Assembly (NCBI GenBank): GCA_963740785.1 | Contig: CAVUFO010000014.1 | Location: 156,605-220,604, forward strand | Reading direction: 5' to 3' | Source: an uncultured Actinomycetota bacterium | GTDB lineage: Bacteria; Actinomycetota; Actinomycetes; Streptosporangiales; Streptosporangiaceae | Length of the DNA stretch: 64,000 nucleotides | Shown here: positions 1 through 64,000 of the stretch, one piece after another | How positions within the stretch are numbered: the first letter of the stretch is position 1 | How the letters are laid out: every line of letters starts with the position of its first letter | Position numbers and translations under genes: made by a program | Notes under the pieces: model-generated | Database searches by the model: none | Told to the model about the DNA's origin: nothing | What the model saw: only the letters and a program-made list of their open reading frames with translations

Positions 1-1588
1 CATCCAGCACGTAGGCGACGGCGCCAAAGGCCACGACCGCGCACCCGGCCGCCAGCACGCCGACGACGACGTCAAGCAGCTTGCCGCTCGACGGCAGCAC
101 GATGCTCACGACCACGCCAACGATCGCGCCGGCAATCGCCGCCGCTACTCCGGTCAGCGTGGTCCTGGCGACACCTTCCACGGCCGCCTTGCCGCGCAGC
201 CGCCGGGTGACGATGACCAGCGGCACGGCGGCCCCCGTCATGCCGATGGAGTTGCCGAGGGCAAGGGCGGCCACCACCGCGTGCGTGGGGACAACCTCGG
301 CCAGCACCACCTGCGCCACGGCCGCCAGCAGCGAGCTGCCTGCCACCACCGCGCAGGCGACCCTGAGCCGCCCGATCGCGAGCAGCGCCCGCGTCAGGTT
401 CGCGATCACGCCCAGGCCCAGCAACCCTGGTGCGAACAAGGCGAAGCCCGCGACCAGCTGCGGTACCTGGTCTGCCTGCCTGGCGAGCACGTGCGCGGCG
501 GGAACCGCCACCGCTCCGGTCACCGCCATGCCGAGGCTCGACATCAGCAGCACGGCCCGGGTAGAGCCCGCGCAGGTCCGGTCGAAGACTGAGCCGTCGC
601 GAGCGGATAGCACAGGGAACGCGCTGAGCACGATCGACACCGCGAGCACGGCGTTCAGCGAGTTGAACACCTGGGACGCGTAGTTGAACAGCACCAGCGC
701 GCCCGTGCCGCCGCGCCCGTTCGCGAGCGCGATCACCGCGACCGCGGACACCTGCTGGACGGTCACCTCGATCAGCCCGACCATGACCAGCCCGCCCGCC
801 CGGCGCGCGACACCGGGCGGGAACCGGAACGAGGGCCGCACCCGCAGGCGCAGCCGCAGCGTCGGCACAAGGCCGACCACCACCATGGCGAGGACGCCCA
901 AGGTCGTGCCCCACGAGAGGACAAGCCTGGCCGACGTCGGCAAGGAGGACAACGGCAGACCGTGGTCCAGCGCCGTGAACGTCACGTAGGAGCTGATGAG
1001 CACGAGGCTGCAGACGAGCGGTGCGAGCGCGTAGGAAGAGAACTTGCGGTAGGCCTGCAGCAATCCGAAGAACACGATCGTCAGGCCGTACAGCAGAACC
1101 TGCGGCGAGAATACGCGCAGGATGTTCGCCGTGGTCGCGACCAGGTCCGCGTGCACGCACTGCGCGTTCGGGTTGACCGGGGTCAGCGCCGCCGAGATCG
1201 GCCCGGCCGCCATGCCGATGATGAGCGTCAGCGGGACGAGAATGACGAGTGTCCAGGTCATCAGCGCTGAGGTGACGCGGCTGACGTGCGCCTTCTCTGC
1301 CGGGTCGGCGGCCGATCGCTCGGCGGAGCGCGCGAGGACGGGGACCATCGCACTGCCAAGCGCGCCACCCAGGACCAGCTCGGAGACGAGGTCGGGCACC
1401 TGGTTCGCGGTGAAATACGCCGTGCCGAGGCAGGTGGCGCCGACGGTCTGGGAGAACACGAGCGTCCTGGCCAGTCCGAGGATGCGGGCCAGCAGGGTGA
1501 TGCCAGCGATGACCCCCGCACCACGGGCTATGCCCGCGGCCCGTGAATAGCCAGCGTCGGCATCGCCGACCGAACCGAGTCCGGTCAC
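1..1588 (-). CDS. murJ: Lipid II flippase MurJ/MviN (MOP superfamily); the C-terminal end lies beyond the left edge
   Basis: It is absent from the ORF track because it has no stop inside the window. Manual minus-strand translation in phase with position 2 is stop-free from GTG 1588..1586 to base 1. It reads (V)TGLGSVGDADAGYSRAAGIARGAGVIAGITLLARILGLARTLVFSQTVGATCLGTAYFTANQVPDLVSELVLGGALGSAMVPVLAR..., followed by many hydrophobic helices, with strong GC3 in this phase. Listed ORF 72..1598 is an Arg-rich out-of-phase artefact. Confidence 0.8.
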   Translation of the reverse strand, partial: MTGLGSVGDADAGYSRAAGIARGAGVIAGITLLARILGLARTLVFSQTVGATCLGTAYFTANQVPDLVSELVLGGALGSAMVPVLARSAERSAADPAEKAHVSRVTSALMTWTLVILVPLTLIIGMAAGPISAALTPVNPNAQCVHADLVATTANILRVFSPQVLLYGLTIVFFGLLQAYRKFSSYALAPLVCSLVLISSYVTFTALDHGLPLSSLPTSARLVLSWGTTLGVLAMVVVGLVPTLRLRLRVRPSFRFPPGVARRAGGLVMVGLIEVTVQQVSAVAVIALANGRGGTGALVLFNYASQVFNSLNAVLAVSIVLSAFPVLSARDGSVFDRTCAGSTRAVLLMSSLGMAVTGAVAVPAAHVLARQADQVPQLVAGFALFAPGLLGLGVIANLTRALLAIGRLRVACAVVAGSSLLAAVAQVVLAEVVPTHAVVAALALGNSIGMTGAAVPLVIVTRRLRGKAAVEGVARTTLTGVAAAIAGAIVGVVVSIVLPSSGKLLDVVVGVLAAGCAVVAFGAVAYVLD

Positions 1589-2025
1589 GTGCCAGCACCT
1601 GCGTTCATCAGCACGCGTATTCCTGATCTCCGCAGCTCTCGGCTAGCCAGGCGCCAGCCGAGAAGGCTCGAGCCTCGGCGGCAACCGTGATGGCCTGCAG
1701 GTCAGGCACACGACCGTCCGTGCGCGCCCCCCCTGCTACTAAAGCATTCCCTGGGCGCATCGGGGCCGATTTCAGCCCAATCCACTTGGGGGACGCTGTC
1801 AGAGGCAAATCGGTTTACGTCATTCGCCAGACATTCACGAGTGAGCCGCGCTAGGGGCACTGGCTATCTGCTGGACGCGGTCGTGGAAGATCCGCCACCT
1901 GCGCTCGTCCTCGAGGGCAAGGCCGCCGCACATCCACGTCAGCAGCGCGACCGCTGATCGTGGCGGCGAGAGCAGCATCCCCGCTCCCGCCGGTCCGCGA
2001 CCGGCATCCCCGCCCCGCCCCGCTC

Positions 2026-2137
2026 CCTGCCTGACGACCCCTGCCTGACGACCCCTGCCTGACGACCCCTGCCTGACGACCCCTGCCTGACGACCCCTGC
2101 CTGACGACCCCTGCCTGACGACCCCTGCCTGACCACC
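2026..2137. repeat. 14-bp tandem repeat CCTGCCTGACGACC x8 (7 perfect copies plus the terminal variant CCTGCCTGACCACC)
   Basis: Read directly from the sequence. The 14-bp period is not a multiple of 3, so the three overlapping minus ORFs (1835..2206, 1851..2150, 1939..2136) only cycle through GRQAGVVRQGSS-type frames. Confidence 0.95.
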
Positions 2138-2187
2138 CCTGGTCACCCACGTCTGCTCCCCGCCCGCGAGGGCGGGCACCATTAGAG

Positions 2188-2222
2188 GAAGACTCAGGAC
2201 CCGCATAGGGTCCTGAGTCTTC
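2188..2222. repeat. Perfect hairpin (15-bp stem, 5-nt loop); possibly a terminator or a REP-like element
   Basis: GAAGACTCAGGACCC-GCATA-GGGTCCTGAGTCTTC, with exactly complementary arms. A 21-nt half copy, CGCATAGGGCACTGAGTCTTC, recurs at 10201..10221. Confidence 0.85.
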
Positions 2223-2279
2223 GCCTATGACGTTTGTCTTCGCGTTATGAGGACCGCCGCGCAGACAATGTCGGCCGCC

Positions 2280-2692
2280 TCATCTCGAAGTCCGTTCCAG
2301 CCGAGTTCGGCGTGTGCGCTTCCCTGGTCGCAGGCAACGAAGGACTCGCCCGCGCCTGTCGCAGGCAGCGGCGAAGGTCATCGATCGCGCGCGGTCGCGT
2401 CGGCCACCTCGCCCGCGTCGCCGCAGCCGGGACGACTCGCTGGCCTGGCCGTACTCGACGATGCGGGCCGTGACCATGGCCCCGAGCCACTCGCGCACCT
2501 AGCGTTCGTCCGAGCCCGGCCCTGGCGGCGAGCCGCTCGCTGGTGGCCCTGCCCGCGGCGGCCGACGTCGACCATCAGGCTCAGCAGCCCGCCGCCCAGG
2601 ATGCCTATCATCTGGCCCCCGAACGCCTCGGCCTTCCCGGGTCGAACTCCGTCTTAGCCGGCTCTGTCGCGGCGATCTCTGTCGTGGTCATC
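2280..2692 (-). pseudogene. Relic of a class I SAM-dependent methyltransferase (N-terminal winged-helix part only), with frameshifts and an in-frame TAG
   Basis: The minus strand reads MTTTEIAATEPAKTEFDPG / KAEAFGGQMIGILGGGLLSLMVDVGRR / ATSERLAARAGL / DER*VREWLGAMVTARIVEY, spread over three frames (tail of ORF 2608..3102, ORF 2378..2611, ORF 2280..2498). A TAG lies inside the ER-x-VREWL motif that I recall from Rv2258c-like methyltransferases. No catalytic domain follows. Confidence 0.5.
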
Positions 2693-2841
2693 AGGTTCCT
2701 CCGTTCGCTCGATGACCCGATCGTCACGCCTGCCGCGCCCCGCCACATCCGTGAGACCACGGGGCTTAAGGACGGGGATGGCGCGAACTGGCACGGGCCA
2801 ATTCGCTTCTCTCGTCGCTCGCCGGCACTGCGTAGATTGCC

Positions 2842-3195
2842 GTGATGAAGTTCTGGGAGCTGGTGTCGTTCTGCAGAAGCGAGCCCGTGCTGCTGGACCG
2901 GATGGCCGACGACCCGGCGTGGGCCCGGTTCCACGCGTGGAGGCAGGACTTCGGCCAGTTGGTAGCCAGGCAAAGCCGCGCAAAGCTCGATGTCGAACTC
3001 CCCGACGACCTGTGCCGCCACGTGCTGGCCGCCAGCACCCAGCGCTACACGCTCTCGGGCGTCTACCTGCGAGAGCAACGACCCAGCCAGCCCGGGCGGC
3101 AATTCTCCGCTATCGAGGTTTTCAGCCGATATGGTGGCGTAGGCATGCGGTATTCAGTCAGGCCGCGACCTGGCGGGAGCGGCGATGACGGATGA
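2842..3195 (+). CDS. Hypothetical protein (117 aa)
   Basis: The ORF has a GTG/ATG start and a non-repetitive composition (MMKFWELVSFCRSEPVLLDRMADDPAWARFHAWRQDFGQL...). It overlaps the next gene by 11 bp. I recognise no family. Confidence 0.4.
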   Translation: MMKFWELVSFCRSEPVLLDRMADDPAWARFHAWRQDFGQLVARQSRAKLDVELPDDLCRHVLAASTQRYTLSGVYLREQRPSQPGRQFSAIEVFSRYGGVGMRYSVRPRPGGSGDDG

Positions 3196-4720
3196 TGGTG
3201 GGCTGGTTCGCCTGCTGCATCGTGCGGACTGGACTCAGCTGAGCCTGTCGGCCCGGCTGAATGACGGGTCGACGGTGGTGATCGCGCCCGGCAAGCGCTA
3301 CCGGTACGAGACCGATGGCTACGTGACGGGATGCGACGGCAGGCGCCCGTGGGAGCTGTCCGATGAGGAAGACGACGACGATGACGGCGAGGTGCACTGG
3401 ATCAGCGGGCCCAAGCCGCCGGTGCCGAGGTTGCTCTGCCCCGCTTGGCTGCTTGAGGGTTTCGAGCTTGAGGTCCGGGGACGGGTGCGCGTGTGCGGCC
3501 GCGAGGCGCTCGACGTTGTGGCGCGGGCGGATCAGCGCGACTCGGCCGAGGCGGCCGTCGATGCCGAGCTGGGGATCCTGCTGCGGGTCGTAGAGCCGGG
3601 CGGTGATTGGCCTGGCGCGGGCGGCGAGCCTGACGTGCTTGAACTGGTCGCCGCGGACTTCGATCCAGACATCGACCCGGCGATCTTCAGGCCGCCGCCT
3701 GGCAGCCTGCGTGCCGAGGGATTCGGCGAGATGCTGGGCGGAGTCGGCCTGCCCGGGCGCGTCGCGAAGACGGTCGCGGGACTCGCGGCCGGCGGCCTCG
3801 GCGCCTGGATCAGGCACGGGCCGCAGCGGCAGGGCGCGACGCTGTACGGGCCTGATTCCGCCCCGGCCATTCCAGATCCTGACCCGGCTCCCGCTGTGTC
3901 GGCTGACGGCCAGGCAGCTGGTCCTTCCGTCCCCGGCGAGGTGCTAGCGCTGCTTCGTGAAGCTGGCCGCGGCGGGTTCACCGCGACCATGCACCAGTGG
4001 GTCGACCTTGGCGGCCTGGCGTCGGCCGTGCCAGCGTCCGCGCGCCGGTCCGGGTTCGGCGGCCTCGGCTACCTGATGGACGCGGTCAGCGAGAGCGCCG
4101 GAGCTGCCAGGTTCACGTCGAGGCTGCGCATCGCCGGACCTGTCGCGTATCAGATCGACCGCTCCTCCGAGCCCAAGAGCGGCCCGCTGACGGTCGCATG
4201 CGACGGCGAGCACGTCTGGCGCGTGTTCGCCGACAAGGTCACCAGGGCCCCGGCCGGGCCCCCGCCCGCCGACGTCCGCGAGCTAGCGGACCCGTCGTGG
4301 CTGCTGCGGTGCTGGCTCGCGGGCGGCGAGTCGGTGCTGGCCGGCGATCGGCCCGCCTACCGCATTGACGTCGTCAAGCGGCACGACCGCTCGTCGATCT
4401 CCATGATGTTCCCCGCCGCCGTGGCCGTGGTCGACGCCGAACTGGGCGTGATCGTGCGGCTGACGTTCTACATCGGCAGGACGCCCGTGCAGAAATACGA
4501 GCTCGAGAACCTCGCGGGTTTTGCGGGCGACATCCGCGTTGACCTGCCGGACGGCCTGCCCGTCACCGAGGCCGGACCGCTGGACGATCTCAGGCCTCCA
4601 GAGCGTAGCGGCCCGCCACCAACGCTCGGCCGCTTGCTCGCGCGGCAGGCGGCCGCCGAGGCGACGAGGGCCGCGAGGAGCCTGTTCGACCGCCTCGGCG
4701 ACGGCTTGCGCGATCGCTAG
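3185..4720 (+). CDS. Hypothetical protein with an internal two-domain duplication and an acidic linker
   Basis: 511-aa ORF. Both halves end in the same motif (AAVDAELGILLRVVE and AVVDAELGVIVRLTF) and share PxWLL/RCWL-type strands. There is an SDEEDDDDDGE run. The fold guess (LolA/RseB-like beta half-barrel) is weak inference only. Confidence 0.6.
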   Translation: MTDDGGLVRLLHRADWTQLSLSARLNDGSTVVIAPGKRYRYETDGYVTGCDGRRPWELSDEEDDDDDGEVHWISGPKPPVPRLLCPAWLLEGFELEVRGRVRVCGREALDVVARADQRDSAEAAVDAELGILLRVVEPGGDWPGAGGEPDVLELVAADFDPDIDPAIFRPPPGSLRAEGFGEMLGGVGLPGRVAKTVAGLAAGGLGAWIRHGPQRQGATLYGPDSAPAIPDPDPAPAVSADGQAAGPSVPGEVLALLREAGRGGFTATMHQWVDLGGLASAVPASARRSGFGGLGYLMDAVSESAGAARFTSRLRIAGPVAYQIDRSSEPKSGPLTVACDGEHVWRVFADKVTRAPAGPPPADVRELADPSWLLRCWLAGGESVLAGDRPAYRIDVVKRHDRSSISMMFPAAVAVVDAELGVIVRLTFYIGRTPVQKYELENLAGFAGDIRVDLPDGLPVTEAGPLDDLRPPERSGPPPTLGRLLARQAAAEATRAARSLFDRLGDGLRDR

Positions 4721-4759
4721 CCGCGGATCTGCTTGAGCAGCTTGCGGCAGGCGAGCCGC

Positions 4760-5725
4760 TCAGGGCCGGCCTGGCGGTGCCGGAGCTTGCTGGTCGAAGA
4801 GGCTGGCGAAGTCGTAGGCGTTTCCCGGCCTCGCGCGCACCGCTTCGTCAAGCGCCTTGGCGTCGTCGCCGACCAGGATCCGCCAGGAACCGGCCAGGAC
4901 GCCGCCGAGGATGATCTTCGTGGCCGCTGCCGGGCTGAGCGGGGCGCTGTCACGGAAGTCGGCGTTCATGCGGGTGAGGATCTGCCGCAGCTCATCGGGG
5001 GTGGCCGTGGCCGCCGCCGCGTCCCGGCGGCTCAGCTGCTGCCGCACGGCCTCCAGGTCCGCGTCGCTCATGTTCACCGGGTCACCGACACCGAGTGTGC
5101 GCAGGCTGTTCGCGACGATGTCGGTGCCGATATGGCCAGGCATCACGACCGCGACCCTGACATGCGGCGCGTTGACGCGCAGGTCCTCGATGAGAGCCTC
5201 GGTGAAGCCCTTGACGGCGAACTTGGCCGCTGAGTAGGCGGTGTGCGGCATGCCGGGCCCGAGCGTGGCCCAGAACCCGTTGACGCTGCTGGTGTTCACG
5301 AGGACGCCGTCGTCGCTGGCGATCAGCAGCGGCAGGAAGACGCGGGCGCAGTAGTAGACGCCCCACCAGTCGATGGCGAAGGTCCGTTCCCACTCCTCGC
5401 GGGAGCCCGCGACGAAGCTCCCGCCGCCCCCGATTCCCGCGTTGCTGAACACAAGGTCGACGTCGCCGCGTGCATGCTCGGCCAGCAGCTCGTCGCGGAA
5501 CCGCTGCACCTGGGCCTCGTCCGCTACGTCGCAGACGTGGCTCGTCACCAGGACGCCAGGCTGCGCGTCCGCGCGCGCCAGCGCCGCGGTCTCGGCGACA
5601 GATGCCCCGTTCAGGTCGCACGCCGCGACCGAGCATCCGGCCGCCGCCAGCTGCCTGACCAGCTCGCGGCCCATGCCGGAGCCGCCACCGGTCACGACCG
5701 CGAACTTTCCCGTGAACGAATCCAT
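4760..5725 (-). CDS. Short-chain dehydrogenase/reductase (SDR)
   Basis: MDSFTGKFAVVTGGGSGMG (TGxxxGxG), NAG, and a YSAAK catalytic Tyr/Lys. I chose the internal ATG at 5725 because GGGAGG lies just upstream; the ORF track starts at 5782. Confidence 0.9.
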   Translation of the reverse strand: MDSFTGKFAVVTGGGSGMGRELVRQLAAAGCSVAACDLNGASVAETAALARADAQPGVLVTSHVCDVADEAQVQRFRDELLAEHARGDVDLVFSNAGIGGGGSFVAGSREEWERTFAIDWWGVYYCARVFLPLLIASDDGVLVNTSSVNGFWATLGPGMPHTAYSAAKFAVKGFTEALIEDLRVNAPHVRVAVVMPGHIGTDIVANSLRTLGVGDPVNMSDADLEAVRQQLSRRDAAAATATPDELRQILTRMNADFRDSAPLSPAAATKIILGGVLAGSWRILVGDDAKALDEAVRARPGNAYDFASLFDQQAPAPPGRP

Positions 5726-5771
5726 GCCTCGCCTCCCGTCAGTCAGACTAAGCGCGGCTAGCCTTCGGCGT

Positions 5772-6086
5772 ATGACTGGCAAGCCCTTCCGGTTCGCCCT
5801 GCTGGCAACGCCGCAGGATCACGATCAATGGCTGGCCACGGCCCGCCGTGCCGAGGAACTCGGGTATTCCGGTCTGCTGATGCCCGACGGCACCCAGCTG
5901 CTGTCGCCGTTGCCCGCAGTGGCCGTGGCCGCCGGAGCGACGACGACCCTGCGTGTCGGAACCTGGGTGCTCGCCAGCCCGTTGCGGCCGCCGCGGCTGG
6001 CAGCCTGGGACACGCACACTTTGTCGGTCCTGACCGCCGGGCGCTTCGCAGCCGCTCCGGTCGTCGACCTGCTGACCGGCCGCTAA
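5772..6086 (+). pseudogene. Truncated luciferase-like (LLM) F420-dependent oxidoreductase, N-terminal ~100 aa only
   Basis: MTGKPFRFALLATPQDHDQWLATARRAEELGYSGLLMPDGTQLL...LRVGTWVLASPLRPPRLAAWDTHTLSVLTAGRF matches the LLM N-terminus. It stops where ELGLGAG should follow. The space before the next gene (to 6310) is far too short for the ~300-aa family. A downstream ORF piece (about 6104..6310, MGTMGALFEPAFGEVVG...) is unassigned. Confidence 0.55.
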
Positions 6087-6386
6087 CCAGCGACACTGCA
6101 GAGATGGGAACGATGGGCGCGCTGTTCGAACCGGCGTTCGGCGAGGTCGTCGGCGTCAACCTCGCCAGCTACCCGGAGCAGACGGTGTACCGCGAGCAAT
6201 TCGCGCACGGCGGCATGTCCGGCGGAATGATCAGCATCGAGACCTGGCGGGAACAGCTGATCCCGCTGCTCACCGATCGTGCGAGGCTGCTCGGGACGGA
6301 ATCCGGTTGAGCCTCCCTGCCTGGCCGTTGCGAGAATCGTCTAGCTGGCCGGCTGTGCTAGCCGACAAGGTGGAAGCGAGGTTCAG

Positions 6387-7238
6387 ATGCCGTGGTTTCC
6401 TGACTTCGCCAGTGCCGGGGAGCTTGCGCGCGGCCAGAGCCATGCGGCGGGCCAGGCCGATCCGGTGGCCCAGTACCTGGCGGCGCTGAACAGCGGCGAT
6501 GAGCACACACTGCGCGACGCGTGGCCAGGTCACATCGTCGTCCATGACCCGCGCGCCGGCGAGGTCAGCGGGCACCGGCAGCTGCGGCAGTTCGTCAGGT
6601 CGAATCAGTCGTGGCTGGCCGAGCGTCACGCCAGGGCCCAGACCGTTGCCTCCACGGTCACCGGCGACCGGGCTGTGGTTGAACTGCTCGCGTACCTGAC
6701 CGTCGGCGATAGGGAACAGGCGTGGCCGGTGGCGGTCGTCGCTGAGTCGCCAGATGACCGTTCCGTGGAATTCCGTAGCTACTGCAGTCAGTGGCCCGTG
6801 GACGGCCGGAGGCACCTGCGGCCGCCCGTGCTCAAGGCCGGCCAGGCCAGGCCCGGCGACGTGGCCGGCCGCTTCCAGGACGCGCTAGCCGCGGGAGACA
6901 CGGAGGCGATCGTCAGCACGTTCGCGCCCGACGGGTACGTGCAGGAGCCCGTCGGACCGGACAACCTGCACCGCGGTCACGTTGCGCTGCGCTCGTTCTT
7001 CGACGGGTGGTTCAGCGCCGGCGGAGGGATCGGCCTTCAGGTCTGCGAGGTCACCGACGACGGCGTGCGCTGCGCCGTCGAATACAACTGCGTCCGCTGG
7101 GGCAGCCATGAGCTGCCGCCGCAGGCCGGCATCGCGGTGTACGAGCGCACGGATGACGGTCTGCTGGCTGCGGCGCGGGTGTACGACGATGTCGAGCCAC
7201 CTGTGCCCGCGGGTCCTGTTAATCCCCTGCGATCTTGA
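6387..7238 (+). CDS. Tandem NTF2-like (SnoaL-type) domain protein
   Basis: 283 aa with two similar halves. The second is FQDALAAGDTEAIVSTFAPDGYVQEP...GVRCAVEYNCVRWG...GIAVYERTDDGLLAAARVYDD, typical of SnoaL/NTF2 folds. Confidence 0.7.
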   Translation: MPWFPDFASAGELARGQSHAAGQADPVAQYLAALNSGDEHTLRDAWPGHIVVHDPRAGEVSGHRQLRQFVRSNQSWLAERHARAQTVASTVTGDRAVVELLAYLTVGDREQAWPVAVVAESPDDRSVEFRSYCSQWPVDGRRHLRPPVLKAGQARPGDVAGRFQDALAAGDTEAIVSTFAPDGYVQEPVGPDNLHRGHVALRSFFDGWFSAGGGIGLQVCEVTDDGVRCAVEYNCVRWGSHELPPQAGIAVYERTDDGLLAAARVYDDVEPPVPAGPVNPLRS

Positions 7239-7472
7239 CGGCCCGCCTGCCGATGTACGGCGAGCCGCGGTCGAAGAGGCTCGCCAGCGCCTCGGGTGCG
7301 CGCTCCAGTCCGTCGAACTCGCTGACGATCACCCGCAATTGCCCCGTCCGCGCAAGGTCGCCGGGGAGCAGCGCGGGCTCCGGGCGGCGCTTCAGGACGA
7401 CGACGTCGGCATGGCCTGGTACAGGCATGGCCTTACCCCAGGTCCTGATACATCACTGGCCGTTGTTCCCGG

Positions 7473-8699
7473 CTAGCACGGGTTCGATAGTGCGACCGTG
7501 CCGCCCTTGACGACGTACCTGAACGCGGCCGGGTCGGCCAGGACTGCGACATCCTCGAGCGGGTCTCGGGTCAGGGCGACGAGGTCGGCGAACGCGCCGG
7601 GCGCCAGGGTGCCGAGCTTGCCAGGCATGCCGACGATCTCCGCGCCCACGGTGGTCGCCGACCTGATGATGTCGATGGCAGGCTGCACCTCGGAGCGTAT
7701 GACGAACTCCTCGCTCTGGTGCCTGTGCATCCCGCCGAGCAGGTCGGTGCCGTAGCCGATCTTGATCCCGCTGGCGTGCGCCAGTTCCAGGGCGCGCAGC
7801 CCGCCGTCGAGCACCTCGTCGACCTTGCGCCAGGATGCATCCGACAGGCCGAACTCCCTGCCCTCGGTGCGCAGCGCCCAGTAGGTCACCAGGTTCATGA
7901 CCAGGAAGGCCTGCGTCTCGCGGAAGACTCCGGCGGTGGCGGCGTCGAGCAGGTTCCCGTGCTCGATGGTCCTGACTCCCGCGCGCAGCGCCCGGGTCAT
8001 GGACTCCGGGGTGTACGCGTGCGCCGCCACGTAGCGCCGCGCTGCGCTGGCCTCCTCGACGGCCGCCTCGAGCTCGGCGACCGAGAACTGCGTGGAGTCG
8101 ATCCTGTCGGTCGGTGACGCGACGCCGCCGCCTGCCATCACCTTGACGTGATGGGCGCCTTTGCGCAGCTCGTCGCGTGCCGCCCGGCGGACCTGGTCGG
8201 GCCCGTCGACGATCGTGGACATCTCGGAGCTGCCTGGATGGGTGTCGATGAAGTGCTCGCCAGGGCCGCGGTGGTCGCCGTGCCCGCCGGTCTGGCTCAG
8301 CGCACGCCCCGCGTAGAACAGGCGGGGGCCGCGGATCAGGCCTTCCTCGAGCGCGCGCCAGGTGCCGTAGTCGCCGCCAGCCATGTCACGGACGGTCGTG
8401 AAACCACGGTCCAGCATCTCGCCGAGCAGGCGCGCGGTGCGGTGCGCGCTGTAGGTGACCGGCCACCTTGACATGTCGGCCAGGTCAGCCGTGCTGGCCA
8501 TGACGTGCACATGGCTGTCGATGAGGCCAGGCAGCACGTGGGCGCCGCCAAGATCGACCCGCCGCGCGCCGGCCGGCGCGGCGAGGCTGGCCCCTGCCTC
8601 GGTGACGATGCCGTCGTCGGCTCGCAGGTCGCCCTGCCGGTAGGTGGCGGCCTCGACGTCGAGGAACAGGCCGTTGGTGAAAAGCGTCGTGTCGCTCAT
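7473..8699 (-). CDS. Metal-dependent amidohydrolase family protein
   Basis: 408 aa with PGLIDSHVHV (the HxH metal motif), VKVMAGGG and a C-terminal ADLV...DPL motif. Confidence 0.85.
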   Translation of the reverse strand: MSDTTLFTNGLFLDVEAATYRQGDLRADDGIVTEAGASLAAPAGARRVDLGGAHVLPGLIDSHVHVMASTADLADMSRWPVTYSAHRTARLLGEMLDRGFTTVRDMAGGDYGTWRALEEGLIRGPRLFYAGRALSQTGGHGDHRGPGEHFIDTHPGSSEMSTIVDGPDQVRRAARDELRKGAHHVKVMAGGGVASPTDRIDSTQFSVAELEAAVEEASAARRYVAAHAYTPESMTRALRAGVRTIEHGNLLDAATAGVFRETQAFLVMNLVTYWALRTEGREFGLSDASWRKVDEVLDGGLRALELAHASGIKIGYGTDLLGGMHRHQSEEFVIRSEVQPAIDIIRSATTVGAEIVGMPGKLGTLAPGAFADLVALTRDPLEDVAVLADPAAFRYVVKGGTVALSNPC

Positions 8700-8795
8700 C
8701 GCTGCCCTTCTGGGTTCTTCGTCGCCGGCAACGTTACCGATCCGTCGGCTGAGGTCGAGCCGGCCTCAGCCGCGGGAGCCGGGCATGCTGGCGTC

Positions 8796-9851
8796 ATGAG
8801 ATTTCCGCACCCGCGGCGGCGAGATGAGGCCGATCATCACGAGCATGAGCACGGACACGGGCATGAGTCCGGGCCTGGCTCGTTTGGCCGGCTGGTACAC
8901 CTGCTGCGCCCCCATTCACACGAACCGTCGAGTTCTGTTGACACGTCGCTGGAGGCCAGCGCGGAAGGGATGCGCGCGCTCTGGATCTCGTTCGCCGCGC
9001 TCGGTGTCACGACGCTCGTTCAGGCGGTCGTCGTGGTGCTGTCAGGGTCAGTCGCGCTGCTGGGCGACACGATGCACAACGCGTCCGACGCGCTGATAGC
9101 GATCCCGCTGGCCGTCGCGTTCGTCATCGGCCGGCGCCCGCCCAACCGGCGCTACACCTACGGCTACGGCCGGGCGGAGGACCTGGCCGGCATTGTGGTC
9201 GTGCTGATGATCACGCTGTCGTCGGTCCTGGTGGCCTGGGAGGCGATCAGCAAGCTGATCCATCCGCACCGGGCCACGGCGCTCGCCGCGGTCGCCGGAG
9301 CGGCGCTGGCCGGCTTCGCCGGGAACGAGGTGGTTGCCAGGTACCGGATCCGGGTGGGCCGGAAGATCGGCTCGGCTGCGCTCGTCGCCGACGGGCTGCA
9401 CGCCCGCGCCGACGGCTTCACATCGCTGGCCGTCCTGGTGGGCGCGGGCGGGGTGGCGCTCGGCTGGACGTGGGCGGATCCGGTCGTCGGCCTGCTCATC
9501 ACGGTGGCGATTCTCGCGGTGCTCAGGCAGGCGGCCAGGGACATCTACCGGCGGCTGATGGATGCTGTCGATCCGGCGGTCATCACGCGCGCCGAGGAGG
9601 TCCTGGCCGGCACGCCTGGGGTGCTCGCGGTCGGTCACGTGCGGATGCGCTGGACAGGACACCAGCTGCGGGCCGAGTGCGAGGTCGTCGTCGACCCGGC
9701 GGCCAGCGCGCTGCAGGCTCACGAGGTGACCGTCGCGGCCGAGCACAACCTGCTGCACGCGATGCCCGGCCTCATCGCGGCGCTCGTGCACGCCGATCCG
9801 GATTCGCCAGGTGGAACCGACTACCACTCGGTGCTCGCCTCGCACCGCTAA
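8796..9851 (+). CDS. Cation diffusion facilitator (CDF) metal efflux transporter with a His-rich N-terminus
   Basis: MRFPHPRRRDEADHHEHEHGHGHE..., TM segments with HNASDAL and DGLHARADG motifs, and a C-terminal cytoplasmic domain. The ATG at 8796 was chosen; the ORF track start at 8505 is antisense to the neighbouring gene. Confidence 0.85.
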   Translation: MRFPHPRRRDEADHHEHEHGHGHESGPGSFGRLVHLLRPHSHEPSSSVDTSLEASAEGMRALWISFAALGVTTLVQAVVVVLSGSVALLGDTMHNASDALIAIPLAVAFVIGRRPPNRRYTYGYGRAEDLAGIVVVLMITLSSVLVAWEAISKLIHPHRATALAAVAGAALAGFAGNEVVARYRIRVGRKIGSAALVADGLHARADGFTSLAVLVGAGGVALGWTWADPVVGLLITVAILAVLRQAARDIYRRLMDAVDPAVITRAEEVLAGTPGVLAVGHVRMRWTGHQLRAECEVVVDPAASALQAHEVTVAAEHNLLHAMPGLIAALVHADPDSPGGTDYHSVLASHR

Positions 9852-10083
9852 CCGCCCGCACCTCAAGCCACGGGATGAAGGCGGTCAGCACTCCGTCGCT
9901 GATCATGTTCACGAAGCCGGCGACGCGGTCCGTCGCGTCGTCGATGGCCAGCATCACGCGAAAGCTCCCGCGCAGCACGTCCAGGTGCTGAGCTGCCGAC
10001 GGCCGCCGCGGCCAGCCCACGAAGAACCCGGTGAGCATGCTCGCGTCGACGTCGGCGGCATCTTCTGTGTAGTGGATCATCAT
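9772..10083 (-). pseudogene. GNAT acetyltransferase remnant (N-terminal ~75 aa), truncated at the CDF stop codon
   Basis: MMIHYTEDAADVDASMLTGFFVGWPRRPSAAQHLDVLRGSFRVMLAIDDATDRVAGFVNMISDGVLTAFIPWLEV is GNAT-like, with a GGAGG RBS before ATG 10083. The acetyl-CoA binding R/Q-x-x-G-x-G/A segment is missing. The remaining reading frame is antisense to the CDF 3' end. Confidence 0.45.
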
Positions 10084-10308
10084 TGGCCTCCACGCCTCGC
10101 GCTGATGCTGACGCCTTACCGCATTGTGGCAACACCGGCGGCAGACCCGGGCACCTGTCGCATTGCGCGAAGATAAAAGCCTAGATGTAGAGAAAAGGCA
10201 CGCATAGGGCACTGAGTCTTCCCCTAAGGGCGGAACACGGTCCCGGCCGACGGCGACCACGCGCTAGCGTCAGTTCCGGACGATTCCCTTCCGGGATGGA
10301 GGAAGCGC

Positions 10309-11271
10309 ATGGGGCCCGACCTGAGCCCGACGGCCAGGGCGCTGCTGGCGCTTGAGGCCATCCAGAACAACCCTGGCATCACGGCCGCCAAGCTCGGGGT
10401 CAGGCTCGGCGTCACCGAGCGGGCCGTTCGCCGCTACGTCGAGATCCTGCGCGAGGCCGATCTGCCAATCGAGTCGGTCAGCGGTCCCTACGGCGGCTAC
10501 CGGGTCGGCCGCGGCATCCGGCTGCCGCCGCTGATGTTCTCGGCCGCGGAGGCGATCGGACTGGTCATGGCCGTCCTGGAAGGTCACAGGAACGCGGCCG
10601 ACCCCGTCGATCCCGTCGGCAGCGCGCTCGCCAAGATCGCGCGGGTCTTGCCGGCCAGGCTGGCGAGCCCGGTCCTGGCCTTCAGGGACGTCAATGCCCC
10701 TCGTTCGGCCACCGAGGCCGCCGCCGTCAGCCCTGAGCTGGTGACGGCGCTGATCGAGTCCTGCGCGGCGGCTACTCAGCTGCGGCTGACGTACCGGCTC
10801 GGCATGCCTCACGGCGTGGCCATGGAGATCGACCCGTGGGCCGTCGTGCTCCGGCACAGCCGGTGGTACCTGCTCGGCTGGTCCCGCACCAGGCAGGCAC
10901 GCCGGATCCTTCGCGTCGACAGGATCGTGTCGATCGAGCAGGAACAGGAGACCTTCACGCCTCCTGCCGACCTCGACGCGCTGCGCATGCTCGAGGAGCA
11001 TCTTTCCCAGAGCTGGACCCATCAGGTCGAGGTCCTCGTCGAGGCCCCCGTCGAGAGGACATCGCGGTGGGTGCCCAGAAGCCTCGGCAGGCTGGAGCCC
11101 GCCGAGGGCGGGCATACTCGCATCACGGCAACGACGGACGACCCCGACTGGTACGCCAGGCAGCTCGCGGCCATCCCCGCGCCGTTTCACGTCGTCGGTT
11201 CACCGCCACTCCAGCAGGCCATAGACGCGCTAGGCCGCAAGCTGGTCGCGTCGGCGCAATCCCCCAGCTAA
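10309..11271 (+). CDS. YafY-family transcriptional regulator (HTH + WYL + WCX domains)
   Basis: N-terminal HTH (ITAAKLGVRLGVTERAVRRYVEILREADLPIES) and a WYL core (IDPWAVVLRHSRWYLLGWSRTRQARRILRVDRIVS). Confidence 0.85.
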   Translation: MGPDLSPTARALLALEAIQNNPGITAAKLGVRLGVTERAVRRYVEILREADLPIESVSGPYGGYRVGRGIRLPPLMFSAAEAIGLVMAVLEGHRNAADPVDPVGSALAKIARVLPARLASPVLAFRDVNAPRSATEAAAVSPELVTALIESCAAATQLRLTYRLGMPHGVAMEIDPWAVVLRHSRWYLLGWSRTRQARRILRVDRIVSIEQEQETFTPPADLDALRMLEEHLSQSWTHQVEVLVEAPVERTSRWVPRSLGRLEPAEGGHTRITATTDDPDWYARQLAAIPAPFHVVGSPPLQQAIDALGRKLVASAQSPS

Positions 11272-11285
11272 CCAAGGAGGTCCTG

Positions 11286-11654
11286 ATGAGTTCCGCGGCT
11301 ATGGTCCTGCCCGATCTCGAACGGGCGAGGCTCAGGGCGCTGGTCGGCGCGGACATCGCGGCAGCGGAGACGCTGCACGCCGAGGACTACCAGCTCGTCA
11401 CCCCGAACGGCTCGGACCTGACCAAGGACGACTACCTGGCCGCCATCGGGTCTGGGCGGCTCAGGTACCGCGTGTTCGAGGCCGCATCCGAGATCGCCGT
11501 GCTCGGCGACGGGCCCGTCGCGGTCCTGCGTTACCAGGCCAGGATCAGCTTCGACGACCGGCCAGGCCTGCTCTGCTGGCACACCGACTGCTACCGGCAG
11601 CGCGGCGGGCACTGGCAGGTGGTGTGGTCACAGGCCACCCGGATAATCGAATGA
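11286..11654 (+). CDS. DUF4440/NTF2-like small protein
   Basis: An AAGGAGG RBS lies 5 nt before ATG 11286. 122 aa with the pattern ...AEDYQLVTPNGSDLTKDDYLAAIGSGRLRY...HWQVVWSQATRI. The stop overlaps the next start (ATGA at 11651). Confidence 0.7.
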   Translation: MSSAAMVLPDLERARLRALVGADIAAAETLHAEDYQLVTPNGSDLTKDDYLAAIGSGRLRYRVFEAASEIAVLGDGPVAVLRYQARISFDDRPGLLCWHTDCYRQRGGHWQVVWSQATRIIE

Positions 11655-12649
11655 TGCGCGCGATCGTGCTCGACCGGCCAGGCAGCTTCCGCGTCGCCGA
11701 GGTGCCCGACCCGGCGCCGCGGGCCGGCGAGGTGATCGTCAGGGTTGACGCGTGCGGAATCTGCGGCACTGACCTGCACATCCTGGCCGGGGAGTTCCCG
11801 CCGACGCCCTATCCGATCACGCCCGGCCACGAGTTCGCGGGTCAGATCGTCGCTATCGGGCAAGACAGCACACCCGGCCTGGCCGAGGGTGACCGGGTCG
11901 CCGTGGACCCCTCGCTGTACTGCGGATGGTGCAGGCGGTGCCGGGCCGGGCGCGGCAACCTGTGCGCGAACTGGGGAGCGATCGGCGACACCGTGAGCGG
12001 TGCGTTCGCCGAGTATGTCGCCGTGCCGGCCGCCAACGTGTACCGGCTGCCTGACCACGTCGACGGTCAGCGCGGCGCGATGGCCGAGCCGCTCGCGTGC
12101 GCCGTGCACGGCCTGCGGCGGCTCGGTGCCGTGATGGGCGAGTCCGCCGTCGTGGTCGGAGCCGGCCCGATGGGCCTGTTGCTGCTCCAATTGCTGGTGC
12201 GCGCGGGCAGCAGTTCCGTCGCGGTCGTCGACAAGGTCGGCGCGCGCCTCGATGCGGCCCGCAACCTCGGCGCGGCGCGAGCGGTCGCCAGTGCCGAGGA
12301 ACTGGACGGCGCGCGGTTCGACGTGGCGGTCGACGCGACAGGCGTGCCCGCGGCCATCGAATCCGCACTCGGCCTGCTCGACCGCGGCGGACGGCTGCTC
12401 GTGTTCGGCGTGGCGCCGGCCGAGGCGGGCATCGCCGTCTCGCCGTTCCGCGTCTACAACGACGAGATCACCATCGTCGGGTCGATGGCCATCCTGCGCA
12501 GCTTCGGGGCGGCCGTGGACCTGCTCGCCAGCCGGGCGATCGATCCTGGCCCGCTGCTCAGCCCGCCCTTGCCACTCGACGATTTCGGGTCGGCCATCGC
12601 ACACGTGCGGGCGGGCCACGGGATCAAGTGGCACATCCGCCCGTCCTGA
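11651..12649 (+). CDS. Zinc-dependent alcohol/polyol dehydrogenase (MDR family)
   Basis: CGICGTDLH, GHEFAG, the structural-Zn motif CGWCRRCRAGRGNLC, and a GAGPMG Rossmann motif. Confidence 0.9.
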   Translation: MMRAIVLDRPGSFRVAEVPDPAPRAGEVIVRVDACGICGTDLHILAGEFPPTPYPITPGHEFAGQIVAIGQDSTPGLAEGDRVAVDPSLYCGWCRRCRAGRGNLCANWGAIGDTVSGAFAEYVAVPAANVYRLPDHVDGQRGAMAEPLACAVHGLRRLGAVMGESAVVVGAGPMGLLLLQLLVRAGSSSVAVVDKVGARLDAARNLGAARAVASAEELDGARFDVAVDATGVPAAIESALGLLDRGGRLLVFGVAPAEAGIAVSPFRVYNDEITIVGSMAILRSFGAAVDLLASRAIDPGPLLSPPLPLDDFGSAIAHVRAGHGIKWHIRPS

Positions 12650-12661
12650 CCCCGCCGCCCG

Positions 12662-13825
<1,164 letters not shown>

Positions 13826-13829
13826 GGGG

Positions 13830-15266
13830 TTAATCCTCCTCCTGACTGCCGCGCCCGGTGGCTTCCGGGGGCTCAGGCCCTTCGGCGGACACTGTCCACG
13901 GCGCGGTGGCGTCCCTCAGCGCGGCGAAACGCGCCCTGATCTCCGGTTGCGGATTCCCGCGGTAGCGGGTGCCCGGCGGACGCGGCCAGGCCGGCGCCGC
14001 CGCCGTCCCGGCCAGCGCCCACGCGGCCTGGCGTGCGGCGCCGAGCGCGACATACTCTCGCGACTCTGGCACGTCGACGTCGCGGGCGAAGATGCCGGGG
14101 GCCACCGCCCGCACGGCCGCTGACCGGGCCCCGCCGCCGATCATGAGGACCCGATCGAACTCAGCGCCCCACGCGGCGAGGCGGTCAGCGGCGTCGGCGA
14201 GCGACGCCAGCACGCCCTCGACCGCCGCCCTCGCGAGGTTCTGCGGTGTGCCGTTCGAGGTGGTCAGGCCGGTCAGCACGCCGGTCGCGCGCGGGCGCTG
14301 CGGCGTCCGCTCGCCGTCGAAGTAGGGCAGCAGCGTGATCCCGGCCGCGCCGGGTTCGGCGGCCAGCGCCCGCCCGGCCAGCCCGGCCAGGTCGGTGCCG
14401 GTCATGGTGGCCGTGGCGGAGAGCACGAGACCCGCGTTGACGGTGCAGACAAGCGGCAGGAACCGCCCTGTCGCGTCGGCGAACCCGGCGACGGCCCCCG
14501 AGTCGTCCGTCGCCGGGACGGCCGAGACCGCGAAGACCGTGCCCGACGTCCCGACGGACACGGCGATCTCGCCTGGCTCCAGGCCAAGGCCAAGCGCGGC
14601 CGCCATGTTGTCGCCGGTGCCGGCGGCGAGCAGCGCGCCGCCGGCGGCCTGCCCCACGGTCTCGCCGGGGGCCGCGACCCGCGGCAGGGCGGGCTCGTGG
14701 CCGAGCGCGGCGGCGGCGATGTCGGGCAGCCAGCCGCCGCGCGGCGTCGCGAAGTAGCCGGTTCCAGACGCGTCGCCGCGGTCCGTGACCGGCTCGGCGG
14801 CACCGAGCCGCCAGGTGAGCCAGTCATGCGGCAGCATCACCCGCGCGACCGCGGCGGCGTTCGCCGGCTCGGAGGCGGCCAGCCAGCGCAGCTTGGTGAC
14901 GGTGAAGGAGGCGTTGGGCACGCTGCCGGTGTGCTGCGCCCACCATGCCGGCCCGCCGAACTCGGTGACCAGGCCGGCCGCGGCGGCGGCGGAGCGCATG
15001 TCATTCCACAGCAGGGCCGGCCTGATGACCTTGCCGTCGTCGTCGAGCACCACCATCCCGTGCTGCTGCCCCGCGACCGCGATGGCCGCCGCCCGGCCGA
15101 GCAGCCCGTCGCCGGCCTGCTGCAGGGCGGTCCACCAGGCTTCTGGATCGCACTCGGTGCCCGCCGGATGCGGCGCGCTCGCCTCGGCCACGACCGTGCC
15201 GTCGGCGGTCTCGCAGAGCAGCACCTTGGTCGACTGGGTGGAGGAATCCACTCCGGCCACGAGCAT
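13830..15266 (-). CDS. xylB: Xylulokinase (FGGY family)
   Basis: [33 protein letters not shown], and [11 protein letters not shown]. It lies 4 bp upstream of xylA on the same strand. Confidence 0.9.
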
Positions 15267-15275
15267 GCCGAAACT

Positions 15276-17774
15276 CTACCGAGAATTTACGAGGCTGGCG
15301 ATGGCGGCCGGGGTGCAGAGAACCCGGCCCCGGCCGGCCTGCCGCCCCGGTCCGCGCAGCTCGATCTCACCGTGCAGCCGCAGGTCAGCGGACGAGGAAC
15401 CGATCGCGACCTCCACGATCCCGGCTTCCACCACGCGGGTGCCCGCGACCCCGTGGAACGCGGTGCGGTCCGCGTGCAGCGCGAACGTCACCCTGCTGGC
15501 CGCGCCTGGCGCGAGCGTGACCCTGGCGAAGCCGGCGAGCGACCGCACCGGCCTGGTGACCTGCGCCACCGGGTCCCGCAGGTAGAGCTGCACAACCTCG
15601 GTGCCGGTCAGGCCGCCGGTGTTCGTGATCGTGCACGCGATTTCCGCGGTCCCGTCCGTGCTTATCTCGGCCCTTCCGTCCTTGGCCGGGCCGATCGTCA
15701 GGTCCGAGTAGCCGAACGTCGTGTAGGAAAGGCCGTGCCCGAACGGGAACAACGGCGTCGGGTCCACCGAGCTCACGCTGGACCGGCTGGCCAGCGGGGG
15801 AGCCAGATAGACCGGCCGGGCGGCCGGGTGCAGCGGCACCTCGACCGGCAGCTTGCCGCTCGGCACCACCCGGCCTGACAGCACGCCCGCGATCGCGCCC
15901 GCTCCCTCCTGGCCGGGGAAGAACGCCTGCACGATGGCCGCGAACGGGCCGGGTCCCGGCGCGTACGGCCTGCCGGTGATGAGGACCCCGACGACCGGCT
16001 TCCCCGTCGCGACGAGCCCGGCGAGCAGCTCGGACTGGATGCCAGGCAACCGCAGGTCGGTCGCGTCGCAGCCCTCGCCGGAACTCCCTCGGCCGAACAG
16101 CCCTGCCTCGTCGCCGAGCACGGCGATCACGAGGTCGGCGTCGCTGGCAAGCGCGATCGCTGCCGCGAAACCTGACCTGTCATCACCGCGCACGTCGCAG
16201 CCGCGCGCGTGGGTGATCACGGCCGCGGGCAGTTCCTTCCGCAGCGCCGCGACGAGGGGCGTGAGCGGGATCCCGGCGTCGGTTCCCGGGTGTGCGTAGC
16301 CGACGTGCCGAGGGAACGTGTAGCAGCCGAAGAAGGCCAGCGGGTCGTCGGCGAGGGGGCCGATGACGGCGAGCCGCTGCCCGCCGGCCAGCGGCAGCGC
16401 GCCGGCGTCATTGGCGAGCAGGACGACCGAATGCTCGGCCAGGCGCCTGGCAAGCTCGCGGTTCGCGGGCGGGTCCAGGCTGACGGCCGGCTCGGTCTCG
16501 GCATCGGCCGCCTGGCCGGCGTCGAGCAGGCCAAGCTCGATCTTCTGGCGCAGCACCCGCTCGACGGCGACGTCGACGACGTGCTCGGAGACCTCACCTG
16601 CGCTGACCGCCGCTGCCAGCGGCGCGCCATAGCAGTGCACATTGGGAAGCTCCACGTCGACGCCGGCCCGCAGGGCCATCGCAGCGGCCTGCGCGGGGGA
16701 CTCGGCGACGCCGTGCAGGGTGGCGAGGAACGCGATGCCGTAGTAGTCGGCGACGAGCACGCCGTCGAAGCCGAGTTCGTCGCGGAGGATGCCGGTCAGC
16801 AGCCGGTGGTCCGCCGCTGGCGGGACGCCGTCGATATCGGAATAGGAATGCATCACGCTGCGAGCGCCGCCTTCGCGCAGCGCCATCTCGAATGGCGGCA
16901 GGAACACATCGGCCAACTCTCGCGGTCCGATGCTGACCGGCGCCATGTTGCGGCCGGACTGCGATCCTGAGTATCCGGCGAAATGCTTGAGGGTGGCGAT
17001 CACGCCTGCCGACTGCAGGCCGCGCACGTAGGCGGTACCGAGCACCCCGACCAGGTAAGGATCGGCGCCGATCGTCTCTTCCACGCGGCCCCACCTGGGG
17101 TCCCGCGCGACGTCGAGCACGGGTGCGAGGCCCTGGTGCACCCCGACCGCGCGCATGCCGCGCCCGATCGCGGCGGCCATCGCCTCGATCGTGTCCTGGT
17201 CGAAGGCCGCGCCCCAGGCGAGCGGGGTCGGGAAGGCGGTGGCCGTCCAGGCGGCGAAGCCGGTCAGGCATTCCTCGTGCGCGATCGCGGGGATCCCGAA
17301 CCGGCTCGCCCCGGTGATCTGGGCCTGCAGCCTGGCCAGCTCGGCGACGCCGGCGGCGGGCTGCAGGGGTCGGGTGCCGAAGACGCGGGTCAGCTGGCCG
17401 AGCCCGTTCTTGATCAGCTCCGCGAACGGCGGCAGGTCTTCTGTGAACTCGCCCTGCAGCGGCGCCACGCCGTTGCCGTCGGCCGGCCCGCTCAGCCAGA
17501 CGCTGCCGAGCTGGGCCAGTTTCTCCGCAAGCGTCATCCTGGCCAGCAGGTCGGCCGCCCGCTGCGCGGCCGGCAGCGAGATGTCGCGCCATGGTTCGTG
17601 CGTGCCGGGCGGCCCGGAGCTGACGATGCCGTCGCCCGTGTGCTCGCCGTCGCCCGTGTGCTCGCCGTCACCCGTGTGCTCGCCGTCACCCGTGTGCTCG
17701 CCGTCACCCGTGTGCTCGCCGTCGCCCGTGCGCGGTCCGCCGACCGCGCCGCGCGGCACCGGCTGGCGCTTCAC
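15276..17774 (-). CDS. Glycoside hydrolase family 3 (beta-glucosidase/beta-xylosidase type) with an N-terminal (GDGEHT)x6 repeat
   Basis: 832 aa. GH3 motifs present: MTLAEKLAQL, DVARDPRWGRVEETIGADPYL, KHFAGYS, and a fibronectin-like C-terminal domain. It has a 4-bp overlap with the upstream lacI-type gene. Confidence 0.9.
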   Translation of the reverse strand: MKRQPVPRGAVGGPRTGDGEHTGDGEHTGDGEHTGDGEHTGDGEHTGDGIVSSGPPGTHEPWRDISLPAAQRAADLLARMTLAEKLAQLGSVWLSGPADGNGVAPLQGEFTEDLPPFAELIKNGLGQLTRVFGTRPLQPAAGVAELARLQAQITGASRFGIPAIAHEECLTGFAAWTATAFPTPLAWGAAFDQDTIEAMAAAIGRGMRAVGVHQGLAPVLDVARDPRWGRVEETIGADPYLVGVLGTAYVRGLQSAGVIATLKHFAGYSGSQSGRNMAPVSIGPRELADVFLPPFEMALREGGARSVMHSYSDIDGVPPAADHRLLTGILRDELGFDGVLVADYYGIAFLATLHGVAESPAQAAAMALRAGVDVELPNVHCYGAPLAAAVSAGEVSEHVVDVAVERVLRQKIELGLLDAGQAADAETEPAVSLDPPANRELARRLAEHSVVLLANDAGALPLAGGQRLAVIGPLADDPLAFFGCYTFPRHVGYAHPGTDAGIPLTPLVAALRKELPAAVITHARGCDVRGDDRSGFAAAIALASDADLVIAVLGDEAGLFGRGSSGEGCDATDLRLPGIQSELLAGLVATGKPVVGVLITGRPYAPGPGPFAAIVQAFFPGQEGAGAIAGVLSGRVVPSGKLPVEVPLHPAARPVYLAPPLASRSSVSSVDPTPLFPFGHGLSYTTFGYSDLTIGPAKDGRAEISTDGTAEIACTITNTGGLTGTEVVQLYLRDPVAQVTRPVRSLAGFARVTLAPGAASRVTFALHADRTAFHGVAGTRVVEAGIVEVAIGSSSADLRLHGEIELRGPGRQAGRGRVLCTPAAIASLVNSR
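17631..17738. repeat. 18-bp tandem repeat (GTCRCCCGTGTGCTCGCC) x5 plus a degenerate 6th copy, in frame in the GH3 N-terminus
   Basis: Read directly. On the minus strand it encodes GDGEHT repeated six times. Confidence 0.95.
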
Positions 17775-18838
17775 GCCGGAAGGCGGGCCGTCGACTCCCG
17801 CACGATCAGCTCGGTCGTGAGTTCCACTCGCTGGCTGCGCAGCGGCACGCCCTCGATCAGGTCACCCAGCATCTCCGCGGCCACCTTGCCCATGTCGGCG
17901 AGCGGCTGCCGGACGGTCGTGAGCGGCGGCGATACCCAGCGCGCGGCCGGCAGGTCGTCGAATCCCACGACCGACAGGTCTTGCGGAATCCGCAGCCCGC
18001 GCTGCCTCGCTGCCTCGTACACGCCCAGAGCCTGCTGGTCGCTGCCCGCGAAGATCGCCGTCGGCGGCTCGGCGAGGTCGAGCAGCTCGCCGCCGCGACC
18101 GAAGCCGCCCTCGTGCTGGAAGTCGCCGTGCCGCAGCAGCGCCTCGTCGAACTTGATGCCCGCGCGCTCGAGCGCCGACCGGTATCCGTCGACCCTGGCC
18201 CGGCTGCACAGGTAGTCGGCAGGGCCCGTGATCGCGCCGATCCTGCGGTGCCCGAGGGTCAGCAGGTGATCGGTCGCGGCGAGGCCGCCAGCCCAGTTGG
18301 TGGCGCCGACGCTGGGCAGGTCGGGCTCCGGCAGGTTCACCGGGTCCACGACCACGAGCGGGATGCCCTCGCTGCGAACCTGCCGCAGCTGCGGCATCGT
18401 CAGCTCGGACGTCACCAGGATCACGCCGTCGGTGTCGTGGCTGGCCAGCGCGCTCGTCCAGCTGGCCGGCCGGGCATTGCCGTGCCGCACGGCCGAGACG
18501 GTCGCGCCCATCGTGTGGGCCGAGCACCAGTCCTCGATGCCGCGCAGGATCTCCACGGCCCACGGGCTGTCCAGGCCGTTGAAGACCACGTCGATCAGCC
18601 CGGCCCTGCGGCCGCGCCGCGGGCCTGGACGCCGGTACTCGCGCTCGCCGAGCAAGCGCTCGACCATCGCCCGGGTTTCGGGGGCCACGTCGGGACGGCC
18701 GTTGACGACCTTCGACACCGTCGGCAGCGATACTCCTGCCTCCTGGGCTATCGCGGCCAGAGTCGGCCGGCGTCTCCGGCTCGCGCTTTCCTGGCGCCCC
18801 GTACGCACCGGCTCCGTGGTCGACACTCTCCCTGTCAT
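17771..18838 (-). CDS. LacI-family transcriptional regulator
   Basis: HTH motif PTLAAIAQEAGVSLPTVSKVVNGRPDVAPETRAMV, followed by a periplasmic-binding-protein-like sugar domain. Confidence 0.9.
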   Translation of the reverse strand: MTGRVSTTEPVRTGRQESASRRRRPTLAAIAQEAGVSLPTVSKVVNGRPDVAPETRAMVERLLGEREYRRPGPRRGRRAGLIDVVFNGLDSPWAVEILRGIEDWCSAHTMGATVSAVRHGNARPASWTSALASHDTDGVILVTSELTMPQLRQVRSEGIPLVVVDPVNLPEPDLPSVGATNWAGGLAATDHLLTLGHRRIGAITGPADYLCSRARVDGYRSALERAGIKFDEALLRHGDFQHEGGFGRGGELLDLAEPPTAIFAGSDQQALGVYEAARQRGLRIPQDLSVVGFDDLPAARWVSPPLTTVRQPLADMGKVAAEMLGDLIEGVPLRSQRVELTTELIVRESTARLPA

Positions 18839-19017
18839 CCTTCCCGGTCGTGCTCTCGAAATTGATCGGGCAGACTATCGAACCCCTTTCGGAGTCTGCC
18901 AGTCGCTCCATCCTGCCTCGGGCGAGGCTCGTACGCAATGGTCACACGGCTCAGCGGGTCGGATCGGAGTCGCAAGCGCATCGCGCGCGACTACTCCTGC
19001 CGCACCCTTAGGAGGGG

Positions 19018-19046
19018 TTGACCACACGCAGGCAGGTTCTTACGAT
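19018..19046 (+). promoter_or_regulatory. Candidate sigma70-type promoter for the ABC importer operon
   Basis: TTGACC, a 17-nt spacer, then TACGAT, about 140 nt upstream of the SBP start. I could not pick out a convincing LacI operator palindrome. Confidence 0.3.
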
Positions 19047-19187
19047 GACGGCACGCTGAAATATTGCTGAATCTTTCGACGATTGCGCGATCGGATCGGG
19101 CGGAACGGAGCCGCGAACGCGGCAGGATCGACCAGTCTCCGCGCTACAACCCCCCATAGTTCGGCCCATCGTCAGGAGATGACCATC

Positions 19188-20489
19188 ATGCGCAGCACCC
19201 GGAAGTATGCCGCCGTGGCGACGGTGGCAGCAGCGGCGCTCGCCCTCGCTGCCTGCTCAAGCGGCGGCTCGGGCTCAGGGAACAGCGGAAAGGCCAGCGG
19301 TCCTGTCACCCTCACCTGGTGGAACAATGCGACCGCCAATCCGCTGAAGGGCGTGTACCTCGATGCCATCAAGGCGTTCCAGGCCAGCCATCCGAAAGTT
19401 TCGATCTCCAACGTGCCAATCCAGAACGAGCAGTTCCCGACGAAGGTGCCGCTGGCGCTCCAGTCGGACGATCCGCCTGACATTTTCCAGCAATGGGGCG
19501 GCGGCCAGGAGGCAACACAGCTCAAGTCTGGCAAGCTCGCTAACCTGACGAAGATGGTGTCGGGCTGGATTCACGAGCTGGGCCCTGCGGCGGCAGGCTG
19601 GCAGGTGAACGGGCAGCAGTACGGCATCCCGTATGACCTGCACATGGTGGGCTTCTGGTACCGCAAGGACCTGTTCGCCAAGGCGGGCATCACCAGCCCG
19701 CCGGCCACGATGGGCGACCTGAACGCGGACGTGACCAAGCTGAAGACCGCGCACATCGTCCCGATCGCCGTCGGCAGCAAGGACCGGTGGCCAGACGCCT
19801 TCTACTGGGACTACTTCGTGGTGCGGGAGTGCTCGGTCGCCACGCTGCAGAAGGCCGTCAAGGCGGTGTCGGCCAGCGACCCGTGCTTTGTTCAGGCGGG
19901 AAATGACCTGAAGTCTTTCATGGCCACCAAGCCATTCCAGGCCGGCTTCCTGGGAACCCCCGCTCAGGTGGGCGCCGGCAGCTCGGCCGGCATGGTGGCG
20001 AACGGCAAGGCCGCGATGGAGCTGCAGGGTGACTGGGATCCTGCCGTGATGACGCCGCTGAGCTCGAGCAAGGGCTTCCTGTCCAACGTCGGCTGGTTCC
20101 CGTTCCCTGCTGTCAGCGGTGCGGCCGGTGACCCGTCGGTGCTGCTGGGCGGCGGCGACGGCTTCTCGTGCACCACCAGCGCGCCGGAGCCGGCCTGCGT
20201 GGACTTCCTCGCCTACCTGGACAGCCCGGCGGTCCAGAAGCAGCTCGTGAGCACCGCCAAAGTCGGCCTGCCAGCCAACCCGGCCGCCGCGTCGGCGCTG
20301 ACGCTCCCGGCCGACAAGCTGATCCTGCAGACCAGCCAGAAGGCCGCCTACATCCAGACTTACCTCGACATCGCCTACCCGACGAACGTGGGCCAGGCAC
20401 TCGACAACGCCGTCGCGAACTTCTTCGCCGGGCAGGGCTCGCCGCAGTCGATCGTCACGGCCATCGATCAGGCGGCATCCCGGCAGTAA
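19188..20489 (+). CDS. Sugar ABC transporter substrate-binding lipoprotein (family 1 SBP)
   Basis: MRSTRKYAAVATVAAAALALAACSSGGSGSG carries a lipobox (LAAC). An AGGAG lies 9 nt upstream of ATG 19188. TLTWWNN and QQWGGGQ motifs are present. Confidence 0.9.
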   Translation: MRSTRKYAAVATVAAAALALAACSSGGSGSGNSGKASGPVTLTWWNNATANPLKGVYLDAIKAFQASHPKVSISNVPIQNEQFPTKVPLALQSDDPPDIFQQWGGGQEATQLKSGKLANLTKMVSGWIHELGPAAAGWQVNGQQYGIPYDLHMVGFWYRKDLFAKAGITSPPATMGDLNADVTKLKTAHIVPIAVGSKDRWPDAFYWDYFVVRECSVATLQKAVKAVSASDPCFVQAGNDLKSFMATKPFQAGFLGTPAQVGAGSSAGMVANGKAAMELQGDWDPAVMTPLSSSKGFLSNVGWFPFPAVSGAAGDPSVLLGGGDGFSCTTSAPEPACVDFLAYLDSPAVQKQLVSTAKVGLPANPAAASALTLPADKLILQTSQKAAYIQTYLDIAYPTNVGQALDNAVANFFAGQGSPQSIVTAIDQAASRQ

Positions 20490-20506
20490 GGGCCGGCACA
20501 GCAGTA

Positions 20507-21511
20507 ATGAGTCAGGTCACGCGCGAGATGGCTGCGGCGGACTCCGCCGCGGCCATCGCCGCCGCGGACTCGCCGCGGCGCCTGCGGCTGACCCGTCCGC
20601 GGCTGACTCGTCCGCGGCTGGGCCGCAAGCAGCTGGAGCTGATCGTGCTGATCGGCCCCGCGGCGCTGCTGTTCACCGTGTTCGTGCTGCTGCCGATCTG
20701 CATCGCCGCGTACTACGGCCTGTTCAACTGGAGCGGCTACGGCACGCTTTCGGACTTCGCCGGGCTGCACAACTACCAGCTCGCGCTCGGCGACCCGGTG
20801 TTCCGCGAGTCGCTGCTGCACAACGTCATCATCGCGGTGCTGTCGCTGCTGATTCAGCTGCCGGTCAGCATCGCGGTTGCGCTGCTGCTGAACCGGCGGA
20901 TGCGCGGCGGGTCGTTCCTCCGGCTGGCCGTGTTCACGCCTTACGTTCTGTCCGAGGCCACGACTGCCGTGCTGTGGCTGCTCATGCTCCAGCCTGGCGG
21001 CTTCGTCGACCAGGTGCTCAAGACCGTGGGCCTTGGCAGCCTCGTGCACCAGTGGCTGGCCAACACCTCGCTCGTCCTGTACACCCTGTTCGCGGTCGTC
21101 ACCTGGAAGTACGTCGGCTTCGGGATCATCCTGCTGCTGGCCGGCCTGCAGGGCATCCCCGCCGAACTGCGGGAGGCGGCCGCGATCGACGGCGCGTCGC
21201 CGTGGCAGACGACACGCCGGATCACGCTGCCGCTGCTGGGCCCCACGATCAGGATCTGGATCTTCCTGTCGATGATCGGCTCGCTGCAGCTGTTCGACAT
21301 CGTCTGGATCATGACCATCGGCGGCCCGGCGAACGCCTCGAGCACGATGGTGACGTACATGATCGAGAACGGCTTCCGGAGCCTGGAGTTCGGCTACGGG
21401 AGCGCTGTCGCGGTGGTCTTGTTCATCCTCAGTTTTGTCTTCGCGCTGCTCTACCAGCGTTTCGCGCTGCGCCGCGACACGGCAGGCGCCATGACAAGGG
21501 CTGTGGGGTGA
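20507..21511 (+). CDS. Sugar ABC transporter permease (MalF-like)
   Basis: Multi-TM protein with the EAA loop region ELREAAAIDGASPWQTTRRITLPLL. The N-terminus contains a duplicated LTRPR pentapeptide. Confidence 0.9.
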   Translation: MSQVTREMAAADSAAAIAAADSPRRLRLTRPRLTRPRLGRKQLELIVLIGPAALLFTVFVLLPICIAAYYGLFNWSGYGTLSDFAGLHNYQLALGDPVFRESLLHNVIIAVLSLLIQLPVSIAVALLLNRRMRGGSFLRLAVFTPYVLSEATTAVLWLLMLQPGGFVDQVLKTVGLGSLVHQWLANTSLVLYTLFAVVTWKYVGFGIILLLAGLQGIPAELREAAAIDGASPWQTTRRITLPLLGPTIRIWIFLSMIGSLQLFDIVWIMTIGGPANASSTMVTYMIENGFRSLEFGYGSAVAVVLFILSFVFALLYQRFALRRDTAGAMTRAVG

Positions 21512-21518
21512 CGCAGGC

Positions 21519-22409
21519 ATGGCCGTCCTCGTGAAGAGCCGGCCGGCGGGCGCGCCGGCGCCCGCCAGGCCGCGACGCTCGAGGATCAGGCCGATCGTGC
21601 CGCTCAGTTACCTGGTGGCGCTGATCATCATCGCGATCACGCTGGTCCCGCTGCTGTTCGTGGTCCTGGGCGGGTTCCGCTCGACGGCGCAGCTCAACTC
21701 CTCGCCGACGGGCCTGCCGGCGCCGTGGGTATGGCAGAACTACCGGTCCATCCTCACGGCAGGGTCATTCTGGCAAGACGTCGCCAACAGCGCGGTGATC
21801 GCCGTCGTCGCGACCGGGCTGTCGGTCGGGCTCGGCGCCATGGCGGCGTTCGCGCTCGCCAGGTACGACTTCCGCTGGCGGGAAGGGTGGTACCTGCTCT
21901 TCGCGATCGGCCTGCTGTTTCCCGCGAACGTGGCGTCGCTGCCGATCTACCTGATGCTCAAGCAGATCAACCTGACCGACAACCTGCTCGGGGTGGCGCT
22001 GCCGGAAGCCGCGTTCTCGCTGCCGTTCACGATCATCATCCTGCGCCCCTTCATGCGGGCGATTCCCGGCGAACTGCAGGACGCCGCGGTGGTTGACGGC
22101 GCGTCGCGGCTCACGTTCTTCGTGCGCATCTTGCTCCCGCTGTCCCGCCCGGCGCTGATGACGGTGTCCATCCTGGCGTTCGTGACGAGCTGGAACAACT
22201 ACCTGCTGCCGTTCCTGTTCTTCACCAAGGGGAGCCTCTTCACGCTGCCGCTCGGCGTGGCGACGTTCCAGTCCGAGTATTCGCAGGACACGGCCGCCAT
22301 CTTCGCGTACACGGCGCTGTCCATGCTGCCTGCGCTCGCGTTCTTCGTGCTAGCTCAGCGGCGCATCGTCGGCGGACTGTCGGGCCTGGCTGGCTCGGTC
22401 AAGGGCTGA
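21519..22409 (+). CDS. Sugar ABC transporter permease (MalG-like)
   Basis: Multi-TM protein with the EAA loop ELQDAAVVDGASRLTFFVRILLPLS. Confidence 0.9.
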   Translation: MAVLVKSRPAGAPAPARPRRSRIRPIVPLSYLVALIIIAITLVPLLFVVLGGFRSTAQLNSSPTGLPAPWVWQNYRSILTAGSFWQDVANSAVIAVVATGLSVGLGAMAAFALARYDFRWREGWYLLFAIGLLFPANVASLPIYLMLKQINLTDNLLGVALPEAAFSLPFTIIILRPFMRAIPGELQDAAVVDGASRLTFFVRILLPLSRPALMTVSILAFVTSWNNYLLPFLFFTKGSLFTLPLGVATFQSEYSQDTAAIFAYTALSMLPALAFFVLAQRRIVGGLSGLAGSVKG

Positions 22410-22467
22410 CTGCGCTAGCTTGCTGTGCGATTCCGGCTCGAGGCCGGCCTGACGCTACGGAGCCGCC

Positions 22468-23451
22468 ATGCTCGTCGATCTTCCGCTGCCCGACCTCCGC
22501 CGCTACCAGCCCGACGTGGCCGAGCCAGCCGACTTCGCTGAGTTCTGGGCCGGACAGCTCGATGCCGCGCGGGCGCACCACGCCGAGCCCTCGTACTACT
22601 CGGTCCGCCGCGGCATCCAGCATGCCGCCGTCTATGACGTGACGTTCGCTGGCTATGGCGGCGACCCGATCAAGGCCTGGCTGCTCGATCCGCATCGCGC
22701 CGTCGACGGCGGTGCCGTCGTCGTCGAGTTCGTGGGCTACGGCGGCGGGCGCGGCGACCCGTTCGACTGGCTGCGGTGGAGCTGCGCCGGCTATCCGCAC
22801 CTGATCATGGACTGCCGCGGCCAGGGCGGCGGATGGCGCCGCGCCGACACCCCTGACCTGGGCGACAGGGGCGCACCGAGCACACCAGGCTTCCTCACCC
22901 GCGGCATCATGGAGCCGGGCAGCCACTATTTCACCCGGCTGTTCGTGGATGCGGCGCGGGCGGTGGATGCCATCAGGCGGTGGCCGGCCGCCGAGGGCCG
23001 GCCGGTCGTCACCACCGGGGCCAGCCAGGGCGGCGGGCTCGCGATCGCCGCCGCGCACCTGGCCGGCGGCGTGGCGGCGGTCATGCCCGATGTCCCGTTC
23101 CTCGCCCATCCGCAGCGGGCCGTCGAGGTGACCGACGCCCGGCCGTACTCCGAGCTCGCGGAGTACTGCCGGGTGCACGCGGACAATGTCGACCAGGTCT
23201 TTGCCACCCTCGGCTACGTCGACGTCGTCAACCACGCCAGGCACGTCACCGCTCCCGCGCTGTTCTCGGTCGCCCTGGCCGACGACATCACCCCGCCGTC
23301 GACGGTTTTCGCGGCCTACAACCACTACGCGGGCTCGCTCAAGGACATCGCGGTCTACCCGTACAACGGCCACGAGGGCGGCGGCACCCGGCACTTCCTG
23401 GCCCAGCTCGACTTCCTGGAGACGCGTCGCGGTGATACGAGAGCCGGGTGA
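22468..23451 (+). CDS. Acetyl-xylan esterase / cephalosporin-C deacetylase (CE7)
   Basis: GYGGGRG, the TTGASQGGGLA nucleophile elbow, and C-terminal YPYNGHEGG. Confidence 0.88.
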   Translation: MLVDLPLPDLRRYQPDVAEPADFAEFWAGQLDAARAHHAEPSYYSVRRGIQHAAVYDVTFAGYGGDPIKAWLLDPHRAVDGGAVVVEFVGYGGGRGDPFDWLRWSCAGYPHLIMDCRGQGGGWRRADTPDLGDRGAPSTPGFLTRGIMEPGSHYFTRLFVDAARAVDAIRRWPAAEGRPVVTTGASQGGGLAIAAAHLAGGVAAVMPDVPFLAHPQRAVEVTDARPYSELAEYCRVHADNVDQVFATLGYVDVVNHARHVTAPALFSVALADDITPPSTVFAAYNHYAGSLKDIAVYPYNGHEGGGTRHFLAQLDFLETRRGDTRAG

Positions 23452-23857
23452 CATCGAGGGCCAGACCATCAAGGCCATGGGGCTCATCGGCGGCCGCGCG
23501 ATGGCGCGCTGCTGGTCTCCGAAGGCTCGAACCTGGACGGCGAGCTGTTCCACCGGCCGCTCGGCGGACACGTCGATTACGGCGAGTACGCGGCCGACGC
23601 GCTGCGCCGCGAGTTCGGTGAGGAGATCGGCCAGCGAATCACCGATGTGCGGCTGGCCGGGGTGCTGGAAAACATCTTCTCCTTGGGGCGGCGCGACCGA
23701 GCACGAGATCGTGTTCGTCTTCACGGCCGATTTCGCCGATCCGGCGGCCTACGAGGTCGCCGAGCGGCCCATCCTGGACGCCAGGCAGCCGGCCAAAGTG
23801 ATCTGGCGGTCGCCTGGGGCATATTCGCCTCAGGGCGTGCCGGTTCGGCGGCGATAG
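23432..23857 (+). pseudogene. NUDIX hydrolase with two compensating frameshifts
   Basis: The NUDIX box GGHVDYGEYAADALRREFGEEIGQ is in the frame of ORF 23647. The N-terminal (IEGQTIKAMGLIGG) and C-terminal (TEHEIVFVFTADFADPAAYEV...VIWRSP) parts are in the frame of ORF 23186. The shifts lie near 23505 and 23685. Confidence 0.5.
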
Positions 23858-23905
23858 TGCCTCAACACAACCGGACTCGGTATTGCGGGACCGGGCCCAC
23901 CGGAG

Positions 23906-24706
23906 TTGGATGGGAAGGCAGGCGAACGCCGCAAGCGAGAGGGTTGTTGTCAGGTGGCGGTCGGCGGCAGGCGGGTCATCGCGGGGGTGAGCGGCTCGCT
24001 GCGGAGCCTCGGGGCGCTGCGTGCTGGCGTAGAAGAGGCCAGGAAGGCAGGCGTGCCGCTCGTTGCGGTGCTCGCCTGGACGCCAGCGGGCGGTGAGCTC
24101 GCGTACCGGCGAGCCCCGTGCCCAATCCTGATGAAGCTGTGGGAGCAGGCCGCGCGTGAGCGGCTCACCGAAGCCTTCGACGCGGCATTCGGCGGCGTCC
24201 CGGCCGGCCTGACCGTTCGCGGGATGGTCGTGCGGGGCAGAGCGGGCCCGCTGCTGGTGGAGCTCGCCGACCGGCCCGATGACCTGCTCGTCGTCGGCCG
24301 CGGCCGGGGGAACTGGCTGACCAGCAGCGTGCATGGCTCGGTCACCCGCTACTGCATAGCGCACGCGCGCTGCCCGGTGCTGGCTGTGCCGCCGCCTGAG
24401 ATGTTCGCCGACGTGCGTTCCAGATCGCATCGCTGGCGCCCCGAGGATTTCGCCGCCCCGCTGGACGCCAGGTCAGCGGCGCCAGGCGCGGAAGCCACGC
24501 GCCGTGCCGCGACGGTCACCAGCGAACGGCCCGCTGAGCGGAGCGTCAAGGACCTGCCCGCATACCGCGGGGCTCCCTACCACCAGCCGAGCCCGCCATC
24601 CAGGAAGGACCGGACGATCAGGCGGCTCCGCCTGACGTGCATTCTGCTGACCGCGATCCTGCTCGTGGCTCTCACCGGCGTCCTGCTCGCCCAGAGCATG
24701 CCCTGA
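23906..24706 (+). CDS. Universal stress protein (UspA) domain protein with a C-terminal TM anchor
   Basis: RRVIAGVSGSLRSLGALRAGVEEARKAGVPLVAVLAW...LLVVGRGRG...GSVTRYCIAHARCPVLAV, with the C-terminal helix LTCILLTAILLVALTGVLLA. The true start may be the internal GTG near 23954. Confidence 0.7.
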   Translation: MDGKAGERRKREGCCQVAVGGRRVIAGVSGSLRSLGALRAGVEEARKAGVPLVAVLAWTPAGGELAYRRAPCPILMKLWEQAARERLTEAFDAAFGGVPAGLTVRGMVVRGRAGPLLVELADRPDDLLVVGRGRGNWLTSSVHGSVTRYCIAHARCPVLAVPPPEMFADVRSRSHRWRPEDFAAPLDARSAAPGAEATRRAATVTSERPAERSVKDLPAYRGAPYHQPSPPSRKDRTIRRLRLTCILLTAILLVALTGVLLAQSMP

Positions 24707-24717
24707 CCCGACCCGCG

Positions 24718-25761
24718 CTAGAACACCGAGATGTGCACGTGGTCGTAGTGGTTCGCGGTGATGCTGCCGCGATCGGGCATCGCCACCCAGCCCGCTGAGG
24801 CCATCCTGATGTCCCAGATGTGCTGCCGGTAGATGATGTACATGATCCCGAGCTCGGACGCGTTGGCCTGGGCCCAGTGCGCGATCGCGTATCCGAGCTG
24901 GACGTTGGCGGCCGTCGGCATGACGCCGCCGGAGCTGAGCATGAAATCGCATGCCCGGCCGAGCGGGTGCTCGCCGGTGGCCTCTGCCCGGTAGCAGCCG
25001 ATCGCGGAGAACGGGCCGAACCGCCGGTCGACAGCGTTCTTCACCGCCGCCATGCGGGGGGTGATGCTGCCGCCGATCACGGGCGACTGAGGGCGGAACT
25101 TGGCCAGCAGGCGCTTGACGGTCTGCCGCTGGCGCTCGAGCGCCGTGATCATCTTGCGCAGGTCGGCGACTTTGGTCCTGGCCGCCTTATCGGCGCTCTC
25201 GCTGGTGAGGATGAGGTGCTGCAGGGCACGCTGCCTGATGCTGCGCTGCCGCGCCAGGTACGTGATCAGGGCCGACCTGTCCATGATCCCGCGGGCATGG
25301 CCGCTGAACAGGGCGAGGAGCTGCTGGTCAGTCCCGCCGTTCAGGTAGCTGGCGACGGCCAGCCTGGACATCTGATGCCGGGAGATGCCGAGCTGATGGC
25401 GCACCATCCTGGCTCGTGACGCCGCCGCGTCCGCGTCGGCCCCGGCGCCGGCGAGCGTGTCGAGCTCGCCGCGGTACTGCTTGGCCAGCTTCGCCGCGCG
25501 TGCTTCAAGCCGCGCCAGCGTCAGGTGCCCGTCGCTGCCTGCCAGCGCCGCATCGGCGGCCAGGACCGCGCTGCGGGCGGACCGCGCCGCGGAACTCGCG
25601 GTCGCGGCGTCTCCGGCTGACGAGGCAACCAGGGCGCCGGCAAGCGCGGCGACGAGGGCGGCCGAGCGACCGTAGCTGCCGAGGCGAGAGCCACGCGCGG
25701 GCGCGGGCCCGCGCCGGAAAGCGATCCTGCGAGCCACGGGGATCAGGTCCGGACGGCGCAC
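24718..25761 (-). CDS. Secreted coiled-coil protein with a C-terminal cell-wall-hydrolase-like domain
   Basis: Signal-like N-terminus (SAALVAALAGALVASSAG) and a long heptad-rich middle. The C-terminal motif is GEHPLGRACDFM...LGYAIAHWAQANASELGIMYIIYRQHIWD...DRGSITANHYDHVHISVF, seen in actinomycete and phage lytic-type proteins. The GTG at 25761 was chosen (GGAGGAGG 7 nt upstream); the ORF track start is 25872. Confidence 0.65.
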   Translation of the reverse strand: MRRPDLIPVARRIAFRRGPAPARGSRLGSYGRSAALVAALAGALVASSAGDAATASSAARSARSAVLAADAALAGSDGHLTLARLEARAAKLAKQYRGELDTLAGAGADADAAASRARMVRHQLGISRHQMSRLAVASYLNGGTDQQLLALFSGHARGIMDRSALITYLARQRSIRQRALQHLILTSESADKAARTKVADLRKMITALERQRQTVKRLLAKFRPQSPVIGGSITPRMAAVKNAVDRRFGPFSAIGCYRAEATGEHPLGRACDFMLSSGGVMPTAANVQLGYAIAHWAQANASELGIMYIIYRQHIWDIRMASAGWVAMPDRGSITANHYDHVHISVF

Positions 25762-25981
25762 AGGGTCACCTCCTCCTGTCGTCCGCGGCGGGCTGGGCAC
25801 GCGCCGTCGTCCACGCCGGTAGGAGCGAACTGACGCCGACCATAGCAGCCAAAACAGCCGTCCGTGGCCCATCTGGCCTGATCGCAGGCGTGGTGCCCTG
25901 TGCCGCCGCCGCCGCCCGTTGGTGAACGTCGCCGGTGCGGCCGTGACGAGCCCGAACGGCTGGCCGCGAGGCGCGGGACGA

Positions 25982-26389
25982 CTACGCGGCGACGTGGCGC
26001 GCTGTCTTCAGACAGGAGCGAGGTCGGGTCGCGCCGGCGTTTATCTTCGCGTACATCCAGGGGCGGCCGGCCTGGACGGCGTACATCCACGGCCTGCCGG
26101 CGGGAACGGCGTACATCCACGGGCGCTTGAGCTTTGCCGCGTGCAACGGTGCCGCCTTGCGTGCCGCACAGAAACTGGCCGCGCTGGCCGACGTACCCGC
26201 TGGATGCTGCGGCCCGGCGACGTGCGCCGCGCCGGGCGATGCCGCTGCTGTAGCGCCGAAACTGACGAGGACGAGAGCTGGGACGGCGATGCTCCGCGCC
26301 AGTTGGGCGCGAGCCTGAGCGCGGCGAGCGCTGGCCGCCGATCCACCGGTTCGCGTGATTACATTCCGTAACGACCTGCGAGTCTGCAT
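25982..26389 (-). CDS. Small exported protein with three tandem RPWMYA decapeptide repeats (no recognised family)
   Basis: ATG 26389 is preceded by a GAGGAG RBS. Signal-like segment RRAQARAQLARSIAVPALVLVSFGATAAASPGAAHVA. Codon position 3 is richer in G+C than in the same-phase antisense ORF 25919..26371. The C-terminal half is KRPWMYAVPAG-RPWMYAVQAG-RPWMYAKINAG between two Cys. There is a TTA codon at position 7. Confidence 0.6.
   Translation of the reverse strand: MQTRRSLRNVITRTGGSAASARRAQARAQLARSIAVPALVLVSFGATAAASPGAAHVAGPQHPAGTSASAASFCAARKAAPLHAAKLKRPWMYAVPAGRPWMYAVQAGRPWMYAKINAGATRPRSCLKTARHVAA
26049..26138. repeat. 30-bp tandem repeat x3 (GCGTACATCCA core) inside the small exported protein gene
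   Basis: GCGTACATCCA occurs at 26049, 26079 and 26109, an exact 30-bp period. It encodes the RPWMYA repeats on the minus strand. Confidence 0.9.
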
Positions 26390-26527
26390 CGAGAAGGTCT
26401 CCTCTTTGGTGCCGAGATTGTCAGGCCCACCAGAACCGACAAGCTACCCGACCTGGCGGCTGCGGGAAGGGCGTTTGCACTGATTCACATGAGAGGTCCC
26501 GTCAATGCGGTTTACCTGCGATAACTT

Positions 26528-26542
26528 CGTGTGAATCACACG
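26528..26542. promoter_or_regulatory. 15-bp perfect palindrome CGTGTGA-A-TCACACG in the divergent SARP / small-protein intergenic region
   Basis: Read directly. A matching half site, TGATTCACA, lies at 26481..26489. Both are 90-150 bp upstream of the small gene's start. Confidence 0.4.
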
Positions 26543-26602
26543 TGCGCGAGCACCCGGGCGGCGCCCCGCCGTCCCGGTACATGACTGCCTGCCACGAATG
26601 AA

Positions 26603-26641
26603 TCCAACGGTCCTGATCGCCGAGGGGGCAGGACCGTTGGA
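26603..26641. other. Hairpin with a 13-bp perfect stem (TCCAACGGTCCTG / CAGGACCGTTGGA) and a 13-nt loop
   Basis: Read directly. It sits at the edge of the AT-rich part of the intergenic region. No U-tract follows, so its role (operator, RNA structure or terminator) is unclear. Confidence 0.6.
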
Positions 26642-26926
26642 CTCAGCGTCCTGGCCTCCTTCGAACGAATTGTATATACGGACAGTGACGAATATTCCGT
26701 TCGCAGGGCTGCGCCGACATCAGAATCAGCCGGCCTCCGCTAAGAATGTCGATGCAAGTTTCATTCAAGCTCGCAATGCGAGAATGCATTATTCCATCAT
26801 TTCTTGCCGTCCCATCAGAATTCATGTGAGATGGGGCTAGAGCGCGGGTATTAATGCGGCCAGAATGGTTGTGTAGGTCACATTCGGCGGCCTTGCCCGC
26901 AGAGGGTAGAAGAGCGCAAGACGATC

Positions 26927-29900
26927 ATGGAATTTCGGGTCCTCGGGCCGACGGAGCTGTGGTTGGCCGGACAGCAACGTGACCTGGGTCCAGCCAGGGA
27001 GCGCGGTGTCCTGGCGATCCTGCTCCTGACACCTGGGACGATCGTTCCCGCCGAGACCCTGATCGACAGGCTCTGGGACGCCCAGCCGCCCGCGAAAGCA
27101 CGCGAGAGCTTGTCCGTCTACGTCGCGAGGCTGCGGGCATCCCTCCGGCAGGCACTCGGGGACAGCGTCAGGCTGGCTGGGCGCCTCAGCGGCTACGCGC
27201 TCGACGTCGATCCCGAGGCCGTCGACCTGCATCAGTTCCGCCAGCTGCGCCGCCGGGCGGACGCCCTGGTGGCCGGCGGTGACCATGACGGCGCTGCTCA
27301 GCTGCTGCGCGAGGCCGACGGGCTCTGGCGCGGGCAGGCGCTGGCCGGGATCCGCGGTGACTGGATGGCGCGGATGAGGCACAGCCTCGAGGAAGAGCGC
27401 AGGGCCGCGATGCTGCAGCGCGTCGAGTGTGACCTCGAGCTTGGCCGGCATGCCGATCTCGTTGGTGAGCTCCGCGGCCTGCTCGCCCAGTATCCGCTCG
27501 ACGAGACGCTCGTCGGGCACCAGATGGAGGCCCTGTACCGGTGCGGCAGGCCGGGTGACGCCCTGAGCCTGTACCGGGAGACGCGCAGCCGCCTGGTCTC
27601 CGAGCAAGGCACCGAGCCGGGTCCGGCGCTGTCCGAGCTCCATCAGCGGATCCTGCGCCAGGACCGGCCGCCAGCCGTCCGTGCGGGTACCCAGCGCCGG
27701 GGCCAGGCGGCGGAGCGGGACACGCTGCCGCCCGAGCCGCCGGAGTTCGTGGGCCGCAACGAGGAACTCGCGCTGCTGGCAGGCGAGCATGGCGATAAGC
27801 CCAGGGTCAGCGTGATCGAGGGCATGCCAGGGGTCGGGAAGACCGCTCTCGCGGTCCGCGCGGCCCGCATGGTCGCTGACCACTACCCGGACGGCGTCTT
27901 CTACCTCGATCTCCAGGCGCACGACCCGGGCTCCCCGTCCCTGGACTCGGCCGACGCGCTGCATCGCCTGCTCAGGATGCTCGGCGTGCCCGCGACCCAG
28001 ATCCCCGAGTCGATCGGCGAGCGCGCCGCGCTGTGGCGGGCCCAGCTCAGCAGGCGGCGCGCCGTTGTCATCCTGGACGACGCCGCGCCGCATGATCAGG
28101 TACGTCCGCTGCTGCCGGGTGCGGGGCGGAGCCTGATCCTCATCACCGCCCGGCGCAGGCTGCCCGACCTTGACGGCGCCGACGTGCTGACCCTCGATGT
28201 CCTCTCACCAGAAGAGGCCGTCACGCTGTTCGCCCGGATCGCGGGCCTGGGCGGCGGCGGGGACGAGGACGTGCTGACGACAGCGGCCGCGTTGTGCGGG
28301 CGGTTGCCGCTTGCCATTCAGCTCACCGCGGGGAGGCTGGCACAGGCCGAACCCCGCCCGCGCAGCCTCGCCGACCTCGTGGCCGAGCTGTCCAGGCCGC
28401 CCGCCAGGATCGGCGACACGGGCGCCGCGAGCGCTGAAGTGCTCGCGGCCTTTGAGCTGTCCTACCGGGCGCTCGAACCGGACCATCAGCGGTTCTTCCG
28501 GCGCCTCGGCGTGAATCCGTGCGCGCGGGTCAGCCGTGCAGCAGCGGCGGCGCTTGGCGGCAGCACGCTGGCCGAAGCTGACCGGGCGCTGCGCGCACTG
28601 CGCGATCACCACCTGCTCGTCCAGGTCGACGAGGGCCAGTTCCGGTTCCATGACCTCATCCGCGAGTTCGCGTCGGTCCGCGCCGAGGAAGAGGAATCCG
28701 GGTCGGAGCGGCGGCAGGCGGTCGGCAGGCTCCTCGACTTCTATGTGCACGCCGCGGACGGGGCCGACCGGGTGCTCCAGCCGTTCCGGCACCGCATGCC
28801 CGCGCCGGTCAAGAATCCGCCCGCGGCCAGTCCTGCGCTTACCACGACGGAGGCCGCGGCAGCCTGGCTGGAATCAGAATGGCGGAATATCCTGCAGCTC
28901 GCGCAGTACGCGGGCAGGCATGAATGGAAGCGGCAATGCGCTGACCTTACGCATCTGCTGGCGGCCTTCGTCGATATCAGCGGCTACTGGGACGAGGCGA
29001 TCGCTGGCCACACGCTCGCGCTTCAGGCTGCCCGTGATCTCGACGACCAGGCCAGGATCGCTCGGGCGTCGCTCGAGCTCAGCATTGTGAGCCAGCAGAC
29101 CGGGCGGCATGAGGCCACGTTGAGCCTCGCCGAGGACGCGGCGGCGGTCTACCGGTCGCTCGGCGACGACCGCGGGCTCGCCGAGGCTCTCGACCAGATC
29201 GGCCTGGTCAACCAGCGTGCCGCCCGCTCCCGCGAGGCGCTGGCGTACTTCAGCGAGTCCGGGACCTTGTACGGCGACGCCACGGACCAGCACGGCAGGG
29301 CCGTTGCACTCAGTCACGCGGGCATCGCCTGCTGGCACCTGGGCCGCTATCCGGACGCCATGAACCAGTTGCGCGAGGCGCTGTCGCTCTACCGCGACGT
29401 GGGTGACCGGCGCGGCGAGGCGAAGACGCTCAATAACCTCGGCAAGATGCAGCTGCATTGCGGCCGCCACAGGGACGCGCTGGAAAGCTACGAGCAGTCG
29501 CTGCGGATATTCGGCGAAATCGGCGGAGCGCAGAACCAGGCGATCCTGTATCACAATATTGGCAGCGTCTACCATTACAAGGGCAGCTACGAGAAAGGGC
29601 TGTCCGCATACCAGCACGCGCTCGCTATCTACCGCGCCATCGGTGATCTTCCTGACGAGGCTGACGTTCTCAACGACATCGGCGCCATCTACCAGGCCGC
29701 GGAATGCTACGACGAGGCGCTGATCCACTACGAGCAGGCGAGGCTGATCGCCGAGGACATCGGGAACCTCGCGCAACAGGTGATGGCGCTTCGCGGGATA
29801 GCCGACGTCCGGCGCGGGTCAGGCCGCTGCACCGAGGCCTCCGGCAGCTACGAGGCGGCGCTCGCCCTCGCCAGGCAGATCGGCGATCCCTACGAGGAGG

Positions 29901-30082
29901 CCAAGGCGCTCGAGGGAATCGCCGAGACGATGCTCAGCACGCACCGGCCGCACGCGGCGCGGATCGCGTTCCGCCAGGCGCTGGACATCTTCGAGCGGCT
30001 CGGGGTGCCAGAGGCCGAGTCGGCCAGGATCAGGCTGGAGACGACGGGCCCGCAGCCAGCCATCGGGCGCCGCCCGGCCTGA
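26927..30082 (+). CDS. AfsR/SARP-family regulator (OmpR-type wHTH + BTAD + NB-ARC ATPase + TPR)
   Basis: MEFRVLGPTELWLAGQQRDLGPARERGVLAILLL...LIDRLW (SARP wHTH). BTAD segment (LHQFRQL...ALYRCGRPGDALSLYRETRSRL). P-loop GMPGVGKTALA. The C-terminal half consists of TPR repeats (LNNLGKMQLHCGRHRDALESYEQSL and similar). Confidence 0.92.
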   Translation: MEFRVLGPTELWLAGQQRDLGPARERGVLAILLLTPGTIVPAETLIDRLWDAQPPAKARESLSVYVARLRASLRQALGDSVRLAGRLSGYALDVDPEAVDLHQFRQLRRRADALVAGGDHDGAAQLLREADGLWRGQALAGIRGDWMARMRHSLEEERRAAMLQRVECDLELGRHADLVGELRGLLAQYPLDETLVGHQMEALYRCGRPGDALSLYRETRSRLVSEQGTEPGPALSELHQRILRQDRPPAVRAGTQRRGQAAERDTLPPEPPEFVGRNEELALLAGEHGDKPRVSVIEGMPGVGKTALAVRAARMVADHYPDGVFYLDLQAHDPGSPSLDSADALHRLLRMLGVPATQIPESIGERAALWRAQLSRRRAVVILDDAAPHDQVRPLLPGAGRSLILITARRRLPDLDGADVLTLDVLSPEEAVTLFARIAGLGGGGDEDVLTTAAALCGRLPLAIQLTAGRLAQAEPRPRSLADLVAELSRPPARIGDTGAASAEVLAAFELSYRALEPDHQRFFRRLGVNPCARVSRAAAAALGGSTLAEADRALRALRDHHLLVQVDEGQFRFHDLIREFASVRAEEEESGSERRQAVGRLLDFYVHAADGADRVLQPFRHRMPAPVKNPPAASPALTTTEAAAAWLESEWRNILQLAQYAGRHEWKRQCADLTHLLAAFVDISGYWDEAIAGHTLALQAARDLDDQARIARASLELSIVSQQTGRHEATLSLAEDAAAVYRSLGDDRGLAEALDQIGLVNQRAARSREALAYFSESGTLYGDATDQHGRAVALSHAGIACWHLGRYPDAMNQLREALSLYRDVGDRRGEAKTLNNLGKMQLHCGRHRDALESYEQSLRIFGEIGGAQNQAILYHNIGSVYHYKGSYEKGLSAYQHALAIYRAIGDLPDEADVLNDIGAIYQAAECYDEALIHYEQARLIAEDIGNLAQQVMALRGIADVRRGSGRCTEASGSYEAALALARQIGDPYEEAKALEGIAETMLSTHRPHAARIAFRQALDIFERLGVPEAESARIRLETTGPQPAIGRRPA

Positions 30083-30199
30083 CCCCGCCAGCGCGGGCCA
30101 CCGGTCACCGCCGATGCAAGGCAAGCATCAAGCCAGATGTAAGACAACCGTCCTGGTGTGCCGCAGACGATGAGGGCGCGGCTAACCCGGGAGGTCTTT

Positions 30200-31405
30200 G
30201 TGAGCCTGCTGCCTGACACGCGATCGTACGCCCCTGATCTCGCCCTCGACAGCCTGCTCGTCAGCGCCGAGCGGTTCGTCACCGAGTTCCACTGCGAGAA
30301 CCACGCCGGATCGCCTGACCGGCGGCTGCGCCAGGTCAGGCGGGAGGTCGGCGCGACGGGCACCTACCGGCACACCGCGGCGGAGCTCGAGTTCGGCGCG
30401 CGCGTCGCCTGGCGCAACAGCGCGCGATGCATCGGCCGGCTGTACTGGAAGAGCCTGCGCGTGCGTGACCGGCGCGAGGTCTCGGCCGCGCCAGACGTGG
30501 CGGCCGAGTCGGTCACGCACCTGCGCGAGGCGACGAACGGCGGGCGGATCAGGCCTGTCATCACGGTGTTCGCGCCGGACGCGCCAGGCAGGCCCGGCCC
30601 GCGGATCCTCAACTCGCAGCTCGTCAGGTACGCGGGCCACGCGCCCGCCGGCGGAGCGGCGATCACGGGCGACCCCGCGAGCGCTGATCTCACCAGGCTG
30701 GCGCGCGACCTCGGCTGGCAAGGTGGCAGCCCGCCCGGCCGGTTCGACGTGCTCCCGCTGATCGTCCAGGCGCCCGGCGCGTGTCCCACGCTGCACGAAC
30801 TGCCAGCGGACGCGGTGCTGGAGATCGCCATCGGGCACCCGGAGTTCGGCTGGTTCGCCGATCTCGGGCTGCGCTGGTACGCCGTGCCCGTGATCAGCGA
30901 CATGTACCTCGAGATCGGCGGGGTCTGCTATCCGGCAACGCCGTTCAACGGCTGGTACATGGGCACCGAGATCGGGTCACGGGACTTCGGCGATACCGGC
31001 CGCTACGATCAGCTGCCGGTCATCGCCACGCGCATGGGCCTGTCGACGGCCAGCGACCGGACGCTGTGGAAGGACAAGGCGCTGACCGAGCTCAACCTTG
31101 CCGTGCTGCACTCGTTCAGCGTCGCGGGCGTCACGATCGCCGACCACCACACCGAGTCCGTACGCTTCCTGCGGCACCTCGAGCGCGAGGAGCGGCAGGG
31201 CAGGGCGTGCCCGGCCGACTGGACGTGGATCGTGCCGCCAGCAGCGTCGTCGGCGACGCCGGTCTTCCATCGCTACTACCAGAACTTCGACCAGACGCCG
31301 AACTTCTACCGGCACATGCCGCCAGCCGGTCAGCCGGCCGTGTTAGCGGCGGGCCCGAGCAGCGGCGTGCCGCCAGGACGCATCAGGCCGGCCTTCATGA
31401 GCTAA
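30200..31405 (+). CDS. nos: Bacterial nitric-oxide synthase, oxygenase domain
   Basis: WRNSARCIGRLYWKSL (heme-thiolate Cys loop), RPVITVF, NGWYMGTEIGSRDF, ADHHTES and DWTWIVPP. The GTG at 30200 was chosen (GGGAGG 5 nt upstream); the ORF track start at 30158 is also possible. There is a TTA codon at 31342. Confidence 0.92.
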   Translation: MSLLPDTRSYAPDLALDSLLVSAERFVTEFHCENHAGSPDRRLRQVRREVGATGTYRHTAAELEFGARVAWRNSARCIGRLYWKSLRVRDRREVSAAPDVAAESVTHLREATNGGRIRPVITVFAPDAPGRPGPRILNSQLVRYAGHAPAGGAAITGDPASADLTRLARDLGWQGGSPPGRFDVLPLIVQAPGACPTLHELPADAVLEIAIGHPEFGWFADLGLRWYAVPVISDMYLEIGGVCYPATPFNGWYMGTEIGSRDFGDTGRYDQLPVIATRMGLSTASDRTLWKDKALTELNLAVLHSFSVAGVTIADHHTESVRFLRHLEREERQGRACPADWTWIVPPAASSATPVFHRYYQNFDQTPNFYRHMPPAGQPAVLAAGPSSGVPPGRIRPAFMS

Positions 31406-31528
31406 GTCCGCCGTGGCGCCCAGGCTCGCCCGCCTCGCCGCTGACCAGGACAAGCCGGCCGTGGCCAGCCTGCACCTCATCGTTCCATCCGCGCAGGCCG
31501 GCCACCGCGGCGTCGCGCTCTCCCGGGG

Positions 31529-32065
31529 TCATGGGCGGGCGGCCGGCACGGCTGGCAGCCGGTAAATGGCGATGGGGGCATCACTGGGCTCCGTCGCCAC
31601 TCGCCGGACCTCGACGAGCTCGAATCCGTTCTTCTCAAGCACGCGGCGCGAGGCGATGTTGGCCGCGTCAGGCCCGGCCAGCACGCCGGCGCCGGGCAGC
31701 TGGCGCCTGATCTCCGCAACCAGGACAGCGACCAGCTCGGTGCCAGTGCCGCGTCCGATCCACGCGGGGTCACCGATCGCGTAGTCAATCCCGGCTTCGC
31801 CGTCGCGAGCGCCCATCGCGGCTTCCTCGTCGGGGTAGTCCGCCCAGCGATACCACTGGCACCAGCCAATGGGCCTGCGGCCGCACAGGACGGTCAGCAT
31901 GATGGTGTCACCGAGCCCGCCGGGCCCGATCCGCAGCCGGTACCTGGCTAGCTCTGCCTCGGCCGTGGTGTCAGGGGTCCACCAGCGGGCCACGTGCGGC
32001 AAGCGCAGCCACGCGGCGATGCCCGGGAGGTCCTCCTCGGCCATCGGCGACAGGCTGAGCGTCAC
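31529..32065 (-). CDS. GNAT N-acetyltransferase (AAC(6')/Acetyltransf_8-like)
   Basis: LSPMAEEDLPGIAAWLRLPHVARWW...IDYAIGDPAWIGRGTGTELV...ANIASRRVLEKNGFELV. Confidence 0.8.
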   Translation of the reverse strand: MTLSLSPMAEEDLPGIAAWLRLPHVARWWTPDTTAEAELARYRLRIGPGGLGDTIMLTVLCGRRPIGWCQWYRWADYPDEEAAMGARDGEAGIDYAIGDPAWIGRGTGTELVAVLVAEIRRQLPGAGVLAGPDAANIASRRVLEKNGFELVEVRRVATEPSDAPIAIYRLPAVPAARP

Positions 32066-32225
32066 CTGGCCACGCTACAGCCGGTTAACCAGCCCGGCGG
32101 CCGTCCAGGGTGCGCGCTGACGCTGACTTGTCCGCGAAGCGCCGGCGTGCGGTGCGGAGGTGCATGACAGGACACCTACCTCGCGGCGGTGCGGCGGTTC
32201 GCGGACCGCGTCACCGCGTGACCTG

Positions 32226-32690
32226 CTAAGCCGGCTGCGGAACCGCCGGATGGGCGGCGATCAGCAGCAGCGCGTCGAGCAGCCGCCACCAGTCTGGCTC
32301 GGCCACGTCCCTGCCGATAGCATCCGCGAGCGCCGCGAGCGCCGCCACGATCCTGGGCGTGAACTCCTCGGCGTTCTGCCCCCGCGATCTGGCCATGACG
32401 CCGGCCGTCCGCCGGAATCGCGCGGTCCGCCCGAGCCTGACAAGCGACGCGGGTACCTGCGGCGGCGCCGCGTCGTTCGTCGCGCCGTCCGCGACGAGCG
32501 TCACCACCAGCCGCATGCCCAGCGCGTCCGCGAGCCGGGACAGCGCCGCGGTGGTCGGATTTCCCCTGCCGTTCTCCAGGTTGGCAATGTAGGGAACCGA
32601 GAGTCCGGCATCGGCCGCCACGGACGCGACAGTCCGGCCGGCCGCGGTGCGCTGTGCTCGCAGCTGACGGCCGATCGCGAGATCTTCCAT
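32226..32690 (-). CDS. XRE-family HTH transcriptional regulator
   Basis: IGRQLRAQRTAAGRTVASVAADAGLSVPYIANLENGRGNPTTAALSRLADALG. Confidence 0.85.
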   Translation of the reverse strand: MEDLAIGRQLRAQRTAAGRTVASVAADAGLSVPYIANLENGRGNPTTAALSRLADALGMRLVVTLVADGATNDAAPPQVPASLVRLGRTARFRRTAGVMARSRGQNAEEFTPRIVAALAALADAIGRDVAEPDWWRLLDALLLIAAHPAVPQPA

Positions 32691-32741
32691 GCACGTCCTA
32701 TCTTGACTGTGCTGTATCTTGACGAAGCAATAATCGCCTGA

Positions 32742-32760
32742 TCTATTCTGACAGAATAGA
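32742..32760. promoter_or_regulatory. 19-bp perfect palindrome TCTATTCTG-A-CAGAATAGA; candidate operator between the XRE regulator and the MFS gene
   Basis: Read directly. Just upstream are two direct TATCTTGAC repeats (32698 and 32715), each containing a -35-like TTGAC. Confidence 0.5.
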
Positions 32761-32779
32761 CAAGATCGAGGCGGCAGTC

Positions 32780-33990
32780 ATGTTCCACGCTCTGCGCGTC
32801 AGGGATTTCCGGCTGCTCTGGAGCGGGGACCTGATCAGCTCGCTCGGATCCTGGGTGCTGATCCTGGCCGTTCCGGCTCACGTCCTGCTCGTGACCGGTT
32901 CGCTGCGTGCCAGCGGACTGACGCTCGCCGCGCAGTATGCGCCCATGCTCGTCCTTGGCCCGGTCGCCGGCGTCTGCGCAGACCGGTGGGACCGGCGGCA
33001 CTTGCTGATCGCGGCCGATCTCGTCCGTGCGGGCGCCGTCGCGGCGATGCTGGCCGGCCTGTCGCCAGGTCGCTTGTGGATCGTGTTCGTTGCCCTGGTC
33101 ACCGAGAGCAGCGCCGGCGTGCTGTACGCGCCAGCCAGTCAGGCACGCACGCCGGTCATCGTCGGCACCGGGCCGCTTCTGGCCAGCGCCAACTCGCTGT
33201 ACGCGGCGACCGACGGCGTGGTGCGGCTAATCGGGGGCCCGCTGGGCGGCATCCTGCTGGTCTCCATCGGCATCCGGTGGCTCATCGTCGCCGATGCTGT
33301 CAGCTACCTGGTCTCGGCCGGCGCGATCGCGCTGACGTCGAGAGCAGACGCCGCGAGCGGCGACGCCCGCGAGCAGGCGACGATCGCGGCACTGGTCCGC
33401 GACCTGACCGACGGGCTGCGTGCGCTTCGCGATGACCGGTTCGCCAAAGCGCTGCTCCCGGTGACCGTGATCTTCCTGGCAGCCAACGCGTCGCTCAGCG
33501 CCGTCCTGATCCCGTTCGGCGTGCGGCGCCTTGGTGGTGTCCCGCACACGGGGTTGTTGCTGTCCTGCCTGGGTGCGGGGTTCCTGGCGGGCGCGCCAGT
33601 GCTGCGCGCGCTCGTTGACCGGGTCCGGCCGCGCATCTTGCTCCCGGTGACGCTGACCGGCACCGCCGCGGGCTACTTCGCGCTGTTCACGGCGGGCGGG
33701 CTCGCCGCGGCGCTGCCCGCCGCTGTATTGATCGGCCTGTTCGGCTCCATGTCGGAGATCATCCCGCTGACCGCCGTGCAGCGGGCTGTCGCCAGCGCGG
33801 TGCTCGGCCGGGTCTGCGCGGTGTTCCTGACCTGCGAGGCGGCTGCCACGCTGATCGGCTCGGCGGCCGGGCCGTTTCTCGCTCAGGCGGCGCAGTTCTC
33901 CCGCCTCGCGGCCGTTGCCAGCGCGGCCACCGTCTGCGCCGCGGCGCTGGCGCTGCTGCGGGTACCGTCGGCTGGCCATGGGCGGCGTGG
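32780..33990 (+). CDS. MFS transporter (EntS/MFS_3-like); the 3' end is unresolved
   Basis: MFHALRVRDFRLLWSGDLISSLGSWVL... with about 12 predicted helices ending near ...AALALLRVPSAGHG. The formal ORF has no in-frame stop until 34282, and that tail is antisense to the APC gene. The end coordinate given is approximate. Confidence 0.75.
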
Positions 33991-33994
33991 ACCG

Positions 33995-35200
33995 GCGGCT
34001 CCACGCGGAATAGCAGCAGGTAGTGAGCGCGAGGGCGGCCGGGGCCAGGAGCGCCCAGCCGCAGTACGGGAGCATCGCGAGGACGGCGAGCGACGCGACG
34101 CCGGCGGCCAGGCGGACGGCGCCGCGCAGCACACGGGTGGCGGCGAGCATGCTGCCCAGGTACACGGTGATGAACAGCGCGGTCGGCAGCGTGACCAGCG
34201 ACACCGTGCTCACCAGCCTGAGCCCGTACAGCGTGATGAGCACCAGCCCCGCCGCCGCGATCGCCGCGAGGAAGAGCGGTGACCGGGCCCTGGTCAGCTG
34301 GCGCGCCATCACCACGGCGCCGCTGACATAGGCGTTGACCGCCCCGACCGTGAGCACCACGGCGGCGGCGGCCGCGGCGATGCTGCCTGCCGGGCCCGCC
34401 GCGACCCTGAGCAGGTCAGCGAGCGGAACGGGGCCGGCCGCTGCCCGGCCGAGCACGCTGATCGTCGCGATGGCCAGGCCGAGGTAGAGCGCGGACGTGA
34501 CCGCCAGCGCGATCGCGATCACCCTGGGCAGCTGCCTGGCCGGGCTCGCGAACCGCGTCGTGAGCGGCGCGACGGCCTCCCAGCCCACGAACGACAGCAT
34601 CAGCGTGGTCGCGGCGTGCCCGACGGACATCCAGCCGTGCGGCGCGAACGGGCTCCAGTTGGCGGCACGGGCCGACGGAGCTGACCCGATGACGGCCACC
34701 GCCACGACCGCGATCAGCAGCGCGACAAGCACCAGCTGCGCGCCTGCGCTCGCGCGCAGCCCCGCGGCCGACAGGCCGAGCACGACGAGCAGCAGCAGCG
34801 CGGCCACCGCGGCGCGCACCGGCAGGCCGCCGCCGGTCAGCGTCGTGACGTAGCTCGCTCCGATCAGGCAGACGATCGGGGCGCCGCCCGCGACACCCGT
34901 CAGGAAGCACCAGCCGGCCACCCGGCCGGTCCGCTGGCCGAGTCCCGCGGCGACGTAACCCATGATCCCGCCCGCCTGCGGGAAACGCCGGCCCAGCCCG
35001 GAGAAGACGGCGGCGAACAGCCCGGACAGGCCGAGCAGCGCGAGCCAGGCCACGATCGACGCGGGGCCAGCCTCGGCCGCGGCGAGCCCTGGCAGCAGGA
35101 GCAGCCCCGGGCCGAGCAGGGCGCCGATGTAGAGCGCGGACCCCCGCGTCGTGGTGAGATTTCCGAGCGTCTTCGGGCGGAGAACAGGTGCTTTCGTCAT
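33995..35200 (-). CDS. APC-family amino-acid permease; the 3' end is unresolved
   Basis: MTKAPVLRPKTLGNLTTTRGSALYIGALLGPGLLLLPGLAA... with about 12 helices ending near ...LALTTCCYSAW. The formal ORF runs to 33227 as an Arg-rich tail antisense to the MFS gene. The lower coordinate is approximate. Confidence 0.75.
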
Positions 35201-35289
35201 GGTCTAAGCCTTGCCGAAACCGGCTCGCACGCGATGGCAAATATGCGACCGGATAGCCTGACGGCGGCATGTTGTTGCGTTAGATCGCC

Positions 35290-35784
35290 TTGTATGCTTC
35301 TTTCATGCCGGAGCACACGCCAGACCGCGTGGATCGTGCCATCGTGACGACGCTGCAGCGAGACGGGCGGATCGCCAACGTCGATCTCGCCGGTGCGGTC
35401 AGCCTGTCGCCGTCGGCGTGCTTGCGGCGGGTCAAGGCGCTGGAGGCAAGCGGCATCATCGCCGGCTATCACGCCGAGGTCAGCAGGGCGCGGGCCGGGC
35501 TGGGCCTGACGGTCTTCATCGGCCTGCGGGTCTCCGGGCATTCCCAGGAAACCTCATCGGAGATCGAACGGCAGCTGCTGGCCATCCCGGCGGTCGTCGC
35601 CTGCTACCTGATCTCGGGGAACGACGACTTCCTGGTCGAAGCCGCGGTGCCGGACCTGGGCGGCTACGAGCAGCTGTTGCTCGGGCAGATCCTGGCGATC
35701 CCCGCTGTCGTCGAGGCGCACAGCACGTTCGCGATCAGGACCGTGCTGAGCGGCGGCCCTGTGCCGCTCGGCCACTGGCGGTAA
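35290..35784 (+). CDS. Lrp/AsnC-family transcriptional regulator
   Basis: DRVDRAIVTTLQRDGRIANVDLAGAVSLSPSACLRRVKALEASGII plus a RAM domain. It is divergent from the APC permease. The start could be the ATG at 35305. Confidence 0.88.
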   Translation: MYASFMPEHTPDRVDRAIVTTLQRDGRIANVDLAGAVSLSPSACLRRVKALEASGIIAGYHAEVSRARAGLGLTVFIGLRVSGHSQETSSEIERQLLAIPAVVACYLISGNDDFLVEAAVPDLGGYEQLLLGQILAIPAVVEAHSTFAIRTVLSGGPVPLGHWR

Positions 35785-35823
35785 CGCGCGGCGGCCCGTA
35801 GCTCGCGACAGGGTGTTCACGCA

Positions 35824-36684
35824 TCAGGCCGCTGGGTGGCTCGGCCCTGGCACGGCCGTCCACTGCTCGCTGAACTCCCAGAGCCTGGCCGCGAGCTCGG
35901 GCGTGGCGACCTTGCTTGGCTCGGCCTGCCGGCACCTGTCGTAGTATCCGCCCGACTCGCCGGCCACGTCGGCCGACGTCGCGCAGTACAGCGACGTCCG
36001 CGCGCCCTGCTCGGCGGTCAGCATCCGCCTCGTCACGACCGGCCGGACCGGCCACGGCACCCGCCGCCAGATCTGCGAGGCGACCACCCCGGGGTGCAGC
36101 GCGTACGCGGTGACCCCGGTCCCGGACAGCCGCCGGCCGAGCTCGGCGGCGTGCAGCACGTTGCAGAGCTTCGATACAGCGTACTCCGGCAGACCCGTGA
36201 TGCTTGTGGTGCGATAACGCAGACGTTCGAAGCTGATGCCCTTGGCCTGGTAATGCGAGTCGCTGGCAACGTTCACGATCCTGGCCGGCGCGCCGGCCGT
36301 CAGCAGCGGCAGGAGGGCCAGGGTCAGCGCGAAATGGCCGAAGTGGTTGACGCCGACGTGCAGCTCGAAGCCATCGGCGGTGCTGCCGCGCACCCCGCCG
36401 ACGCCCGCGTTGTTGACCAGCACGTGCAGCGGCTCGCCTGACTCGAGCACCGTCTGGGCGGCACGTCGCACGCTCGTCAGGTCGGCCAGGTCCAGGCTGA
36501 GCGGCAGGACCAGGTCGCTGCCCGTCGCCGCCCTGATGGCGGCGACCGCCGCATCGCCCTTGGCCTGCGACCGCGACGCGGCCCACACCCGGCCGCCGCG
36601 CCCGGCCAGATCCTGCGCGGTCGCGTAGCCGATGCCCGAGTTCGCGCCCGTCACGAGGAAGGTCCGGCCGGCCAGGTCGGTCAC
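35824..36684 (-). CDS. Short-chain dehydrogenase/reductase (retinol-dehydrogenase-like)
   Basis: FLVTGANSGIGY, NNAG and YAVSK. The start overlaps the stop of the upstream phosphatase gene by 4 bp. Confidence 0.88.
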   Translation of the reverse strand: MTDLAGRTFLVTGANSGIGYATAQDLAGRGGRVWAASRSQAKGDAAVAAIRAATGSDLVLPLSLDLADLTSVRRAAQTVLESGEPLHVLVNNAGVGGVRGSTADGFELHVGVNHFGHFALTLALLPLLTAGAPARIVNVASDSHYQAKGISFERLRYRTTSITGLPEYAVSKLCNVLHAAELGRRLSGTGVTAYALHPGVVASQIWRRVPWPVRPVVTRRMLTAEQGARTSLYCATSADVAGESGGYYDRCRQAEPSKVATPELAARLWEFSEQWTAVPGPSHPAA

Positions 36685-38474
36685 GCCGGCGAGCCTGGCT
36701 TGGCGGACGCGGCTCCGTTGCCCGTGCTCGGCTCCACCCGCGCGAGCAGCAGGGCGATGTCGTCGCCGTGCCTGGTCTGCCGGCGCGGCAGGCTCAGCAG
36801 GTCATCGGCCAGCACCTCGAGGTCGTCCGCCGAGCCGAACGGGAGCACGGCGATCAGTGAGCTGAGGCTGTGCTCGTCTGCGCTGTCGGCGACCATGAGC
36901 CCGTCGGTGGTGAGCACGAGGATGGAGCCTGGCTCGACGATGGTCTGGCTGGTCGCGTACTCGGTGTTCGCGTCCACGCCGAGCGGCAGCCCGGGGTCGC
37001 AGCTGAGCACCTTCGGCCTGGCCCCTGGCGGCACGACAAGCGCTGGCGGATGACCGGCGCGGCAGATCGCCACCTCCCTGGTCGCAGGGTTGACGACCAC
37101 GAAGCAGCAGGTCGCGAACAGCGCCATGTTCTGATCGTTCGCGTTGAGGTCGACAAGCCACTGGTTGGCCCTGGCCATCACTTCGGCGGGGCCGTGGCCC
37201 TCCCTGGCGTAGGCGTGCACGGTGGTGCGCAGCCTGCCCATCAGCGACGCCGCGATCAGGTTGTGGCCCTCGACGTCGCCGATCACAAGCGCCACGCGGC
37301 CGTCGACAAGCTGCACGACGTCGTAGAAGTCCCCGCCGATCTCCACCCCTGACGTGGCCGGCGAGTAGCGGGTCGCGATCGTCAGGCCCATGGCGGAGAG
37401 CTTGCCGCGCGGTAGCACGCCGCGCTGCAGTTCGGCGGCGAGCGCGCCCTGGAACTCGTGCATCCTGGCCCGTTCCAGGGACAGGGCGAGCAGCGCCGAT
37501 GCCGCGAAGAGCTGAGCCTTCTCCTCGGCGGGGAACTCGTGCGGCTCGGGGAAGCCGAACAAGCAGGCTCCCACCTGTCCGCTCGAATCGCGCACGGGCA
37601 GCGCAACCCACGCCTGCGTCGCGCTGCCGCCGAGCCTGCTGACCAGGTGCGGGAAGTCCTCGGCGAAGATCTCCGGCGAGCTGATGTAGACCGGGGCGGC
37701 GAACTGGATCGCCACCGAGATCGGGGCCGGCCGGAAGGAGCGCAGGCCGCTGAGCGCGTCCACGATGTCGTCGGACAGCCCGTGCGAGGCTTCCACCTTG
37801 AGCTGGCCGTCCCGCTCCGCCACCATGATCAGGCTGTCGGCGCCGAACGCGCTGATGCCCGCCTGGGCGGCCTCGACGATCGCGTTGACGGTGAGGGCCG
37901 ACGCGAGCGCGGCCGTGAAGGCGTGCATCCGCCTGGCGCGGTCGGCGACGTCGCGGAGCCTGCGCTGCTCGGCGTCCCGCTTCGCCCGGATGGTCGTGGT
38001 GTCGACGACCAGGCCCATCATCTGGGCTGGCCTGCCGTCGTCGCCAGGCAGGACGCGGCCGCGGGCCTCCATCGTCCGCAGGCGGCCGTCGGCGCTCGTG
38101 ACCCGATACTCGATCTGGTAGGTACCGCTCGCCGCCGTCATTGCATCCATGGCTTCGAGCAGCTGCGGCAGGTCAGATTCGGGCACCCTGGCCAGGAAGG
38201 CGTCGATGCTCGCCGGGGAGTCCGGGGGCAGACCGTGCATCTCGTAGGTGACCGGGTCGCTCATCACCTCGCCGGTGGCGATGTCCCAGGTGAAGAAGCC
38301 TGCGTCGACGCTCGTGGAATTCGGCCTGAAGGCCGGTGCCCCGCGCTCTCTTAACGTGCCGGCCGAGCCATTGCCAGCCGCGACCGGTTCCCTGGCGACC
38401 GGGACATGGGCGATGACGTCACGTGGTTGTGTCATCGCCCGCCCGCTCGCCGTCGTGTCGCCGCGTCGCCGCAT
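36681..38474 (-). CDS. PAS-GAF-PP2C (SpoIIE-type) phosphatase
   Basis: PAS segment (FFTWDIATGEVMSDPVTYEMHGL...YRVTSADGRLRTMEARGRV), a GAF-like middle, and a PPM domain (GGDFYDVV...LVIGDVEGHNLIAASLMGRLRT...LVLTTDGL). The start may be ATG 38435. Confidence 0.88.
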   Translation of the reverse strand: MRRRGDTTASGRAMTQPRDVIAHVPVAREPVAAGNGSAGTLRERGAPAFRPNSTSVDAGFFTWDIATGEVMSDPVTYEMHGLPPDSPASIDAFLARVPESDLPQLLEAMDAMTAASGTYQIEYRVTSADGRLRTMEARGRVLPGDDGRPAQMMGLVVDTTTIRAKRDAEQRRLRDVADRARRMHAFTAALASALTVNAIVEAAQAGISAFGADSLIMVAERDGQLKVEASHGLSDDIVDALSGLRSFRPAPISVAIQFAAPVYISSPEIFAEDFPHLVSRLGGSATQAWVALPVRDSSGQVGACLFGFPEPHEFPAEEKAQLFAASALLALSLERARMHEFQGALAAELQRGVLPRGKLSAMGLTIATRYSPATSGVEIGGDFYDVVQLVDGRVALVIGDVEGHNLIAASLMGRLRTTVHAYAREGHGPAEVMARANQWLVDLNANDQNMALFATCCFVVVNPATREVAICRAGHPPALVVPPGARPKVLSCDPGLPLGVDANTEYATSQTIVEPGSILVLTTDGLMVADSADEHSLSSLIAVLPFGSADDLEVLADDLLSLPRRQTRHGDDIALLLARVEPSTGNGAASAKPGSPA

Positions 38475-38603
38475 CCCCGGCTCGCGCTGTAACTATCTGT
38501 AATTACGCCATGATAGGCCAGCCGCACCTGGTCAGGCCCGGAGATTTAGCCGTTTTTCAGGGATCTCACATGCAATTCAGAACGAGCACGGAGCGCCGCT
38601 GGC

Positions 38604-38635
38604 TTGACTCCGTACCTGAGTACGGCTGCTAGCTT
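38604..38635 (+). promoter_or_regulatory. MerR-type promoter candidate: TTGACT, a 20-nt spacer containing the palindrome CCGTAC-CTGA-GTACGG, then TAGCTT
   Basis: Read directly. The over-long 20-nt spacer with a dyad is the MerR-family hallmark. The -10 ends 6 nt before ATG 38642, implying a leaderless or near-leaderless merR-trxA transcript. Confidence 0.45.
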
Positions 38636-38641
38636 CACGGT

Positions 38642-39058
38642 ATGGCTGGTTTGACGATCGGGAAGTTCGCGGCCGAGGCGGGCGTCAGCGTCGAGACGGT
38701 GCGGTTCTACCAGCGCCGCGGCCTGCTGGCGCTGCCTGAGCGGCGCGGCTCGGGATTCCGCGAGTACACGGAGGCCGACCAGTGGCGGCTCGCCTTCATC
38801 CGCCGCGCACGCCAGCTCGGGTTCACCCTCGCCGAGATCCGCGACCTGCTCGGTCCTGCCGAGGCGCGGTCGACCGCCGACATCACCAGGGCCGCCGAAG
38901 CGAAGCTCGCGGCGATCGCCGGCCAGATCGCCGAGCTGGCCGCGCTGCAGTGCCGGTTGCGCAGGCTCGTCCGGGTCTGCGCGCACGGCAGCCGCGACGA
39001 CTGCGTGGCCCTGCACCTGCGTGACCCTGGCCACGCCTGCGCGCAGGCGGCGTGCTGA
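38642..39058 (+). CDS. MerR-family transcriptional regulator with a Cys-rich C-terminus
   Basis: LTIGKFAAEAGVSVETVRFYQRRGLL...FREYTEADQWRLAFIRRARQLGFTLAEI, and C-terminal cysteines (VCAHGSRDDCVALH...HACAQAAC). Confidence 0.88.
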   Translation: MAGLTIGKFAAEAGVSVETVRFYQRRGLLALPERRGSGFREYTEADQWRLAFIRRARQLGFTLAEIRDLLGPAEARSTADITRAAEAKLAAIAGQIAELAALQCRLRRLVRVCAHGSRDDCVALHLRDPGHACAQAAC

Positions 39059-39117
39059 ACCGGCCGGCCTGATCACTTCGAAAGGAACAACGTGATGAGC
39101 ATGTCGAGGAACGAGCG

Positions 39118-39447
39118 ATGAGCACCGCCAGGGCAGTGACCGACCACAGCTTCGACGCCGACGTGCTGGCGAGTCCCCGGCCGGTCATCGTCGAGTACTG
39201 GGCGCCGTGGTGCGGCCCGTGCCGGTTGGTCGGCCCGGTGCTCGACGAGATCGCCGCCGAGTACGCGGGCAACGTCGACGTGGTCAAGCTGAACACGGAC
39301 GAGAACCCGCAGTCGATGATCAAGTACGGGGTGCTGGCGGTCCCGACCATCAACCTGTTCTCCGGCGGCGAGGTCGTCAAGCAGGTCATCGGCGCCAAGT
39401 CCAAGTCCGCCCTGCTCCGCGAGTTCGCCGATCACCTCCCCGCCTGA
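39118..39447 (+). CDS. trxA: Thioredoxin
   Basis: 109 aa with VEYWAPWCGPCRLVGPVLDEIA and the YGVLAVPTINLF motif. Confidence 0.95.
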   Translation: MSTARAVTDHSFDADVLASPRPVIVEYWAPWCGPCRLVGPVLDEIAAEYAGNVDVVKLNTDENPQSMIKYGVLAVPTINLFSGGEVVKQVIGAKSKSALLREFADHLPA

Positions 39448-39464
39448 CCCTCCGCCCCTCGCGC

Positions 39465-39524
39465 GACCCCAGCTATGAACCCTTGGTGGGCCTATCGCGC
39501 CACTAAGGGTTCATAGCTGGGGTC
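39465..39524. repeat. Palindromic intergenic element, copy 1 (20-bp perfect stem, 20-nt loop), 17 nt after the trxA stop
   Basis: GACCCCAGCTATGAACCCTT-GGTGGGCCTATCGCGCCACT-AAGGGTTCATAGCTGGGGTC. It is near-identical to 61746..61799. Confidence 0.9.
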
Positions 39525-39546
39525 GAGATGGGGCTGGCGGGGGCTG

Positions 39547-40299
39547 GTGGGGCGCGGTTACGGTGCGGGGATGGGAGCTTCGCGGCCGGATTGGGTTGAT
39601 TTTCACTTCGATCTCATGTGCCCGTACGCGTATCAGACCTCGCTGTGGATACGCGAGGTTCGCGACAGGACCGGGCTGGAGATCAACTGGCGGTTCTTCA
39701 GCCTCGAAGAGATCAACAGGGCAGAAGGCAAGAAGCATCCGTGGGAGCGCGAGTGGTCTTACGGATGGTCGCTGATGCGGATCGGCGTGCTGCTCCGGCG
39801 GCAGGGGATGGCGCAGCTCGACGCCTGGTACGCCACCGCTGGCCGGGCGTTGCACGTCGACGGCGAGAAGCCGCACGTGCCGGACGTGGCCAGGCAGATC
39901 CTCGCGCGCATGGGTCAGGATCCCGGGCTCGTCGATGCCGCCATCGCCGATCCGACCACCGGCGACGAGGTGCTCGCCGAGCACCGCAGGGTCACGCGGG
40001 CCGGCGGGTTCGGCGTGCCGACCCTGTTCTTCCCTGACGGGCAGTGCCTGTTCGGGCCCGTTCTCATCGATCCGCCAGCGTGCGAGGCGGCCGAGCGGCT
40101 CTGGGACGCGGTCGTCGCGTGGACCGCGTTCCCGCACCTGTACGAGATCCAGCGGCCGAAGTCACGCTCGGACGCCGATGCGATCGCCGCCACGTTCCTG
40201 CCGTATCTTCAGGCCCGGGACTGGGTCAGCATCAACCGCGGCCAGGTCGTGGACTTCGCTCCGCCGGCAGCCGCGGAGACCGAAGGGAGCGCACCGTGA
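39547..40299 (+). CDS. DsbA-family thiol oxidoreductase-like protein (single-Cys CPYA motif)
   Basis: [22 protein letters not shown]... and [19 protein letters not shown], which fit a DsbA/HCCA-isomerase-like fold. Confidence 0.75.
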
Positions 40300-41132
40300 G
40301 CAAGCTTGAGGGCGAGGCTTCAGCCAGGGCCGAGCAGTCCCGCGTCGTGGAGCTGCTCGGGCAGGAGTGGGCCGTCATCGGCGACCTGCTCGCCGGGCTC
40401 GGCGACCGGGCGTGGTCCCGCCAGGTGCTGCCCGGCTGGGATGTGCACGACGTGCTCGCGCACATCATCGGCACCGAGCGGATGCTGTCCGGCGCCGAGT
40501 TCCCCGCCGCGCCCGACGGCGACCCCGGCGCGCACGTGCGCAATGACATCGGCCGTGCGAACGAGGCCTGGGTCATCGCGCTGCGCGACCGCCCGCACGG
40601 CGCCCTGCTCGACGACTTCCGCGCGGTGACCGCCAGCCGGCTGGCCAGCCTGCGGACGATGCCGCCCGGGGAATTCAACGCGCCGTCCTGGACGCCCGCC
40701 GGCCAGGCGACCTACGCCCGCTTCATGCGGATCAGGATCTTCGACTGCTGGATGCACGAGCAGGACATCAGGGCGGCGACCGGGATGCCTGGCAACGAAG
40801 ACGGCCCCGCCGCCGCAGCCGCGCTCGACGAGGTCGTGCTGGCGCTCGGCTACATCATCGGCAAGAAAGGCCGCGCTCCCGACGGCAGCTCGGTGCTGAT
40901 CAGGCTCACCGGCCCGGTCGAGCGCGACCTGCCCGTCGTGGTTGACGGACGGGCGAGGGTAGTTCCGGCAATGAATGGCGAGCCGACGGCGAGCCTGGAT
41001 TTGTCATCGTCGCTGTTCCTGCGCCTGGCCGGCGGCCGGGAAGATGCGCAGGCGGCGCTCGGCCGGATCCGGCTCGGCGGCGACCAGGAGCTCGCGCGTC
41101 AGCTGGCGACGAACCTGGCCTACACGATCTGA
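40296..41132 (+). CDS. Mycothiol-dependent maleylpyruvate-isomerase-family (DinB/MDMPI_N) protein
   Basis: The GTG at 40296 overlaps the previous stop (GTGA). [17 protein letters not shown]..., [12 protein letters not shown] and C-terminal ...[11 protein letters not shown]. Confidence 0.75.
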
Positions 41133-41145
41133 GGTTCTGGCCCCG

Positions 41146-41913
41146 TCAGCGCGAGGCGGCGCGGGCGACCAGCGCGATGCCCTTGCCCCAGGAGGCGAGC
41201 TGGCCGGGCGGCAGGTACGCGGTGCCCTTCATGGTGTGGTCCACCATCGGGGTGGTCACGTACCGCTCCTTGCCGTGCGGATCGATGAAGTAGATCAACG
41301 ACGTGTGGATGACGTCCGCGTTCTTGTTCGGGGCCCGGACGTCGATCTGATAGCGATTCCAGACGGTGCGCAGGGCCGGCACGGAGCCGGTGACGAAGTG
41401 CCAGGACGGTATCGTGCTCAGCCCCTCCGAGCTGGAGTAGCCGGCCATGTCGGCGACCTTGTTGTGGTACGGGTTGACGTTCACCGCGATGAAGACCACC
41501 TTGCCGCGGGCCGGGCCGAGGTCCTTGTACGCGTCGATGAACTCGCGGGAGACCAGCGGGCAGATGTCGGTGCAGTGCGAGTCCATGAAGGTCAGCACGA
41601 CGGTCCTGCCGCGCAGGCTCGCGAGCGAAACCGGCCGTCCAGACTGGTCGGTCAGCGTGAACCCTGGCGCCGTGGCCGGCTGCACCGGCGACAGCTGCAT
41701 CATGGTGGCCAGCTTCGTGCTGACGCTGCCCGGAATGCCGGTGGCGCGGAGCGGAGGCCCGCCGCTTCGCCCGGTGAGGGCCGTCACCACGAAGGCGAAC
41801 ACGGTCGCGAACGCGATCCCGGACACGAGCGCGATGACGCCGAGCACGACCGTGGACCGGCGGGGCCTGGCGGACAACCTGCCGCGCCCTCTTGCCGCGC
41901 CAGTGTCGCTCAT
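41146..41913 (-). CDS. SCO1/SenC-family thioredoxin-like copper chaperone, membrane anchored
   Basis: N-terminal TM helix and FTLTDQSGRPVSLASLRGRTVVLTFMDSHCTDICPLV (CxxxC). Confidence 0.85.
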   Translation of the reverse strand: MSDTGAARGRGRLSARPRRSTVVLGVIALVSGIAFATVFAFVVTALTGRSGGPPLRATGIPGSVSTKLATMMQLSPVQPATAPGFTLTDQSGRPVSLASLRGRTVVLTFMDSHCTDICPLVSREFIDAYKDLGPARGKVVFIAVNVNPYHNKVADMAGYSSSEGLSTIPSWHFVTGSVPALRTVWNRYQIDVRAPNKNADVIHTSLIYFIDPHGKERYVTTPMVDHTMKGTAYLPPGQLASWGKGIALVARAASR

Positions 41914-41945
41914 GCCGGACGGCTCCTTCCGGGCTTCGGAATGAC

Positions 41946-42307
41946 CTAGGACAGACTACCCGGCCCTGGCTCGACGCAGAACTCGTTCCCCTCGGGGTCG
42001 GCCATGACGACGTGGCCGCCGTGCCGCTCGAGCACCGTCGCGCCGAGCCCGGCGAGCCTGGCCACCTCGTCGGCGACCGGGCCCGGCGCGCGCGGGTCGA
42101 AGTGGACCCGGTTCTTCGCGGTCTTGCCTTCGGCACCCTGGCGAACCAGATGTTCGGGCCACCCCATCCGGCGGCCTCGACGAACGCCTTGTCGCCGGTC
42201 GGATCCTCGTCCACGTCCGAGCCGAAGACCGCGGCCCAGAAGGTCGCGAGCCGCAGCGCGTCGGCGGCGTCGAACGTGACGGACTTGATGACGCTTGGCA
42301 TGCTCAC
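41946..42307 (-). pseudogene. VOC/glyoxalase-family protein interrupted by a 1-nt frameshift
   Basis: The N-terminus MSMPSVIKSVTFDAADALRLATFWAAVFG...GGPNIWFARVP is in the frame of ORF 41120..42307. The C-terminus EGKTAKNRVHFDPR...MADPEGNEFCVEP is in the frame of ORF 41946..42167. At about 42135 the sequence reads GTGCCGAAGGC where GTGCCGGAAGGC would restore the frame. Confidence 0.7.
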
Positions 42308-42657
42308 CTGGCCTCCGGCACGATCAGCTGCCCGGCCTCGTCGCGGCCGACGGGAATCACCCCGGTGACGGCGCTGACCGGGAGCGGGCCGTAGATGTGC
42401 GGGTACAGCTCGCCGTCGCCGCCGTCCTCGTACCGGACCTGGGCCGCGAGCCGGTCCTGGTCGATGACGAGCACGACGAGGTCGTCAGCGTCGGCATAAT
42501 TCGCCTCTGCCACGCGGCGCAGCTGATGCGCCAGCGAGCAGTGGATGAAGCCCTGCTGGTCGAGGGAAACGCCACGAGTCGAGATCCGGTAGCTCCCGGC
42601 ACTCCTGGCCGCCTCCCAGTCGGTGCGCCGGGTGATGTGCAGCAGTCCGGCCATCAT
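42304..42657 (-). CDS. DUF952 domain protein
   Basis: 117 aa: LLHITRRTDWEAA...GFIHCSLAHQL...LYPHIYGPL. It has a 4-bp overlap with the VOC gene start. Confidence 0.8.
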   Translation of the reverse strand: MMAGLLHITRRTDWEAARSAGSYRISTRGVSLDQQGFIHCSLAHQLRRVAEANYADADDLVVLVIDQDRLAAQVRYEDGGDGELYPHIYGPLPVSAVTGVIPVGRDEAGQLIVPEAR

Positions 42658-42743
42658 CCAACGGTAGGGCTGTCGCCGGCCGGCGGCCCAACCGGATTGC
42701 CGGGGCGGTGATTACCCGCACAGGGCCCGGGTAGCGATGGCGC

Positions 42744-44216
42744 ATGCCAGCTGACGTGAGCACACTCCTCGGAGGGCGCTACGAACTGCGGGCCCTGATC
42801 GGGACGGGCGGCTTCAGCGAGGTATGGCGGGCGCACGACCTGGTCCTCGACCGGCCGGTGGCGATCAAGCTGCTCGACGCCAAGTACGCCCGCGATGCCG
42901 AGGCACTGGCCAGGTTCCGCTCGGAGGCGCACAACGCTGGCAGCCTGTCGCACGGCAACATCGCGCGCGTCTACGACTTCGGGGAGCCAGACGGGCAGCA
43001 TCCGGGGTTCCTCGTCATGGAACTGGTGGACGGGCCAGCGCTCTCTGACGCGCTGGCAGCCGGGCCGCTGGACCCCGCCGCGAGCATGGACATCATCGCG
43101 CAGGCCGCGGCCGGCCTGCACGAGGCGCACCAGCATGGCCTGGTCCACAGGGACGTCAAGCCGGGCAACCTGCTGCTCGCGCACGAAGGGGTCAAGGTCG
43201 CCGACTTCGGGATCTCGCACGCCATGGACTCGGCGGCCATGACCAGCACGGGCATCGTGCTCGGCTCGCCCGGCTACGTGGCGCCGGAGCGCGCGTCCGG
43301 TGCCCGCGCGACGCCGGCCAGCGACCTGTACGCGCTCGGTGTCGTGGCTTACGAGTGCCTGACGGGCGCGCCGCCGTTCACCGGGGCCGGCCTTGAGGTG
43401 GCGCTGGCGCACGTGAACAAGCCGTTCCCTGAGCTGCCCGGGTTTGTGCCCTGGCAGGTGGCCGCGTTCGTGTTCGAGCTGACCAGCAAGGACCCCGCGC
43501 TGCGTCCTGCGGATGCTGCCGCGGTGGCGGAGCGCGCGGCGGGCCTGCGCGACGGCCTGGCGTGCGCCGTCGCCGCGGCGGAGGTGCCGGGCCCGGGCTC
43601 CCGCGTGCACCGGCCCGGGCCGGCAGCCGCCCGCCAGGGCACCGGTGGAGGCCGGCCGGCGGGTCCGGGCTCGCGCGGGCTGCGGCTGGCGCTGGCCGCC
43701 GCCGCGGCGGCCTGCCTGCTGGTTGGCGTCGTCATGGCCAGCCTGCTCTCCTCGGCCGGGACGCCCTCGGTCGCGTCGGCGCGGCATGGCACCGGCCACG
43801 TCTCTGAGCGGCTGAACCCGGCCTCACCTGCCGTCACGTCGGCGCTCGTCCGCAGCCGCTCCCTGGTCGGGCAGCCGGTGGCACTCGTCGTGCAGCGCCT
43901 GCGCCGCCTGGGCCTGGTGACCCGGGTGATCTGGCGGCCGACCGTGCTCGCGCCGCCGGGCACCGTCGTCGCCGTCCACCCGCACGGACGCCTGCGGGCG
44001 GGCAGCCTGATCACCGTCATCGGCGCCCGGCAGCGCAGGTCAGACGGGGCGGCGCGGCATGCGCCTGCCGCCGGGGGTCCCGGCGGTCCCGGTCCTGGCC
44101 ACGGCAAGGGCCACCGGAAGGACCCCGAGCACGGCCCAGCCCCCGGTCCGGCTGGCAGCGCGGGCACGGATGACGGCGCCGGCTCGGCTGACGGCAACAG
44201 CCAGGGCGACGGTTAG
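42744..44216 (+). CDS. Ser/Thr protein kinase with a TM helix and one extracellular PASTA-like domain
   Basis: GRYELRALIGTGGFSEVW, AIK, HRDVKPGNLL, DFG and GSPGYVAPE. TM helix LRLALAAAAAACLLVGVVMASLL. The C-terminal segment SLVGQPVALVVQRLRRLGL...PGTVVAVHP is PASTA-like. Confidence 0.92.
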   Translation: MPADVSTLLGGRYELRALIGTGGFSEVWRAHDLVLDRPVAIKLLDAKYARDAEALARFRSEAHNAGSLSHGNIARVYDFGEPDGQHPGFLVMELVDGPALSDALAAGPLDPAASMDIIAQAAAGLHEAHQHGLVHRDVKPGNLLLAHEGVKVADFGISHAMDSAAMTSTGIVLGSPGYVAPERASGARATPASDLYALGVVAYECLTGAPPFTGAGLEVALAHVNKPFPELPGFVPWQVAAFVFELTSKDPALRPADAAAVAERAAGLRDGLACAVAAAEVPGPGSRVHRPGPAAARQGTGGGRPAGPGSRGLRLALAAAAAACLLVGVVMASLLSSAGTPSVASARHGTGHVSERLNPASPAVTSALVRSRSLVGQPVALVVQRLRRLGLVTRVIWRPTVLAPPGTVVAVHPHGRLRAGSLITVIGARQRRSDGAARHAPAAGGPGGPGPGHGKGHRKDPEHGPAPGPAGSAGTDDGAGSADGNSQGDG

Positions 44217-44270
44217 ACAGGCAGCGCGGGCCGCCCCCGCGCCGGTGTCCGGTCAGATCGGGAGATCCCT

Positions 44271-44588
44271 GTGGCCTACATCCTCATGGCCGTCCACTAC
44301 CCCCAGCCCGGCACCCGCGACGAGGTGCATGCGCGCATGTCCGCGATGGCAGGGTCGATGGCGGGCACGCCCGGCCTGCTGGAGATCGGGCCGTGGCTCG
44401 ACGTCAGCGGCCAGCGGGTGATCGGCCTGTCCAGGTGGGCATCCAGGGAGGCGTTCGAGCAGGCCATGCCCGGCAGCGGGGCGCCCAGCACGACCGTCAA
44501 CGACGGCGAGCGCGGGCCGCGTGAGTACTTCCACCTCACCAGGCCCGACGGCCCTGGCGGACCAGGCCAGCCGGGCGGGCAGCCGTAG
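44271..44588 (+). CDS. Antibiotic-biosynthesis-monooxygenase (ABM)-like small protein
   Basis: 105 aa: MAYILMAVHYPQPGTRDEVHARM...RVIGLSRWASREAFEQAM. Confidence 0.65.
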   Translation: MAYILMAVHYPQPGTRDEVHARMSAMAGSMAGTPGLLEIGPWLDVSGQRVIGLSRWASREAFEQAMPGSGAPSTTVNDGERGPREYFHLTRPDGPGGPGQPGGQP

Positions 44589-44611
44589 CGCGGCGCTGTC
44601 CCGGGCGGTCC

Positions 44612-46045
44612 TCAGGCAGGATCGGCGTGCGTCTGGCCGCCCGCCGCGCCTGCCACGCACACCCGGTCGGCGGTCACGGCTGAGCAGGCCGCAAGCTCGC
44701 GGTCATCGGCCACCCTGGCGGCCTGCCTGGTCTCCGGAGCGGACAAGCCCGCGACCGCCGCCAGGCCGAGCACGCCGGCGGCCAGGCAGAAGGCCGCGCC
44801 ATAGGAGACCGAGTCGACGAGGAAGCCGACCGCGACCGGGCCGCTCACGGTGCCGATGTCGCCAGCCATCTGGTACGACGCGACCACCGTTCCGCCCTGC
44901 CCGTTGTTAACCCCGTGCTGACCGGCCCCGTGCTGACCGGCCCCGTGCTGACCGGCCCCGTGCTGACCGGCCCCGTGCTGACCGGCCCCGCTCCGGCCGC
45001 CGCCCAGCAGGTCGCCGATCATCGCGGCAGGCGCGACGTCGAGCAGCCCCGACCCGATGCCGAGCACGGCCAGCGCGACCAGGAAGCCCCACAGCCCGGG
45101 CAGCAGCGCCAGCATGACCATGCTCGCGCCGCTGATCAGGCAGCCGGCCACGATGACCGGCCGGCGGCCGATGGTGTCGGCTACCCGCCCGCCAGGCAGC
45201 AGCGTCGCGGCGTTCAGCGCGGCGACCACGAGAAACCCGATCCCGGTCCAGGCCGCCGATTCGTGCAGCACGTCGCGCACGAACAGCGGCACGATCGCGC
45301 TCCTGACGCCCATGACAGCGAAGCCATCGGCCAGGTTTGCCGAGGCCGCCGCCCGGTAGGCGCGGCTGCGCAGCGCCGCGGCGATCCCGGCGAGCGGCCG
45401 CTGCGCCCGCGCCGCCTCGTCCCCGGCCACGCGCGGGCTATCGTGCAGCACGATCACGGCGATCGCGGCCGGGATCAGCAGCATCCCGCCGTAGATGAAG
45501 AACGGGGCACGCAGCGACCAGGCCGCGACAAGGCCGCCGATGGCTGGCCCGCTGATGCCGCCGAGCAGGAAGCCGCCCGTGTAGAGGCCGCTGGCGCGCC
45601 CGCGCTGTTCCGAGGGCACGCAGCGCAGCAACAGCGTCTGCGCCCCGACGCTGAACATCGCCGAGCCGAGCCCGCCGACCCCGCGCAGCGCGATCAGCTG
45701 GGCGAAGGAACCAGAGAACCCGGCGAGCACGCTGCTGGCAGCCACGATCGCGATGCCGGCGGCGATCATCTTGCGCTCGCCGATGCGGTCCAGGAGCCTG
45801 CCGGACGGCAGCGCGCCGATGATCCGCATCAGCGCGAACGCGCTGATCACGCTCGCCGCCGCGGCGGTGCTTACGCCGAATTGCCGGGCAAATGCTGGAA
45901 TGCCAGGAGCGACGATCCCGTATCCGAGCGCGACGGTGAAGGAGACAGACGTGAGGATGGCCACCTCGCGCGGCAGCGCGCGGAAGAGCCCGGGGCGGCG
46001 GGGGGTAGGCACAACGGGCATTCTCTCAGGGCGATAACCAGGCAC
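44612..46045 (-). CDS. MFS transporter carrying an in-frame (GAGQH)x5 insertion
   Basis: The multi-TM MFS pattern is present (LPSGRLLDRIGERK, the motif-A-like loop). The repeat sits in ...MIGDLLGGGRSGAGQHGAGQHGAGQHGAGQHGAGQHGVNNGQGGTVVASYQMAGDIG, which is the second motif-A-like loop. Confidence 0.85.
   Translation of the reverse strand: MPGYRPERMPVVPTPRRPGLFRALPREVAILTSVSFTVALGYGIVAPGIPAFARQFGVSTAAAASVISAFALMRIIGALPSGRLLDRIGERKMIAAGIAIVAASSVLAGFSGSFAQLIALRGVGGLGSAMFSVGAQTLLLRCVPSEQRGRASGLYTGGFLLGGISGPAIGGLVAAWSLRAPFFIYGGMLLIPAAIAVIVLHDSPRVAGDEAARAQRPLAGIAAALRSRAYRAAASANLADGFAVMGVRSAIVPLFVRDVLHESAAWTGIGFLVVAALNAATLLPGGRVADTIGRRPVIVAGCLISGASMVMLALLPGLWGFLVALAVLGIGSGLLDVAPAAMIGDLLGGGRSGAGQHGAGQHGAGQHGAGQHGAGQHGVNNGQGGTVVASYQMAGDIGTVSGPVAVGFLVDSVSYGAAFCLAAGVLGLAAVAGLSAPETRQAARVADDRELAACSAVTADRVCVAGAAGGQTHADPA
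44911..44985. repeat. 15-bp tandem repeat CCCCGTGCTGACCGG x5 (perfect), in frame in the MFS gene
   Basis: Read directly. A degenerate sixth unit follows at 44986. Confidence 0.95.
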
Positions 46046-46174
46046 GGCGGCCAGTCCCTGCCGCGGCGCTGGTCGCCGCCCGCCAACCGCGGCGCCTCCC
46101 CTGCGGAGCGCACTCGGTCACGCTGGCGGCGCGCGCCGGCCCTGAGTGTCCGAATCTGCTGTGATACTGGGAGT

Positions 46175-49147
46175 GTGCTTGGAGTCCGGAGAACCGCGCT
46201 AGTCGGCAGAGAGGCCGAGCTGAGCCATCTGGTGCGGATGCTCGAGTCGGCGGCGGACGGCCGCCCGGTCGTGACGCTGATCAGCGGCGACGCCGGTGTC
46301 GGCAAGACGCGCCTGGTCACCGAGCTCGCCGGCCGCGCCCGCGAGAGCGGGTTCACGGTGCTGTCGGGGCGGTGCGCCGAGCTCGGCGATGCGGTGCCTT
46401 ACCTGCCGCTCGCCGATGCCCTCCGCGACGCGACCACGGGGCCATCCCCTGGCGCGCCGCTGCTGGACGCGCTTGCCGCGCGGCCCGTGCTGTCGCGGCT
46501 GCTGCCGGACAGGAACGAGAATGCGCCAGCCGGCGGCGACATGCCGGGCCTGGTCCAGCAGCAGCTGTTCGGCGCGGTGCTCGGCATGCTCAGCGAGCTC
46601 GCCGCGGCCAGCCCGGTGCTGCTCGTGCTCGAGGACGTGCACTGGGCCGATCAGTCCACCCGCGACCTGCTGACGTTCCTGAGCCGGATGCTGCACGCTG
46701 AGCGCATCGCGGTCGTGGCGACCTACCGCTCGGACGACATGCACCGCAGGCACCCGCTCAGGCCGCTCGCCGCCGAGCTGCTCAGGCTGCCGACCGTCAG
46801 CTCGATCGAGCTCGGCCCGCTGACCGCTTCGGCGATGGCGCAGCACCTGACGGCGCTGTCGCTGCGCAGGCTGGACGCTCAGGCCATCGACAAGATGATC
46901 ACCAGGGCCGAGGGCAACGCGTACTACGCGGAGGAGCTGCTCGCGGCGTCATCGGCAGGAACGCAGCTCCCCGCCGGGCTGGCCGACCTGCTCCTGGCCA
47001 GGATGGAGCGCCTGTCTGCCCCCGCCCAGCAAGTGCTGCGGACCGCGGCAGTCACCGGCCGCCGGGTCGACGACGAGCTGGTCAGGCTGGCCTCGGGACT
47101 GGACGAGCTGGTCTACGACGACGCTGTGCGGGAGGCGGTCGCGCACCAGCTGCTCGTGCCGGACGGGGAGCAGGGCTATTCGTTCCGGCACGCGCTGCTC
47201 CGCGAGGCCATCTATGCGGACTTGCTGCCTGGCGAGCGCACCAGGCTGCACGCGCGGCTGGCTGACCTGCTCGCAGACGAGCGGCGGCTCTCCGAGGTGC
47301 CTGGCACGGCCGCCGAGCTCGCCCATCACTGCCTGGCCAGCCACGACATCCAGGGTGCGTTCTCCGCATCGGTGCAGGCCGGTGAGGAGGCGGAACGGCT
47401 GGCCGCTCCGGCGGAAGCGCACCGCCACTACGATCAGGCGCTCTCGCTGTGGGAGCGGGTCACTGACCCGGAGAAGCTCGCCGGGGTCGGGCGGGGGAAG
47501 CTGGCGTTCTGGTCGGCCGTCAGCGCCGCCGACGGCGGCGAGCTCGCGCGCGCCGCGGGCCAGCTCCGCCGGCTGCTCGGCTACCTCGACGAGAGCACCG
47601 ACAGAAGGTTGCTCTGCCGGGTGCAGGAGCGGCTGTCGTACTTCCTGAACGACCTCGGCGAGGACGCCGCGGCCGCCGCGGTCGGCCAGGCGGCGGTTGA
47701 CGCGCTGCCTGCCGACCCGCCTACCTGGGAGCATGCGAGGGCGCTGGCGACTCACGCCAGGGCGCTGCTCGCGTTCGGTGACCAGGACGCGGTGCGGGCC
47801 AGGGCTGAGCAAGCGCGCGCCGCGGCGCTGGCCGCCGGAGCGCCGTGGGTGGAAGCCGATGCCCTGGTCACGCTCGGCCTGATCAGCGAGCGGTCAGGGA
47901 AGATCGCCGACGCGATCGCGATGTTCAGCACCGCGCACCGGCAGGCAGCCGAGGCGCGCGTGCTCGGCGTGGAGCTGCGGGCGACCTACCAGCTCGCCAG
48001 GCTCCAGCTGGAGCAGGGCGACCTGGACAGCGCGGCGACGTTCGCGCACGAGGGCACGGAGCGGGCGAACGGCGCCGGCCTCGGTCTCGCGCAGTACGGC
48101 CTTGACCTTCAGTACCTGCACTACCTCGCGCACTTCGCCGATGGCGCCTGGGATCACGCCGAGGCGATCGCTGACGGGTTCCCGGTCAGGGTGACCGGCC
48201 CTGCCGAGGCCAGGCTGTCCGCGATGGCCCTGTTCATCGCCGTCGGCCGGGGCCTGGAGGTGGCCGAGGAGCGCCGGGTGTGGCTCGAGCCGATGTTCGT
48301 CAAGGACGGGTTCGTCGAGTACATCACCCGCGGCGTGCTGGCCGAGCGTCACCTGTGGCGCGGCGACCCGGCGACGGCGATCGCGGAGATCCAGGCCACG
48401 ATCAGGGCCATCGAGGAGTACGACGAGGGCTATTACAGCCCGCAGCTGATCAGGGTCGCGGCCGTCGGCTTGTGGGCGCTCGCGGACCGGGCGGGCGCGG
48501 CCAGGCTGAACGGAGACTCCGGCCGGCTCGCGAGCGCGCTCGATGAGGCCGGCCGGCTGCTGGAGATCGCGAGGGCCGGAGCGGCGAACCCGCGGATGCC
48601 CGGGTACGCGCTCGGCGTCGACGGGCGCGGCTGGCTGGCCCGGGCCGTCGCTGAGCACAGTCGCGCGAACGGCGACAACGCGCCTGCCCGGTGGCAGGCG
48701 GTCGTGGACGCGTTCGGCGAAGGGTTCGCCTACGAGACCGCGCGGGCGCGCTGGAGGCTCGCCGAGTCGCTGGCCGAGCAAGGCGACCGGGAGGCAGCCG
48801 CGGTGCAGTGGCAACTCGCGGCGCAGGCTGCCGGGCTGCTGGGAGCGACGCCGCTCCAGGCCGCGCTCACGGACCTGGGCAGGCGCGCGAGGATCGGCAG
48901 CACCGTGCGGGGGAGCGGCGGCCCTGACCGCGGACCGCTGGCCAGCCTCACCGAGCGGGAGCGGGAGGTGCTGGCGCTGCTGGCCGCGGGCTGCAGCAAC
49001 AGGGAGATCGGCGGGGAGCTGTTCATCTCACCGAAGACGGTCAGCGTGCACGTCTCGAACATCCTTGGCAAGCTGAAGGCCGCGAGCCGTACCGAGGCCG
49101 CCGCGATCGCTCATCGCGAAGGCCTGTCCACGGCGGCGGACAGGTAG
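46175..49147 (+). CDS. Large ATP-binding LuxR-family regulator (LAL/MalT-like: AAA ATPase + TPR-like repeats + C-terminal HTH)
   Basis: LVGREAELSHLVRMLESAADGRPVVTLISGDAGVGKTRL (P-loop), LVLEDVHWADQSTRDLL, and C-terminal LTEREREVLALLAAGCSNREIGGELFISPKTVSVHVSNILGKL. The ORF-track start at 44915 is antisense to the MFS gene. The GTG at 46175 was chosen, but the exact start is uncertain. Confidence 0.88.
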   Translation: MLGVRRTALVGREAELSHLVRMLESAADGRPVVTLISGDAGVGKTRLVTELAGRARESGFTVLSGRCAELGDAVPYLPLADALRDATTGPSPGAPLLDALAARPVLSRLLPDRNENAPAGGDMPGLVQQQLFGAVLGMLSELAAASPVLLVLEDVHWADQSTRDLLTFLSRMLHAERIAVVATYRSDDMHRRHPLRPLAAELLRLPTVSSIELGPLTASAMAQHLTALSLRRLDAQAIDKMITRAEGNAYYAEELLAASSAGTQLPAGLADLLLARMERLSAPAQQVLRTAAVTGRRVDDELVRLASGLDELVYDDAVREAVAHQLLVPDGEQGYSFRHALLREAIYADLLPGERTRLHARLADLLADERRLSEVPGTAAELAHHCLASHDIQGAFSASVQAGEEAERLAAPAEAHRHYDQALSLWERVTDPEKLAGVGRGKLAFWSAVSAADGGELARAAGQLRRLLGYLDESTDRRLLCRVQERLSYFLNDLGEDAAAAAVGQAAVDALPADPPTWEHARALATHARALLAFGDQDAVRARAEQARAAALAAGAPWVEADALVTLGLISERSGKIADAIAMFSTAHRQAAEARVLGVELRATYQLARLQLEQGDLDSAATFAHEGTERANGAGLGLAQYGLDLQYLHYLAHFADGAWDHAEAIADGFPVRVTGPAEARLSAMALFIAVGRGLEVAEERRVWLEPMFVKDGFVEYITRGVLAERHLWRGDPATAIAEIQATIRAIEEYDEGYYSPQLIRVAAVGLWALADRAGAARLNGDSGRLASALDEAGRLLEIARAGAANPRMPGYALGVDGRGWLARAVAEHSRANGDNAPARWQAVVDAFGEGFAYETARARWRLAESLAEQGDREAAAVQWQLAAQAAGLLGATPLQAALTDLGRRARIGSTVRGSGGPDRGPLASLTEREREVLALLAAGCSNREIGGELFISPKTVSVHVSNILGKLKAASRTEAAAIAHREGLSTAADR

Positions 49148-49153
49148 AACTGG

Positions 49154-49189
49154 AACGGCCCGTGCTCGCGGACGCGAGCACGGGCCGTT
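49154..49189. terminator. Bidirectional intrinsic-terminator-like hairpin (16-bp perfect stem, 4-nt loop)
   Basis: AACGGCCCGTGCTCGC-GGAC-GCGAGCACGGGCCGTT. It starts 7 nt after the LuxR-type gene's stop and lies between convergent genes. Confidence 0.7.
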
Positions 49190-49225
49190 GTCTGTCTGGT
49201 TAGCCTGCTGGTGGCCTGCCTGCTG

Positions 49226-49432
49226 TCACGCTGCCCGAGCGGAGAGCGGCGGGCAGGGAAGCTGCGGGCACGGCTCCTGCGCGGCCGGCTGGCCGTGGTG
49301 AGCGACGGCGCTGATGATGATCGCGCCGCGCCGGGCGCGGCGTGCCTCGCGGACACGCCGCTCCCGGATGGCCGAAGCCTGCATGTCCTTGACATGCTCG
49401 GCAGCCGCCATAGCTACGATCTGCGGATGCAT
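49226..49432 (-). CDS. Small hypothetical protein (68 aa)
   Basis: An AGGAGG RBS lies 5 nt upstream of ATG 49432. MHPQIVAMAAAEHVKDMQASAIRERRVREARRARRG... resembles a common class of small basic actinomycete proteins. Confidence 0.5.
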   Translation of the reverse strand: MHPQIVAMAAAEHVKDMQASAIRERRVREARRARRGAIIISAVAHHGQPAAQEPCPQLPCPPLSARAA

Positions 49433-49665
49433 TGCAACCTCCTGACGATCGGGCCTGTCCTGACCCGGCACAATTCAGGATGCTCGTAAGGCCCCCCGCC
49501 CGGCATCGGGAAGATGTCCTATCTCTGGCGGGTCAGCAGGCTTAGATCGCACCGCTCCCTGCTTACCTGGCGTTCATGCAGGTCAGAGCCGCTGGCGCAA
49601 CTCATTTTCCGGGACATCCGACCGGGCGTTTTGTACTGAATGCCCCTTTGTCAGGACGGCCGGGC

Positions 49666-50376
49666 CTATCCGCTCGCCAGCACCGCGAGAAGCGCGCCGC
49701 CGAGCATGAAGGGACCGAAGGAAATCATGCCCTGTCGGGAGATCCTGCCCGCCGCCAGCAAGACGAGGCCAGTCCCGGCGGCCAGCACGAACCCGAGGGT
49801 CGCGCCCATGACCAGGGTTCGCCAGCCGAGCCAGCCGAGCGCGATGCCGGCCAGGCCCGCCAGCTTGATGTCGCCCCCGCCCAGCTGCCCGCCGCTGGCC
49901 AGGCCGAGCAGCAGGTATCCGGTGCCGAGCGCCAGCCCGCCGGCCAGCGCGCGGAGCAGCGGCGCGCCGTCGTGGCTGGCCACCGCCGCGAGGCCGAGCA
50001 GCAGGATCAGGGCTGGATACGCGGGGAGCGTGAGGCTGTCCGGCAGGCGCTGGACCGCGGCGTCGATCTGGGCGAGGGCGACGGCGAGCACGCCGACGTA
50101 GGCGAACGCGGCCAGGTCAGGGCCGGTGCCGAACCTGGCGAACAGCAGTCCAGTTATCGCCGCCGCCGTCAGCTCGATGCCGGCGGGAACCCCGAACCAC
50201 GTGCCGCAGGCCACGCAGCGAAGGGCCGGCCGTGCGGGCAGCGGCGCCGCGCATGCCAGGCAGGCCGCCTGCTCGCACGCGCCGGAGGGAACGGAGAGCC
50301 GGTAGACCCGTCCCCGCAGCACGGTCGCGGCCGGCAGCGCGGCCACAGCGCCCGTTGCTGCCCACGCCAGGCTCAC
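49666..50376 (-). CDS. Prepilin (type IV leader) peptidase, A24 family
   Basis: Cys-rich N-terminus (CEQAACLACAAPL...CVACG). The two catalytic Asp contexts are present (AQIDAAVQRLPD and GGGDIKLAG). Multi-TM. Confidence 0.85.
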   Translation of the reverse strand: MSLAWAATGAVAALPAATVLRGRVYRLSVPSGACEQAACLACAAPLPARPALRCVACGTWFGVPAGIELTAAAITGLLFARFGTGPDLAAFAYVGVLAVALAQIDAAVQRLPDSLTLPAYPALILLLGLAAVASHDGAPLLRALAGGLALGTGYLLLGLASGGQLGGGDIKLAGLAGIALGWLGWRTLVMGATLGFVLAAGTGLVLLAAGRISRQGMISFGPFMLGGALLAVLASG

Positions 50377-50551
50377 CGCGGCCCGCAGCGGCTGGCGCCG
50401 CCGGCGGCGTATAACAGCCAGGCCGGCCTAGCTCTTAACATGACTCTCGCAGAACTCGCTTCCTGTCGCGGCGATCAGGCTGACGCGCCCGCCGGGCCCT
50501 GAACCGCCGCACCTGATCCGGCGCCTCTTAGTTTCCGGCATTATCTCGATC

Positions 50552-51098
50552 GTGTCCTACACGAACTTCTTTCTCGGCAGCGTCACGGTGGCCGGCGCGC
50601 TGACCGGGCTGCTCTTCGTCGCGCTGTCGGTCGCGCAGTCCCGCGAGCAGGGCAAGACCTCGCTCGAGCACCGTGGCCGGAACAGCGTTCACCGCGCTGG
50701 TCGACTCGCTGTGGATCTCGCTGATCGCCCTGCTGCCGGACGGCAACGGCATTCCGACGGCGAACCTGCTGCTCGGCATGCTGGGCGTGACCAGCACTGC
50801 GGGCCTTCGCGTGCGGCTCTCGCGCGCCAGGCCAGGGGAGCGGTTCACGCACCGGTGGCCGGTCCTGCTCGGGCTGATCCTGGCCACCTACGTGTGGCAG
50901 GTCGTGGTCTCCTTCACCGCGAAGACGCAGCGGTCGGCCATGCACGCCGGGGCCACGTTCGTGCTGGTCTTCTTCGCGGTCGGGATCGCGCGCTCCCGGG
51001 AACTGCTCGGCATGCGCGGCGGGGGATTCCTCGACCTGCTGGTCGGCCGGGCCCAGGCCGGGGGAACGAGCGAACCGCCGGAATCGCCCGCGTCATAG
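50552..51098 (+). pseudogene. Integral membrane protein split over two frames (apparent frameshift near 50640-50675)
   Basis: Helix 1 (MSYTNFFLGSVTVAGALTGLLFVALSVAQSREQGK) is in ORF 50552. The remaining helices (VAGTAFTALVDSLWISLIALLP...WPVLLGLILATYVWQVVVSF...ATFVLVFFAVGIA) are in ORF 50673..51098. Confidence 0.45.
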
Positions 51099-51113
51099 CG
51101 CCCGGATGCGCGC

Positions 51114-51143
51114 GGGCCCGCGCTGGCAAGCCAGCGCGGGCCC
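51114..51143. terminator. Hairpin (13-bp perfect stem GGGCCCGCGCTGG / CCAGCGCGGGCCC, loop CAAG) between convergent genes
   Basis: Read directly. Confidence 0.6.
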
Positions 51144-51263
51144 TCCTCCGCGACGAGAGCTAGTGCACCACGATGATGAAGTGCGTCACGCCCTTGGCGC
51201 CGGAGCCGTCCTTGGCCGACACCGTGACGTCGTAGCTGCCAGGCGTCGTCGGCGTGCCCGTGA

Positions 51264-52730
51264 TCAGGCCGTTCGTCGAGTGGGCGACCGACTTGATCGA
51301 CAGGCGGCCGGCAGGGTGCCGTTGCCGTTGTAGTGCAGCAGGCTGACCTTCGCGCTGTCCAGGCCGGTGATCTTGACGGACAACTTCTGGCCGTGGGTGC
51401 TGGACCGGCGGCCCGGGTCGACCAGGGTCACCATGCGCTTGCTGCCGGTGCCGAACGCGGCGGTGCCGTTCGGGGTGCCCAGGCCGGTCGGGCCGTCGAA
51501 GCCCGCCTTGCCCTGGCAGAGGTACGTGCCGCAGCTGCCGTTGGCACCCGACGTGACGTCGAACAGGTGACCCTTGCGCAGGTAGGAGTACTCGGCCGGG
51601 TAGGTGCGCGTCTTCGGGCTGCCAGCAAGCGCGTAGATCGCCGTGATGATCGGCGTGGACGCGCTCGTGCCGCCAACCTCGATGCCGCCTGGTGCGTGGA
51701 AGGTGTCGTAGACGACGACGCCGGTGGCGGGGTCAGCGACCGCGGAGACGTCGTTCTCGGTCCTGGTCAGGCAGCCTGTCGTCGGGTTCCGGTCAGCGAG
51801 CTGCCACGAGGGCTTGGCTTCGCCATTCGAGCAGCCAGAGGCGGTGCCGTCGCCGCCGGAGCTGGAACCCCACACCGACTCCGCAAAGCCGCGGCCGCCC
51901 GCCTTGTGCACCAGGCGGGTGCCGCCGATGGAGGTCACGTACTGCAGGTCGGCCGGGAAGGTCGGGCCGAAGCCCGCGTCGCCGGACGCGAAGTTGATCA
52001 CGCGCCCAGGGTGATTGAAGAAGTGGCTGAAGTGGTTCTGGCCGCTGAACTCAGGGCCGCCCCAGCTGTTGGACACGTACTTCGCGCCCATCTTCACGGC
52101 ACGGTTCACGGCCGTTCCAAGGTTATTGGTGGAATTGTTCGTCGCCTCGACCAGCAGGATATGGCACTTGGGGCAGATCGCCGAGGCCATGTCGAGGTCG
52201 AGCGCGATCTCGACGCCCCAGTTCGCGTTGCCCGCCGGCAGCGGGTGCGCCTTGCCGTTCTGGTTCACAATGCGCAGGCAGTGATTGGACGTCGTGCACG
52301 CCGGCAGGTGGAAGTGCGACCGGTAGACCTTGAGGTCGGCGTTCGCGTGCGGGTTGTTGAACGCGTCAACGATCGCGATCGTCTTGCCCTTGCCGCGCTG
52401 CGCTGCGGCGGTGACGAGCTTGTACGCCTTGCGCAAGTCGCCCGGCCCGTACGGCCCGTTTGCCGATGGCCTGATTCCCGCGGCCGGCGCCATGCCGGAG
52501 AAATGCACCGCGCGCACGATCGACATGCATGTCATCTGACCCGGCTTGGCCGGCGGGCAGGCATAGTGCTGGCCTGCCGGGAGCGCCGGGCGCGAGACCG
52601 CGCGGGTCGCCGGGTGCGAGCCGCTATGAGCCGAGCCTGAGGCAATGGCGGGCGCTGACACGCCAAGCACTCCAAGCGCGGCAACGACGGCAGCCGTTAC
52701 TGCCTGTCGAGTGAGCAAGACTGTGCGCAC
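51264..52730 (-). CDS. Secreted S53 (sedolisin/kumamolisin-type) serine peptidase; the C-terminal Ig-like domain continues in a shifted frame to 51160
   Basis: Signal peptide (AAVVAALGVLGVSAPAIASG). Pro-domain and catalytic region with DAFNNP, the EIALDLD motif and GGTSASTP (Ser nucleophile). The start is GTG 52730 with a GGAGG RBS. See the finding on the frameshift at about 51312. Confidence 0.85.
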   Translation of the reverse strand: MRTVLLTRQAVTAAVVAALGVLGVSAPAIASGSAHSGSHPATRAVSRPALPAGQHYACPPAKPGQMTCMSIVRAVHFSGMAPAAGIRPSANGPYGPGDLRKAYKLVTAAAQRGKGKTIAIVDAFNNPHANADLKVYRSHFHLPACTTSNHCLRIVNQNGKAHPLPAGNANWGVEIALDLDMASAICPKCHILLVEATNNSTNNLGTAVNRAVKMGAKYVSNSWGGPEFSGQNHFSHFFNHPGRVINFASGDAGFGPTFPADLQYVTSIGGTRLVHKAGGRGFAESVWGSSSGGDGTASGCSNGEAKPSWQLADRNPTTGCLTRTENDVSAVADPATGVVVYDTFHAPGGIEVGGTSASTPIITAIYALAGSPKTRTYPAEYSYLRKGHLFDVTSGANGSCGTYLCQGKAGFDGPTGLGTPNGTAAFGTGSKRMVTLVDPGRRSSTHGQKLSVKITGLDSAKVSLLHYNGNGTLPAACRSSRSPTRRTA

Positions 52731-52900
52731 AATTCCTCCGGTAGATCGATTGACTCGCTTTCAGCAGGCCGGTGGCCAGATATACCAGAGGCACTAGATC
52801 AAATGGCGCATTTCATCAAGGCATGACGATGTTGTTATGTGCGGTGAGTAGCCAGTTGTCACCTCATGTGACTGGAGGGCGCCGTCACGCGTGCGGCGAG

Positions 52901-53605
52901 TCAGCCCATGGGATAGCGGTGCATGCTCACCGCGTACTCGCAGCCAGCGCCCAGCCCGACGTAGCCCGCCATCGAGCGCAGGAACTCGTCAGGGTCGAAG
53001 TCCCTGCCCAGCCCTTCGATGTAGGCGCGGTGCTCGCGGAGCGACGCGACGCCCAGCCCGATCGTGTCGGTGACGTCGACGAAGTGAGTCGGCTCGCCGC
53101 TGGCCAGCACGTAGGCGTCCGTGATGGACGAGATCGCCTGGCCGGCCTCGGGGAAGACCCACTCGTTGGCCGCGTCCCGGCAGGCGTCGAGGACGGCGAG
53201 CCCTACGGCCCGGTGATCGGCGTGGTTGACCGGTCCTTCCTCGCCCCAGGTCAGGTCGAAGCTCGAGGTGATCACGACATCGGGGCGGAGCCTGCGGAAG
53301 GCGGCCGCGAGGTCGCGGCGAAGCGGGATGCCGTACTCGACCAGGCCGTCGACGTGGTCGAGGAACTCCATCTCGGTGACCCCGACGACCGCGGCGCTGC
53401 GCCTCTCCTCATCCATCCGCAGCGGTGCGACGTCGGCGGGCGCCATGCCGGCGATGCCGGCCTCGCCCCTGGTCGCGAGCACGTAAGAGACCGTCTTGCC
53501 CTGCCGCGTCCAGCGCGCGATGGCGGACGCGGCGCCGTACTCCAGATCGTCGGGGTGGGCGACGACCGCGACGGCGCGCTCCCAGTCCTCCGGCATCGGC
53601 TTCAT
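52901..53605 (-). CDS. PIG-L/LmbE-family deacetylase
   Basis: AVAVVAHPDDLEYGAASAIARW..., HADHRAVG. Confidence 0.85.
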   Translation of the reverse strand: MKPMPEDWERAVAVVAHPDDLEYGAASAIARWTRQGKTVSYVLATRGEAGIAGMAPADVAPLRMDEERRSAAVVGVTEMEFLDHVDGLVEYGIPLRRDLAAAFRRLRPDVVITSSFDLTWGEEGPVNHADHRAVGLAVLDACRDAANEWVFPEAGQAISSITDAYVLASGEPTHFVDVTDTIGLGVASLREHRAYIEGLGRDFDPDEFLRSMAGYVGLGAGCEYAVSMHRYPMG

Positions 53606-53627
53606 CAGCTCTCCTTCGTCGGTTCGA

Positions 53628-54704
53628 TCACGTCACGCAGGCGCCGCCGGCAAGACTGCCTCGGCCCAGGCTGAACAGTCTGGCAACGTGCCGGATGTTG
53701 CCGGCCCGGCCCATGGCCGCCGCGGCCGCACCGCGCCCGAGCACGTAGTGATCGAAGAATGCCAGCGTGACCCGGGCGACGATGCGCTCGTACGGGTTCG
53801 TGCCCCAGTACGGCCCGGTATGGCCCGCTCCGAGCAGGTCCAGGTAGAACCGTGCCCTGGCACGGTCGGAGCGGTACATCGTCACGCTGCACCCTGGCGG
53901 GTTCACGGTGTCGGCGTCGCCCTGGGTGAACAGCATCGGAACCGGCGGTCGGGCGAAGAACGCACCGTGCATGGCCGGCCATTCGGCCCCCGACAGCACC
54001 GCGACCGCCCTGACCCGGCGGTCGGTGCAGCAGGAGTTCGCTCCGATGGCGGCAACGGTGTCGCCGCCGTCGGACTGGCCCGCGATCGCGATCTCGCGCG
54101 GGTCGAGCCGTCCGGCGAGCAGGCCGGTTCCCGCAGCGCTGCGCCGGGACAGCGCCGTGATCGCGAACGAGATGTCGGCAGGCTGGTTGACCAGGTCCGA
54201 TTCGGTCGCAGCGGTGCCGGTCAGGCAGTCCGAGCGGGGGAAGTTCACGGCCGCGACCACGTACCCCGCGCTGGCCCAGGAGCGCAGCAGGCCGGCATAC
54301 GGGCCGCCGCACTGCCTGAACCCCGGCCCGAACGCGATCAGCGGCAGCGGACCTGGTGCGGGCCGGGCGCCTGAGCCAGCCCCGCCGGCCAGCGGGTACC
54401 AGAGCTGGATGAGCAGCCGCCGCGGCCCGAGCGGGTCGCCGGCCGGCCCGGTGTGCGCCGGCTCGGTGATGCTGAGCCTGGCCCGCGCCGTCCTGAACCG
54501 CCCGAGCCTGCCGAACCCGGCCGAGACGGCGGGGGACTGGCGCGCGCCGGAGTGCCCGGGGCTGGCGGACGGCGTCGTCTGCGGCGGTGTTGTCTGCCGT
54601 GTCTGCGGAGGGGTGCTCGCGGCGGGCGCGGGCGCCGAGCACGCCGGCGCCAGCGCCACGAGAATGGTGACAGCCGCGCCCGCCCCGGCCGCCCGCGCTC
54701 GCAT
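53628..54704 (-). CDS. Alpha/beta-hydrolase lipoprotein
   Basis: Lipobox (LVALAPACS), a Pro/Thr-rich linker, the nucleophile elbow IAGQSDGG, and a dienelactone/PAF-acetylhydrolase-like layout. Confidence 0.7.
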   Translation of the reverse strand: MRARAAGAGAAVTILVALAPACSAPAPAASTPPQTRQTTPPQTTPSASPGHSGARQSPAVSAGFGRLGRFRTARARLSITEPAHTGPAGDPLGPRRLLIQLWYPLAGGAGSGARPAPGPLPLIAFGPGFRQCGGPYAGLLRSWASAGYVVAAVNFPRSDCLTGTAATESDLVNQPADISFAITALSRRSAAGTGLLAGRLDPREIAIAGQSDGGDTVAAIGANSCCTDRRVRAVAVLSGAEWPAMHGAFFARPPVPMLFTQGDADTVNPPGCSVTMYRSDRARARFYLDLLGAGHTGPYWGTNPYERIVARVTLAFFDHYVLGRGAAAAAMGRAGNIRHVARLFSLGRGSLAGGACVT

Positions 54705-54715
54705 CAGGGTGCGGC

Positions 54716-55789
54716 CTACCCAGCCAGGATGTCGCCGAGGCTGAAGCTCACCGGCTCCTCGAGCTGGGCGAACCCGCAGGACTCAGGCTCCCGGTCGGGG
54801 CGCCAGCGGACGAACTGCGCCGTGTGCCGGAACCTCGTGCCCTCCATGTGGTCGTAGCGGACCTCGACGACCCGCTGGGGGCGCAGCGGCACGAACGACA
54901 GGTCCTTGCCGGCGTTCCAGCGGCTGTGCTCGGCCTCGCGCGGGTGCCTGGTCGTCATCTCGGGCTGCCAGTTCCACGGATGGCCGTCGAACGTCGTCAC
55001 GAGCGGCCGCAGGTCGGAGAACAGCGCCTTGCGGGTCGCCATCGGGAACGCGCCGATCACCCCGACGCTGGCGAGCTTGCCCTCGTCGGTGTACAGGCCC
55101 AGCAGCAGCGACCCGATCGCGTCGGGGCCGCTCTTGTGCACCCGGTAGCCGGCGACGACGCAGTCGGCGGTCCGCTCGTGCTTGATCTTGAACATGGCCC
55201 GCTTGTCCGGCTGGTAGCTGCCGTCGAGCGGCTTCGCGACAATGCCGTCCAGGCCCGCGCCCTCGAACTGGCTGAACCACACCTCGGCGAGCCCGGGATC
55301 CCTGGTCGCCGGCGTCAGGTAGACCGGCGGCAGCGCGTCGGCCAGCGCTTCCTCGAGGGCCTCGCGCCGCATCGCGAACGGGTCCTGCGTGTAGTCCTTG
55401 CCGCCGAGCGCCAGCAGGTCGAACCCGACGAACGCGGCCGGGGTCTGGTCGGCGAGCAGCCGCACCCGGCTGTCGGCCGGATGAATCCGCTGCAGCAGCG
55501 CCTCGAAGTCCAGGCACCGTCCGTCCGCGTCAGGGATGACGATCTCCCCATCGATAACAGATCGCTCGGGCAGGCTCGCCTTCGCGGCCGCGACGATCTC
55601 GGGGAAGTACCTGGTCATCGGCCGCTCGTTGCGGCTGCCGATCTCGACCTCATCGCCATCGCGGAAGATGATCGACCGGAAGCCGTCCCATTTCGGCTCG
55701 TAGCTCATCGCGCCGCCGGGTATCGCCTTGACGGACTTCGCGAGCATCGGCGGGACCGGCGGCATCACGGGAAGATCCATGGCACCCAT
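54716..55789 (-). CDS. ligC: ATP-dependent DNA ligase (LigC-type, adenylation + OB domains only)
   Basis: Motif I YEPKWDGFRSI, DGEIV, LLGLYTD and MFKIKHERTADCVV. The ATG at 55789 was chosen; the longer ORF-track N-terminus (to 56308) is Arg/Asp-rich antisense sequence. Confidence 0.88.
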   Translation of the reverse strand: MGAMDLPVMPPVPPMLAKSVKAIPGGAMSYEPKWDGFRSIIFRDGDEVEIGSRNERPMTRYFPEIVAAAKASLPERSVIDGEIVIPDADGRCLDFEALLQRIHPADSRVRLLADQTPAAFVGFDLLALGGKDYTQDPFAMRREALEEALADALPPVYLTPATRDPGLAEVWFSQFEGAGLDGIVAKPLDGSYQPDKRAMFKIKHERTADCVVAGYRVHKSGPDAIGSLLLGLYTDEGKLASVGVIGAFPMATRKALFSDLRPLVTTFDGHPWNWQPEMTTRHPREAEHSRWNAGKDLSFVPLRPQRVVEVRYDHMEGTRFRHTAQFVRWRPDREPESCGFAQLEEPVSFSLGDILAG

Positions 55790-55864
55790 CTTGCTACCTG
55801 GGCTCCCGCGCCGCCCGCGTGACTGTCGGCCCGGCCGGGTAGCGTCTCGTCTCGGGGGTGCACG

Positions 55865-56565
55865 GTGCCAGGTGCAGGCGGCATACCGCCACGCGCCCAG
55901 GGGGCGCCGCCGATCACGGCGGTCGAGCGGCGGGGGATCGGGCACGTTCCGCTGTGCGAGCGACGGGGGACGCCTGCCGGGCTGTTCTGGATGTGGGCCG
56001 GCGCGATCTGGAACGTCGACTTCCTGGTCTGCGGCGTGCTCGGCATCGTCGTCTTCGGGCTGTCCTTCACCCAGGCTGTCGTCGTGATCGCGGCCGGCAA
56101 CGTGTCCTGCGCGCTGACCGGGCTGGCCAGCCTGCAGGGTCCGCAGGCAGGAACGACGTGCTTCGGCATCAGCCGCGCCCCGTTCGGGCCGGCCGGCAAC
56201 AAGGTGCCCTCGCTGTTCAACTGAGTGACGCAGGTCGGCTTCGAGATCGAGGGCGTCGCGCTGATCGTCTTCGCCGCCATCTCGCTGGCGGGAGAGGCTG
56301 GCCTGCACGCCGTCCCTGACTGGCTGAAGGCGGCGTTCCTGGCCGTCGCGCGCTGGCCGCGCAGGCGGCTGGCATGATCGCAGCCGCTTTCTGGCTGAAC
56401 GCGTACTCGCCCTACGTCGGCCCGCTGGCCAGCCGGATCGGTGGTGCGCTCGGCTCGGACGTCAGCCTGCTGACCGGCATGATCACCGGCGGCGGCGTGT
56501 ACTGGCTGCTGGCCGGCCGCGAGGTCGGGGCCGAGGCCGCCGCGACCCCGGGCTTGGACAGCTAG
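55865..56565 (+). pseudogene. Decayed NCS1 (purine-cytosine/allantoin-type) permease: in-frame TGA plus a large internal deletion
   Basis: N-terminal part VERRGIGHVPLCERRGTPAGLFWMWAGAIWNVDFL...SRAPFGPAGNKVPSLFN, then TGA (56222..56224). The same frame continues VTQVGFEIEGVALIVF... to about 56376. A C-terminal piece (56374..56565, FWLNAYSPYVGPL...GGVYWLLAGREV) follows directly. About 230 of the ~480 residues expected for the family remain. Confidence 0.6.
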
Positions 56566-56601
56566 CCCTGATCTTGGACAACTGGCAGAGCGCTGGCCGC
56601 C

Positions 56602-56942
56602 CTAACCGCCAGTGAGCGGACGAGGATCGAAGGTCACGCGGATGAAGGTGATCTTGCCGCTCTCGATGTGCCGCCAGTTCACGGTCGGCATCGGCTTCGT
56701 GGTCGAGGTGTGCAGATCGAACCAGGTGAGCACGTGGTCCGTCGGCAAATGTCTTGCGGATGTCGATCTTGGTGACGATCTGTGACATCCGCTTGAGCCC
56801 AGCGACGCATTCGTCGGCGCTGCCGGCATGGCCGAGCGGGCCGTCAAACGTCACGTCGTCGGCGAGGATCGAGCGCACCGCGTCGAGGTCGCCGCGCATC
56901 CAGGCGCCGAAGTACGTCGCCCCTACGTCGGCCTGGCTCTGA
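56602..56942 (-). pseudogene. SnoaL/NTF2-like protein with frameshifts
   Basis: ...GATYFGAWMRGDLDAVRSILADDVTFDGPLGHAGSADECVAGLKRMSQIVTKIDIRKTFADG is in ORF 56483..56899. It continues as DHVLTWFDLHTSTTKPMPTVNWRHIESGKITFIRVTFDPRP in ORF 56602..56847 (shift near 56740, GACGG-GACCAC). The ATG at about 56953 is in yet another frame. Confidence 0.5.
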
Positions 56943-56961
56943 TGTCAGGGACATTGCACGC

Positions 56962-57528
56962 GTGAGCAAGGCGCGAGAGGCTGAGCCAATGCCGACCGTG
57001 GACGAGCTCAGCAAATTGCCCGAGGACGCGGCCAGGGCGGCACTGCACGGCTGTTGCCCGTCGGGTCGCTGGATCGAGGCGGTGACGGCACGCCGGCCGT
57101 TCGCCGACGCAGCGGCGCTGCTCGCGGCGTCGGATGCGGCCGTGGCCGGGCTGTCCGAAGCAGACCTGCGCGACGCGCTCGCCGGTCACCCGAGGATCGG
57201 CGACCGCCGGGTCGTTCGCGGGGGTCCTGGGGAGTCGTCCCCCGGGGCCAGCGCTGCGGCCAAAGGATGGTCGGGTCAGGAGCAGGCCGGCGTCCGCGAC
57301 GCGGACGCCGCCCTCAGGCGGGCGCTGGACGATGGCAACGCCGAGTACGAGCGCCGGTTCGGGCACATCTACCTGGCGTGCGCGACCGGCCGGAGCGCGT
57401 CCGAGCTGCTCGCTTTCCTGCGCGAGCGGCTCGGCAACGACCAGGAGACGGAGTGGGGCGTCGTGGCATCCGAGCTGGCCAAGATCAACCAGATCAGGCT
57501 GCGCAAGCTGATCGGTGACGTGTCGTGA
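56962..57528 (+). CDS. uraD: OHCU decarboxylase (2-oxo-4-hydroxy-4-carboxy-5-ureidoimidazoline decarboxylase)
   Basis: CCPSGRWIEAV...LSEADLRDALAGHPRIGD...YERRFGHIYLACATGRSASELLAFLRERLGND. It lies immediately upstream of the HIU hydrolase and uricase genes. Confidence 0.85.
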   Translation: MSKAREAEPMPTVDELSKLPEDAARAALHGCCPSGRWIEAVTARRPFADAAALLAASDAAVAGLSEADLRDALAGHPRIGDRRVVRGGPGESSPGASAAAKGWSGQEQAGVRDADAALRRALDDGNAEYERRFGHIYLACATGRSASELLAFLRERLGNDQETEWGVVASELAKINQIRLRKLIGDVS

Positions 57529-57571
57529 GCGTCGTGCCGGAGGCGCGCGCGGTTGGCACCGAGGCGCGCCG

Positions 57572-57907
57572 GTGAGCGCCGTGAGCACGCACGTGCTGGA
57601 CACCGCGCGCGGCGAGCCGGCCAGCGGGATCCTCGTGCGGCTGGAACGTGCGGGCACCGGTGCGCTCGAGCTGGGCCGCGGCACCACCGACGCGGACGGG
57701 CGGATCTCCGACTTCGGCGTGGCCTCGCTGTCGGCCGGGACCTACCGCCTGGTGTTCGACACCGGCGGTTACCTGGCCGCGGCCGGGGAGGGGAGCGCGT
57801 TCTTCCCCGAGGTGGTGGTCACGTTCGCGGCCGACGGGCTCCGGCCCCGGTACCACGTGCCGCTGCTGCTCAGCCCGTACTCCTACTCGACCTACCGCGG
57901 GAGCTAG
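57572..57907 (+). CDS. uraH: 5-hydroxyisourate hydrolase (transthyretin-like)
   Basis: STHVLDTARGEPASGILVRL...DADGRISDF...YHVPLLLSPYSYSTYRGS, including the C-terminal YRGS signature. The GTG at 57572 was chosen. Confidence 0.9.
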   Translation: MSAVSTHVLDTARGEPASGILVRLERAGTGALELGRGTTDADGRISDFGVASLSAGTYRLVFDTGGYLAAAGEGSAFFPEVVVTFAADGLRPRYHVPLLLSPYSYSTYRGS

Positions 57908-57910
57908 GCC

Positions 57911-58816
57911 ATGTCGATCACGCTCGGTGACAACCAGTACGGCAAGGCGGAGACCCGGGTGGTCAGGATCTACCGCGACACCGAGCGGCACGAGATCCGC
58001 GACCTCAACGTGTCGACGGCGCTGCGCGGCGACTTCGCCGCCGCGCACCTCGCGGGTGACCAGTCCATGGTGCTGCCGACCGATACGCAGAAGAACACCG
58101 CCTTCGCCTATGCCAAGGAGCGCGGCGCCGGCGCGATCGAGGCCTACGCGCTGGCCCTGGCCGGGCACTTCACCGACGACATCGCGTCGGTGACCCGCGC
58201 CCGCGTCGACGTCGACGAGTACCGCTGGGAACGGATCAGCGTAGCCGGATCAGGCCATCCGCACGCGTTCGTCAGGACCGGCCAGGAGATACGCTGCGCC
58301 GCGGCGGTGATCGACGCCGAGGGCCCTGTTACAACTCAATGGGTCATCTCCGGTATCAGGGACCTGGTGCTGCTCAAGTCGACGGGATCACAATTCACCG
58401 GGTTCCTCAGGGACCGCTACACGACGCTGGCTGAGGCGAGCGACCGGATCCTGGCCACGTCGCTGACCGCGCGGTGGCGGTACGCCGCGGCCGGCGTCGC
58501 GTGGGACGAGGCGTTCGCGCAGGTCAGGAGCATCCTGCTGGAGCGGTTCGCGGTGCCGCACAGCCGCGCGCTGCAGCAGACGCTGTGGGACATGGGCGCG
58601 GCCGTCCTGGCGGCCAGGGACGACATCGCCGAGATCAGGCTGTCGGCGCCGAACAAGCACCATTTCCTCGCCGATCTCTCGCCGTACGGGCTCGACAATC
58701 CCGGGGAGGTGTTCCACGCCGACGACCGGCCCTACGGGCTGATCCAGTGCGCCGCCGTGCGGGATGGCGCGCCGGACGCTGGACCGGCGTGGGAGCTGCC
58801 TGCCGCCTTCGCCTGA
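57911..58816 (+). CDS. uox: Urate oxidase (uricase)
   Basis: LGDNQYGKAETRVVRIYRD, VLPTDTQKNT, LKSTGSQFTGF, SRALQQTL and NKHHF. Confidence 0.92.
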   Translation: MSITLGDNQYGKAETRVVRIYRDTERHEIRDLNVSTALRGDFAAAHLAGDQSMVLPTDTQKNTAFAYAKERGAGAIEAYALALAGHFTDDIASVTRARVDVDEYRWERISVAGSGHPHAFVRTGQEIRCAAAVIDAEGPVTTQWVISGIRDLVLLKSTGSQFTGFLRDRYTTLAEASDRILATSLTARWRYAAAGVAWDEAFAQVRSILLERFAVPHSRALQQTLWDMGAAVLAARDDIAEIRLSAPNKHHFLADLSPYGLDNPGEVFHADDRPYGLIQCAAVRDGAPDAGPAWELPAAFA

Positions 58817-58873
58817 CCCGCATCGGGCGGAATGTGGCAGGCTGAGCGGTCTGGAGGGAGGCTTGCGACGCTG

Positions 58874-59866
58874 ATGGAGTTCCTGCAGCCAGGAAGCCTG
58901 GCCGAGGCCCTCGCGGCCAAGGCCGCGGCCCCTGGCGCGGTGCCGATCGCTGGCGGGACCGACGTCATGGTGGAGCTGAACTTCGCCAGGCGGCGGCCCG
59001 ATGTGCTGCTTGACCTGAACCGGGTGCCGGAACTGGCCGGCTGGTCGCTGCGGGACGGCAGGCTGCGGGTCGGCGCAGGGGTGACCTACGCCGAGCTGAC
59101 CGGCGAGCGCGGCGAGACCGGGCTCGGGCGGCGGCTGCCCGGGCTGGCGATGGCGGCGAGGACCGTCGGCTCGCCCCAGATCAGGAACCGGGGCACGATC
59201 GGCGGGAACCTCGGGTCTGCCTCGCCAGCCGGCGACTGCCACCCGTCCCTGCTGGCCGCGGACGCTGAGATCGAGGTCGCGTCCGCACGCGGGAGCCGGA
59301 TGATCCCGGCGGGGGAGTTCTTCACCGGCGTCAAGCGGAGCGCGCTGGCTCCTGACGAGCTGATCGCCGCGGTGTGGATCAGCCCGCCGGCCGGTCCCGA
59401 GCAGTTCGCCAAGATCGGCACCAGGAACGCGATGGTGATCGCGGTGACCGCGTTCGGGCTGGCGCTGCATCCGGGCCGACGGGCTGTCGGCACCGGGATC
59501 GGGTCGGCGGCGCCGACGCCGGTGCGGGCGCTCGAGGCGGAGGCATTCCTGGCCGGGGCGCTGGCCGAGTCAGGGCTGTGGGAGTCTCGCGGCGCGCTGC
59601 CGCATGAGGTGGTGACGGAGTTCGGCGCGCTGGTGAGCGCGGCCGCGCGGCCGATCGACGATGTCAGGGGCACGGCCGCGTACCGGCGGCACGCGCTCAC
59701 CGTGCTGGCGCGGCGGACGCTGAGCTGGGCCTGGGCCGAATACCAGCGCGCGAGCGGCTCGCGCGGCTCGGGCGGCTCGGGCGGCTCGGCCGGTTCAGGC
59801 GGTTCGGGCGGCTCGGCCGGCTCGGGCGGCTCGGGCGGTTCGGGCGGCTCGGGCGGGGAAGGGTGA
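58874..59866 (+). CDS. Xanthine-dehydrogenase-family FAD-binding subunit (CoxM-like) with a Gly/Ser repeat tail
   Basis: MEFLQPGSLAEALAA...IAGGTDVMVELNF, RNRGTIGGNLGSASPAGD, DDVRGTAAYRRH, and the tail SGSRGSGGSGGSAGSGGSGGSAGSGGSGGSGGSGGEG. Confidence 0.85.
   Translation: MEFLQPGSLAEALAAKAAAPGAVPIAGGTDVMVELNFARRRPDVLLDLNRVPELAGWSLRDGRLRVGAGVTYAELTGERGETGLGRRLPGLAMAARTVGSPQIRNRGTIGGNLGSASPAGDCHPSLLAADAEIEVASARGSRMIPAGEFFTGVKRSALAPDELIAAVWISPPAGPEQFAKIGTRNAMVIAVTAFGLALHPGRRAVGTGIGSAAPTPVRALEAEAFLAGALAESGLWESRGALPHEVVTEFGALVSAAARPIDDVRGTAAYRRHALTVLARRTLSWAWAEYQRASGSRGSGGSGGSAGSGGSGGSAGSGGSGGSGGSGGEG
59753..59857. repeat. GGC-GGY-TCG-based tandem repeat (9-bp unit with a higher-order pattern) encoding the (GSG/GSA)n tail
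   Basis: Read directly. Confidence 0.85.
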
Positions 59867-59873
59867 TCGGGCG

Positions 59874-60380
59874 ATGCGGGTAACGGCGACGGTCAACGGC
59901 GTGCGGCACGAGGCCGACGACGTCTGGCCCGGGGAGAGCCTGCTGTTCGTGCTCCGCGAGCGGATGGGCCTGCCTGGCTCGAAGAACGCCTGCGAGCAGG
60001 GCGAATGCGGGTCCTGCACGGTGTACCTGGACGGCACGCCGGTCTGCGCCTGCCTCGTCGCCGCTGGGCAGGCGCAGGGGCGCGACATCGTGACGGTCGA
60101 GGGCCTGGCCGGCGGCGACGGCGAGCTGCACCCGGTGCAGCAGGCATTCATCGAGGCGGGAGCCGTCCAGTGCGGGTTCTGCACGCCTGGGCTGATCGTT
60201 GCCGCGCACGACCTGCTGGCCAGGGACCCCGATCCGGCCGACGCCGACGTGCGGGAGGCGCTGGCCGGGAACCTGTGCCGGTGCACCGGTTACGAAAAGA
60301 TCCTCGACGCGGTGCGGCTCGCGGGATCCCGGTTGCGGGATCCCGGGCCCGGTGGCGCCGCGGCCGGGGATGGCGCGTGA
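59874..60380 (+). CDS. Xanthine-dehydrogenase-family [2Fe-2S] subunit (CoxS-like)
   Basis: CEQGECGSCTV, the second cluster motif QCGFCTPG, and NLCRCTGY. Confidence 0.92.
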   Translation: MRVTATVNGVRHEADDVWPGESLLFVLRERMGLPGSKNACEQGECGSCTVYLDGTPVCACLVAAGQAQGRDIVTVEGLAGGDGELHPVQQAFIEAGAVQCGFCTPGLIVAAHDLLARDPDPADADVREALAGNLCRCTGYEKILDAVRLAGSRLRDPGPGGAAAGDGA

Positions 60381-61723
60381 GCCAGGTCGTGCTCAGCGGC
60401 TGCCACGTCGTCACCATGGACGCCGCGCGAGCCGAACACGCGGACGGCTACGTCGTCGTCGCCGGGAACCAGATCGCCGCGGTCGGCGCTGGCCAGGTTC
60501 CCGGCGCGTACGCCGGGGCGCGGGTGGTCGACGCGTCCGGGTGCCTGGCCACGCCCGGGCTGATCAACACCCACCATCACCTGTACCAGTGGGCGACGCG
60601 CGGCCGTGCCGTCGACTCGACCTTGTTCGAGTGGCTGACCGAGCTGTACCCGGTCTGGGCCAGGATCGACGAGGGCGTCGTGCGGGACGCCGCGACCGCG
60701 GCACTCGCGTGGCTGGCCAGGACCGGCTGCACGACCAGCACCGACCACCACTACGTGTTCCCGCGCGGCGGCGGCGACGTGCTCGGCGCCACGATCGTCG
60801 CTGCTCGGGACGTTGGTCTGCGGTTCCACCCGACGCGGGGGTCGATGGACCTGGGCGCCTCGTCGGGCGGCTTGCCGCCCGACGAGGTCACCGAGGATCT
60901 CGACGCGATCCTCGCCGCGACGTCCGCGGCGATCTCGGCATTCCATGACCCGTCGCCCTGGTCGATGCTGCGGATGGGCGTGGCGCCGTGCTCGCCGTTC
61001 TCCGTGACGGGTGAGCTCATGACGGCGGCAGCGGGCCTGGCAAGGTCGCACGGGGTGCGGCTGCATACCCATATCGCTGAGACGTCGGACGAGGATGAGT
61101 ACTGCGCGGCGCACTTCGGCTGCACCCCGGTCGAGTACCTCGACTCGCTGGGCTGGCTGGCAGGCGACGTCTGGCTGGCGCACGGCGTGCACCTTGACGA
61201 CGCCGCGATCGCGCGGCTGGCCGCCACCGGAACGGGCATCGCGCACTGCCCGTCATCGAACGCCAGGCTCGGCGCCGGGATCTGCAGGACCGCCGACCTG
61301 CTCGCCGCCGGGGTACCGGTCGGGCTGGGCGTCGACGGTTCGGCCTCGAACGAGGAGAGTTCGCTGCTCGGCGAGGCGCGCGAGGCTGTGCTGATGGCCA
61401 GGGCCGCGGGCGGCCCGCAGGCACTGACCGTGCGGCAGTCCCTCGAGCTGGCGACACTGGGCGGCGCTCGGCTGATCGGCCGGGTCGGCGAGCTCGGCTC
61501 GCTCGAGGCGGGCAAGCTCGCTGACGTGGCGTTGTGGCGGGTGGACGGGCTGGCGCATGCCGATATCGCCGACCCCGTCGCCTCTCTGGTGCTCGGCGCT
61601 CGCCCGCCGCTTGAACTCCTCCTGGTCAACGGCCGCCCCGTCGTCGAGGACGACGAGATGGTCACCGTCGACGAGCGCGCCGCCACCCGCGCCGCCACCC
61701 GCGCCGCCACGATCCTCCGCTAA
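60377..61723 (+). CDS. Amidohydrolase of the 8-oxoguanine/guanine-deaminase (SsnA/TrzA-like) group
   Basis: The GTG at 60377 overlaps the previous stop (GTGA). PGLINTHHHLYQ, HTHIAET, AHGVHL, HCPSSN and VGLGVDGSASN. Confidence 0.85.
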   Translation: MSQVVLSGCHVVTMDAARAEHADGYVVVAGNQIAAVGAGQVPGAYAGARVVDASGCLATPGLINTHHHLYQWATRGRAVDSTLFEWLTELYPVWARIDEGVVRDAATAALAWLARTGCTTSTDHHYVFPRGGGDVLGATIVAARDVGLRFHPTRGSMDLGASSGGLPPDEVTEDLDAILAATSAAISAFHDPSPWSMLRMGVAPCSPFSVTGELMTAAAGLARSHGVRLHTHIAETSDEDEYCAAHFGCTPVEYLDSLGWLAGDVWLAHGVHLDDAAIARLAATGTGIAHCPSSNARLGAGICRTADLLAAGVPVGLGVDGSASNEESSLLGEAREAVLMARAAGGPQALTVRQSLELATLGGARLIGRVGELGSLEAGKLADVALWRVDGLAHADIADPVASLVLGARPPLELLLVNGRPVVEDDEMVTVDERAATRAATRAATILR

Positions 61724-61745
61724 GCCCCGGGCTCCCCATTCAAGG

Positions 61746-61799
61746 CCCAGCTATGAACCCTTGGTGGGCCTATACCACCACTAACGGTTCATAGGTGGG
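61746..61799. repeat. Palindromic intergenic element, copy 2 (stem with two mismatches), 22 nt after the deaminase stop
   Basis: CCCAGCTATGAACCCTT-GGTGGGCCTATACCACCACT-AACGGTTCATAGGTGGG. It shares the left arm and most of the loop with copy 1, as well as the flanking GGGGCTGGCG. Confidence 0.85.
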
Positions 61800-61838
61800 G
61801 CTGGCGCGCGGGGGAATGTCAGTGGCCCGTGCGATGGT

Positions 61839-62882
61839 ATGGGGATGAAACGGACAATTACTGTTGCTGATCGGGCGGCGAGGACCGTCTTACGTCAGCA
61901 AGGCGAACTCATCACCCGACGGCAGGCGCTTGCGGCTGGGTTGTCGGAGGACGCCGTGCGGCACAGACTGAGCACCAATGGGCCCTGGCGGGTCGTCCTC
62001 CCCGGCATCTACATGTCCCACAAAGGTGAGCTGACGATCGGCCAGCGCGAGATCGCCGCGGTGCTCTATGCCGGCCGCGGCTGCATGATCACTGGTACGG
62101 CCGCTCTGCGGCGTCAGGGCGTACGCGTGCCGCTGTCCGACATCGTCGAGGTGCTCATTCCGGCCACGACCAGGCGGACGAGCATCGGGTTCGTGCACGT
62201 TCACCGCACCAGCCGGATGCCGGAACGTCCCTGGCGGATGGACGGCATGCTCTGGGCTCCGCCGGCTCGAGCCGTCGCAGATGCCGCTCGCGGCTCATTC
62301 GGGATCCGCGAGGTACGAGCCTTTGCTGCCGATGCTGTTCAGCGACGCACATGCACAGTCGCGGAGATCGCCACAGAAGTGCGTGCGGGAGCGCCGCAGG
62401 GAGCCAGCGCGCTACGGGCGGCGTTAGAGGAGGTCACGGCCGGTATCAGGTCGGTCGCCGAGGGCGATCTGCGGAAGCTGATCATAAGCGGTCGGCTACC
62501 GGAACCGCTGTACAACCCGCGGTTGTTCGCCAGCGACATATTCCTTGCGCAGCCGGACGCGTGGTGGGGTGACGCGGGAGTCGCGGTCGAGGTCGATTCG
62601 AGGGAGTGGCACCTGTTGCCGCCGGACTTGGCGCGAACGCAAGCGAGACAGTCGCTGATGACCGCTCACGGGATCCTCGTGCAGCCGTTCGCGCCTAGCC
62701 GGATTAGGGCTGACGGGACCGGCGTCCTGGCGGAGATCCGGGCAGCCCTGGAGAGGGCAGGAACCGCCCGCCGCTGGCTATCCGCGCGGTGCCGGCCAGG
62801 TAGCCCAGCCCAGCGCCGTGAAACTGGCCGGGATCCGGCGGCAACCTTTCGCGATAGTGGCGCATCCTTGAAACGTGGCTGA
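61839..62882 (+). CDS. Hypothetical protein with a DUF559/Vsr-like endonuclease-type C-terminus (common actinomycete family)
   Basis: ...ITRRQALAAGLSEDAVRHRLSTNGPWRVVLPGIY... and C-terminal AVEVDSREWHLLPPDLARTQARQSLMTAHGILVQPFAPSRIRAD. It is visibly less GC-rich than its neighbours and has in-frame TTA codons at 61889 and 62417. Confidence 0.6.
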   Translation: MGMKRTITVADRAARTVLRQQGELITRRQALAAGLSEDAVRHRLSTNGPWRVVLPGIYMSHKGELTIGQREIAAVLYAGRGCMITGTAALRRQGVRVPLSDIVEVLIPATTRRTSIGFVHVHRTSRMPERPWRMDGMLWAPPARAVADAARGSFGIREVRAFAADAVQRRTCTVAEIATEVRAGAPQGASALRAALEEVTAGIRSVAEGDLRKLIISGRLPEPLYNPRLFASDIFLAQPDAWWGDAGVAVEVDSREWHLLPPDLARTQARQSLMTAHGILVQPFAPSRIRADGTGVLAEIRAALERAGTARRWLSARCRPGSPAQRRETGRDPAATFRDSGASLKRG

Positions 62883-63495
62883 CGACATCATCACGTTCGG
62901 AGGGCCAGAGCGCCGGTCGCGGCGCGAGGCCGACGAGTCGGTTGAGTCGTTGTTCCACGCGCACTACCCGCGGATCGTCTACACCGCGTTCTCCCTGGTC
63001 GGGGACTGGGATCTGGCCGAGCAACTGGCGCAGGAGGCGTACCTGCGGCTGTGGCGGCGCTGGCGGTGGATCTCCGATCCGCAGGCCGCGCCGATGTACC
63101 TGCAGCGCACGGTCGTCAACCTGTCCCGCGAGACCATCAGGCGCAAGGCCATCGAGCGGCGCGCGCTGCGGATCAAGGGCGCTGACCGGGCCGCTCCGCC
63201 GGATCCGGATCCCGCCGCGGTCGTCGAACTGCGCCGGGCCGTCGCCGCGCTGCCAGCGCGGAAACGGGAGTGCGTCGTGCTGCGGTTCCTGCTCGGGCTG
63301 TCCGAGGCGGAGACCGCGGGTTTGCTCGGGGTCTCCGTCGGCACGGTGAAGAGCCAGACGCACAAGGGGCTGCGGCTGCTCAGGGACCGGCTCGGTGAGT
63401 CGCGGGCCGAGGATCCACGGGCGTCGAGTGATCAGGGAGCGCCGAGCCGCCCAGGGCCCGCGCGGGTCTGGGGAGCCGGGAGGAGCGTGAGATGA
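62875..63495 (+). CDS. ECF-type RNA polymerase sigma-70 factor
   Basis: Region 2 (FHAHYPRIVYTAFSLVGDWDLAEQLAQEAYLRLW) and region 4 (LPARKRECVVLRFLLGLSEAETAGLLGVSVGTVKSQTHKGL). GTG start. Confidence 0.88.
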   Translation: MADDIITFGGPERRSRREADESVESLFHAHYPRIVYTAFSLVGDWDLAEQLAQEAYLRLWRRWRWISDPQAAPMYLQRTVVNLSRETIRRKAIERRALRIKGADRAAPPDPDPAAVVELRRAVAALPARKRECVVLRFLLGLSEAETAGLLGVSVGTVKSQTHKGLRLLRDRLGESRAEDPRASSDQGAPSRPGPARVWGAGRSVR

Positions 63496-64000
63496 CCGAC
63501 ACCGACCTCGAGCAGCGGCTGCGCGATCTGGGGCAGTGCGATCTGGGGCTGGGTGATCTCGGCCAGGGTGATCTCGGCCAGGGTGATCTCGGCCAGGGTG
63601 ATCTCGGCCAGGGTGATCACGGGCGGCCGGCGGACACCGCGAAGGCCTGGCGTGAGTTCCAGGCGCTGCGGTCGCGGTCGGTCAGGACGCGCCGGCGAGG
63701 TCTGGCCGTCGCGACAGCGGCGGCGCTCGCCGGGCTGGTCGTCGCCGTTCCCGTGCTGAACGGCGCGCTTCGCGGCAGCGACGGCCCTCAGCGCACGGCG
63801 AGCACCACGATCCCGGCGTCGCCGCGGACGTATCAGAACGCGGTGACCGCCAGGATCCCCATCAGCGGCGTCATGGCGGTGGTCGGGGACGCCGGGCACG
63901 CTTGGGTCGTCCGCGCCCTCGAACAGCCCGGCCTCGCCACCACGTACCAGCTCGCCGGCATCGACCTCGCCACGAGCTCGATCATGTTCAGGACCAGCCT
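63492..64000 (+). CDS. Putative anti-sigma / membrane-anchored partner of the ECF sigma (partial; runs off the right edge)
   Basis: Not in the ORF track because it has no stop in the window. The ATG at 63492 overlaps the sigma gene's stop (ATGA) and is preceded by GGGAGGAG. MTDTDLEQRLRDLGQCDLGLGDLGQGDLGQGDLGQGDLGQGDHG..., followed by the TM helix LAVATAAALAGLVVAVPVL. Confidence 0.65.
   Translation, partial: MTDTDLEQRLRDLGQCDLGLGDLGQGDLGQGDLGQGDLGQGDHGRPADTAKAWREFQALRSRSVRTRRRGLAVATAAALAGLVVAVPVLNGALRGSDGPQRTASTTIPASPRTYQNAVTARIPISGVMAVVGDAGHAWVVRALEQPGLATTYQLAGIDLATSSIMFRTS
63521..63620. repeat. 15-bp tandem repeat (GGGTGATCTCGGCCA x4 perfect, flanked by degenerate copies), in frame
   Basis: The perfect units are at 63551, 63566, 63581 and 63596. 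Together with the degenerate units they encode (D/H)LGQ(G/C) pentapeptides. Confidence 0.9.

Follow-up and report, generated by a model that had tools for sequence, protein, structure and literature searches.

Within a 64,000-nt stretch of DNA from an uncultured Streptosporangiaceae bacterium (hereafter the window), a short open reading frame that repeats the motif PWMY lies back to back with a large SARP regulator. The locus raises the question of whether this frame is a gene at all and, if so, what its product does beside such a regulator. The preliminary description read a 135-aa protein from the minus strand between 25982 and 26389, and the translation indeed carries KRPWMYAVPAG-RPWMYAVQAG-RPWMYAKINAG, with a good ribosome-binding site (AAGAGGAGA) 8 nt 5' of the ATG. 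As also described, the G+C content of third codon positions (GC3) is higher in the ORF (0.765) than in its antisense ORF (0.695), yet it stays well under that of the neighbouring genes (0.87-0.91) and is about 0.70 in the N-terminal half. This GC3 deficit would suit a spurious ORF, either opened by chance in GC-rich DNA or lying antisense to a real gene, as would the absence of the window's ORF from a 15-billion-protein collection and the failure of gene callers to annotate the orthologue at four of five SARP-anchored loci. Against such a reading stand some 128 homologous clusters, a closest homologue pair with 16, 15 and 39 substitutions at codon positions 1, 2 and 3, a ribosome-binding site and start codon conserved among homologous loci, and Pro and Tyr codons that vary synonymously inside an invariant PWMY. 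Moreover, the sense frame alone stays open throughout the 21 lineages, every other frame being broken in many. The position-3 excess and this single open frame refute a non-coding or antisense reading; a spurious ORF is for practical purposes refuted already, and the 135-aa ORF is a genuine protein-coding gene (Table 1).

Table 1. Features of the PWMY locus, in positions of the window.
Feature	Position	Strand	Details
PWMY-repeat gene (putative pro-peptide), 135 aa	25982..26389	-	ATG 26389-26387, TAG stop 25984-25982; translation, homologues, position-3 excess
Basic n-region, aa 1-32, MQTRRSLRNVITRTGG..., net charge +8	26294..26389	-	Differences at codon positions 1/2/3: 71/67/128
Hydrophobic core and small-residue c-region, aa 33-55, SIAVPALVLVSFGATAAASPGAA	26225..26293	-	Signal-peptide- or signal-anchor-like
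Variable spacer (putative pro-region), aa 56-88, with Cys74 (26168-26170)	26126..26224	-	Differences at codon positions 1/2/3: 168/163/185
Three 30-nt tandem units, xPWMYAxxxG	26049..26138	-	PWMY cores 26111-26122, 26081-26092, 26051-26062
C-terminal tail with second conserved Cys, Cys126 (26012-26014)	25985..26048	-	Alignment
Rare TTA Leu codon, codon 7	26369..26371	-	TTA in 16/21 lineages
Conserved core promoter/5' region	26398..26449	-	GGGTAGCTTGTCG 26437-26449; CAATCT -10-like hexamer 26415-26420; RBS AAGAGGAGA 26398-26406
Clade-specific upstream elements	26510..26541	-	Palindrome GTGTGATTCACAC 26529-26541; GTTATCGCAGGTAAAC 26510-26525
AfsR-like large SARP (wHTH+BTAD, NB-ARC, TPR), 1051 aa	26927..30082	+	Pfam; divergent from peptide gene across 537 bp
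Nitric-oxide synthase oxygenase domain	30158..31405	+	75 nt after SARP; Pfam E 1e-143; TTA at codon 396

Grouped at 50% identity, homologues of the 135-aa protein from soil actinomycetes make up some 128 clusters, a family in which motif and architecture recur far beyond chance. Members with one unit are 75-97 aa long and the putative precursors as a whole 75-190 aa, the window protein reaching its 135 aa because of unit duplication. The metagenome homologue scan used a tight alignment as query; among reference genomes, at least 3 of 185,579 species carry the gene, a lower bound with a clade-specific pattern. Searches with the peptide against Pfam, NCBIfam and PDB profiles gave no match and a literature search for PWMY found nothing relevant, in line with the initial impression of a motif from no described family. 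The family is undescribed, and its genes are mostly unannotated.

The repeated part of the protein was originally described as an exact 30-bp DNA repeat, a claim that has to be corrected: the other copies match the reference copy at only 80% and 67% identity, and what the copies have exactly in common is a core of about 11 nt (TGGATGTACGC). At the protein level the family unit reads [PAV]-W-[MLI]-[YF], with W-[MLI]-[YFW] invariant across clusters, and PWMY itself is invariant in the lineage alignment. Repeat number varies among homologues: members carry one to seven units (a single one in 43 clusters, several in 79) and near-identical strains differ in having 3, 5 or 6, so that unit number turns over fast. 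In 38 clusters the protein stops exactly at ...PWMY, with the stop codons confirmed in contigs, and this strict end points to a role for a free C terminus. A basic residue precedes every unit within the window, but across the family that position is occupied by R (76), M (69), G (37), T (30), L (22) or K (21); the suggested release at basic residues is not characteristic of the family, whose clusters hold no conserved N-terminal processing site before the unit.

Upstream of the units, the N terminus is basic and then hydrophobic as predicted, with a 32-aa n-region of net charge +8 followed by 23 uncharged residues whose mean Kyte-Doolittle hydropathy is 2.08 over 15 aa. Family-wide, a strongly conserved leader of about 60 aa comprises a basic stretch of 32-37 aa, with a charge of +4 to +10 across lineages, and a hydrophobic core of 17-26 aa with a near-neutral flank after it; in the L012 variant, which lacks the basic n-region, a short classical signal is the sole N-terminal remnant. 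The distribution of differences over codon positions (Table 1) indicates purifying selection on the n-region at the protein level and an essentially unconstrained spacer; aa 33-55 are the most constrained segment (63/71/185 at positions 1/2/3). Selection, as read from these alignments, is therefore confined to the leader and the PWMY units with an almost neutral spacer between them. Together with the varying unit number and the exact ends at PWMY, this strongly supports the proposed architecture of a leader followed by short repeated units. The protein's only two cysteines, C74 and C126, do flank the repeats on both sides, and exactly two bracket the units in 51 of 79 multi-unit clusters. A Tat signal was rejected on the variable twin-Arg position 5' of the hydrophobic core (ARR/ARK/ARS/TRG), and a lipoprotein for want of a Cys close to the end of that core. 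AlphaFold2 predicts an intrinsically disordered protein (pLDDT 45, pTM 0.12), and with a pLDDT of only 45 a folded repeat domain was discarded.

The divergent neighbour had been called a pathway-type SARP. Its divergence stands, but its type does not: it is a 1051-aa AfsR-type protein with BTAD, NB-ARC and TPR domains, and the 20 kb to either side contain no biosynthetic cluster. The NCBIfam AfsR model gives 550 bits against a cut-off of 1430, and on this score the window SARP is classed as a paralogue of AfsR rather than an orthologue. Residues 234-1032 match the HaaT model (E 2e-134; 450 bits, cut-off 1125) and the FxsT model (E 2e-23; 83 bits, cut-off 300), values that suggest a relative of these families and not a member. 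An adjoining divergent SARP is present in 15/21 peptide-anchored lineages, across seven different downstream contexts, and in the reverse test the peptide gene lies beside the SARP in 5/5 SARP-anchored loci; the link is real and holds from either side. The pairing is kept despite unrelated flanking genes, with the peptide gene divergent at every locus and 460-920 nt upstream of the SARP start. An adjacent SARP is absent from L008, L012, L030 and L045, which keep the peptide gene and its promoter; the n-region is retained in L008, L030 and L045, and L012 is without it. Between lineages, identity is 38-72% for the peptide versus 69-93% for the SARP, whose wHTH/BTAD and TPR domains are more conserved than NB-ARC. 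Altogether, the SARP is the sole neighbour conserved family-wide, and the near-constant back-to-back arrangement makes the peptide a candidate partner or signal of the regulator.

Codon 7 of the peptide gene is TTA, as first noted, and its retention in most lineages compares with 3 TTA among 1535 Leu codons (0.2%) in 39 window genes, which indicates that this rare codon is under selection. Further upstream, a GTAG.TT..CG block shows no variation across 8/8 loci and is kept in about 25, and the elements GTGTGATTCACAC and GTTATCGCAGGTAAAC are conserved in 6/8 close loci, including the SARP-less L008. In AfsS-type promoters, two 11-bp direct repeats make up a 22-bp box whose end lies 8 bp from the -10. 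Self-similarity of the conserved promoter at shifts of 11 and 22 bp did not exceed the null: 3.0 and 3.2 of 8 positions matched, and column permutation gave a mean of 4.0. This test addresses the canonical SARP box (2 x 11-bp), which may not be the window SARP's own. Conserved blocks are present in the SARP-proximal half of the intergenic region and clear tandem repeats are absent from it, and a scan of the intergenic region for the sigma-70 consensus returned 0 sites. A riboswitch or structured 5' leader was dismissed, Rfam giving chance-level matches only and RNAalifold 4 pairs with zero covariation.

The gene directly after the SARP is, as reported, a nitric-oxide synthase (NOS). Linkage of homologues to NOS holds in part: it is found in 9/21 lineages and 3/5 reverse-test loci, but not in the 20-kb loci L004 and L011, so that NOS, though frequent, is facultative cargo in the SARP operon. 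P450+MFS takes the place of NOS in L025 and L032; behind the SARP, a P450 with an MFS exporter is found in L025 and L032-34, and L030 has a P450 fragment beside NOS. A secreted coiled-coil/hydrolase-like gene downstream, also pointed out at first, turned out to be a clade-specific neighbour only. A nitration cluster like those of thaxtomin or rufomycin (TxtD/TxtE, RufN/RufO type) was rejected, as the window has NOS but no P450, and no NRPS or other cluster was found in the 20 kb to each side. Other neighbours include a flavohaemoglobin in L045 and L048, MsrB in L012, MsrA directly after the peptide gene in L048, and a PNPOx-like flavoprotein in L014/L018.

We favour, with a probability of about 0.4, an exported, disordered multi-copy pro-peptide that is paired in a two-gene module with the divergent AfsR-like SARP and yields peptides ending in PWMY. 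The leader would direct Sec-type export with the N terminus inside, and the two Cys may form an extracellular disulfide around the units. Extracellular proteases would then cut after the aromatic residue, where Ala, Gly, Ser or Thr follows, so as to release several peptides ending in PWMY-COOH. Expression of the peptide might be gated by the SARP together with a bldA-type tRNA, and the SARP could also drive the variable operon behind it, be it NOS or P450+MFS. The released peptide may serve as a diffusible signal, and we infer that it would most plausibly be read back by the TPR sensor of the SARP. Several observations sit uneasily with this pro-peptide: the canonical SARP box (2 x 11-bp direct repeats) is undetectable in the conserved promoter; L008, L012, L030 and L045 keep gene and promoter without the regulator; a simple Sec signal does not typically have a conserved n-region of 32-37 aa; conservation is highest in the leader, the opposite of ordinary secreted proteins; the unit is not preceded by any conserved N-terminal processing site; and the PWMY core is invariant, whereas RRNPP peptide and receptor diversify together.

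The module would resemble AfsR/AfsS crossed with a Rap/Phr pro-peptide. With RRNPP(A)/Rap-Phr systems of Bacillota it shares a small pro-peptide, putative in the PWMY family, with a basic-then-hydrophobic N terminus (PMC10075063, PMC11343458), a C-terminal and here presumably active unit subject to intragenic tandem duplication (38 clusters here end at the unit) and a neighbouring gene for a cytoplasmic regulator with TPRs; for tandemly duplicated Phr pro-peptides, maturation is the work of extracellular proteases (PMC11343458). RRNPP pro-peptides are 10-100 aa with a Sec signal, a range that covers the 75-97 aa of one-unit PWMY members and not the 135 aa of the window protein, and the PWMY n-region is unusually long. 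The receptors also differ, a 250-500-aa TPR fold against the 1051-aa STAND/SARP here, as do the spacing (-50 to 191 bp against a divergent gap of about 0.5-0.9 kb) and the unit, invariant in PWMY and diversifying with the receptor in RRNPP. Moreover, signals of Actinomycetota are typically small molecules, with peptides rarely in that place (PMC10075063). AfsR/AfsS likewise pairs a large AfsR-type regulator with an adjoining gene of <200 aa with short tandem repeats (PMC10832544; bioRxiv 10.64898/2026.09.02.748808); repeat number varies in both (2-5 in AfsS, 1-7 in the PWMY family with 43 single-unit clusters), the small protein diverges fast (17-38% identity for AfsS; 38-72% for the peptide against 69-93% for its SARP) and it has neither a fold nor a DNA-binding domain. 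This likeness is to AfsS as described in the literature. If the repeats of S. coelicolor AfsS contain D-N-H-M-P, they would resemble the 'NHMPWMY' units of L008-type members. Whereas the PWMY gene diverges from its SARP and starts 460-920 nt upstream of it, afsS follows its regulator in the same direction; AfsS stays in the cytoplasm and its repeats are polar and contain His (e.g. NTHITD), while the PWMY protein has an export-type leader, aromatic units and a predicted topology that is the opposite; an afs-box-like 2 x 11-bp repeat was not found in the PWMY promoter; and the SARP is a paralogue of AfsR (550 bits against 1430). Outside bacteria, yeast alpha-factor and fungal ustiloxin-type precursors combine a signal peptide, a pro-region and tandem short units with Trp/Tyr, set free by proteolysis, in a PWMY-like architecture. 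They are eukaryotic, and Kex2 Lys-Arg pairs flank every unit, whereas the residue before the PWMY unit is not conserved.

A multi-core RiPP precursor, in which a cytoplasmic haem enzyme of the SARP operon recognises the leader and the modified units are exported and cut out, is a live rival, though rather unlikely in our judgement; a P450 would cross-link Trp and Tyr in W-M-Y as in cyptides and biarylitides, or Trp or Tyr would be nitrated by NO from NOS. In its three-residue Ar-x-Ar form, W-M-Y corresponds to P450 cyptide substrates such as YPW, YxY and YxH (PMC12288599, PMC11659900), and as in cyptides, biarylitides and cittilin, also from actinomycetes, it lies at or near the C terminus of a small precursor, in one-unit members at its extreme end as in biarylitides. 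The P450 with MFS exporter after some of the SARPs and the P450 fragment by NOS in L030 would supply an enzyme, and the PDB relatives of the L025-type P450 include CYP121 and Trp/Tyr-diketopiperazine couplers, although macrolide P450s are equally similar. The leader is more conserved than the remainder of the protein, as RiPPs show, and the NB-ARC-TPR part of the SARP resembles HaaT and FxsT, TPR proteins of cyclophane RiPP systems. Yet a P450 shares the module only in L025, L032-34 and, as a fragment, L030, and is seen in just 2-3 of 21 lineages; the adjacent P450 that defines cyptides is missing from most lineages and from the 64-kb window, where no P450 homologue was found; the 20 kb to each side hold no radical SAM, YcaO or RRE and no dedicated peptidase; and the 20-kb loci of L004 and L011 have neither NOS nor P450. 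The precursor differs as well, being 75-190 aa long with up to seven units and a strongly hydrophobic export-type segment that would be unusual in a RiPP leader. Modification of peptides by NOS alone is not known. Triceptides and FxSxx-COOH systems (HaaA/HaaB/HaaT, FxsA/B/C/T) likewise place a small aromatic-motif peptide with a defined C terminus beside a large NB-ARC/TPR protein, and W-M-Y fits their aromatic-X-X form (PMC11499958). A triceptide was nevertheless rejected, no radical-SAM/SPASM maturase being found either in the window or among annotated genes next to the family loci analysed; the HaaT and FxsT matches fall under the family cut-offs, and the regulator here has a SARP DNA-binding domain.

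The protein could instead remain uncleaved, a membrane-tethered SARP partner of AfsS-like or anti-activator-like kind with its N terminus inside, whose conserved basic 35-aa cytoplasmic tail would bind the SARP TPR and whose PWMY tail, outside the cell, would sense or be regulated; we hold this to be quite unlikely. It would explain why the n-region is long, highly conserved and under purifying selection, beyond what export alone requires, it agrees with the conserved TPR domain, and the sole n-region-less variant (L012) is also without the SARP. AfsR activates afsS and the AfsS repeats bind AfsR directly (PMC10832544), but PWMY repeats would lie outside the cell; moreover, L008, L030 and L045 retain the n-region with no SARP adjoining, the small-residue c-region (ASPG-A/H-G) that follows the hydrophobic core resembles a signal-peptidase site, and strict termination at PWMY in 38 clusters suggests that a free C terminus matters. 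As a secreted redox or NO peptide, finally, the Trp-Met-Tyr units would serve outside the cell as a sink, sensor or cofactor for NOS-linked RNS/ROS. Trp, Met and Tyr are the residues most easily oxidised or nitrated and form the Met-Tyr-Trp adduct of KatG, and the invariant residues of the unit are precisely W, M and Y. NOS linkage in 9/21 lineages and 3/5 reverse-test loci and the recurrence of NO/Met-redox genes nearby (L045, L048, L012, L014/L018) agree with such a role, which is nonetheless improbable: it is without precedent, many lineages keep the module in the absence of NOS, Hmp and Msr genes may go with NOS and not with the peptide, and neither the strict C-terminal end nor the copy-number turnover would be explained.

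AfsR-like regulators number in the thousands in actinomycetes, where they control antibiotic production and development, but what activates them and most of what they target is unknown (bioRxiv 10.64898/2026.09.02.748808). In many soil Streptosporangiaceae-type lineages, one regulator of this type is now seen tied to a tiny and mostly unannotated gene, and the catalogue of small proteins gains a family of about 128 clusters that gene callers overlook. Bacterial NO synthase, the role of which is unclear in most actinomycetes, becomes connected to a defined regulatory module. The pro-peptide would make (x)PWMY a synthesisable candidate ligand or partner, and the pair of genes a two-gene system for STAND/TPR SARP switching. 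In its furthest form, which we regard as doubtful, PWMY-COOH would be the encoded ligand of the TPR sensor in an NLR-type (STAND) SARP, exported, cut and read back by its producers. If true, this would be the first receptor-plus-pro-peptide quorum-sensing circuit in Actinomycetota and the first activating signal identified for an AfsR-like regulator, one that switches on NO synthesis or a P450 pathway.

The peptide gene, with the Shine-Dalgarno sequence AAGAGGAGA 8 nt 5' of its ATG, encodes a protein whose only Cys residues, C74 and C126, enclose three PWMYA units (a unit being one copy of the [PAV]-W-[MLI]-[YF] core, mostly PWMY). The repeat period in the DNA is 30 nt; the preliminary description had called this repeat exact, which is wrong, since identity to the reference copy is just 80% and 67%. 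On composition alone the case for coding status is weak: GC3 of the peptide gene is 0.765 overall (~0.86 over the repeat half, ~0.70 over the N-terminal half) versus 0.87-0.91 for the neighbouring genes. As judged from sequence comparison, the ORF is a real gene. An initial homologue search with the peptide gave 16 matches, and an exhaustive profile search recovered 128 family clusters at 50% identity, 61 of them at E <= 1e-10. For the closest pair, a codon-aware alignment of orthologous loci showed 16/15/39 differences at codon positions 1/2/3, with 32 synonymous versus 28 non-synonymous codon changes. The frame is open end to end in 21/21 lineages, each of the five other frames at the locus is interrupted in many of them, and synonymous variation occurs inside the invariant PWMY itself (Pro CCG/CCC/CCA, Tyr TAC/TAT). 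A spurious ORF is, for practical purposes, excluded. The window's peptide is absent from a 15-billion-protein collection and gene callers overlooked four of the five orthologues at loci picked through the divergent SARP; the PWMY family is systematically under-annotated.

In order to follow the neighbours of the peptide gene, we fetched 47 peptide-anchored loci from ~21 distinct lineages, clustered the neighbouring genes and checked them by tblastn. The link to the SARP that the preliminary description had proposed is supported: a full-length divergent orthologue, 69-93% identical, is present in 15/21 lineages with an intergenic distance of 460-920 nt, is clearly missing in four (L008, L012, L030 and L045) and is ambiguous in two. 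The link extends to the one-unit subfamily despite unrelated downstream genes, which across the SARP-linked lineages encode Clp_N, ArsR-AHSA1, fasciclin, aromatic-amino-acid lyase with OCD, RNase-H-like, dodecin or the coiled-coil protein. Since these loci had been found through the peptide, we ran a reverse test on five SARP orthologues chosen blind on long contigs, and a one-unit family member with the same promoter block was found 520-690 nt upstream of the SARP in 5/5. The nitric-oxide synthase (NOS) gene, 75 nt after the SARP in the window, occurs in 9/21 lineages and in 3/5 reverse-test loci, so that the suggested NOS/nitration link is facultative at best. In other loci the genes after the SARP are MFS+P450 (L025, L032-34), PNPOx-like+NOS (L014, L018) or unrelated ones. 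As the SARP is constant and the following genes vary, the core module consists of the SARP and the peptide gene, with NOS or P450 as variable cargo in the operon of the SARP. Overall, the preliminary description was largely right.

Features of the SARP/peptide module and its surroundings, in the window or in fetched homologous loci (L numbers)
Feature	Location	Strand	Remarks
Peptide gene	window 25982-26389	minus	135 aa, MQTRRSLRNVITRTGG...KRPWMYAVPAGRPWMYAVQAGRPWMYAKINAGATRPRSCLKTARHVAA
SARP	window 26927-30082	plus	divergent from peptide gene; 1051 aa, AfsR-type: wHTH+BTAD, NB-ARC, TPR (Pfam)
NOS, TTA codon	window 30158-31405	plus	codon 396, variable C-terminal tail
Palindrome GTGTGATTCACAC + GTTATCGCAGGTAAAC	window 26510-26541		upstream of peptide gene
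Perfect 12-13-bp inverted repeat TCCAACGGTCCTG-N14-CAGGACCGTTGGA	window 26600-26640		SARP/peptide intergenic
Block GTCACTGTCCGTA	window 26677-26689		upstream of peptide gene
SARP's own conserved upstream blocks	window 26855-26926		13 loci
384-aa protein	window 24718-25872	minus	downstream of peptide gene; coiled-coil middle
MerR, thioredoxin, mycothiol-nitroreductase-like gene	window 38633-40299		12 kb away
Flavohaemoglobin (Hmp-type)	L045:435-1661, L048:8868-10277		adjoins NOS
MsrB	L012:7593-8117		adjoins NOS
MsrA	L048:2626-3207		convergent, directly after peptide gene
PNPOx-like flavoprotein	L014:5127-5924; also L018, L021		between NOS and SARP
Peptidase_S9 (prolyl-oligopeptidase family)	L050:8698-10734		directly after NOS; one SARP locus, seen once
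Peptidase_A4 (eqolisin-type acid protease)	L001:10472-11353		convergent insertion directly after peptide gene

Against the AfsR equivalog model the SARP reaches 550 bits, short of the 1430 cut-off, and is thus an AfsR paralogue. Its NB-ARC-TPR part resembles, below cut-off in both cases, HaaT (E 2e-134) and FxsT (E 2e-23), the TPR proteins of two cyclophane-peptide systems. Among SARP orthologues, conservation is 0.83 in the DNA-binding/BTAD part, 0.80 in the TPR and 0.75 in the NB-ARC, a pattern compatible with conservation of both the DNA target and the ligand. The surroundings in the window are ordinary chromosome, with a sugar ABC transporter, GH3, AXE1 and Usp on one flank and GNAT, permeases, AsnC, SDR, SpoIIE/PAS, MerR and thioredoxin on the other; the 20 kb on each side are free of P450, radical-SAM, NRPS and any other cluster. 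Around the module, genes for NO and methionine-redox metabolism turn up repeatedly. The 384-aa protein adjoins the peptide gene in the close clade only; its C-terminal domain resembles PDB 9flh, a 'LysM domain-containing protein' (E 2e-15), H-x6-D and H-x-H motifs were seen by eye, and the window copy has no Pfam match while orthologues have a precomputed PF26571 label. The Peptidase_A4 gene of the closest relative (L001) has no counterpart in the window or in L004.

Family members start with an n-region of 32-37 aa and net charge +4 to +10 (consensus M-K-T-H-R-S-L-R-x-V-I-x-R-T-G-G-S..A-R-R), under purifying selection (71/67/128 differences at positions 1/2/3). It is followed by a hydrophobic core of 17-26 uncharged residues, RGILV[PL]ALVLxSLGAxAAA, the most constrained segment (63/71/185), then by small residues with Pro-Gly (ASPGHG) and a near-neutral spacer (168/163/185). 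After the spacer come 1-7 units, in support of the earlier idea of a multi-core or pro-peptide. The core PWMY dominates (233 instances; minor forms PWMF, AWMY, PWLY, PWIY and VWIY), spacing is most commonly 10 residues (range 5 to 33), and units are preceded by R, M, G, T, L or K and followed by A (160), a stop codon (38), G, T or S. Two architectures exist. In 38 one-unit clusters, of 75-97 aa and mostly Cys-free, the stop codon (TGA, TAA or TAG, verified inside contigs) falls exactly after the unit; the 79 multi-unit clusters have exactly two Cys bracketing the units in 51 cases. Unit number differs even between near-identical strains (3, 5 or 6; in another case 6 versus 7). The L012 variant has a short classical signal alone as N-terminus (MKTQATRG + core), lacks Cys and ends 4 residues past the last unit. 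AlphaFold2 with the family alignment gave pLDDT 45 and pTM 0.12, and the protein is predicted to be disordered. Searches of Pfam, NCBIfam and PDB with the peptide gave no match and a literature search found no mention of the PWMY motif; neither the family nor its coupling to an AfsR-like regulator seems to have been described.

Several features of the sequence fit an exported pro-peptide: an n-region of the positive-inside type, a short hydrophobic core accompanied by Pro/Gly and small residues, a neutral pro-region, disorder, and Cys pairs confined to multi-unit forms. The functional element is, from the sequences, the unit with its aromatic end. This end is exactly where one-unit proteins stop. 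Where a protein has several units, a small residue follows the unit, as expected for cleavage by chymotrypsin-like secreted proteases, which might release it; an enzyme of the Peptidase_S9 type would cleave behind the Pro of PWMY. We give a probability of about 40% to the composite reading, in which a SARP-coupled, TTA-gated, exported multi-copy pro-peptide would yield PWMY-terminated signal peptides.

W-M-Y has the Ar-x-Ar form on which P450 'cyptide' synthases act (PMC12288599), two lineages have P450+MFS within the operon, and conservation of the protein is highest in the leader, as would suit a RiPP; the defining enzyme, however, is missing from the window and most lineages, and this reading is unlikely. 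Somewhat less probable again is a membrane-tethered partner whose conserved cytoplasmic tail would bind the SARP, which accounts for the unusual n-region but leaves the strict C-terminal termination unexplained. A redox or NO-related role for Trp-Met-Tyr, at which the recurring NOS, Hmp and Msr neighbours are the only hint, seems quite improbable.

TTA gating is suggested by analogy with the bldA control of TTA codons in Streptomyces. Codon 7 of the peptide gene is TTA, as is Leu-7 in 16/21 lineages, with a second TTA at codon 45 in several, against a background of 3/1535 Leu codons in 39 window genes. Other rare codons are frozen at ACT-3 (17/20), AGG-5 (13/20) and GGA-16 (16/20) with variable adjacent synonymous sites (window 26341-26389 and orthologues), and two lineages without Leu-7 have GTA or ATA at codon 7; the frozen codons may thus reflect the translation-initiation region or a nucleotide-level element. 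A TTA in the C-terminal tail of NOS recurs in L001, L007 and L018; in L030 it lies close to the N-terminus. Since NOS and the peptide gene of the window both carry TTA, the two divergent units may depend on the same rare tRNA.

Across the whole family, conservation covers about 100 nt 5' of the ATG (...CGGATCGATCCGAATGyCACATCCCGAGATGGAT..TGGTGTAGyTT..CTTGGAGGGCCTG..TATnCA..GAGGGGA), and this conservation persists in SARP-less loci. The region gave no covariation-supported RNA fold, no Rfam family and no signal for afs-box-type 11/22-bp direct repeats. The palindrome with its adjoining motif and the block at 26677-26689 are likely candidate operators; the palindrome, GTTATCGCAGGTAAAC and GTCACTGTCCGTA are conserved in the window's clade, SARP-less L008 included. 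The right arm GATCAGGACCGT of the inverted repeat is alone conserved in relatives, and the repeat matches Rfam at chance level only. Upstream of the SARP lie a plausible promoter, GTGAGA-N17-TATTAA, ~90-120 nt before its start, and an element, TTGTGTAGGTCAC, that is similar to the block TGGTGTAG in the peptide promoter.

In Streptomyces, afsS lies next to the AfsR gene and is directly activated by AfsR; its small product, AfsS, evolves fast and binds AfsR through its 2-5 repeats (PMC10832544, PMC10936776). Orthologues of AfsS are recognised in practice via synteny and repeats (bioRxiv 10.64898/2026.09.02.748808). In Bacillota, TPR receptors adjoin Sec-exported pro-peptides; the C-terminal unit of these is often present in tandem copies and is matured outside the cell (PMC10075063, PMC11343458). 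The SARP/peptide module has features of both AfsR/AfsS and RRNPP and may, by analogy, work like either, but it departs from AfsS in orientation, topology and afs box and from RRNPP in receptor type and spacing, and is a member of neither family. It appears to be of an already known kind, a regulator with a small repeat or pro-peptide partner, in which the PWMY family is new; there is an outside chance that, among actinomycetes, its product would be the first peptide to serve as the signal for a STAND-type SARP.

Follow-up and report, generated by a model that had tools for sequence, protein, structure and literature searches.

Does the nitric oxide synthase (NOS) gene of this actinomycete stand on its own, or is it the output of the large SARP regulator encoded directly in front of it? 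Comparison of the window (the whole 64-kb stretch of DNA that was analysed) with related loci suggests that NOS is probably the gene which a conserved and portable cassette regulates as its output; this cassette consists of a peptide gene, a divergently oriented SARP gene and a promoter carrying a repeat box. NO synthesis at this locus looks like the switchable output of a peptide-linked cassette and not like a stray gene.

The NOS gene and its SARP neighbour

The NOS gene is located at 30200..31405 on the forward strand (the longest open reading frame begins at 30158) and encodes an oxygenase domain of 401 aa. Its translation was found to match PF02898 over the full length of the family (profile positions 4-358 of 362, E 1e-143) and the bacterial NOS structure 2flq in the PDB (E 9e-114). 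Our alignment of 15 sequences shows that residues W85, R86, N87, C91, I92, G93 and R94 are invariant together with the GWYM.TEIG block, and both the heme-thiolate cysteine of the WRNxxRCIGR motif and the substrate-site residues are present. PF02898 is the only domain of the protein (401-415 aa, depending on the start codon) and no reductase domain is fused to it, as is typical of the bacterial type; bacterial NOS enzymes normally work without a dedicated reductase. The product is expected to be NO, and relatives of the protein occur in thousands at about 80% identity. GTG 30200 is most likely the start codon: the nearest homologs have their N-terminus, MSLL, at this position, and it is preceded at a distance of 5 nt by a GGGAGG ribosome-binding site (30189-30194). 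This start leaves a gap of 117 bp between SARP and NOS, which shrinks to 75 bp if the longest reading frame is used, and the same-strand spacing of about 75-120 bp given in the preliminary description agrees with both values.

The regulator gene (26927..30082, forward strand) encodes an AfsR-like large SARP of 1051 aa, an assignment that draws on Pfam, NCBIfam, a PDB match and orthologs which are 60-78% identical. An OmpR-type DNA-binding domain and a BTAD domain occupy the N-terminus (residues 1-255 approximately; Pfam Trans_reg_C 23-76 and BTAD 99-243, the latter with E 3e-39), followed by a central NB-ARC/NOD module (about 270-640; Pfam NB-ARC 290-490) and a C-terminal region of about 700-1040 which matches multiple TPR families (Pfam 750-1030). 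The F-HD switch motif is found in the translation as FRFHDLIR, which completes the set of elements of a large AfsR-like SARP. AfsR itself is the PDB match (8k60, E 1e-107), and the same BTAD/DNA-binding, NB-ARC, TPR and F-HD elements are found in AfsR of the S. coelicolor AfsR-afsS system and in other large SARPs (PDB 8k60, 8jke, 8hvr). The protein was rejected as an AfsR ortholog (NCBIfam NF053617, 550.5 bits against a cutoff of 1430) and as HaaT, the TPR protein of cyclophane RiPPs (NF041717, 449.6 bits against a cutoff of 1125); its likeness to HaaT is confined to the NB-ARC and TPR part. The Pfam matches confirm the earlier description of a SARP/NB-ARC/TPR regulator followed by NOS on the same strand.

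Pfam was run on the main called genes, which cover about 2-61.7 kb of the window and comprise all but a few small calls, and a six-frame motif scan was added. Neither scan found a P450, NRPS, PKS or flavodoxin in the 64-kb window, which extends the previous report of no such partner or reductase within roughly 10 kb. A match to the P450 heme-loop pattern at 54332 sits in a hydrolase-like protein and was rejected as a P450. Flavohemoglobin and a DivIVA-domain gene are also missing from the 64-kb window. The neighbours are those named before, namely a GNAT (31529-32065), an XRE regulator (32226-32690), a transporter of the amino-acid permease type (33227-35200) and a secreted protein without a Pfam match (24718-25761), all on the reverse strand, together with an open reading frame that carries W/Y repeats.

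Conservation of the SARP-NOS pair

Related uncultured genomes of Streptosporangiaceae-like type yielded 21 NOS-anchored loci in which SARP adjoins NOS. It lies directly 5' of NOS and in the same orientation in 20 of them and is inverted in L015. As an example, an ortholog with 60-76% identity occupies this position in L001-L014, L016, L017 and L023. Two further loci with a NOS of 87% identity (L081 and L082) have the wider synteny of the window, and the genes flanking SARP-NOS otherwise vary from locus to locus. Since the adjacency is conserved in 21 loci it is not due to chance, and the synteny check proposed in the preliminary description was passed strongly. A flavohemoglobin (Hmp) and a DivIVA-domain gene accompany NOS in most relatives, and all four contigs picked by the peptide alone have the order Hmp-DivIVA-peptide-SARP-NOS.

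NOS genes of actinomycetes had been expected to lie inside NRPS clusters, which does not hold for the loci sampled: an adjacent P450/PKS was found in only two of the 80 NOS loci fetched (L049 and L076). A P450 was not found in 20 of the 21 NOS-anchored SARP loci, and the one in L023 belongs to a separate TetR-ferredoxin-P450 unit. The window NOS shares its oxygenase-only form with the actinomycete enzymes of TxtD/TxtE (thaxtomin), RufN/RufO (rufomycin) and Laj3/Laj2 (lajollamycin), but unlike the Txt, Ruf/Ila and Laj nitration clusters the window has neither a nitrating P450 nor an NRPS/PKS, and its regulator is a large SARP. It is conceivable that a conventional nitrating cluster with P450/NRPS or PKS lies elsewhere in the genome and draws its NO from this enzyme, with SARP co-regulating both, as L049 and L076 are lajollamycin-like P450-NOS-PKS loci among the more distant relatives (PMC10831120). 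We consider this unlikely: NOS lies inside the cluster in every characterised NOS-dependent pathway that we found, and this NOS clade has SARP, peptide, Hmp and DivIVA as conserved partners but in no case an NRPS or PKS.

The predicted SARP box and the NOS promoter

A predicted SARP box of three direct repeats with an 11-bp period (GATGCAAGGCA, AGCATCAAGCC and AGATGTAAGAC) is located at 30113..30145 on the forward strand. It was derived from an alignment of 17 loci, with L005 added by eye, and from a position weight matrix (PWM) built without two of the 21 SARP loci; the consensus of the repeat is (T/G)GCAAGG-N4. All 21 SARP loci have the box 5' of NOS. In 20 of them it is the top match of the PWM (scores of 19.6-31.5), and L007 has a lower-scoring copy (17.8). 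SARP-less NOS loci lack the box, their best PWM scores being at most 18.5. When 80 metagenome loci anchored on SARP were compared, the same box was seen to follow SARP irrespective of the downstream gene (NOS, MFS/P450 or c6), and the box therefore belongs to SARP and not to NOS. SARP targets are published as direct repeats 11 or 22 bp apart which adjoin the -10 element and overlap the -35 region (PMC10936776). The layout found here fits this rule with its 11-bp period, the exact 8-bp distance to the -10 element being uncertain as that element is poorly defined.

Core promoter and leader extend over 30152..30199, where a conserved CTGGT (30153-30157) falls in the expected region of the poorly defined -10 element and a consensus promoter scan found no sigma-70-like promoter. 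The leader holds an inverted repeat (GCCGC 30160-30164 and GCGGC 30178-30182), and most loci have a predicted hairpin at this position, with arms that vary in sequence. The predicted target resembles that of AfsR in having direct repeats of 11-bp period at the -35 region. It differs from the afs box in having three (T/G)GCAAGG repeats instead of two and in serving a single adjacent enzyme gene, and the SARP itself differs from AfsR in being paired with a cognate small peptide gene in nearly all related loci. Control of NOS by SARP, as suggested previously, is well supported by the repeat box in front of NOS, to which SARP would bind; NOS may also be transcribed by read-through from the SARP gene.

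These observations bear on whether NOS could be an ordinary enzyme for stress protection or tuning of respiration, as in Bacillus and Staphylococcus, with the position of SARP having no regulatory meaning. Many bacterial NOS genes stand alone, and a sister-clade NOS (70-75% identical to that of the window), which has neither peptide nor SARP, has hmp as its only partner and lies in a housekeeping region between ffh and ftsY. An interplay of NOS with Hmp is known in staphylococci (PMC10594633, PMC5539425). In most relatives of the window hmp belongs to the NOS module, which recalls the NOS-flavohemoglobin pairing of staphylococcal NOS/Hmp and Streptomyces NsrR-HmpA, whereas the 64-kb window has no hmp and its regulator is a SARP. 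However, the adjacency is kept in 21 NOS-anchored loci while the flanks change, a SARP-type box that SARP-less NOS loci lack lies exactly 5' of NOS, and this box travels with SARP. An ordinary NOS is therefore highly unlikely here.

The divergent peptide gene

The W/Y-repeat frame is a small gene of 135 aa on the reverse strand (25982..26389) with an ATG start and a GAGGAGA ribosome-binding site. The peptide starts with a basic N-terminus (MQTRRSLRNVITRT), continues with a hydrophobic segment of 14-17 residues that ends in AAASPG and may act as a Sec signal, as a membrane anchor or as a leader helix, and finishes with three tandem RPWMYA(V)xAG cores and a short basic tail. A 30-bp tandem DNA repeat of 2.6 copies (26049..26125, Tandem Repeats Finder) encodes the RPWMYAVxAG cores on the minus strand. 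Relatives of the peptide form 116 database clusters, every one of which is annotated as hypothetical and none of which was matched by Pfam. They are 80-200 aa long, often with several cores, and the tail always has the form x-[W/F/Y]-x-[Y/W/F/L/M/V], either at the C-terminus or as repeated cores, including Phe-only tails in some relatives (DPFIF and DPFVF). The gene is divergent from SARP in the NOS-anchored loci with upstream DNA except L010, where it lies beyond hmp, and a divergent ortholog is present in most SARP-anchored loci as well. It was seen with every cargo type (NOS, MFS/P450, c6 and others) and not seen in the fetched DNA of L107-L110, L139, L145 and L149. The guess that the repeat peptide is part of the system is thus borne out: nearly all related loci have it as a third conserved component.

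The peptide and SARP genes are separated by a divergent intergenic region of 537 bp with lower G+C (26390..26926), for which Rfam returned no family. Its length is kept at about 420-600 bp across the loci, with conserved blocks at each end. An imperfect palindrome, ATGCAAGTTTCAT, lies at 26752..26764, about 165 bp 5' of the SARP ATG, and fits a TGAAAGTTGCA / TGCAAGTTGCA site that relatives conserve at this position. SARP loci have the motif at about 20 times the frequency of other NOS loci, and the palindrome is a candidate operator or autoregulatory site.

Alternative cargo genes

The gene after SARP was counted in 62 informative loci from the SARP-anchored search and was found to be NOS in 31, MFS and/or P450 in 16, c6 (an unknown protein) in nine, Hmp/DivIVA in two and others in four. 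In related soil actinomycetes, the trio of peptide, SARP and box drives a P450 in place of NOS, and this P450 is nearest to the aryl-coupling enzymes CYP121, NascB, NzeB, AspB and the CDPS-associated family. Since the same peptide, SARP and box drive different genes, the cassette resembles a small P450-RiPP cluster with NOS in the enzyme slot. About a quarter of the orthologous cassettes have a P450, with or without MFS, at the NOS position. The term orphan used in the preliminary description is thus less apt than that of a RiPP-like cassette in which NOS has been swapped for P450.

Like a P450-RiPP precursor, the peptide has at least two aromatic residues in its C-terminal core (RPWMY). In biarylitides, cyptides, atropopeptides and cittilins the core is likewise C-terminal with two aromatics two positions apart, and sibling cassettes have the P450, with or without an MFS exporter, exactly where the window has NOS; unlike those clusters, the window has NOS in the slot and no P450 beside the precursor. 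A review of P450-RiPPs does not mention 'SARP' or 'nitric oxide' (PMC11659900).

These likenesses raise the alternative that RPWMY belongs to a RiPP precursor whose Trp or Tyr is nitrated or nitrosated with NO made by NOS, SARP being the cluster-situated activator and NOS holding the slot of the cross-linking P450. Nitration would then be catalysed by NOS itself, by the flavohemoglobin of the relatives or by a heme protein whose gene lies elsewhere. NOS and P450 share the position behind the same box, the aromatics at i and i+2 recall the WxW, YPW and WxxY cores of P450-RiPPs (PMC11659900), several cores per precursor are a typical RiPP trait and an intact W/Y tail is kept in dozens of NOS-type loci. 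A precedent exists in RufN (NOS) and RufO (P450), which nitrate the ribosomal pentapeptide MRYLH (PMC12186263). The window resembles rufomycin in encoding an aromatic-containing ribosomal peptide beside NOS, whereas peptides of the present family are 80-200 aa long, contain a hydrophobic segment and often have several cores, and MRYLH is a 5-aa product. We hold NO-dependent tailoring to be possible and rather doubtful, however. All known biological nitration relies on a P450, which was found neither in the window nor in 20 of the 21 NOS-anchored loci, and the window has no flavohemoglobin. Furthermore, NOS is canonical and 70-75% identical to enzymes without peptide or SARP, some tails are Phe-only, and hmp as a frequent partner argues for the release of free NO.

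Proposed mechanism

In the regulated cassette that we favour, the constant parts would be the aromatic-tail peptide gene, the divergent AfsR-like SARP of STAND/NLR type and the three-repeat promoter just 3' of SARP. When the NB-ARC/TPR switch is turned on, SARP would bind the repeats overlapping the -35 region and recruit RNA polymerase, as is known for AfsR, and NOS would be transcribed. NOS would then produce NO from L-arginine with the help of non-dedicated cellular reductases.

The signal to which the TPR sensor responds most likely comes from the peptide with its three RPWMY cores, which in sibling cassettes is probably also a RiPP-type precursor. The pairing of a pro-peptide gene with a cytoplasmic TPR regulator resembles the RRNPP systems of peptide quorum sensing (Rap/Phr, PlcR/PapR and NprR/NprX), as do the presumably active last few C-terminal residues, the hypervariable pherotype-like tail and the occurrence of some multi-copy precursors. 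The receptor differs in being an NB-ARC/SARP protein and not of the RRNPP fold, and RRNPP systems are described as those of Firmicutes in a genome-scale survey (PMC10075063). The divergence of the TPR region correlated with that of the peptide tail in a first set (r=0.5, p=0.003, n=18), but an independent set showed no such correlation (r=0.01, p=0.47, n=31), so a link between peptide and TPR is at most weakly suggested.

The cassette family may have arisen from a small P450-RiPP cluster of peptide, SARP, MFS and aryl-coupling-type P450, in which NOS would have replaced the P450 in about half of the family, the window included. The flavohemoglobin and DivIVA pair would have been lost from the locus in the lineage of the window.

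The SARP-NOS pair

The window has a G+C content of about 70%, typical of high-G+C actinomycete DNA. Genes were called by third-position G+C and the main calls were then scanned against Pfam. The large SARP gene at 26927-30082 on the plus strand encodes a protein of 1051 aa in which Pfam recognizes an OmpR-type DNA-binding domain, a BTAD, an NB-ARC domain and TPR repeats. Among solved structures, AfsR is its best match (8k60, E 1e-107). The protein scores 550 bits with the NCBIfam AfsR model against a cutoff of 1430 and, lying so far below that cutoff, it is therefore considered an AfsR-like paralog distinct from AfsR.

Next on this strand comes a gene (30200-31405) for a full-length NOS composed of the oxygenase only (PF02898, E 1e-143), with bacterial NOS 2flq as its best PDB match (E 9e-114). 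The heme-Cys motif and the substrate-site blocks are invariant in the alignment with homologs. Translation most likely starts at GTG 30200, 117 bp beyond the SARP stop codon; this codon is preceded by a GGGAGG ribosome-binding site and coincides with the start of the closest NOS homologs. The preliminary description had placed this gene directly behind the SARP with no P450, NRPS, PKS or flavodoxin partner, and this was confirmed as none of the four is encoded in the 64-kb window according to Pfam on the main gene calls and a motif scan. A P450 heme-loop expression did match at 54332, where the protein is hydrolase-like. Canonical bacterial NOS makes NO with general cellular reductases.

Soil and peat metagenomes, like MAGs labelled Streptosporangiaceae, contain many relatives of the NOS at about 80% identity (at least 120 among the matches listed), and a scan of species-representative genomes with the NOS alignment gave 80 loci (loci from related genomes and metagenomes carry L numbers). 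The synteny of the pair, raised earlier as a point to be checked in relatives, is kept in every locus of the closest clade (L001-L017 and L023), where a full-length SARP ortholog of 60-76% identity adjoins the NOS; it lies directly upstream on the same strand in L001-L014, L016, L017 and L023 and is inverted only in L015. The P450 found near the NOS in L023 was judged to be unrelated and belongs to a TetR-ferredoxin-P450 unit beyond acetyl-CoA synthetase and Lgt. The wider gene order of the window is common to L081 and L082, the two closest relatives with 87% NOS identity. Flanking genes vary elsewhere, so that SARP and NOS move together.

More distant NOS genes occur in the order ffh-NOS-hmp-ftsY (hmp being the flavohemoglobin gene), in a conserved Nonomuraea neighbourhood and in two lajollamycin-like P450-NOS-PKS loci. 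The first of these contexts is found in a sister clade (L018-L022, L024, L026, L027, L045, L047 and L067), where NOS and flavohemoglobin are flanked by housekeeping genes, ffh on one side and ftsY-smc on the other, and neither a SARP nor a peptide gene is present, so that NOS-hmp appears to be the older pairing. The lajollamycin-like loci, L049 and L076 from Streptomyces and Actinocrispum, have the order regulator-P450-NOS-type I PKS and match the published Laj1-Laj4 layout of the lajollamycin cluster.

The NOS is part of a conserved and widespread cassette that is undescribed in the literature searched, and full-text searches found no paper linking a SARP with a NOS. Known kinds of parts, namely a SARP activator, a bacterial NOS and a RiPP-like precursor, are combined anew. 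Since the cassette family is common in peat and soil metagenomes, it may be relevant to how uncultured actinomycetes of the soil produce NO.

The repeat box and the NOS promoter

The SARP-NOS spacer ranges from 104 to 1210 bp across the loci and in every case includes three direct repeats whose period is exactly 11 bp. In the window, the repeats form a SARP box at 30113-30145 (GATGCAAGGCA, AGCATCAAGCC and AGATGTAAGAC), predicted from the alignment across loci. A weight matrix was trained on 17 loci, and two of the 21 SARP-linked loci were outside the training. The box was the single best matrix match in 20 of these 21 loci, with a lower-scoring copy in the same place in the remaining one (L007), and NOS loci that lack the SARP score lower with the matrix. 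No second box of comparable score was found with the matrix upstream of the peptide, SARP or hmp genes. AfsR binds repeats that overlap the -35 element, and the box layout in the window and its relatives fits the published rule for SARP sites (PMC10936776).

The box is followed by a conserved CTGGT segment, an inverted repeat and the ribosome-binding site. The inverted repeat, located at 30160-30182, is conserved in position between the box and the NOS ribosome-binding site and varies in sequence by lineage, with GCCGC/GCGGC arms in the window as against GGTAGCAC/GTGCTGCC elsewhere. It may serve as an operator or form a leader hairpin. Single-sequence folds of the NOS leader show a hairpin and RNAalifold, given a poor alignment, returned no consensus structure; Rfam gave no match in the window and intergenic regions. 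A scan with the sigma-70 consensus detected no promoter, as is usual for activator-dependent Streptomyces promoters, and thus did not define a -10 element. SARP-dependent transcription of the NOS from the repeat box is a well-supported step and we consider it probable. The SARP would thereby activate the NOS gene at the box and the enzyme would then make NO via general reductases.

The peptide gene

The W/Y-repeat ORF at 25982-26389 on the minus strand is a real gene, with orthologs and an ATG start behind a conserved GAGG(G/A)GA ribosome-binding site. Its product has a conserved basic N-terminus, a hydrophobic stretch of 14-17 residues and an aromatic tail. The suggestion that this peptide belongs to the system was borne out, as it forms the third constant part: orthologs lie beside the SARP and are divergent from it in the NOS-anchored loci that hold upstream DNA (L010 is the exception, the gene lying beyond hmp), and none was found in about 60 SARP-less NOS loci. 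The order hmp-divIVA-peptide-SARP-NOS was also present in all four contigs picked through the peptide alone. AfsR-like regulators are abundant, and here one regulator, a predicted site and an enzyme output make up a minimal system; with a candidate ligand gene always adjoining the SARP, apart from the L010 arrangement, questions of signal and promoter recognition become directly testable.

A profile search with the peptide returned 116 clusters, all annotated as hypothetical and none with a Pfam match. The last residues follow the pattern x-[W/F/Y]-x-[Y/W/F/L/M/V] with wide variation (NPWMY, NPWRM, NAWMY, DTFLW, DPYMW and others). Single-copy peptides terminate exactly at the aromatic motif, and between two and nine tandem cores occur in the window, L081, L082 and several metagenome loci. 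In both close relatives, a Peptidase_A4 (eqolisin) gene lies between a secreted VldE-like protein and the peptide gene (L081:4862-5743 and L082:4799-5680); it has been lost from the corresponding stretch of the window (25762-25981).

Alternative cargo behind the SARP

A metagenome scan anchored on the SARP gave 80 orthologs of 69-78% identity, with enough downstream DNA in 62 loci. The SARP is followed by NOS in 31 of these, by an MFS transporter and/or a cytochrome P450 in 16, by a protein without a family match (c6) in nine, by Hmp/DivIVA in two and by other genes in four. The repeat box stands behind the SARP in all cargo types and the same peptide family is found upstream. Cargo type mostly follows the clades of the SARP tree with few switches, and the window SARP is placed between the NOS-type group and the P450/c6-type group.

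The sibling P450 has its nearest relatives among aryl-coupling enzymes (CYP121, NascB, NzeB, AspB and the CDPS-associated family), and the W-x-Y cores of the peptide resemble known cores of P450-modified RiPPs (PMC11659900). The third alternative cargo, c6, has 250-400 aa (L119:6927-7832, L123:3688-4890 and seven further loci). It has no Pfam, NCBIfam or PDB sequence match and is a candidate for a new peptide-modifying enzyme or output protein. Most simply, these loci can be read as small P450-RiPP-like cassettes, each with a large cluster-situated SARP, and the P450 would have given way to NOS in many lineages. Here a bacterial NOS appears to be regulated outside nitration clusters, in a cassette family whose switch can have either NOS or P450 as its cargo, and this interchange suggests either an NO output of a peptide-linked circuit or a new NO-dependent peptide chemistry.

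Possible roles of the peptide

Free C-terminal peptides are frequent ligands of TPR domains. This binding habit, together with the pairing of peptide and SARP across all cargo types, favours a model in which the peptide binds the SARP TPR domain as a signal. A partial Mantel test on the first 18 loci found that TPR divergence and peptide-tail divergence went together (r=0.5, p=0.003); the null controls were the NB-ARC, the DNA-binding domain and the N-terminus of the peptide. No such covariation was seen in an independent metagenome set that has little tail diversity (r=0.01), and the covariation is positive in the pooled data. The signal is driven by one clade with divergent tails. We regard as a tentative proposal a peptide-to-NO relay of actinomycetes in which processing would leave the peptide with a free ...PWMY C-terminus and the TPR sensor would recognize it as its cognate ligand. 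If this is true, the peptide would be the first defined activating signal for AfsR-like NLR-type regulators, whose signals have been called unknown (bioRxiv 10.64898/2026.09.02.748808), and the same sensor scaffold would be re-used to switch on P450 or NOS. Peptide/TPR systems of the RRNPP type are described as Firmicutes systems in a genome-scale survey (PMC10075063).

An alternative is tailoring of the ribosomal peptide by NO with no P450 involved: by analogy with RufN/RufO acting on MRYLH (PMC12186263), NO from the NOS would modify a Trp or Tyr residue in the peptide. However, there is no P450, and flavohemoglobin is absent from the window. The ligand and tailoring models are compatible and not mutually exclusive.

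The wider module and neighbouring genes

The module of most NOS-type loci also includes a flavohemoglobin gene (globin, FAD and NAD domains), overlapped by a DivIVA-domain gene; the window lacks both. The latter gene (L013:5014-5754 and equivalents, product of about 240 aa) overlaps the stop codon of the flavohemoglobin, is always its companion and has no obvious link to NO chemistry. In L013, L003, L011, L012, L014, L017 and L023, the 7.5-8-kb hmp-divIVA-peptide-SARP-NOS module is flanked by long inverted repeats (L013:3732-4083 and L013:11172-11358). They consist of an arm of 65-77 nt that includes CGTCAGCTGACG and TGCAACTTGCA, together with some 110 nt from the 5' end of the hmp coding sequence. 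The right arm follows NOS directly and even appears as a spurious extension of the NOS C-terminus. A transposon-like element was rejected, as the right arm repeats part of the hmp promoter and 5' coding region in inverted orientation, and no target-site duplication was seen at the repeats. They suggest a past convergent NOS/hmp arrangement with possible inversion or mobility. The window has no comparable inverted repeats.

A palindromic core, TGCAA-N-TTGCA (window 26752-26764; for instance L013:6509-6543 and L013:3759-3793), lies about 170 bp upstream of the SARP and, in relatives, also upstream of hmp and after NOS. The core is some 20-fold commoner in SARP loci than in the other NOS loci and could be the site of a second regulator or a SARP autoregulatory site. 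In relatives, the module also comes with LuxR-type AAA/TPR regulators and with a gene set of XRE-DUF5753, DUF397 and HATPase_c_2.

A redox/thiol-stress gene group at 38651-41877, located 7-10 kb downstream of NOS and syntenic in L081 and L082, encodes a MerR regulator, thioredoxin, an Rv2466c-like mycothiol-dependent nitroreductase, an MDMPI/DinB-type protein and an SCO1/AhpC-like protein, and could be related to nitrosative stress. Ser/Thr kinases control AfsR, and a Ser/Thr protein kinase (42756-44216) and an AAA_16/GerE LuxR-type regulator of 1410 aa (44915-49147) lie 11-18 kb downstream of NOS (42756-49147). Purine degradation genes (OHCU decarboxylase, uricase, a xanthine-dehydrogenase-type FAD subunit and an amidohydrolase) are found at 56989-61723.
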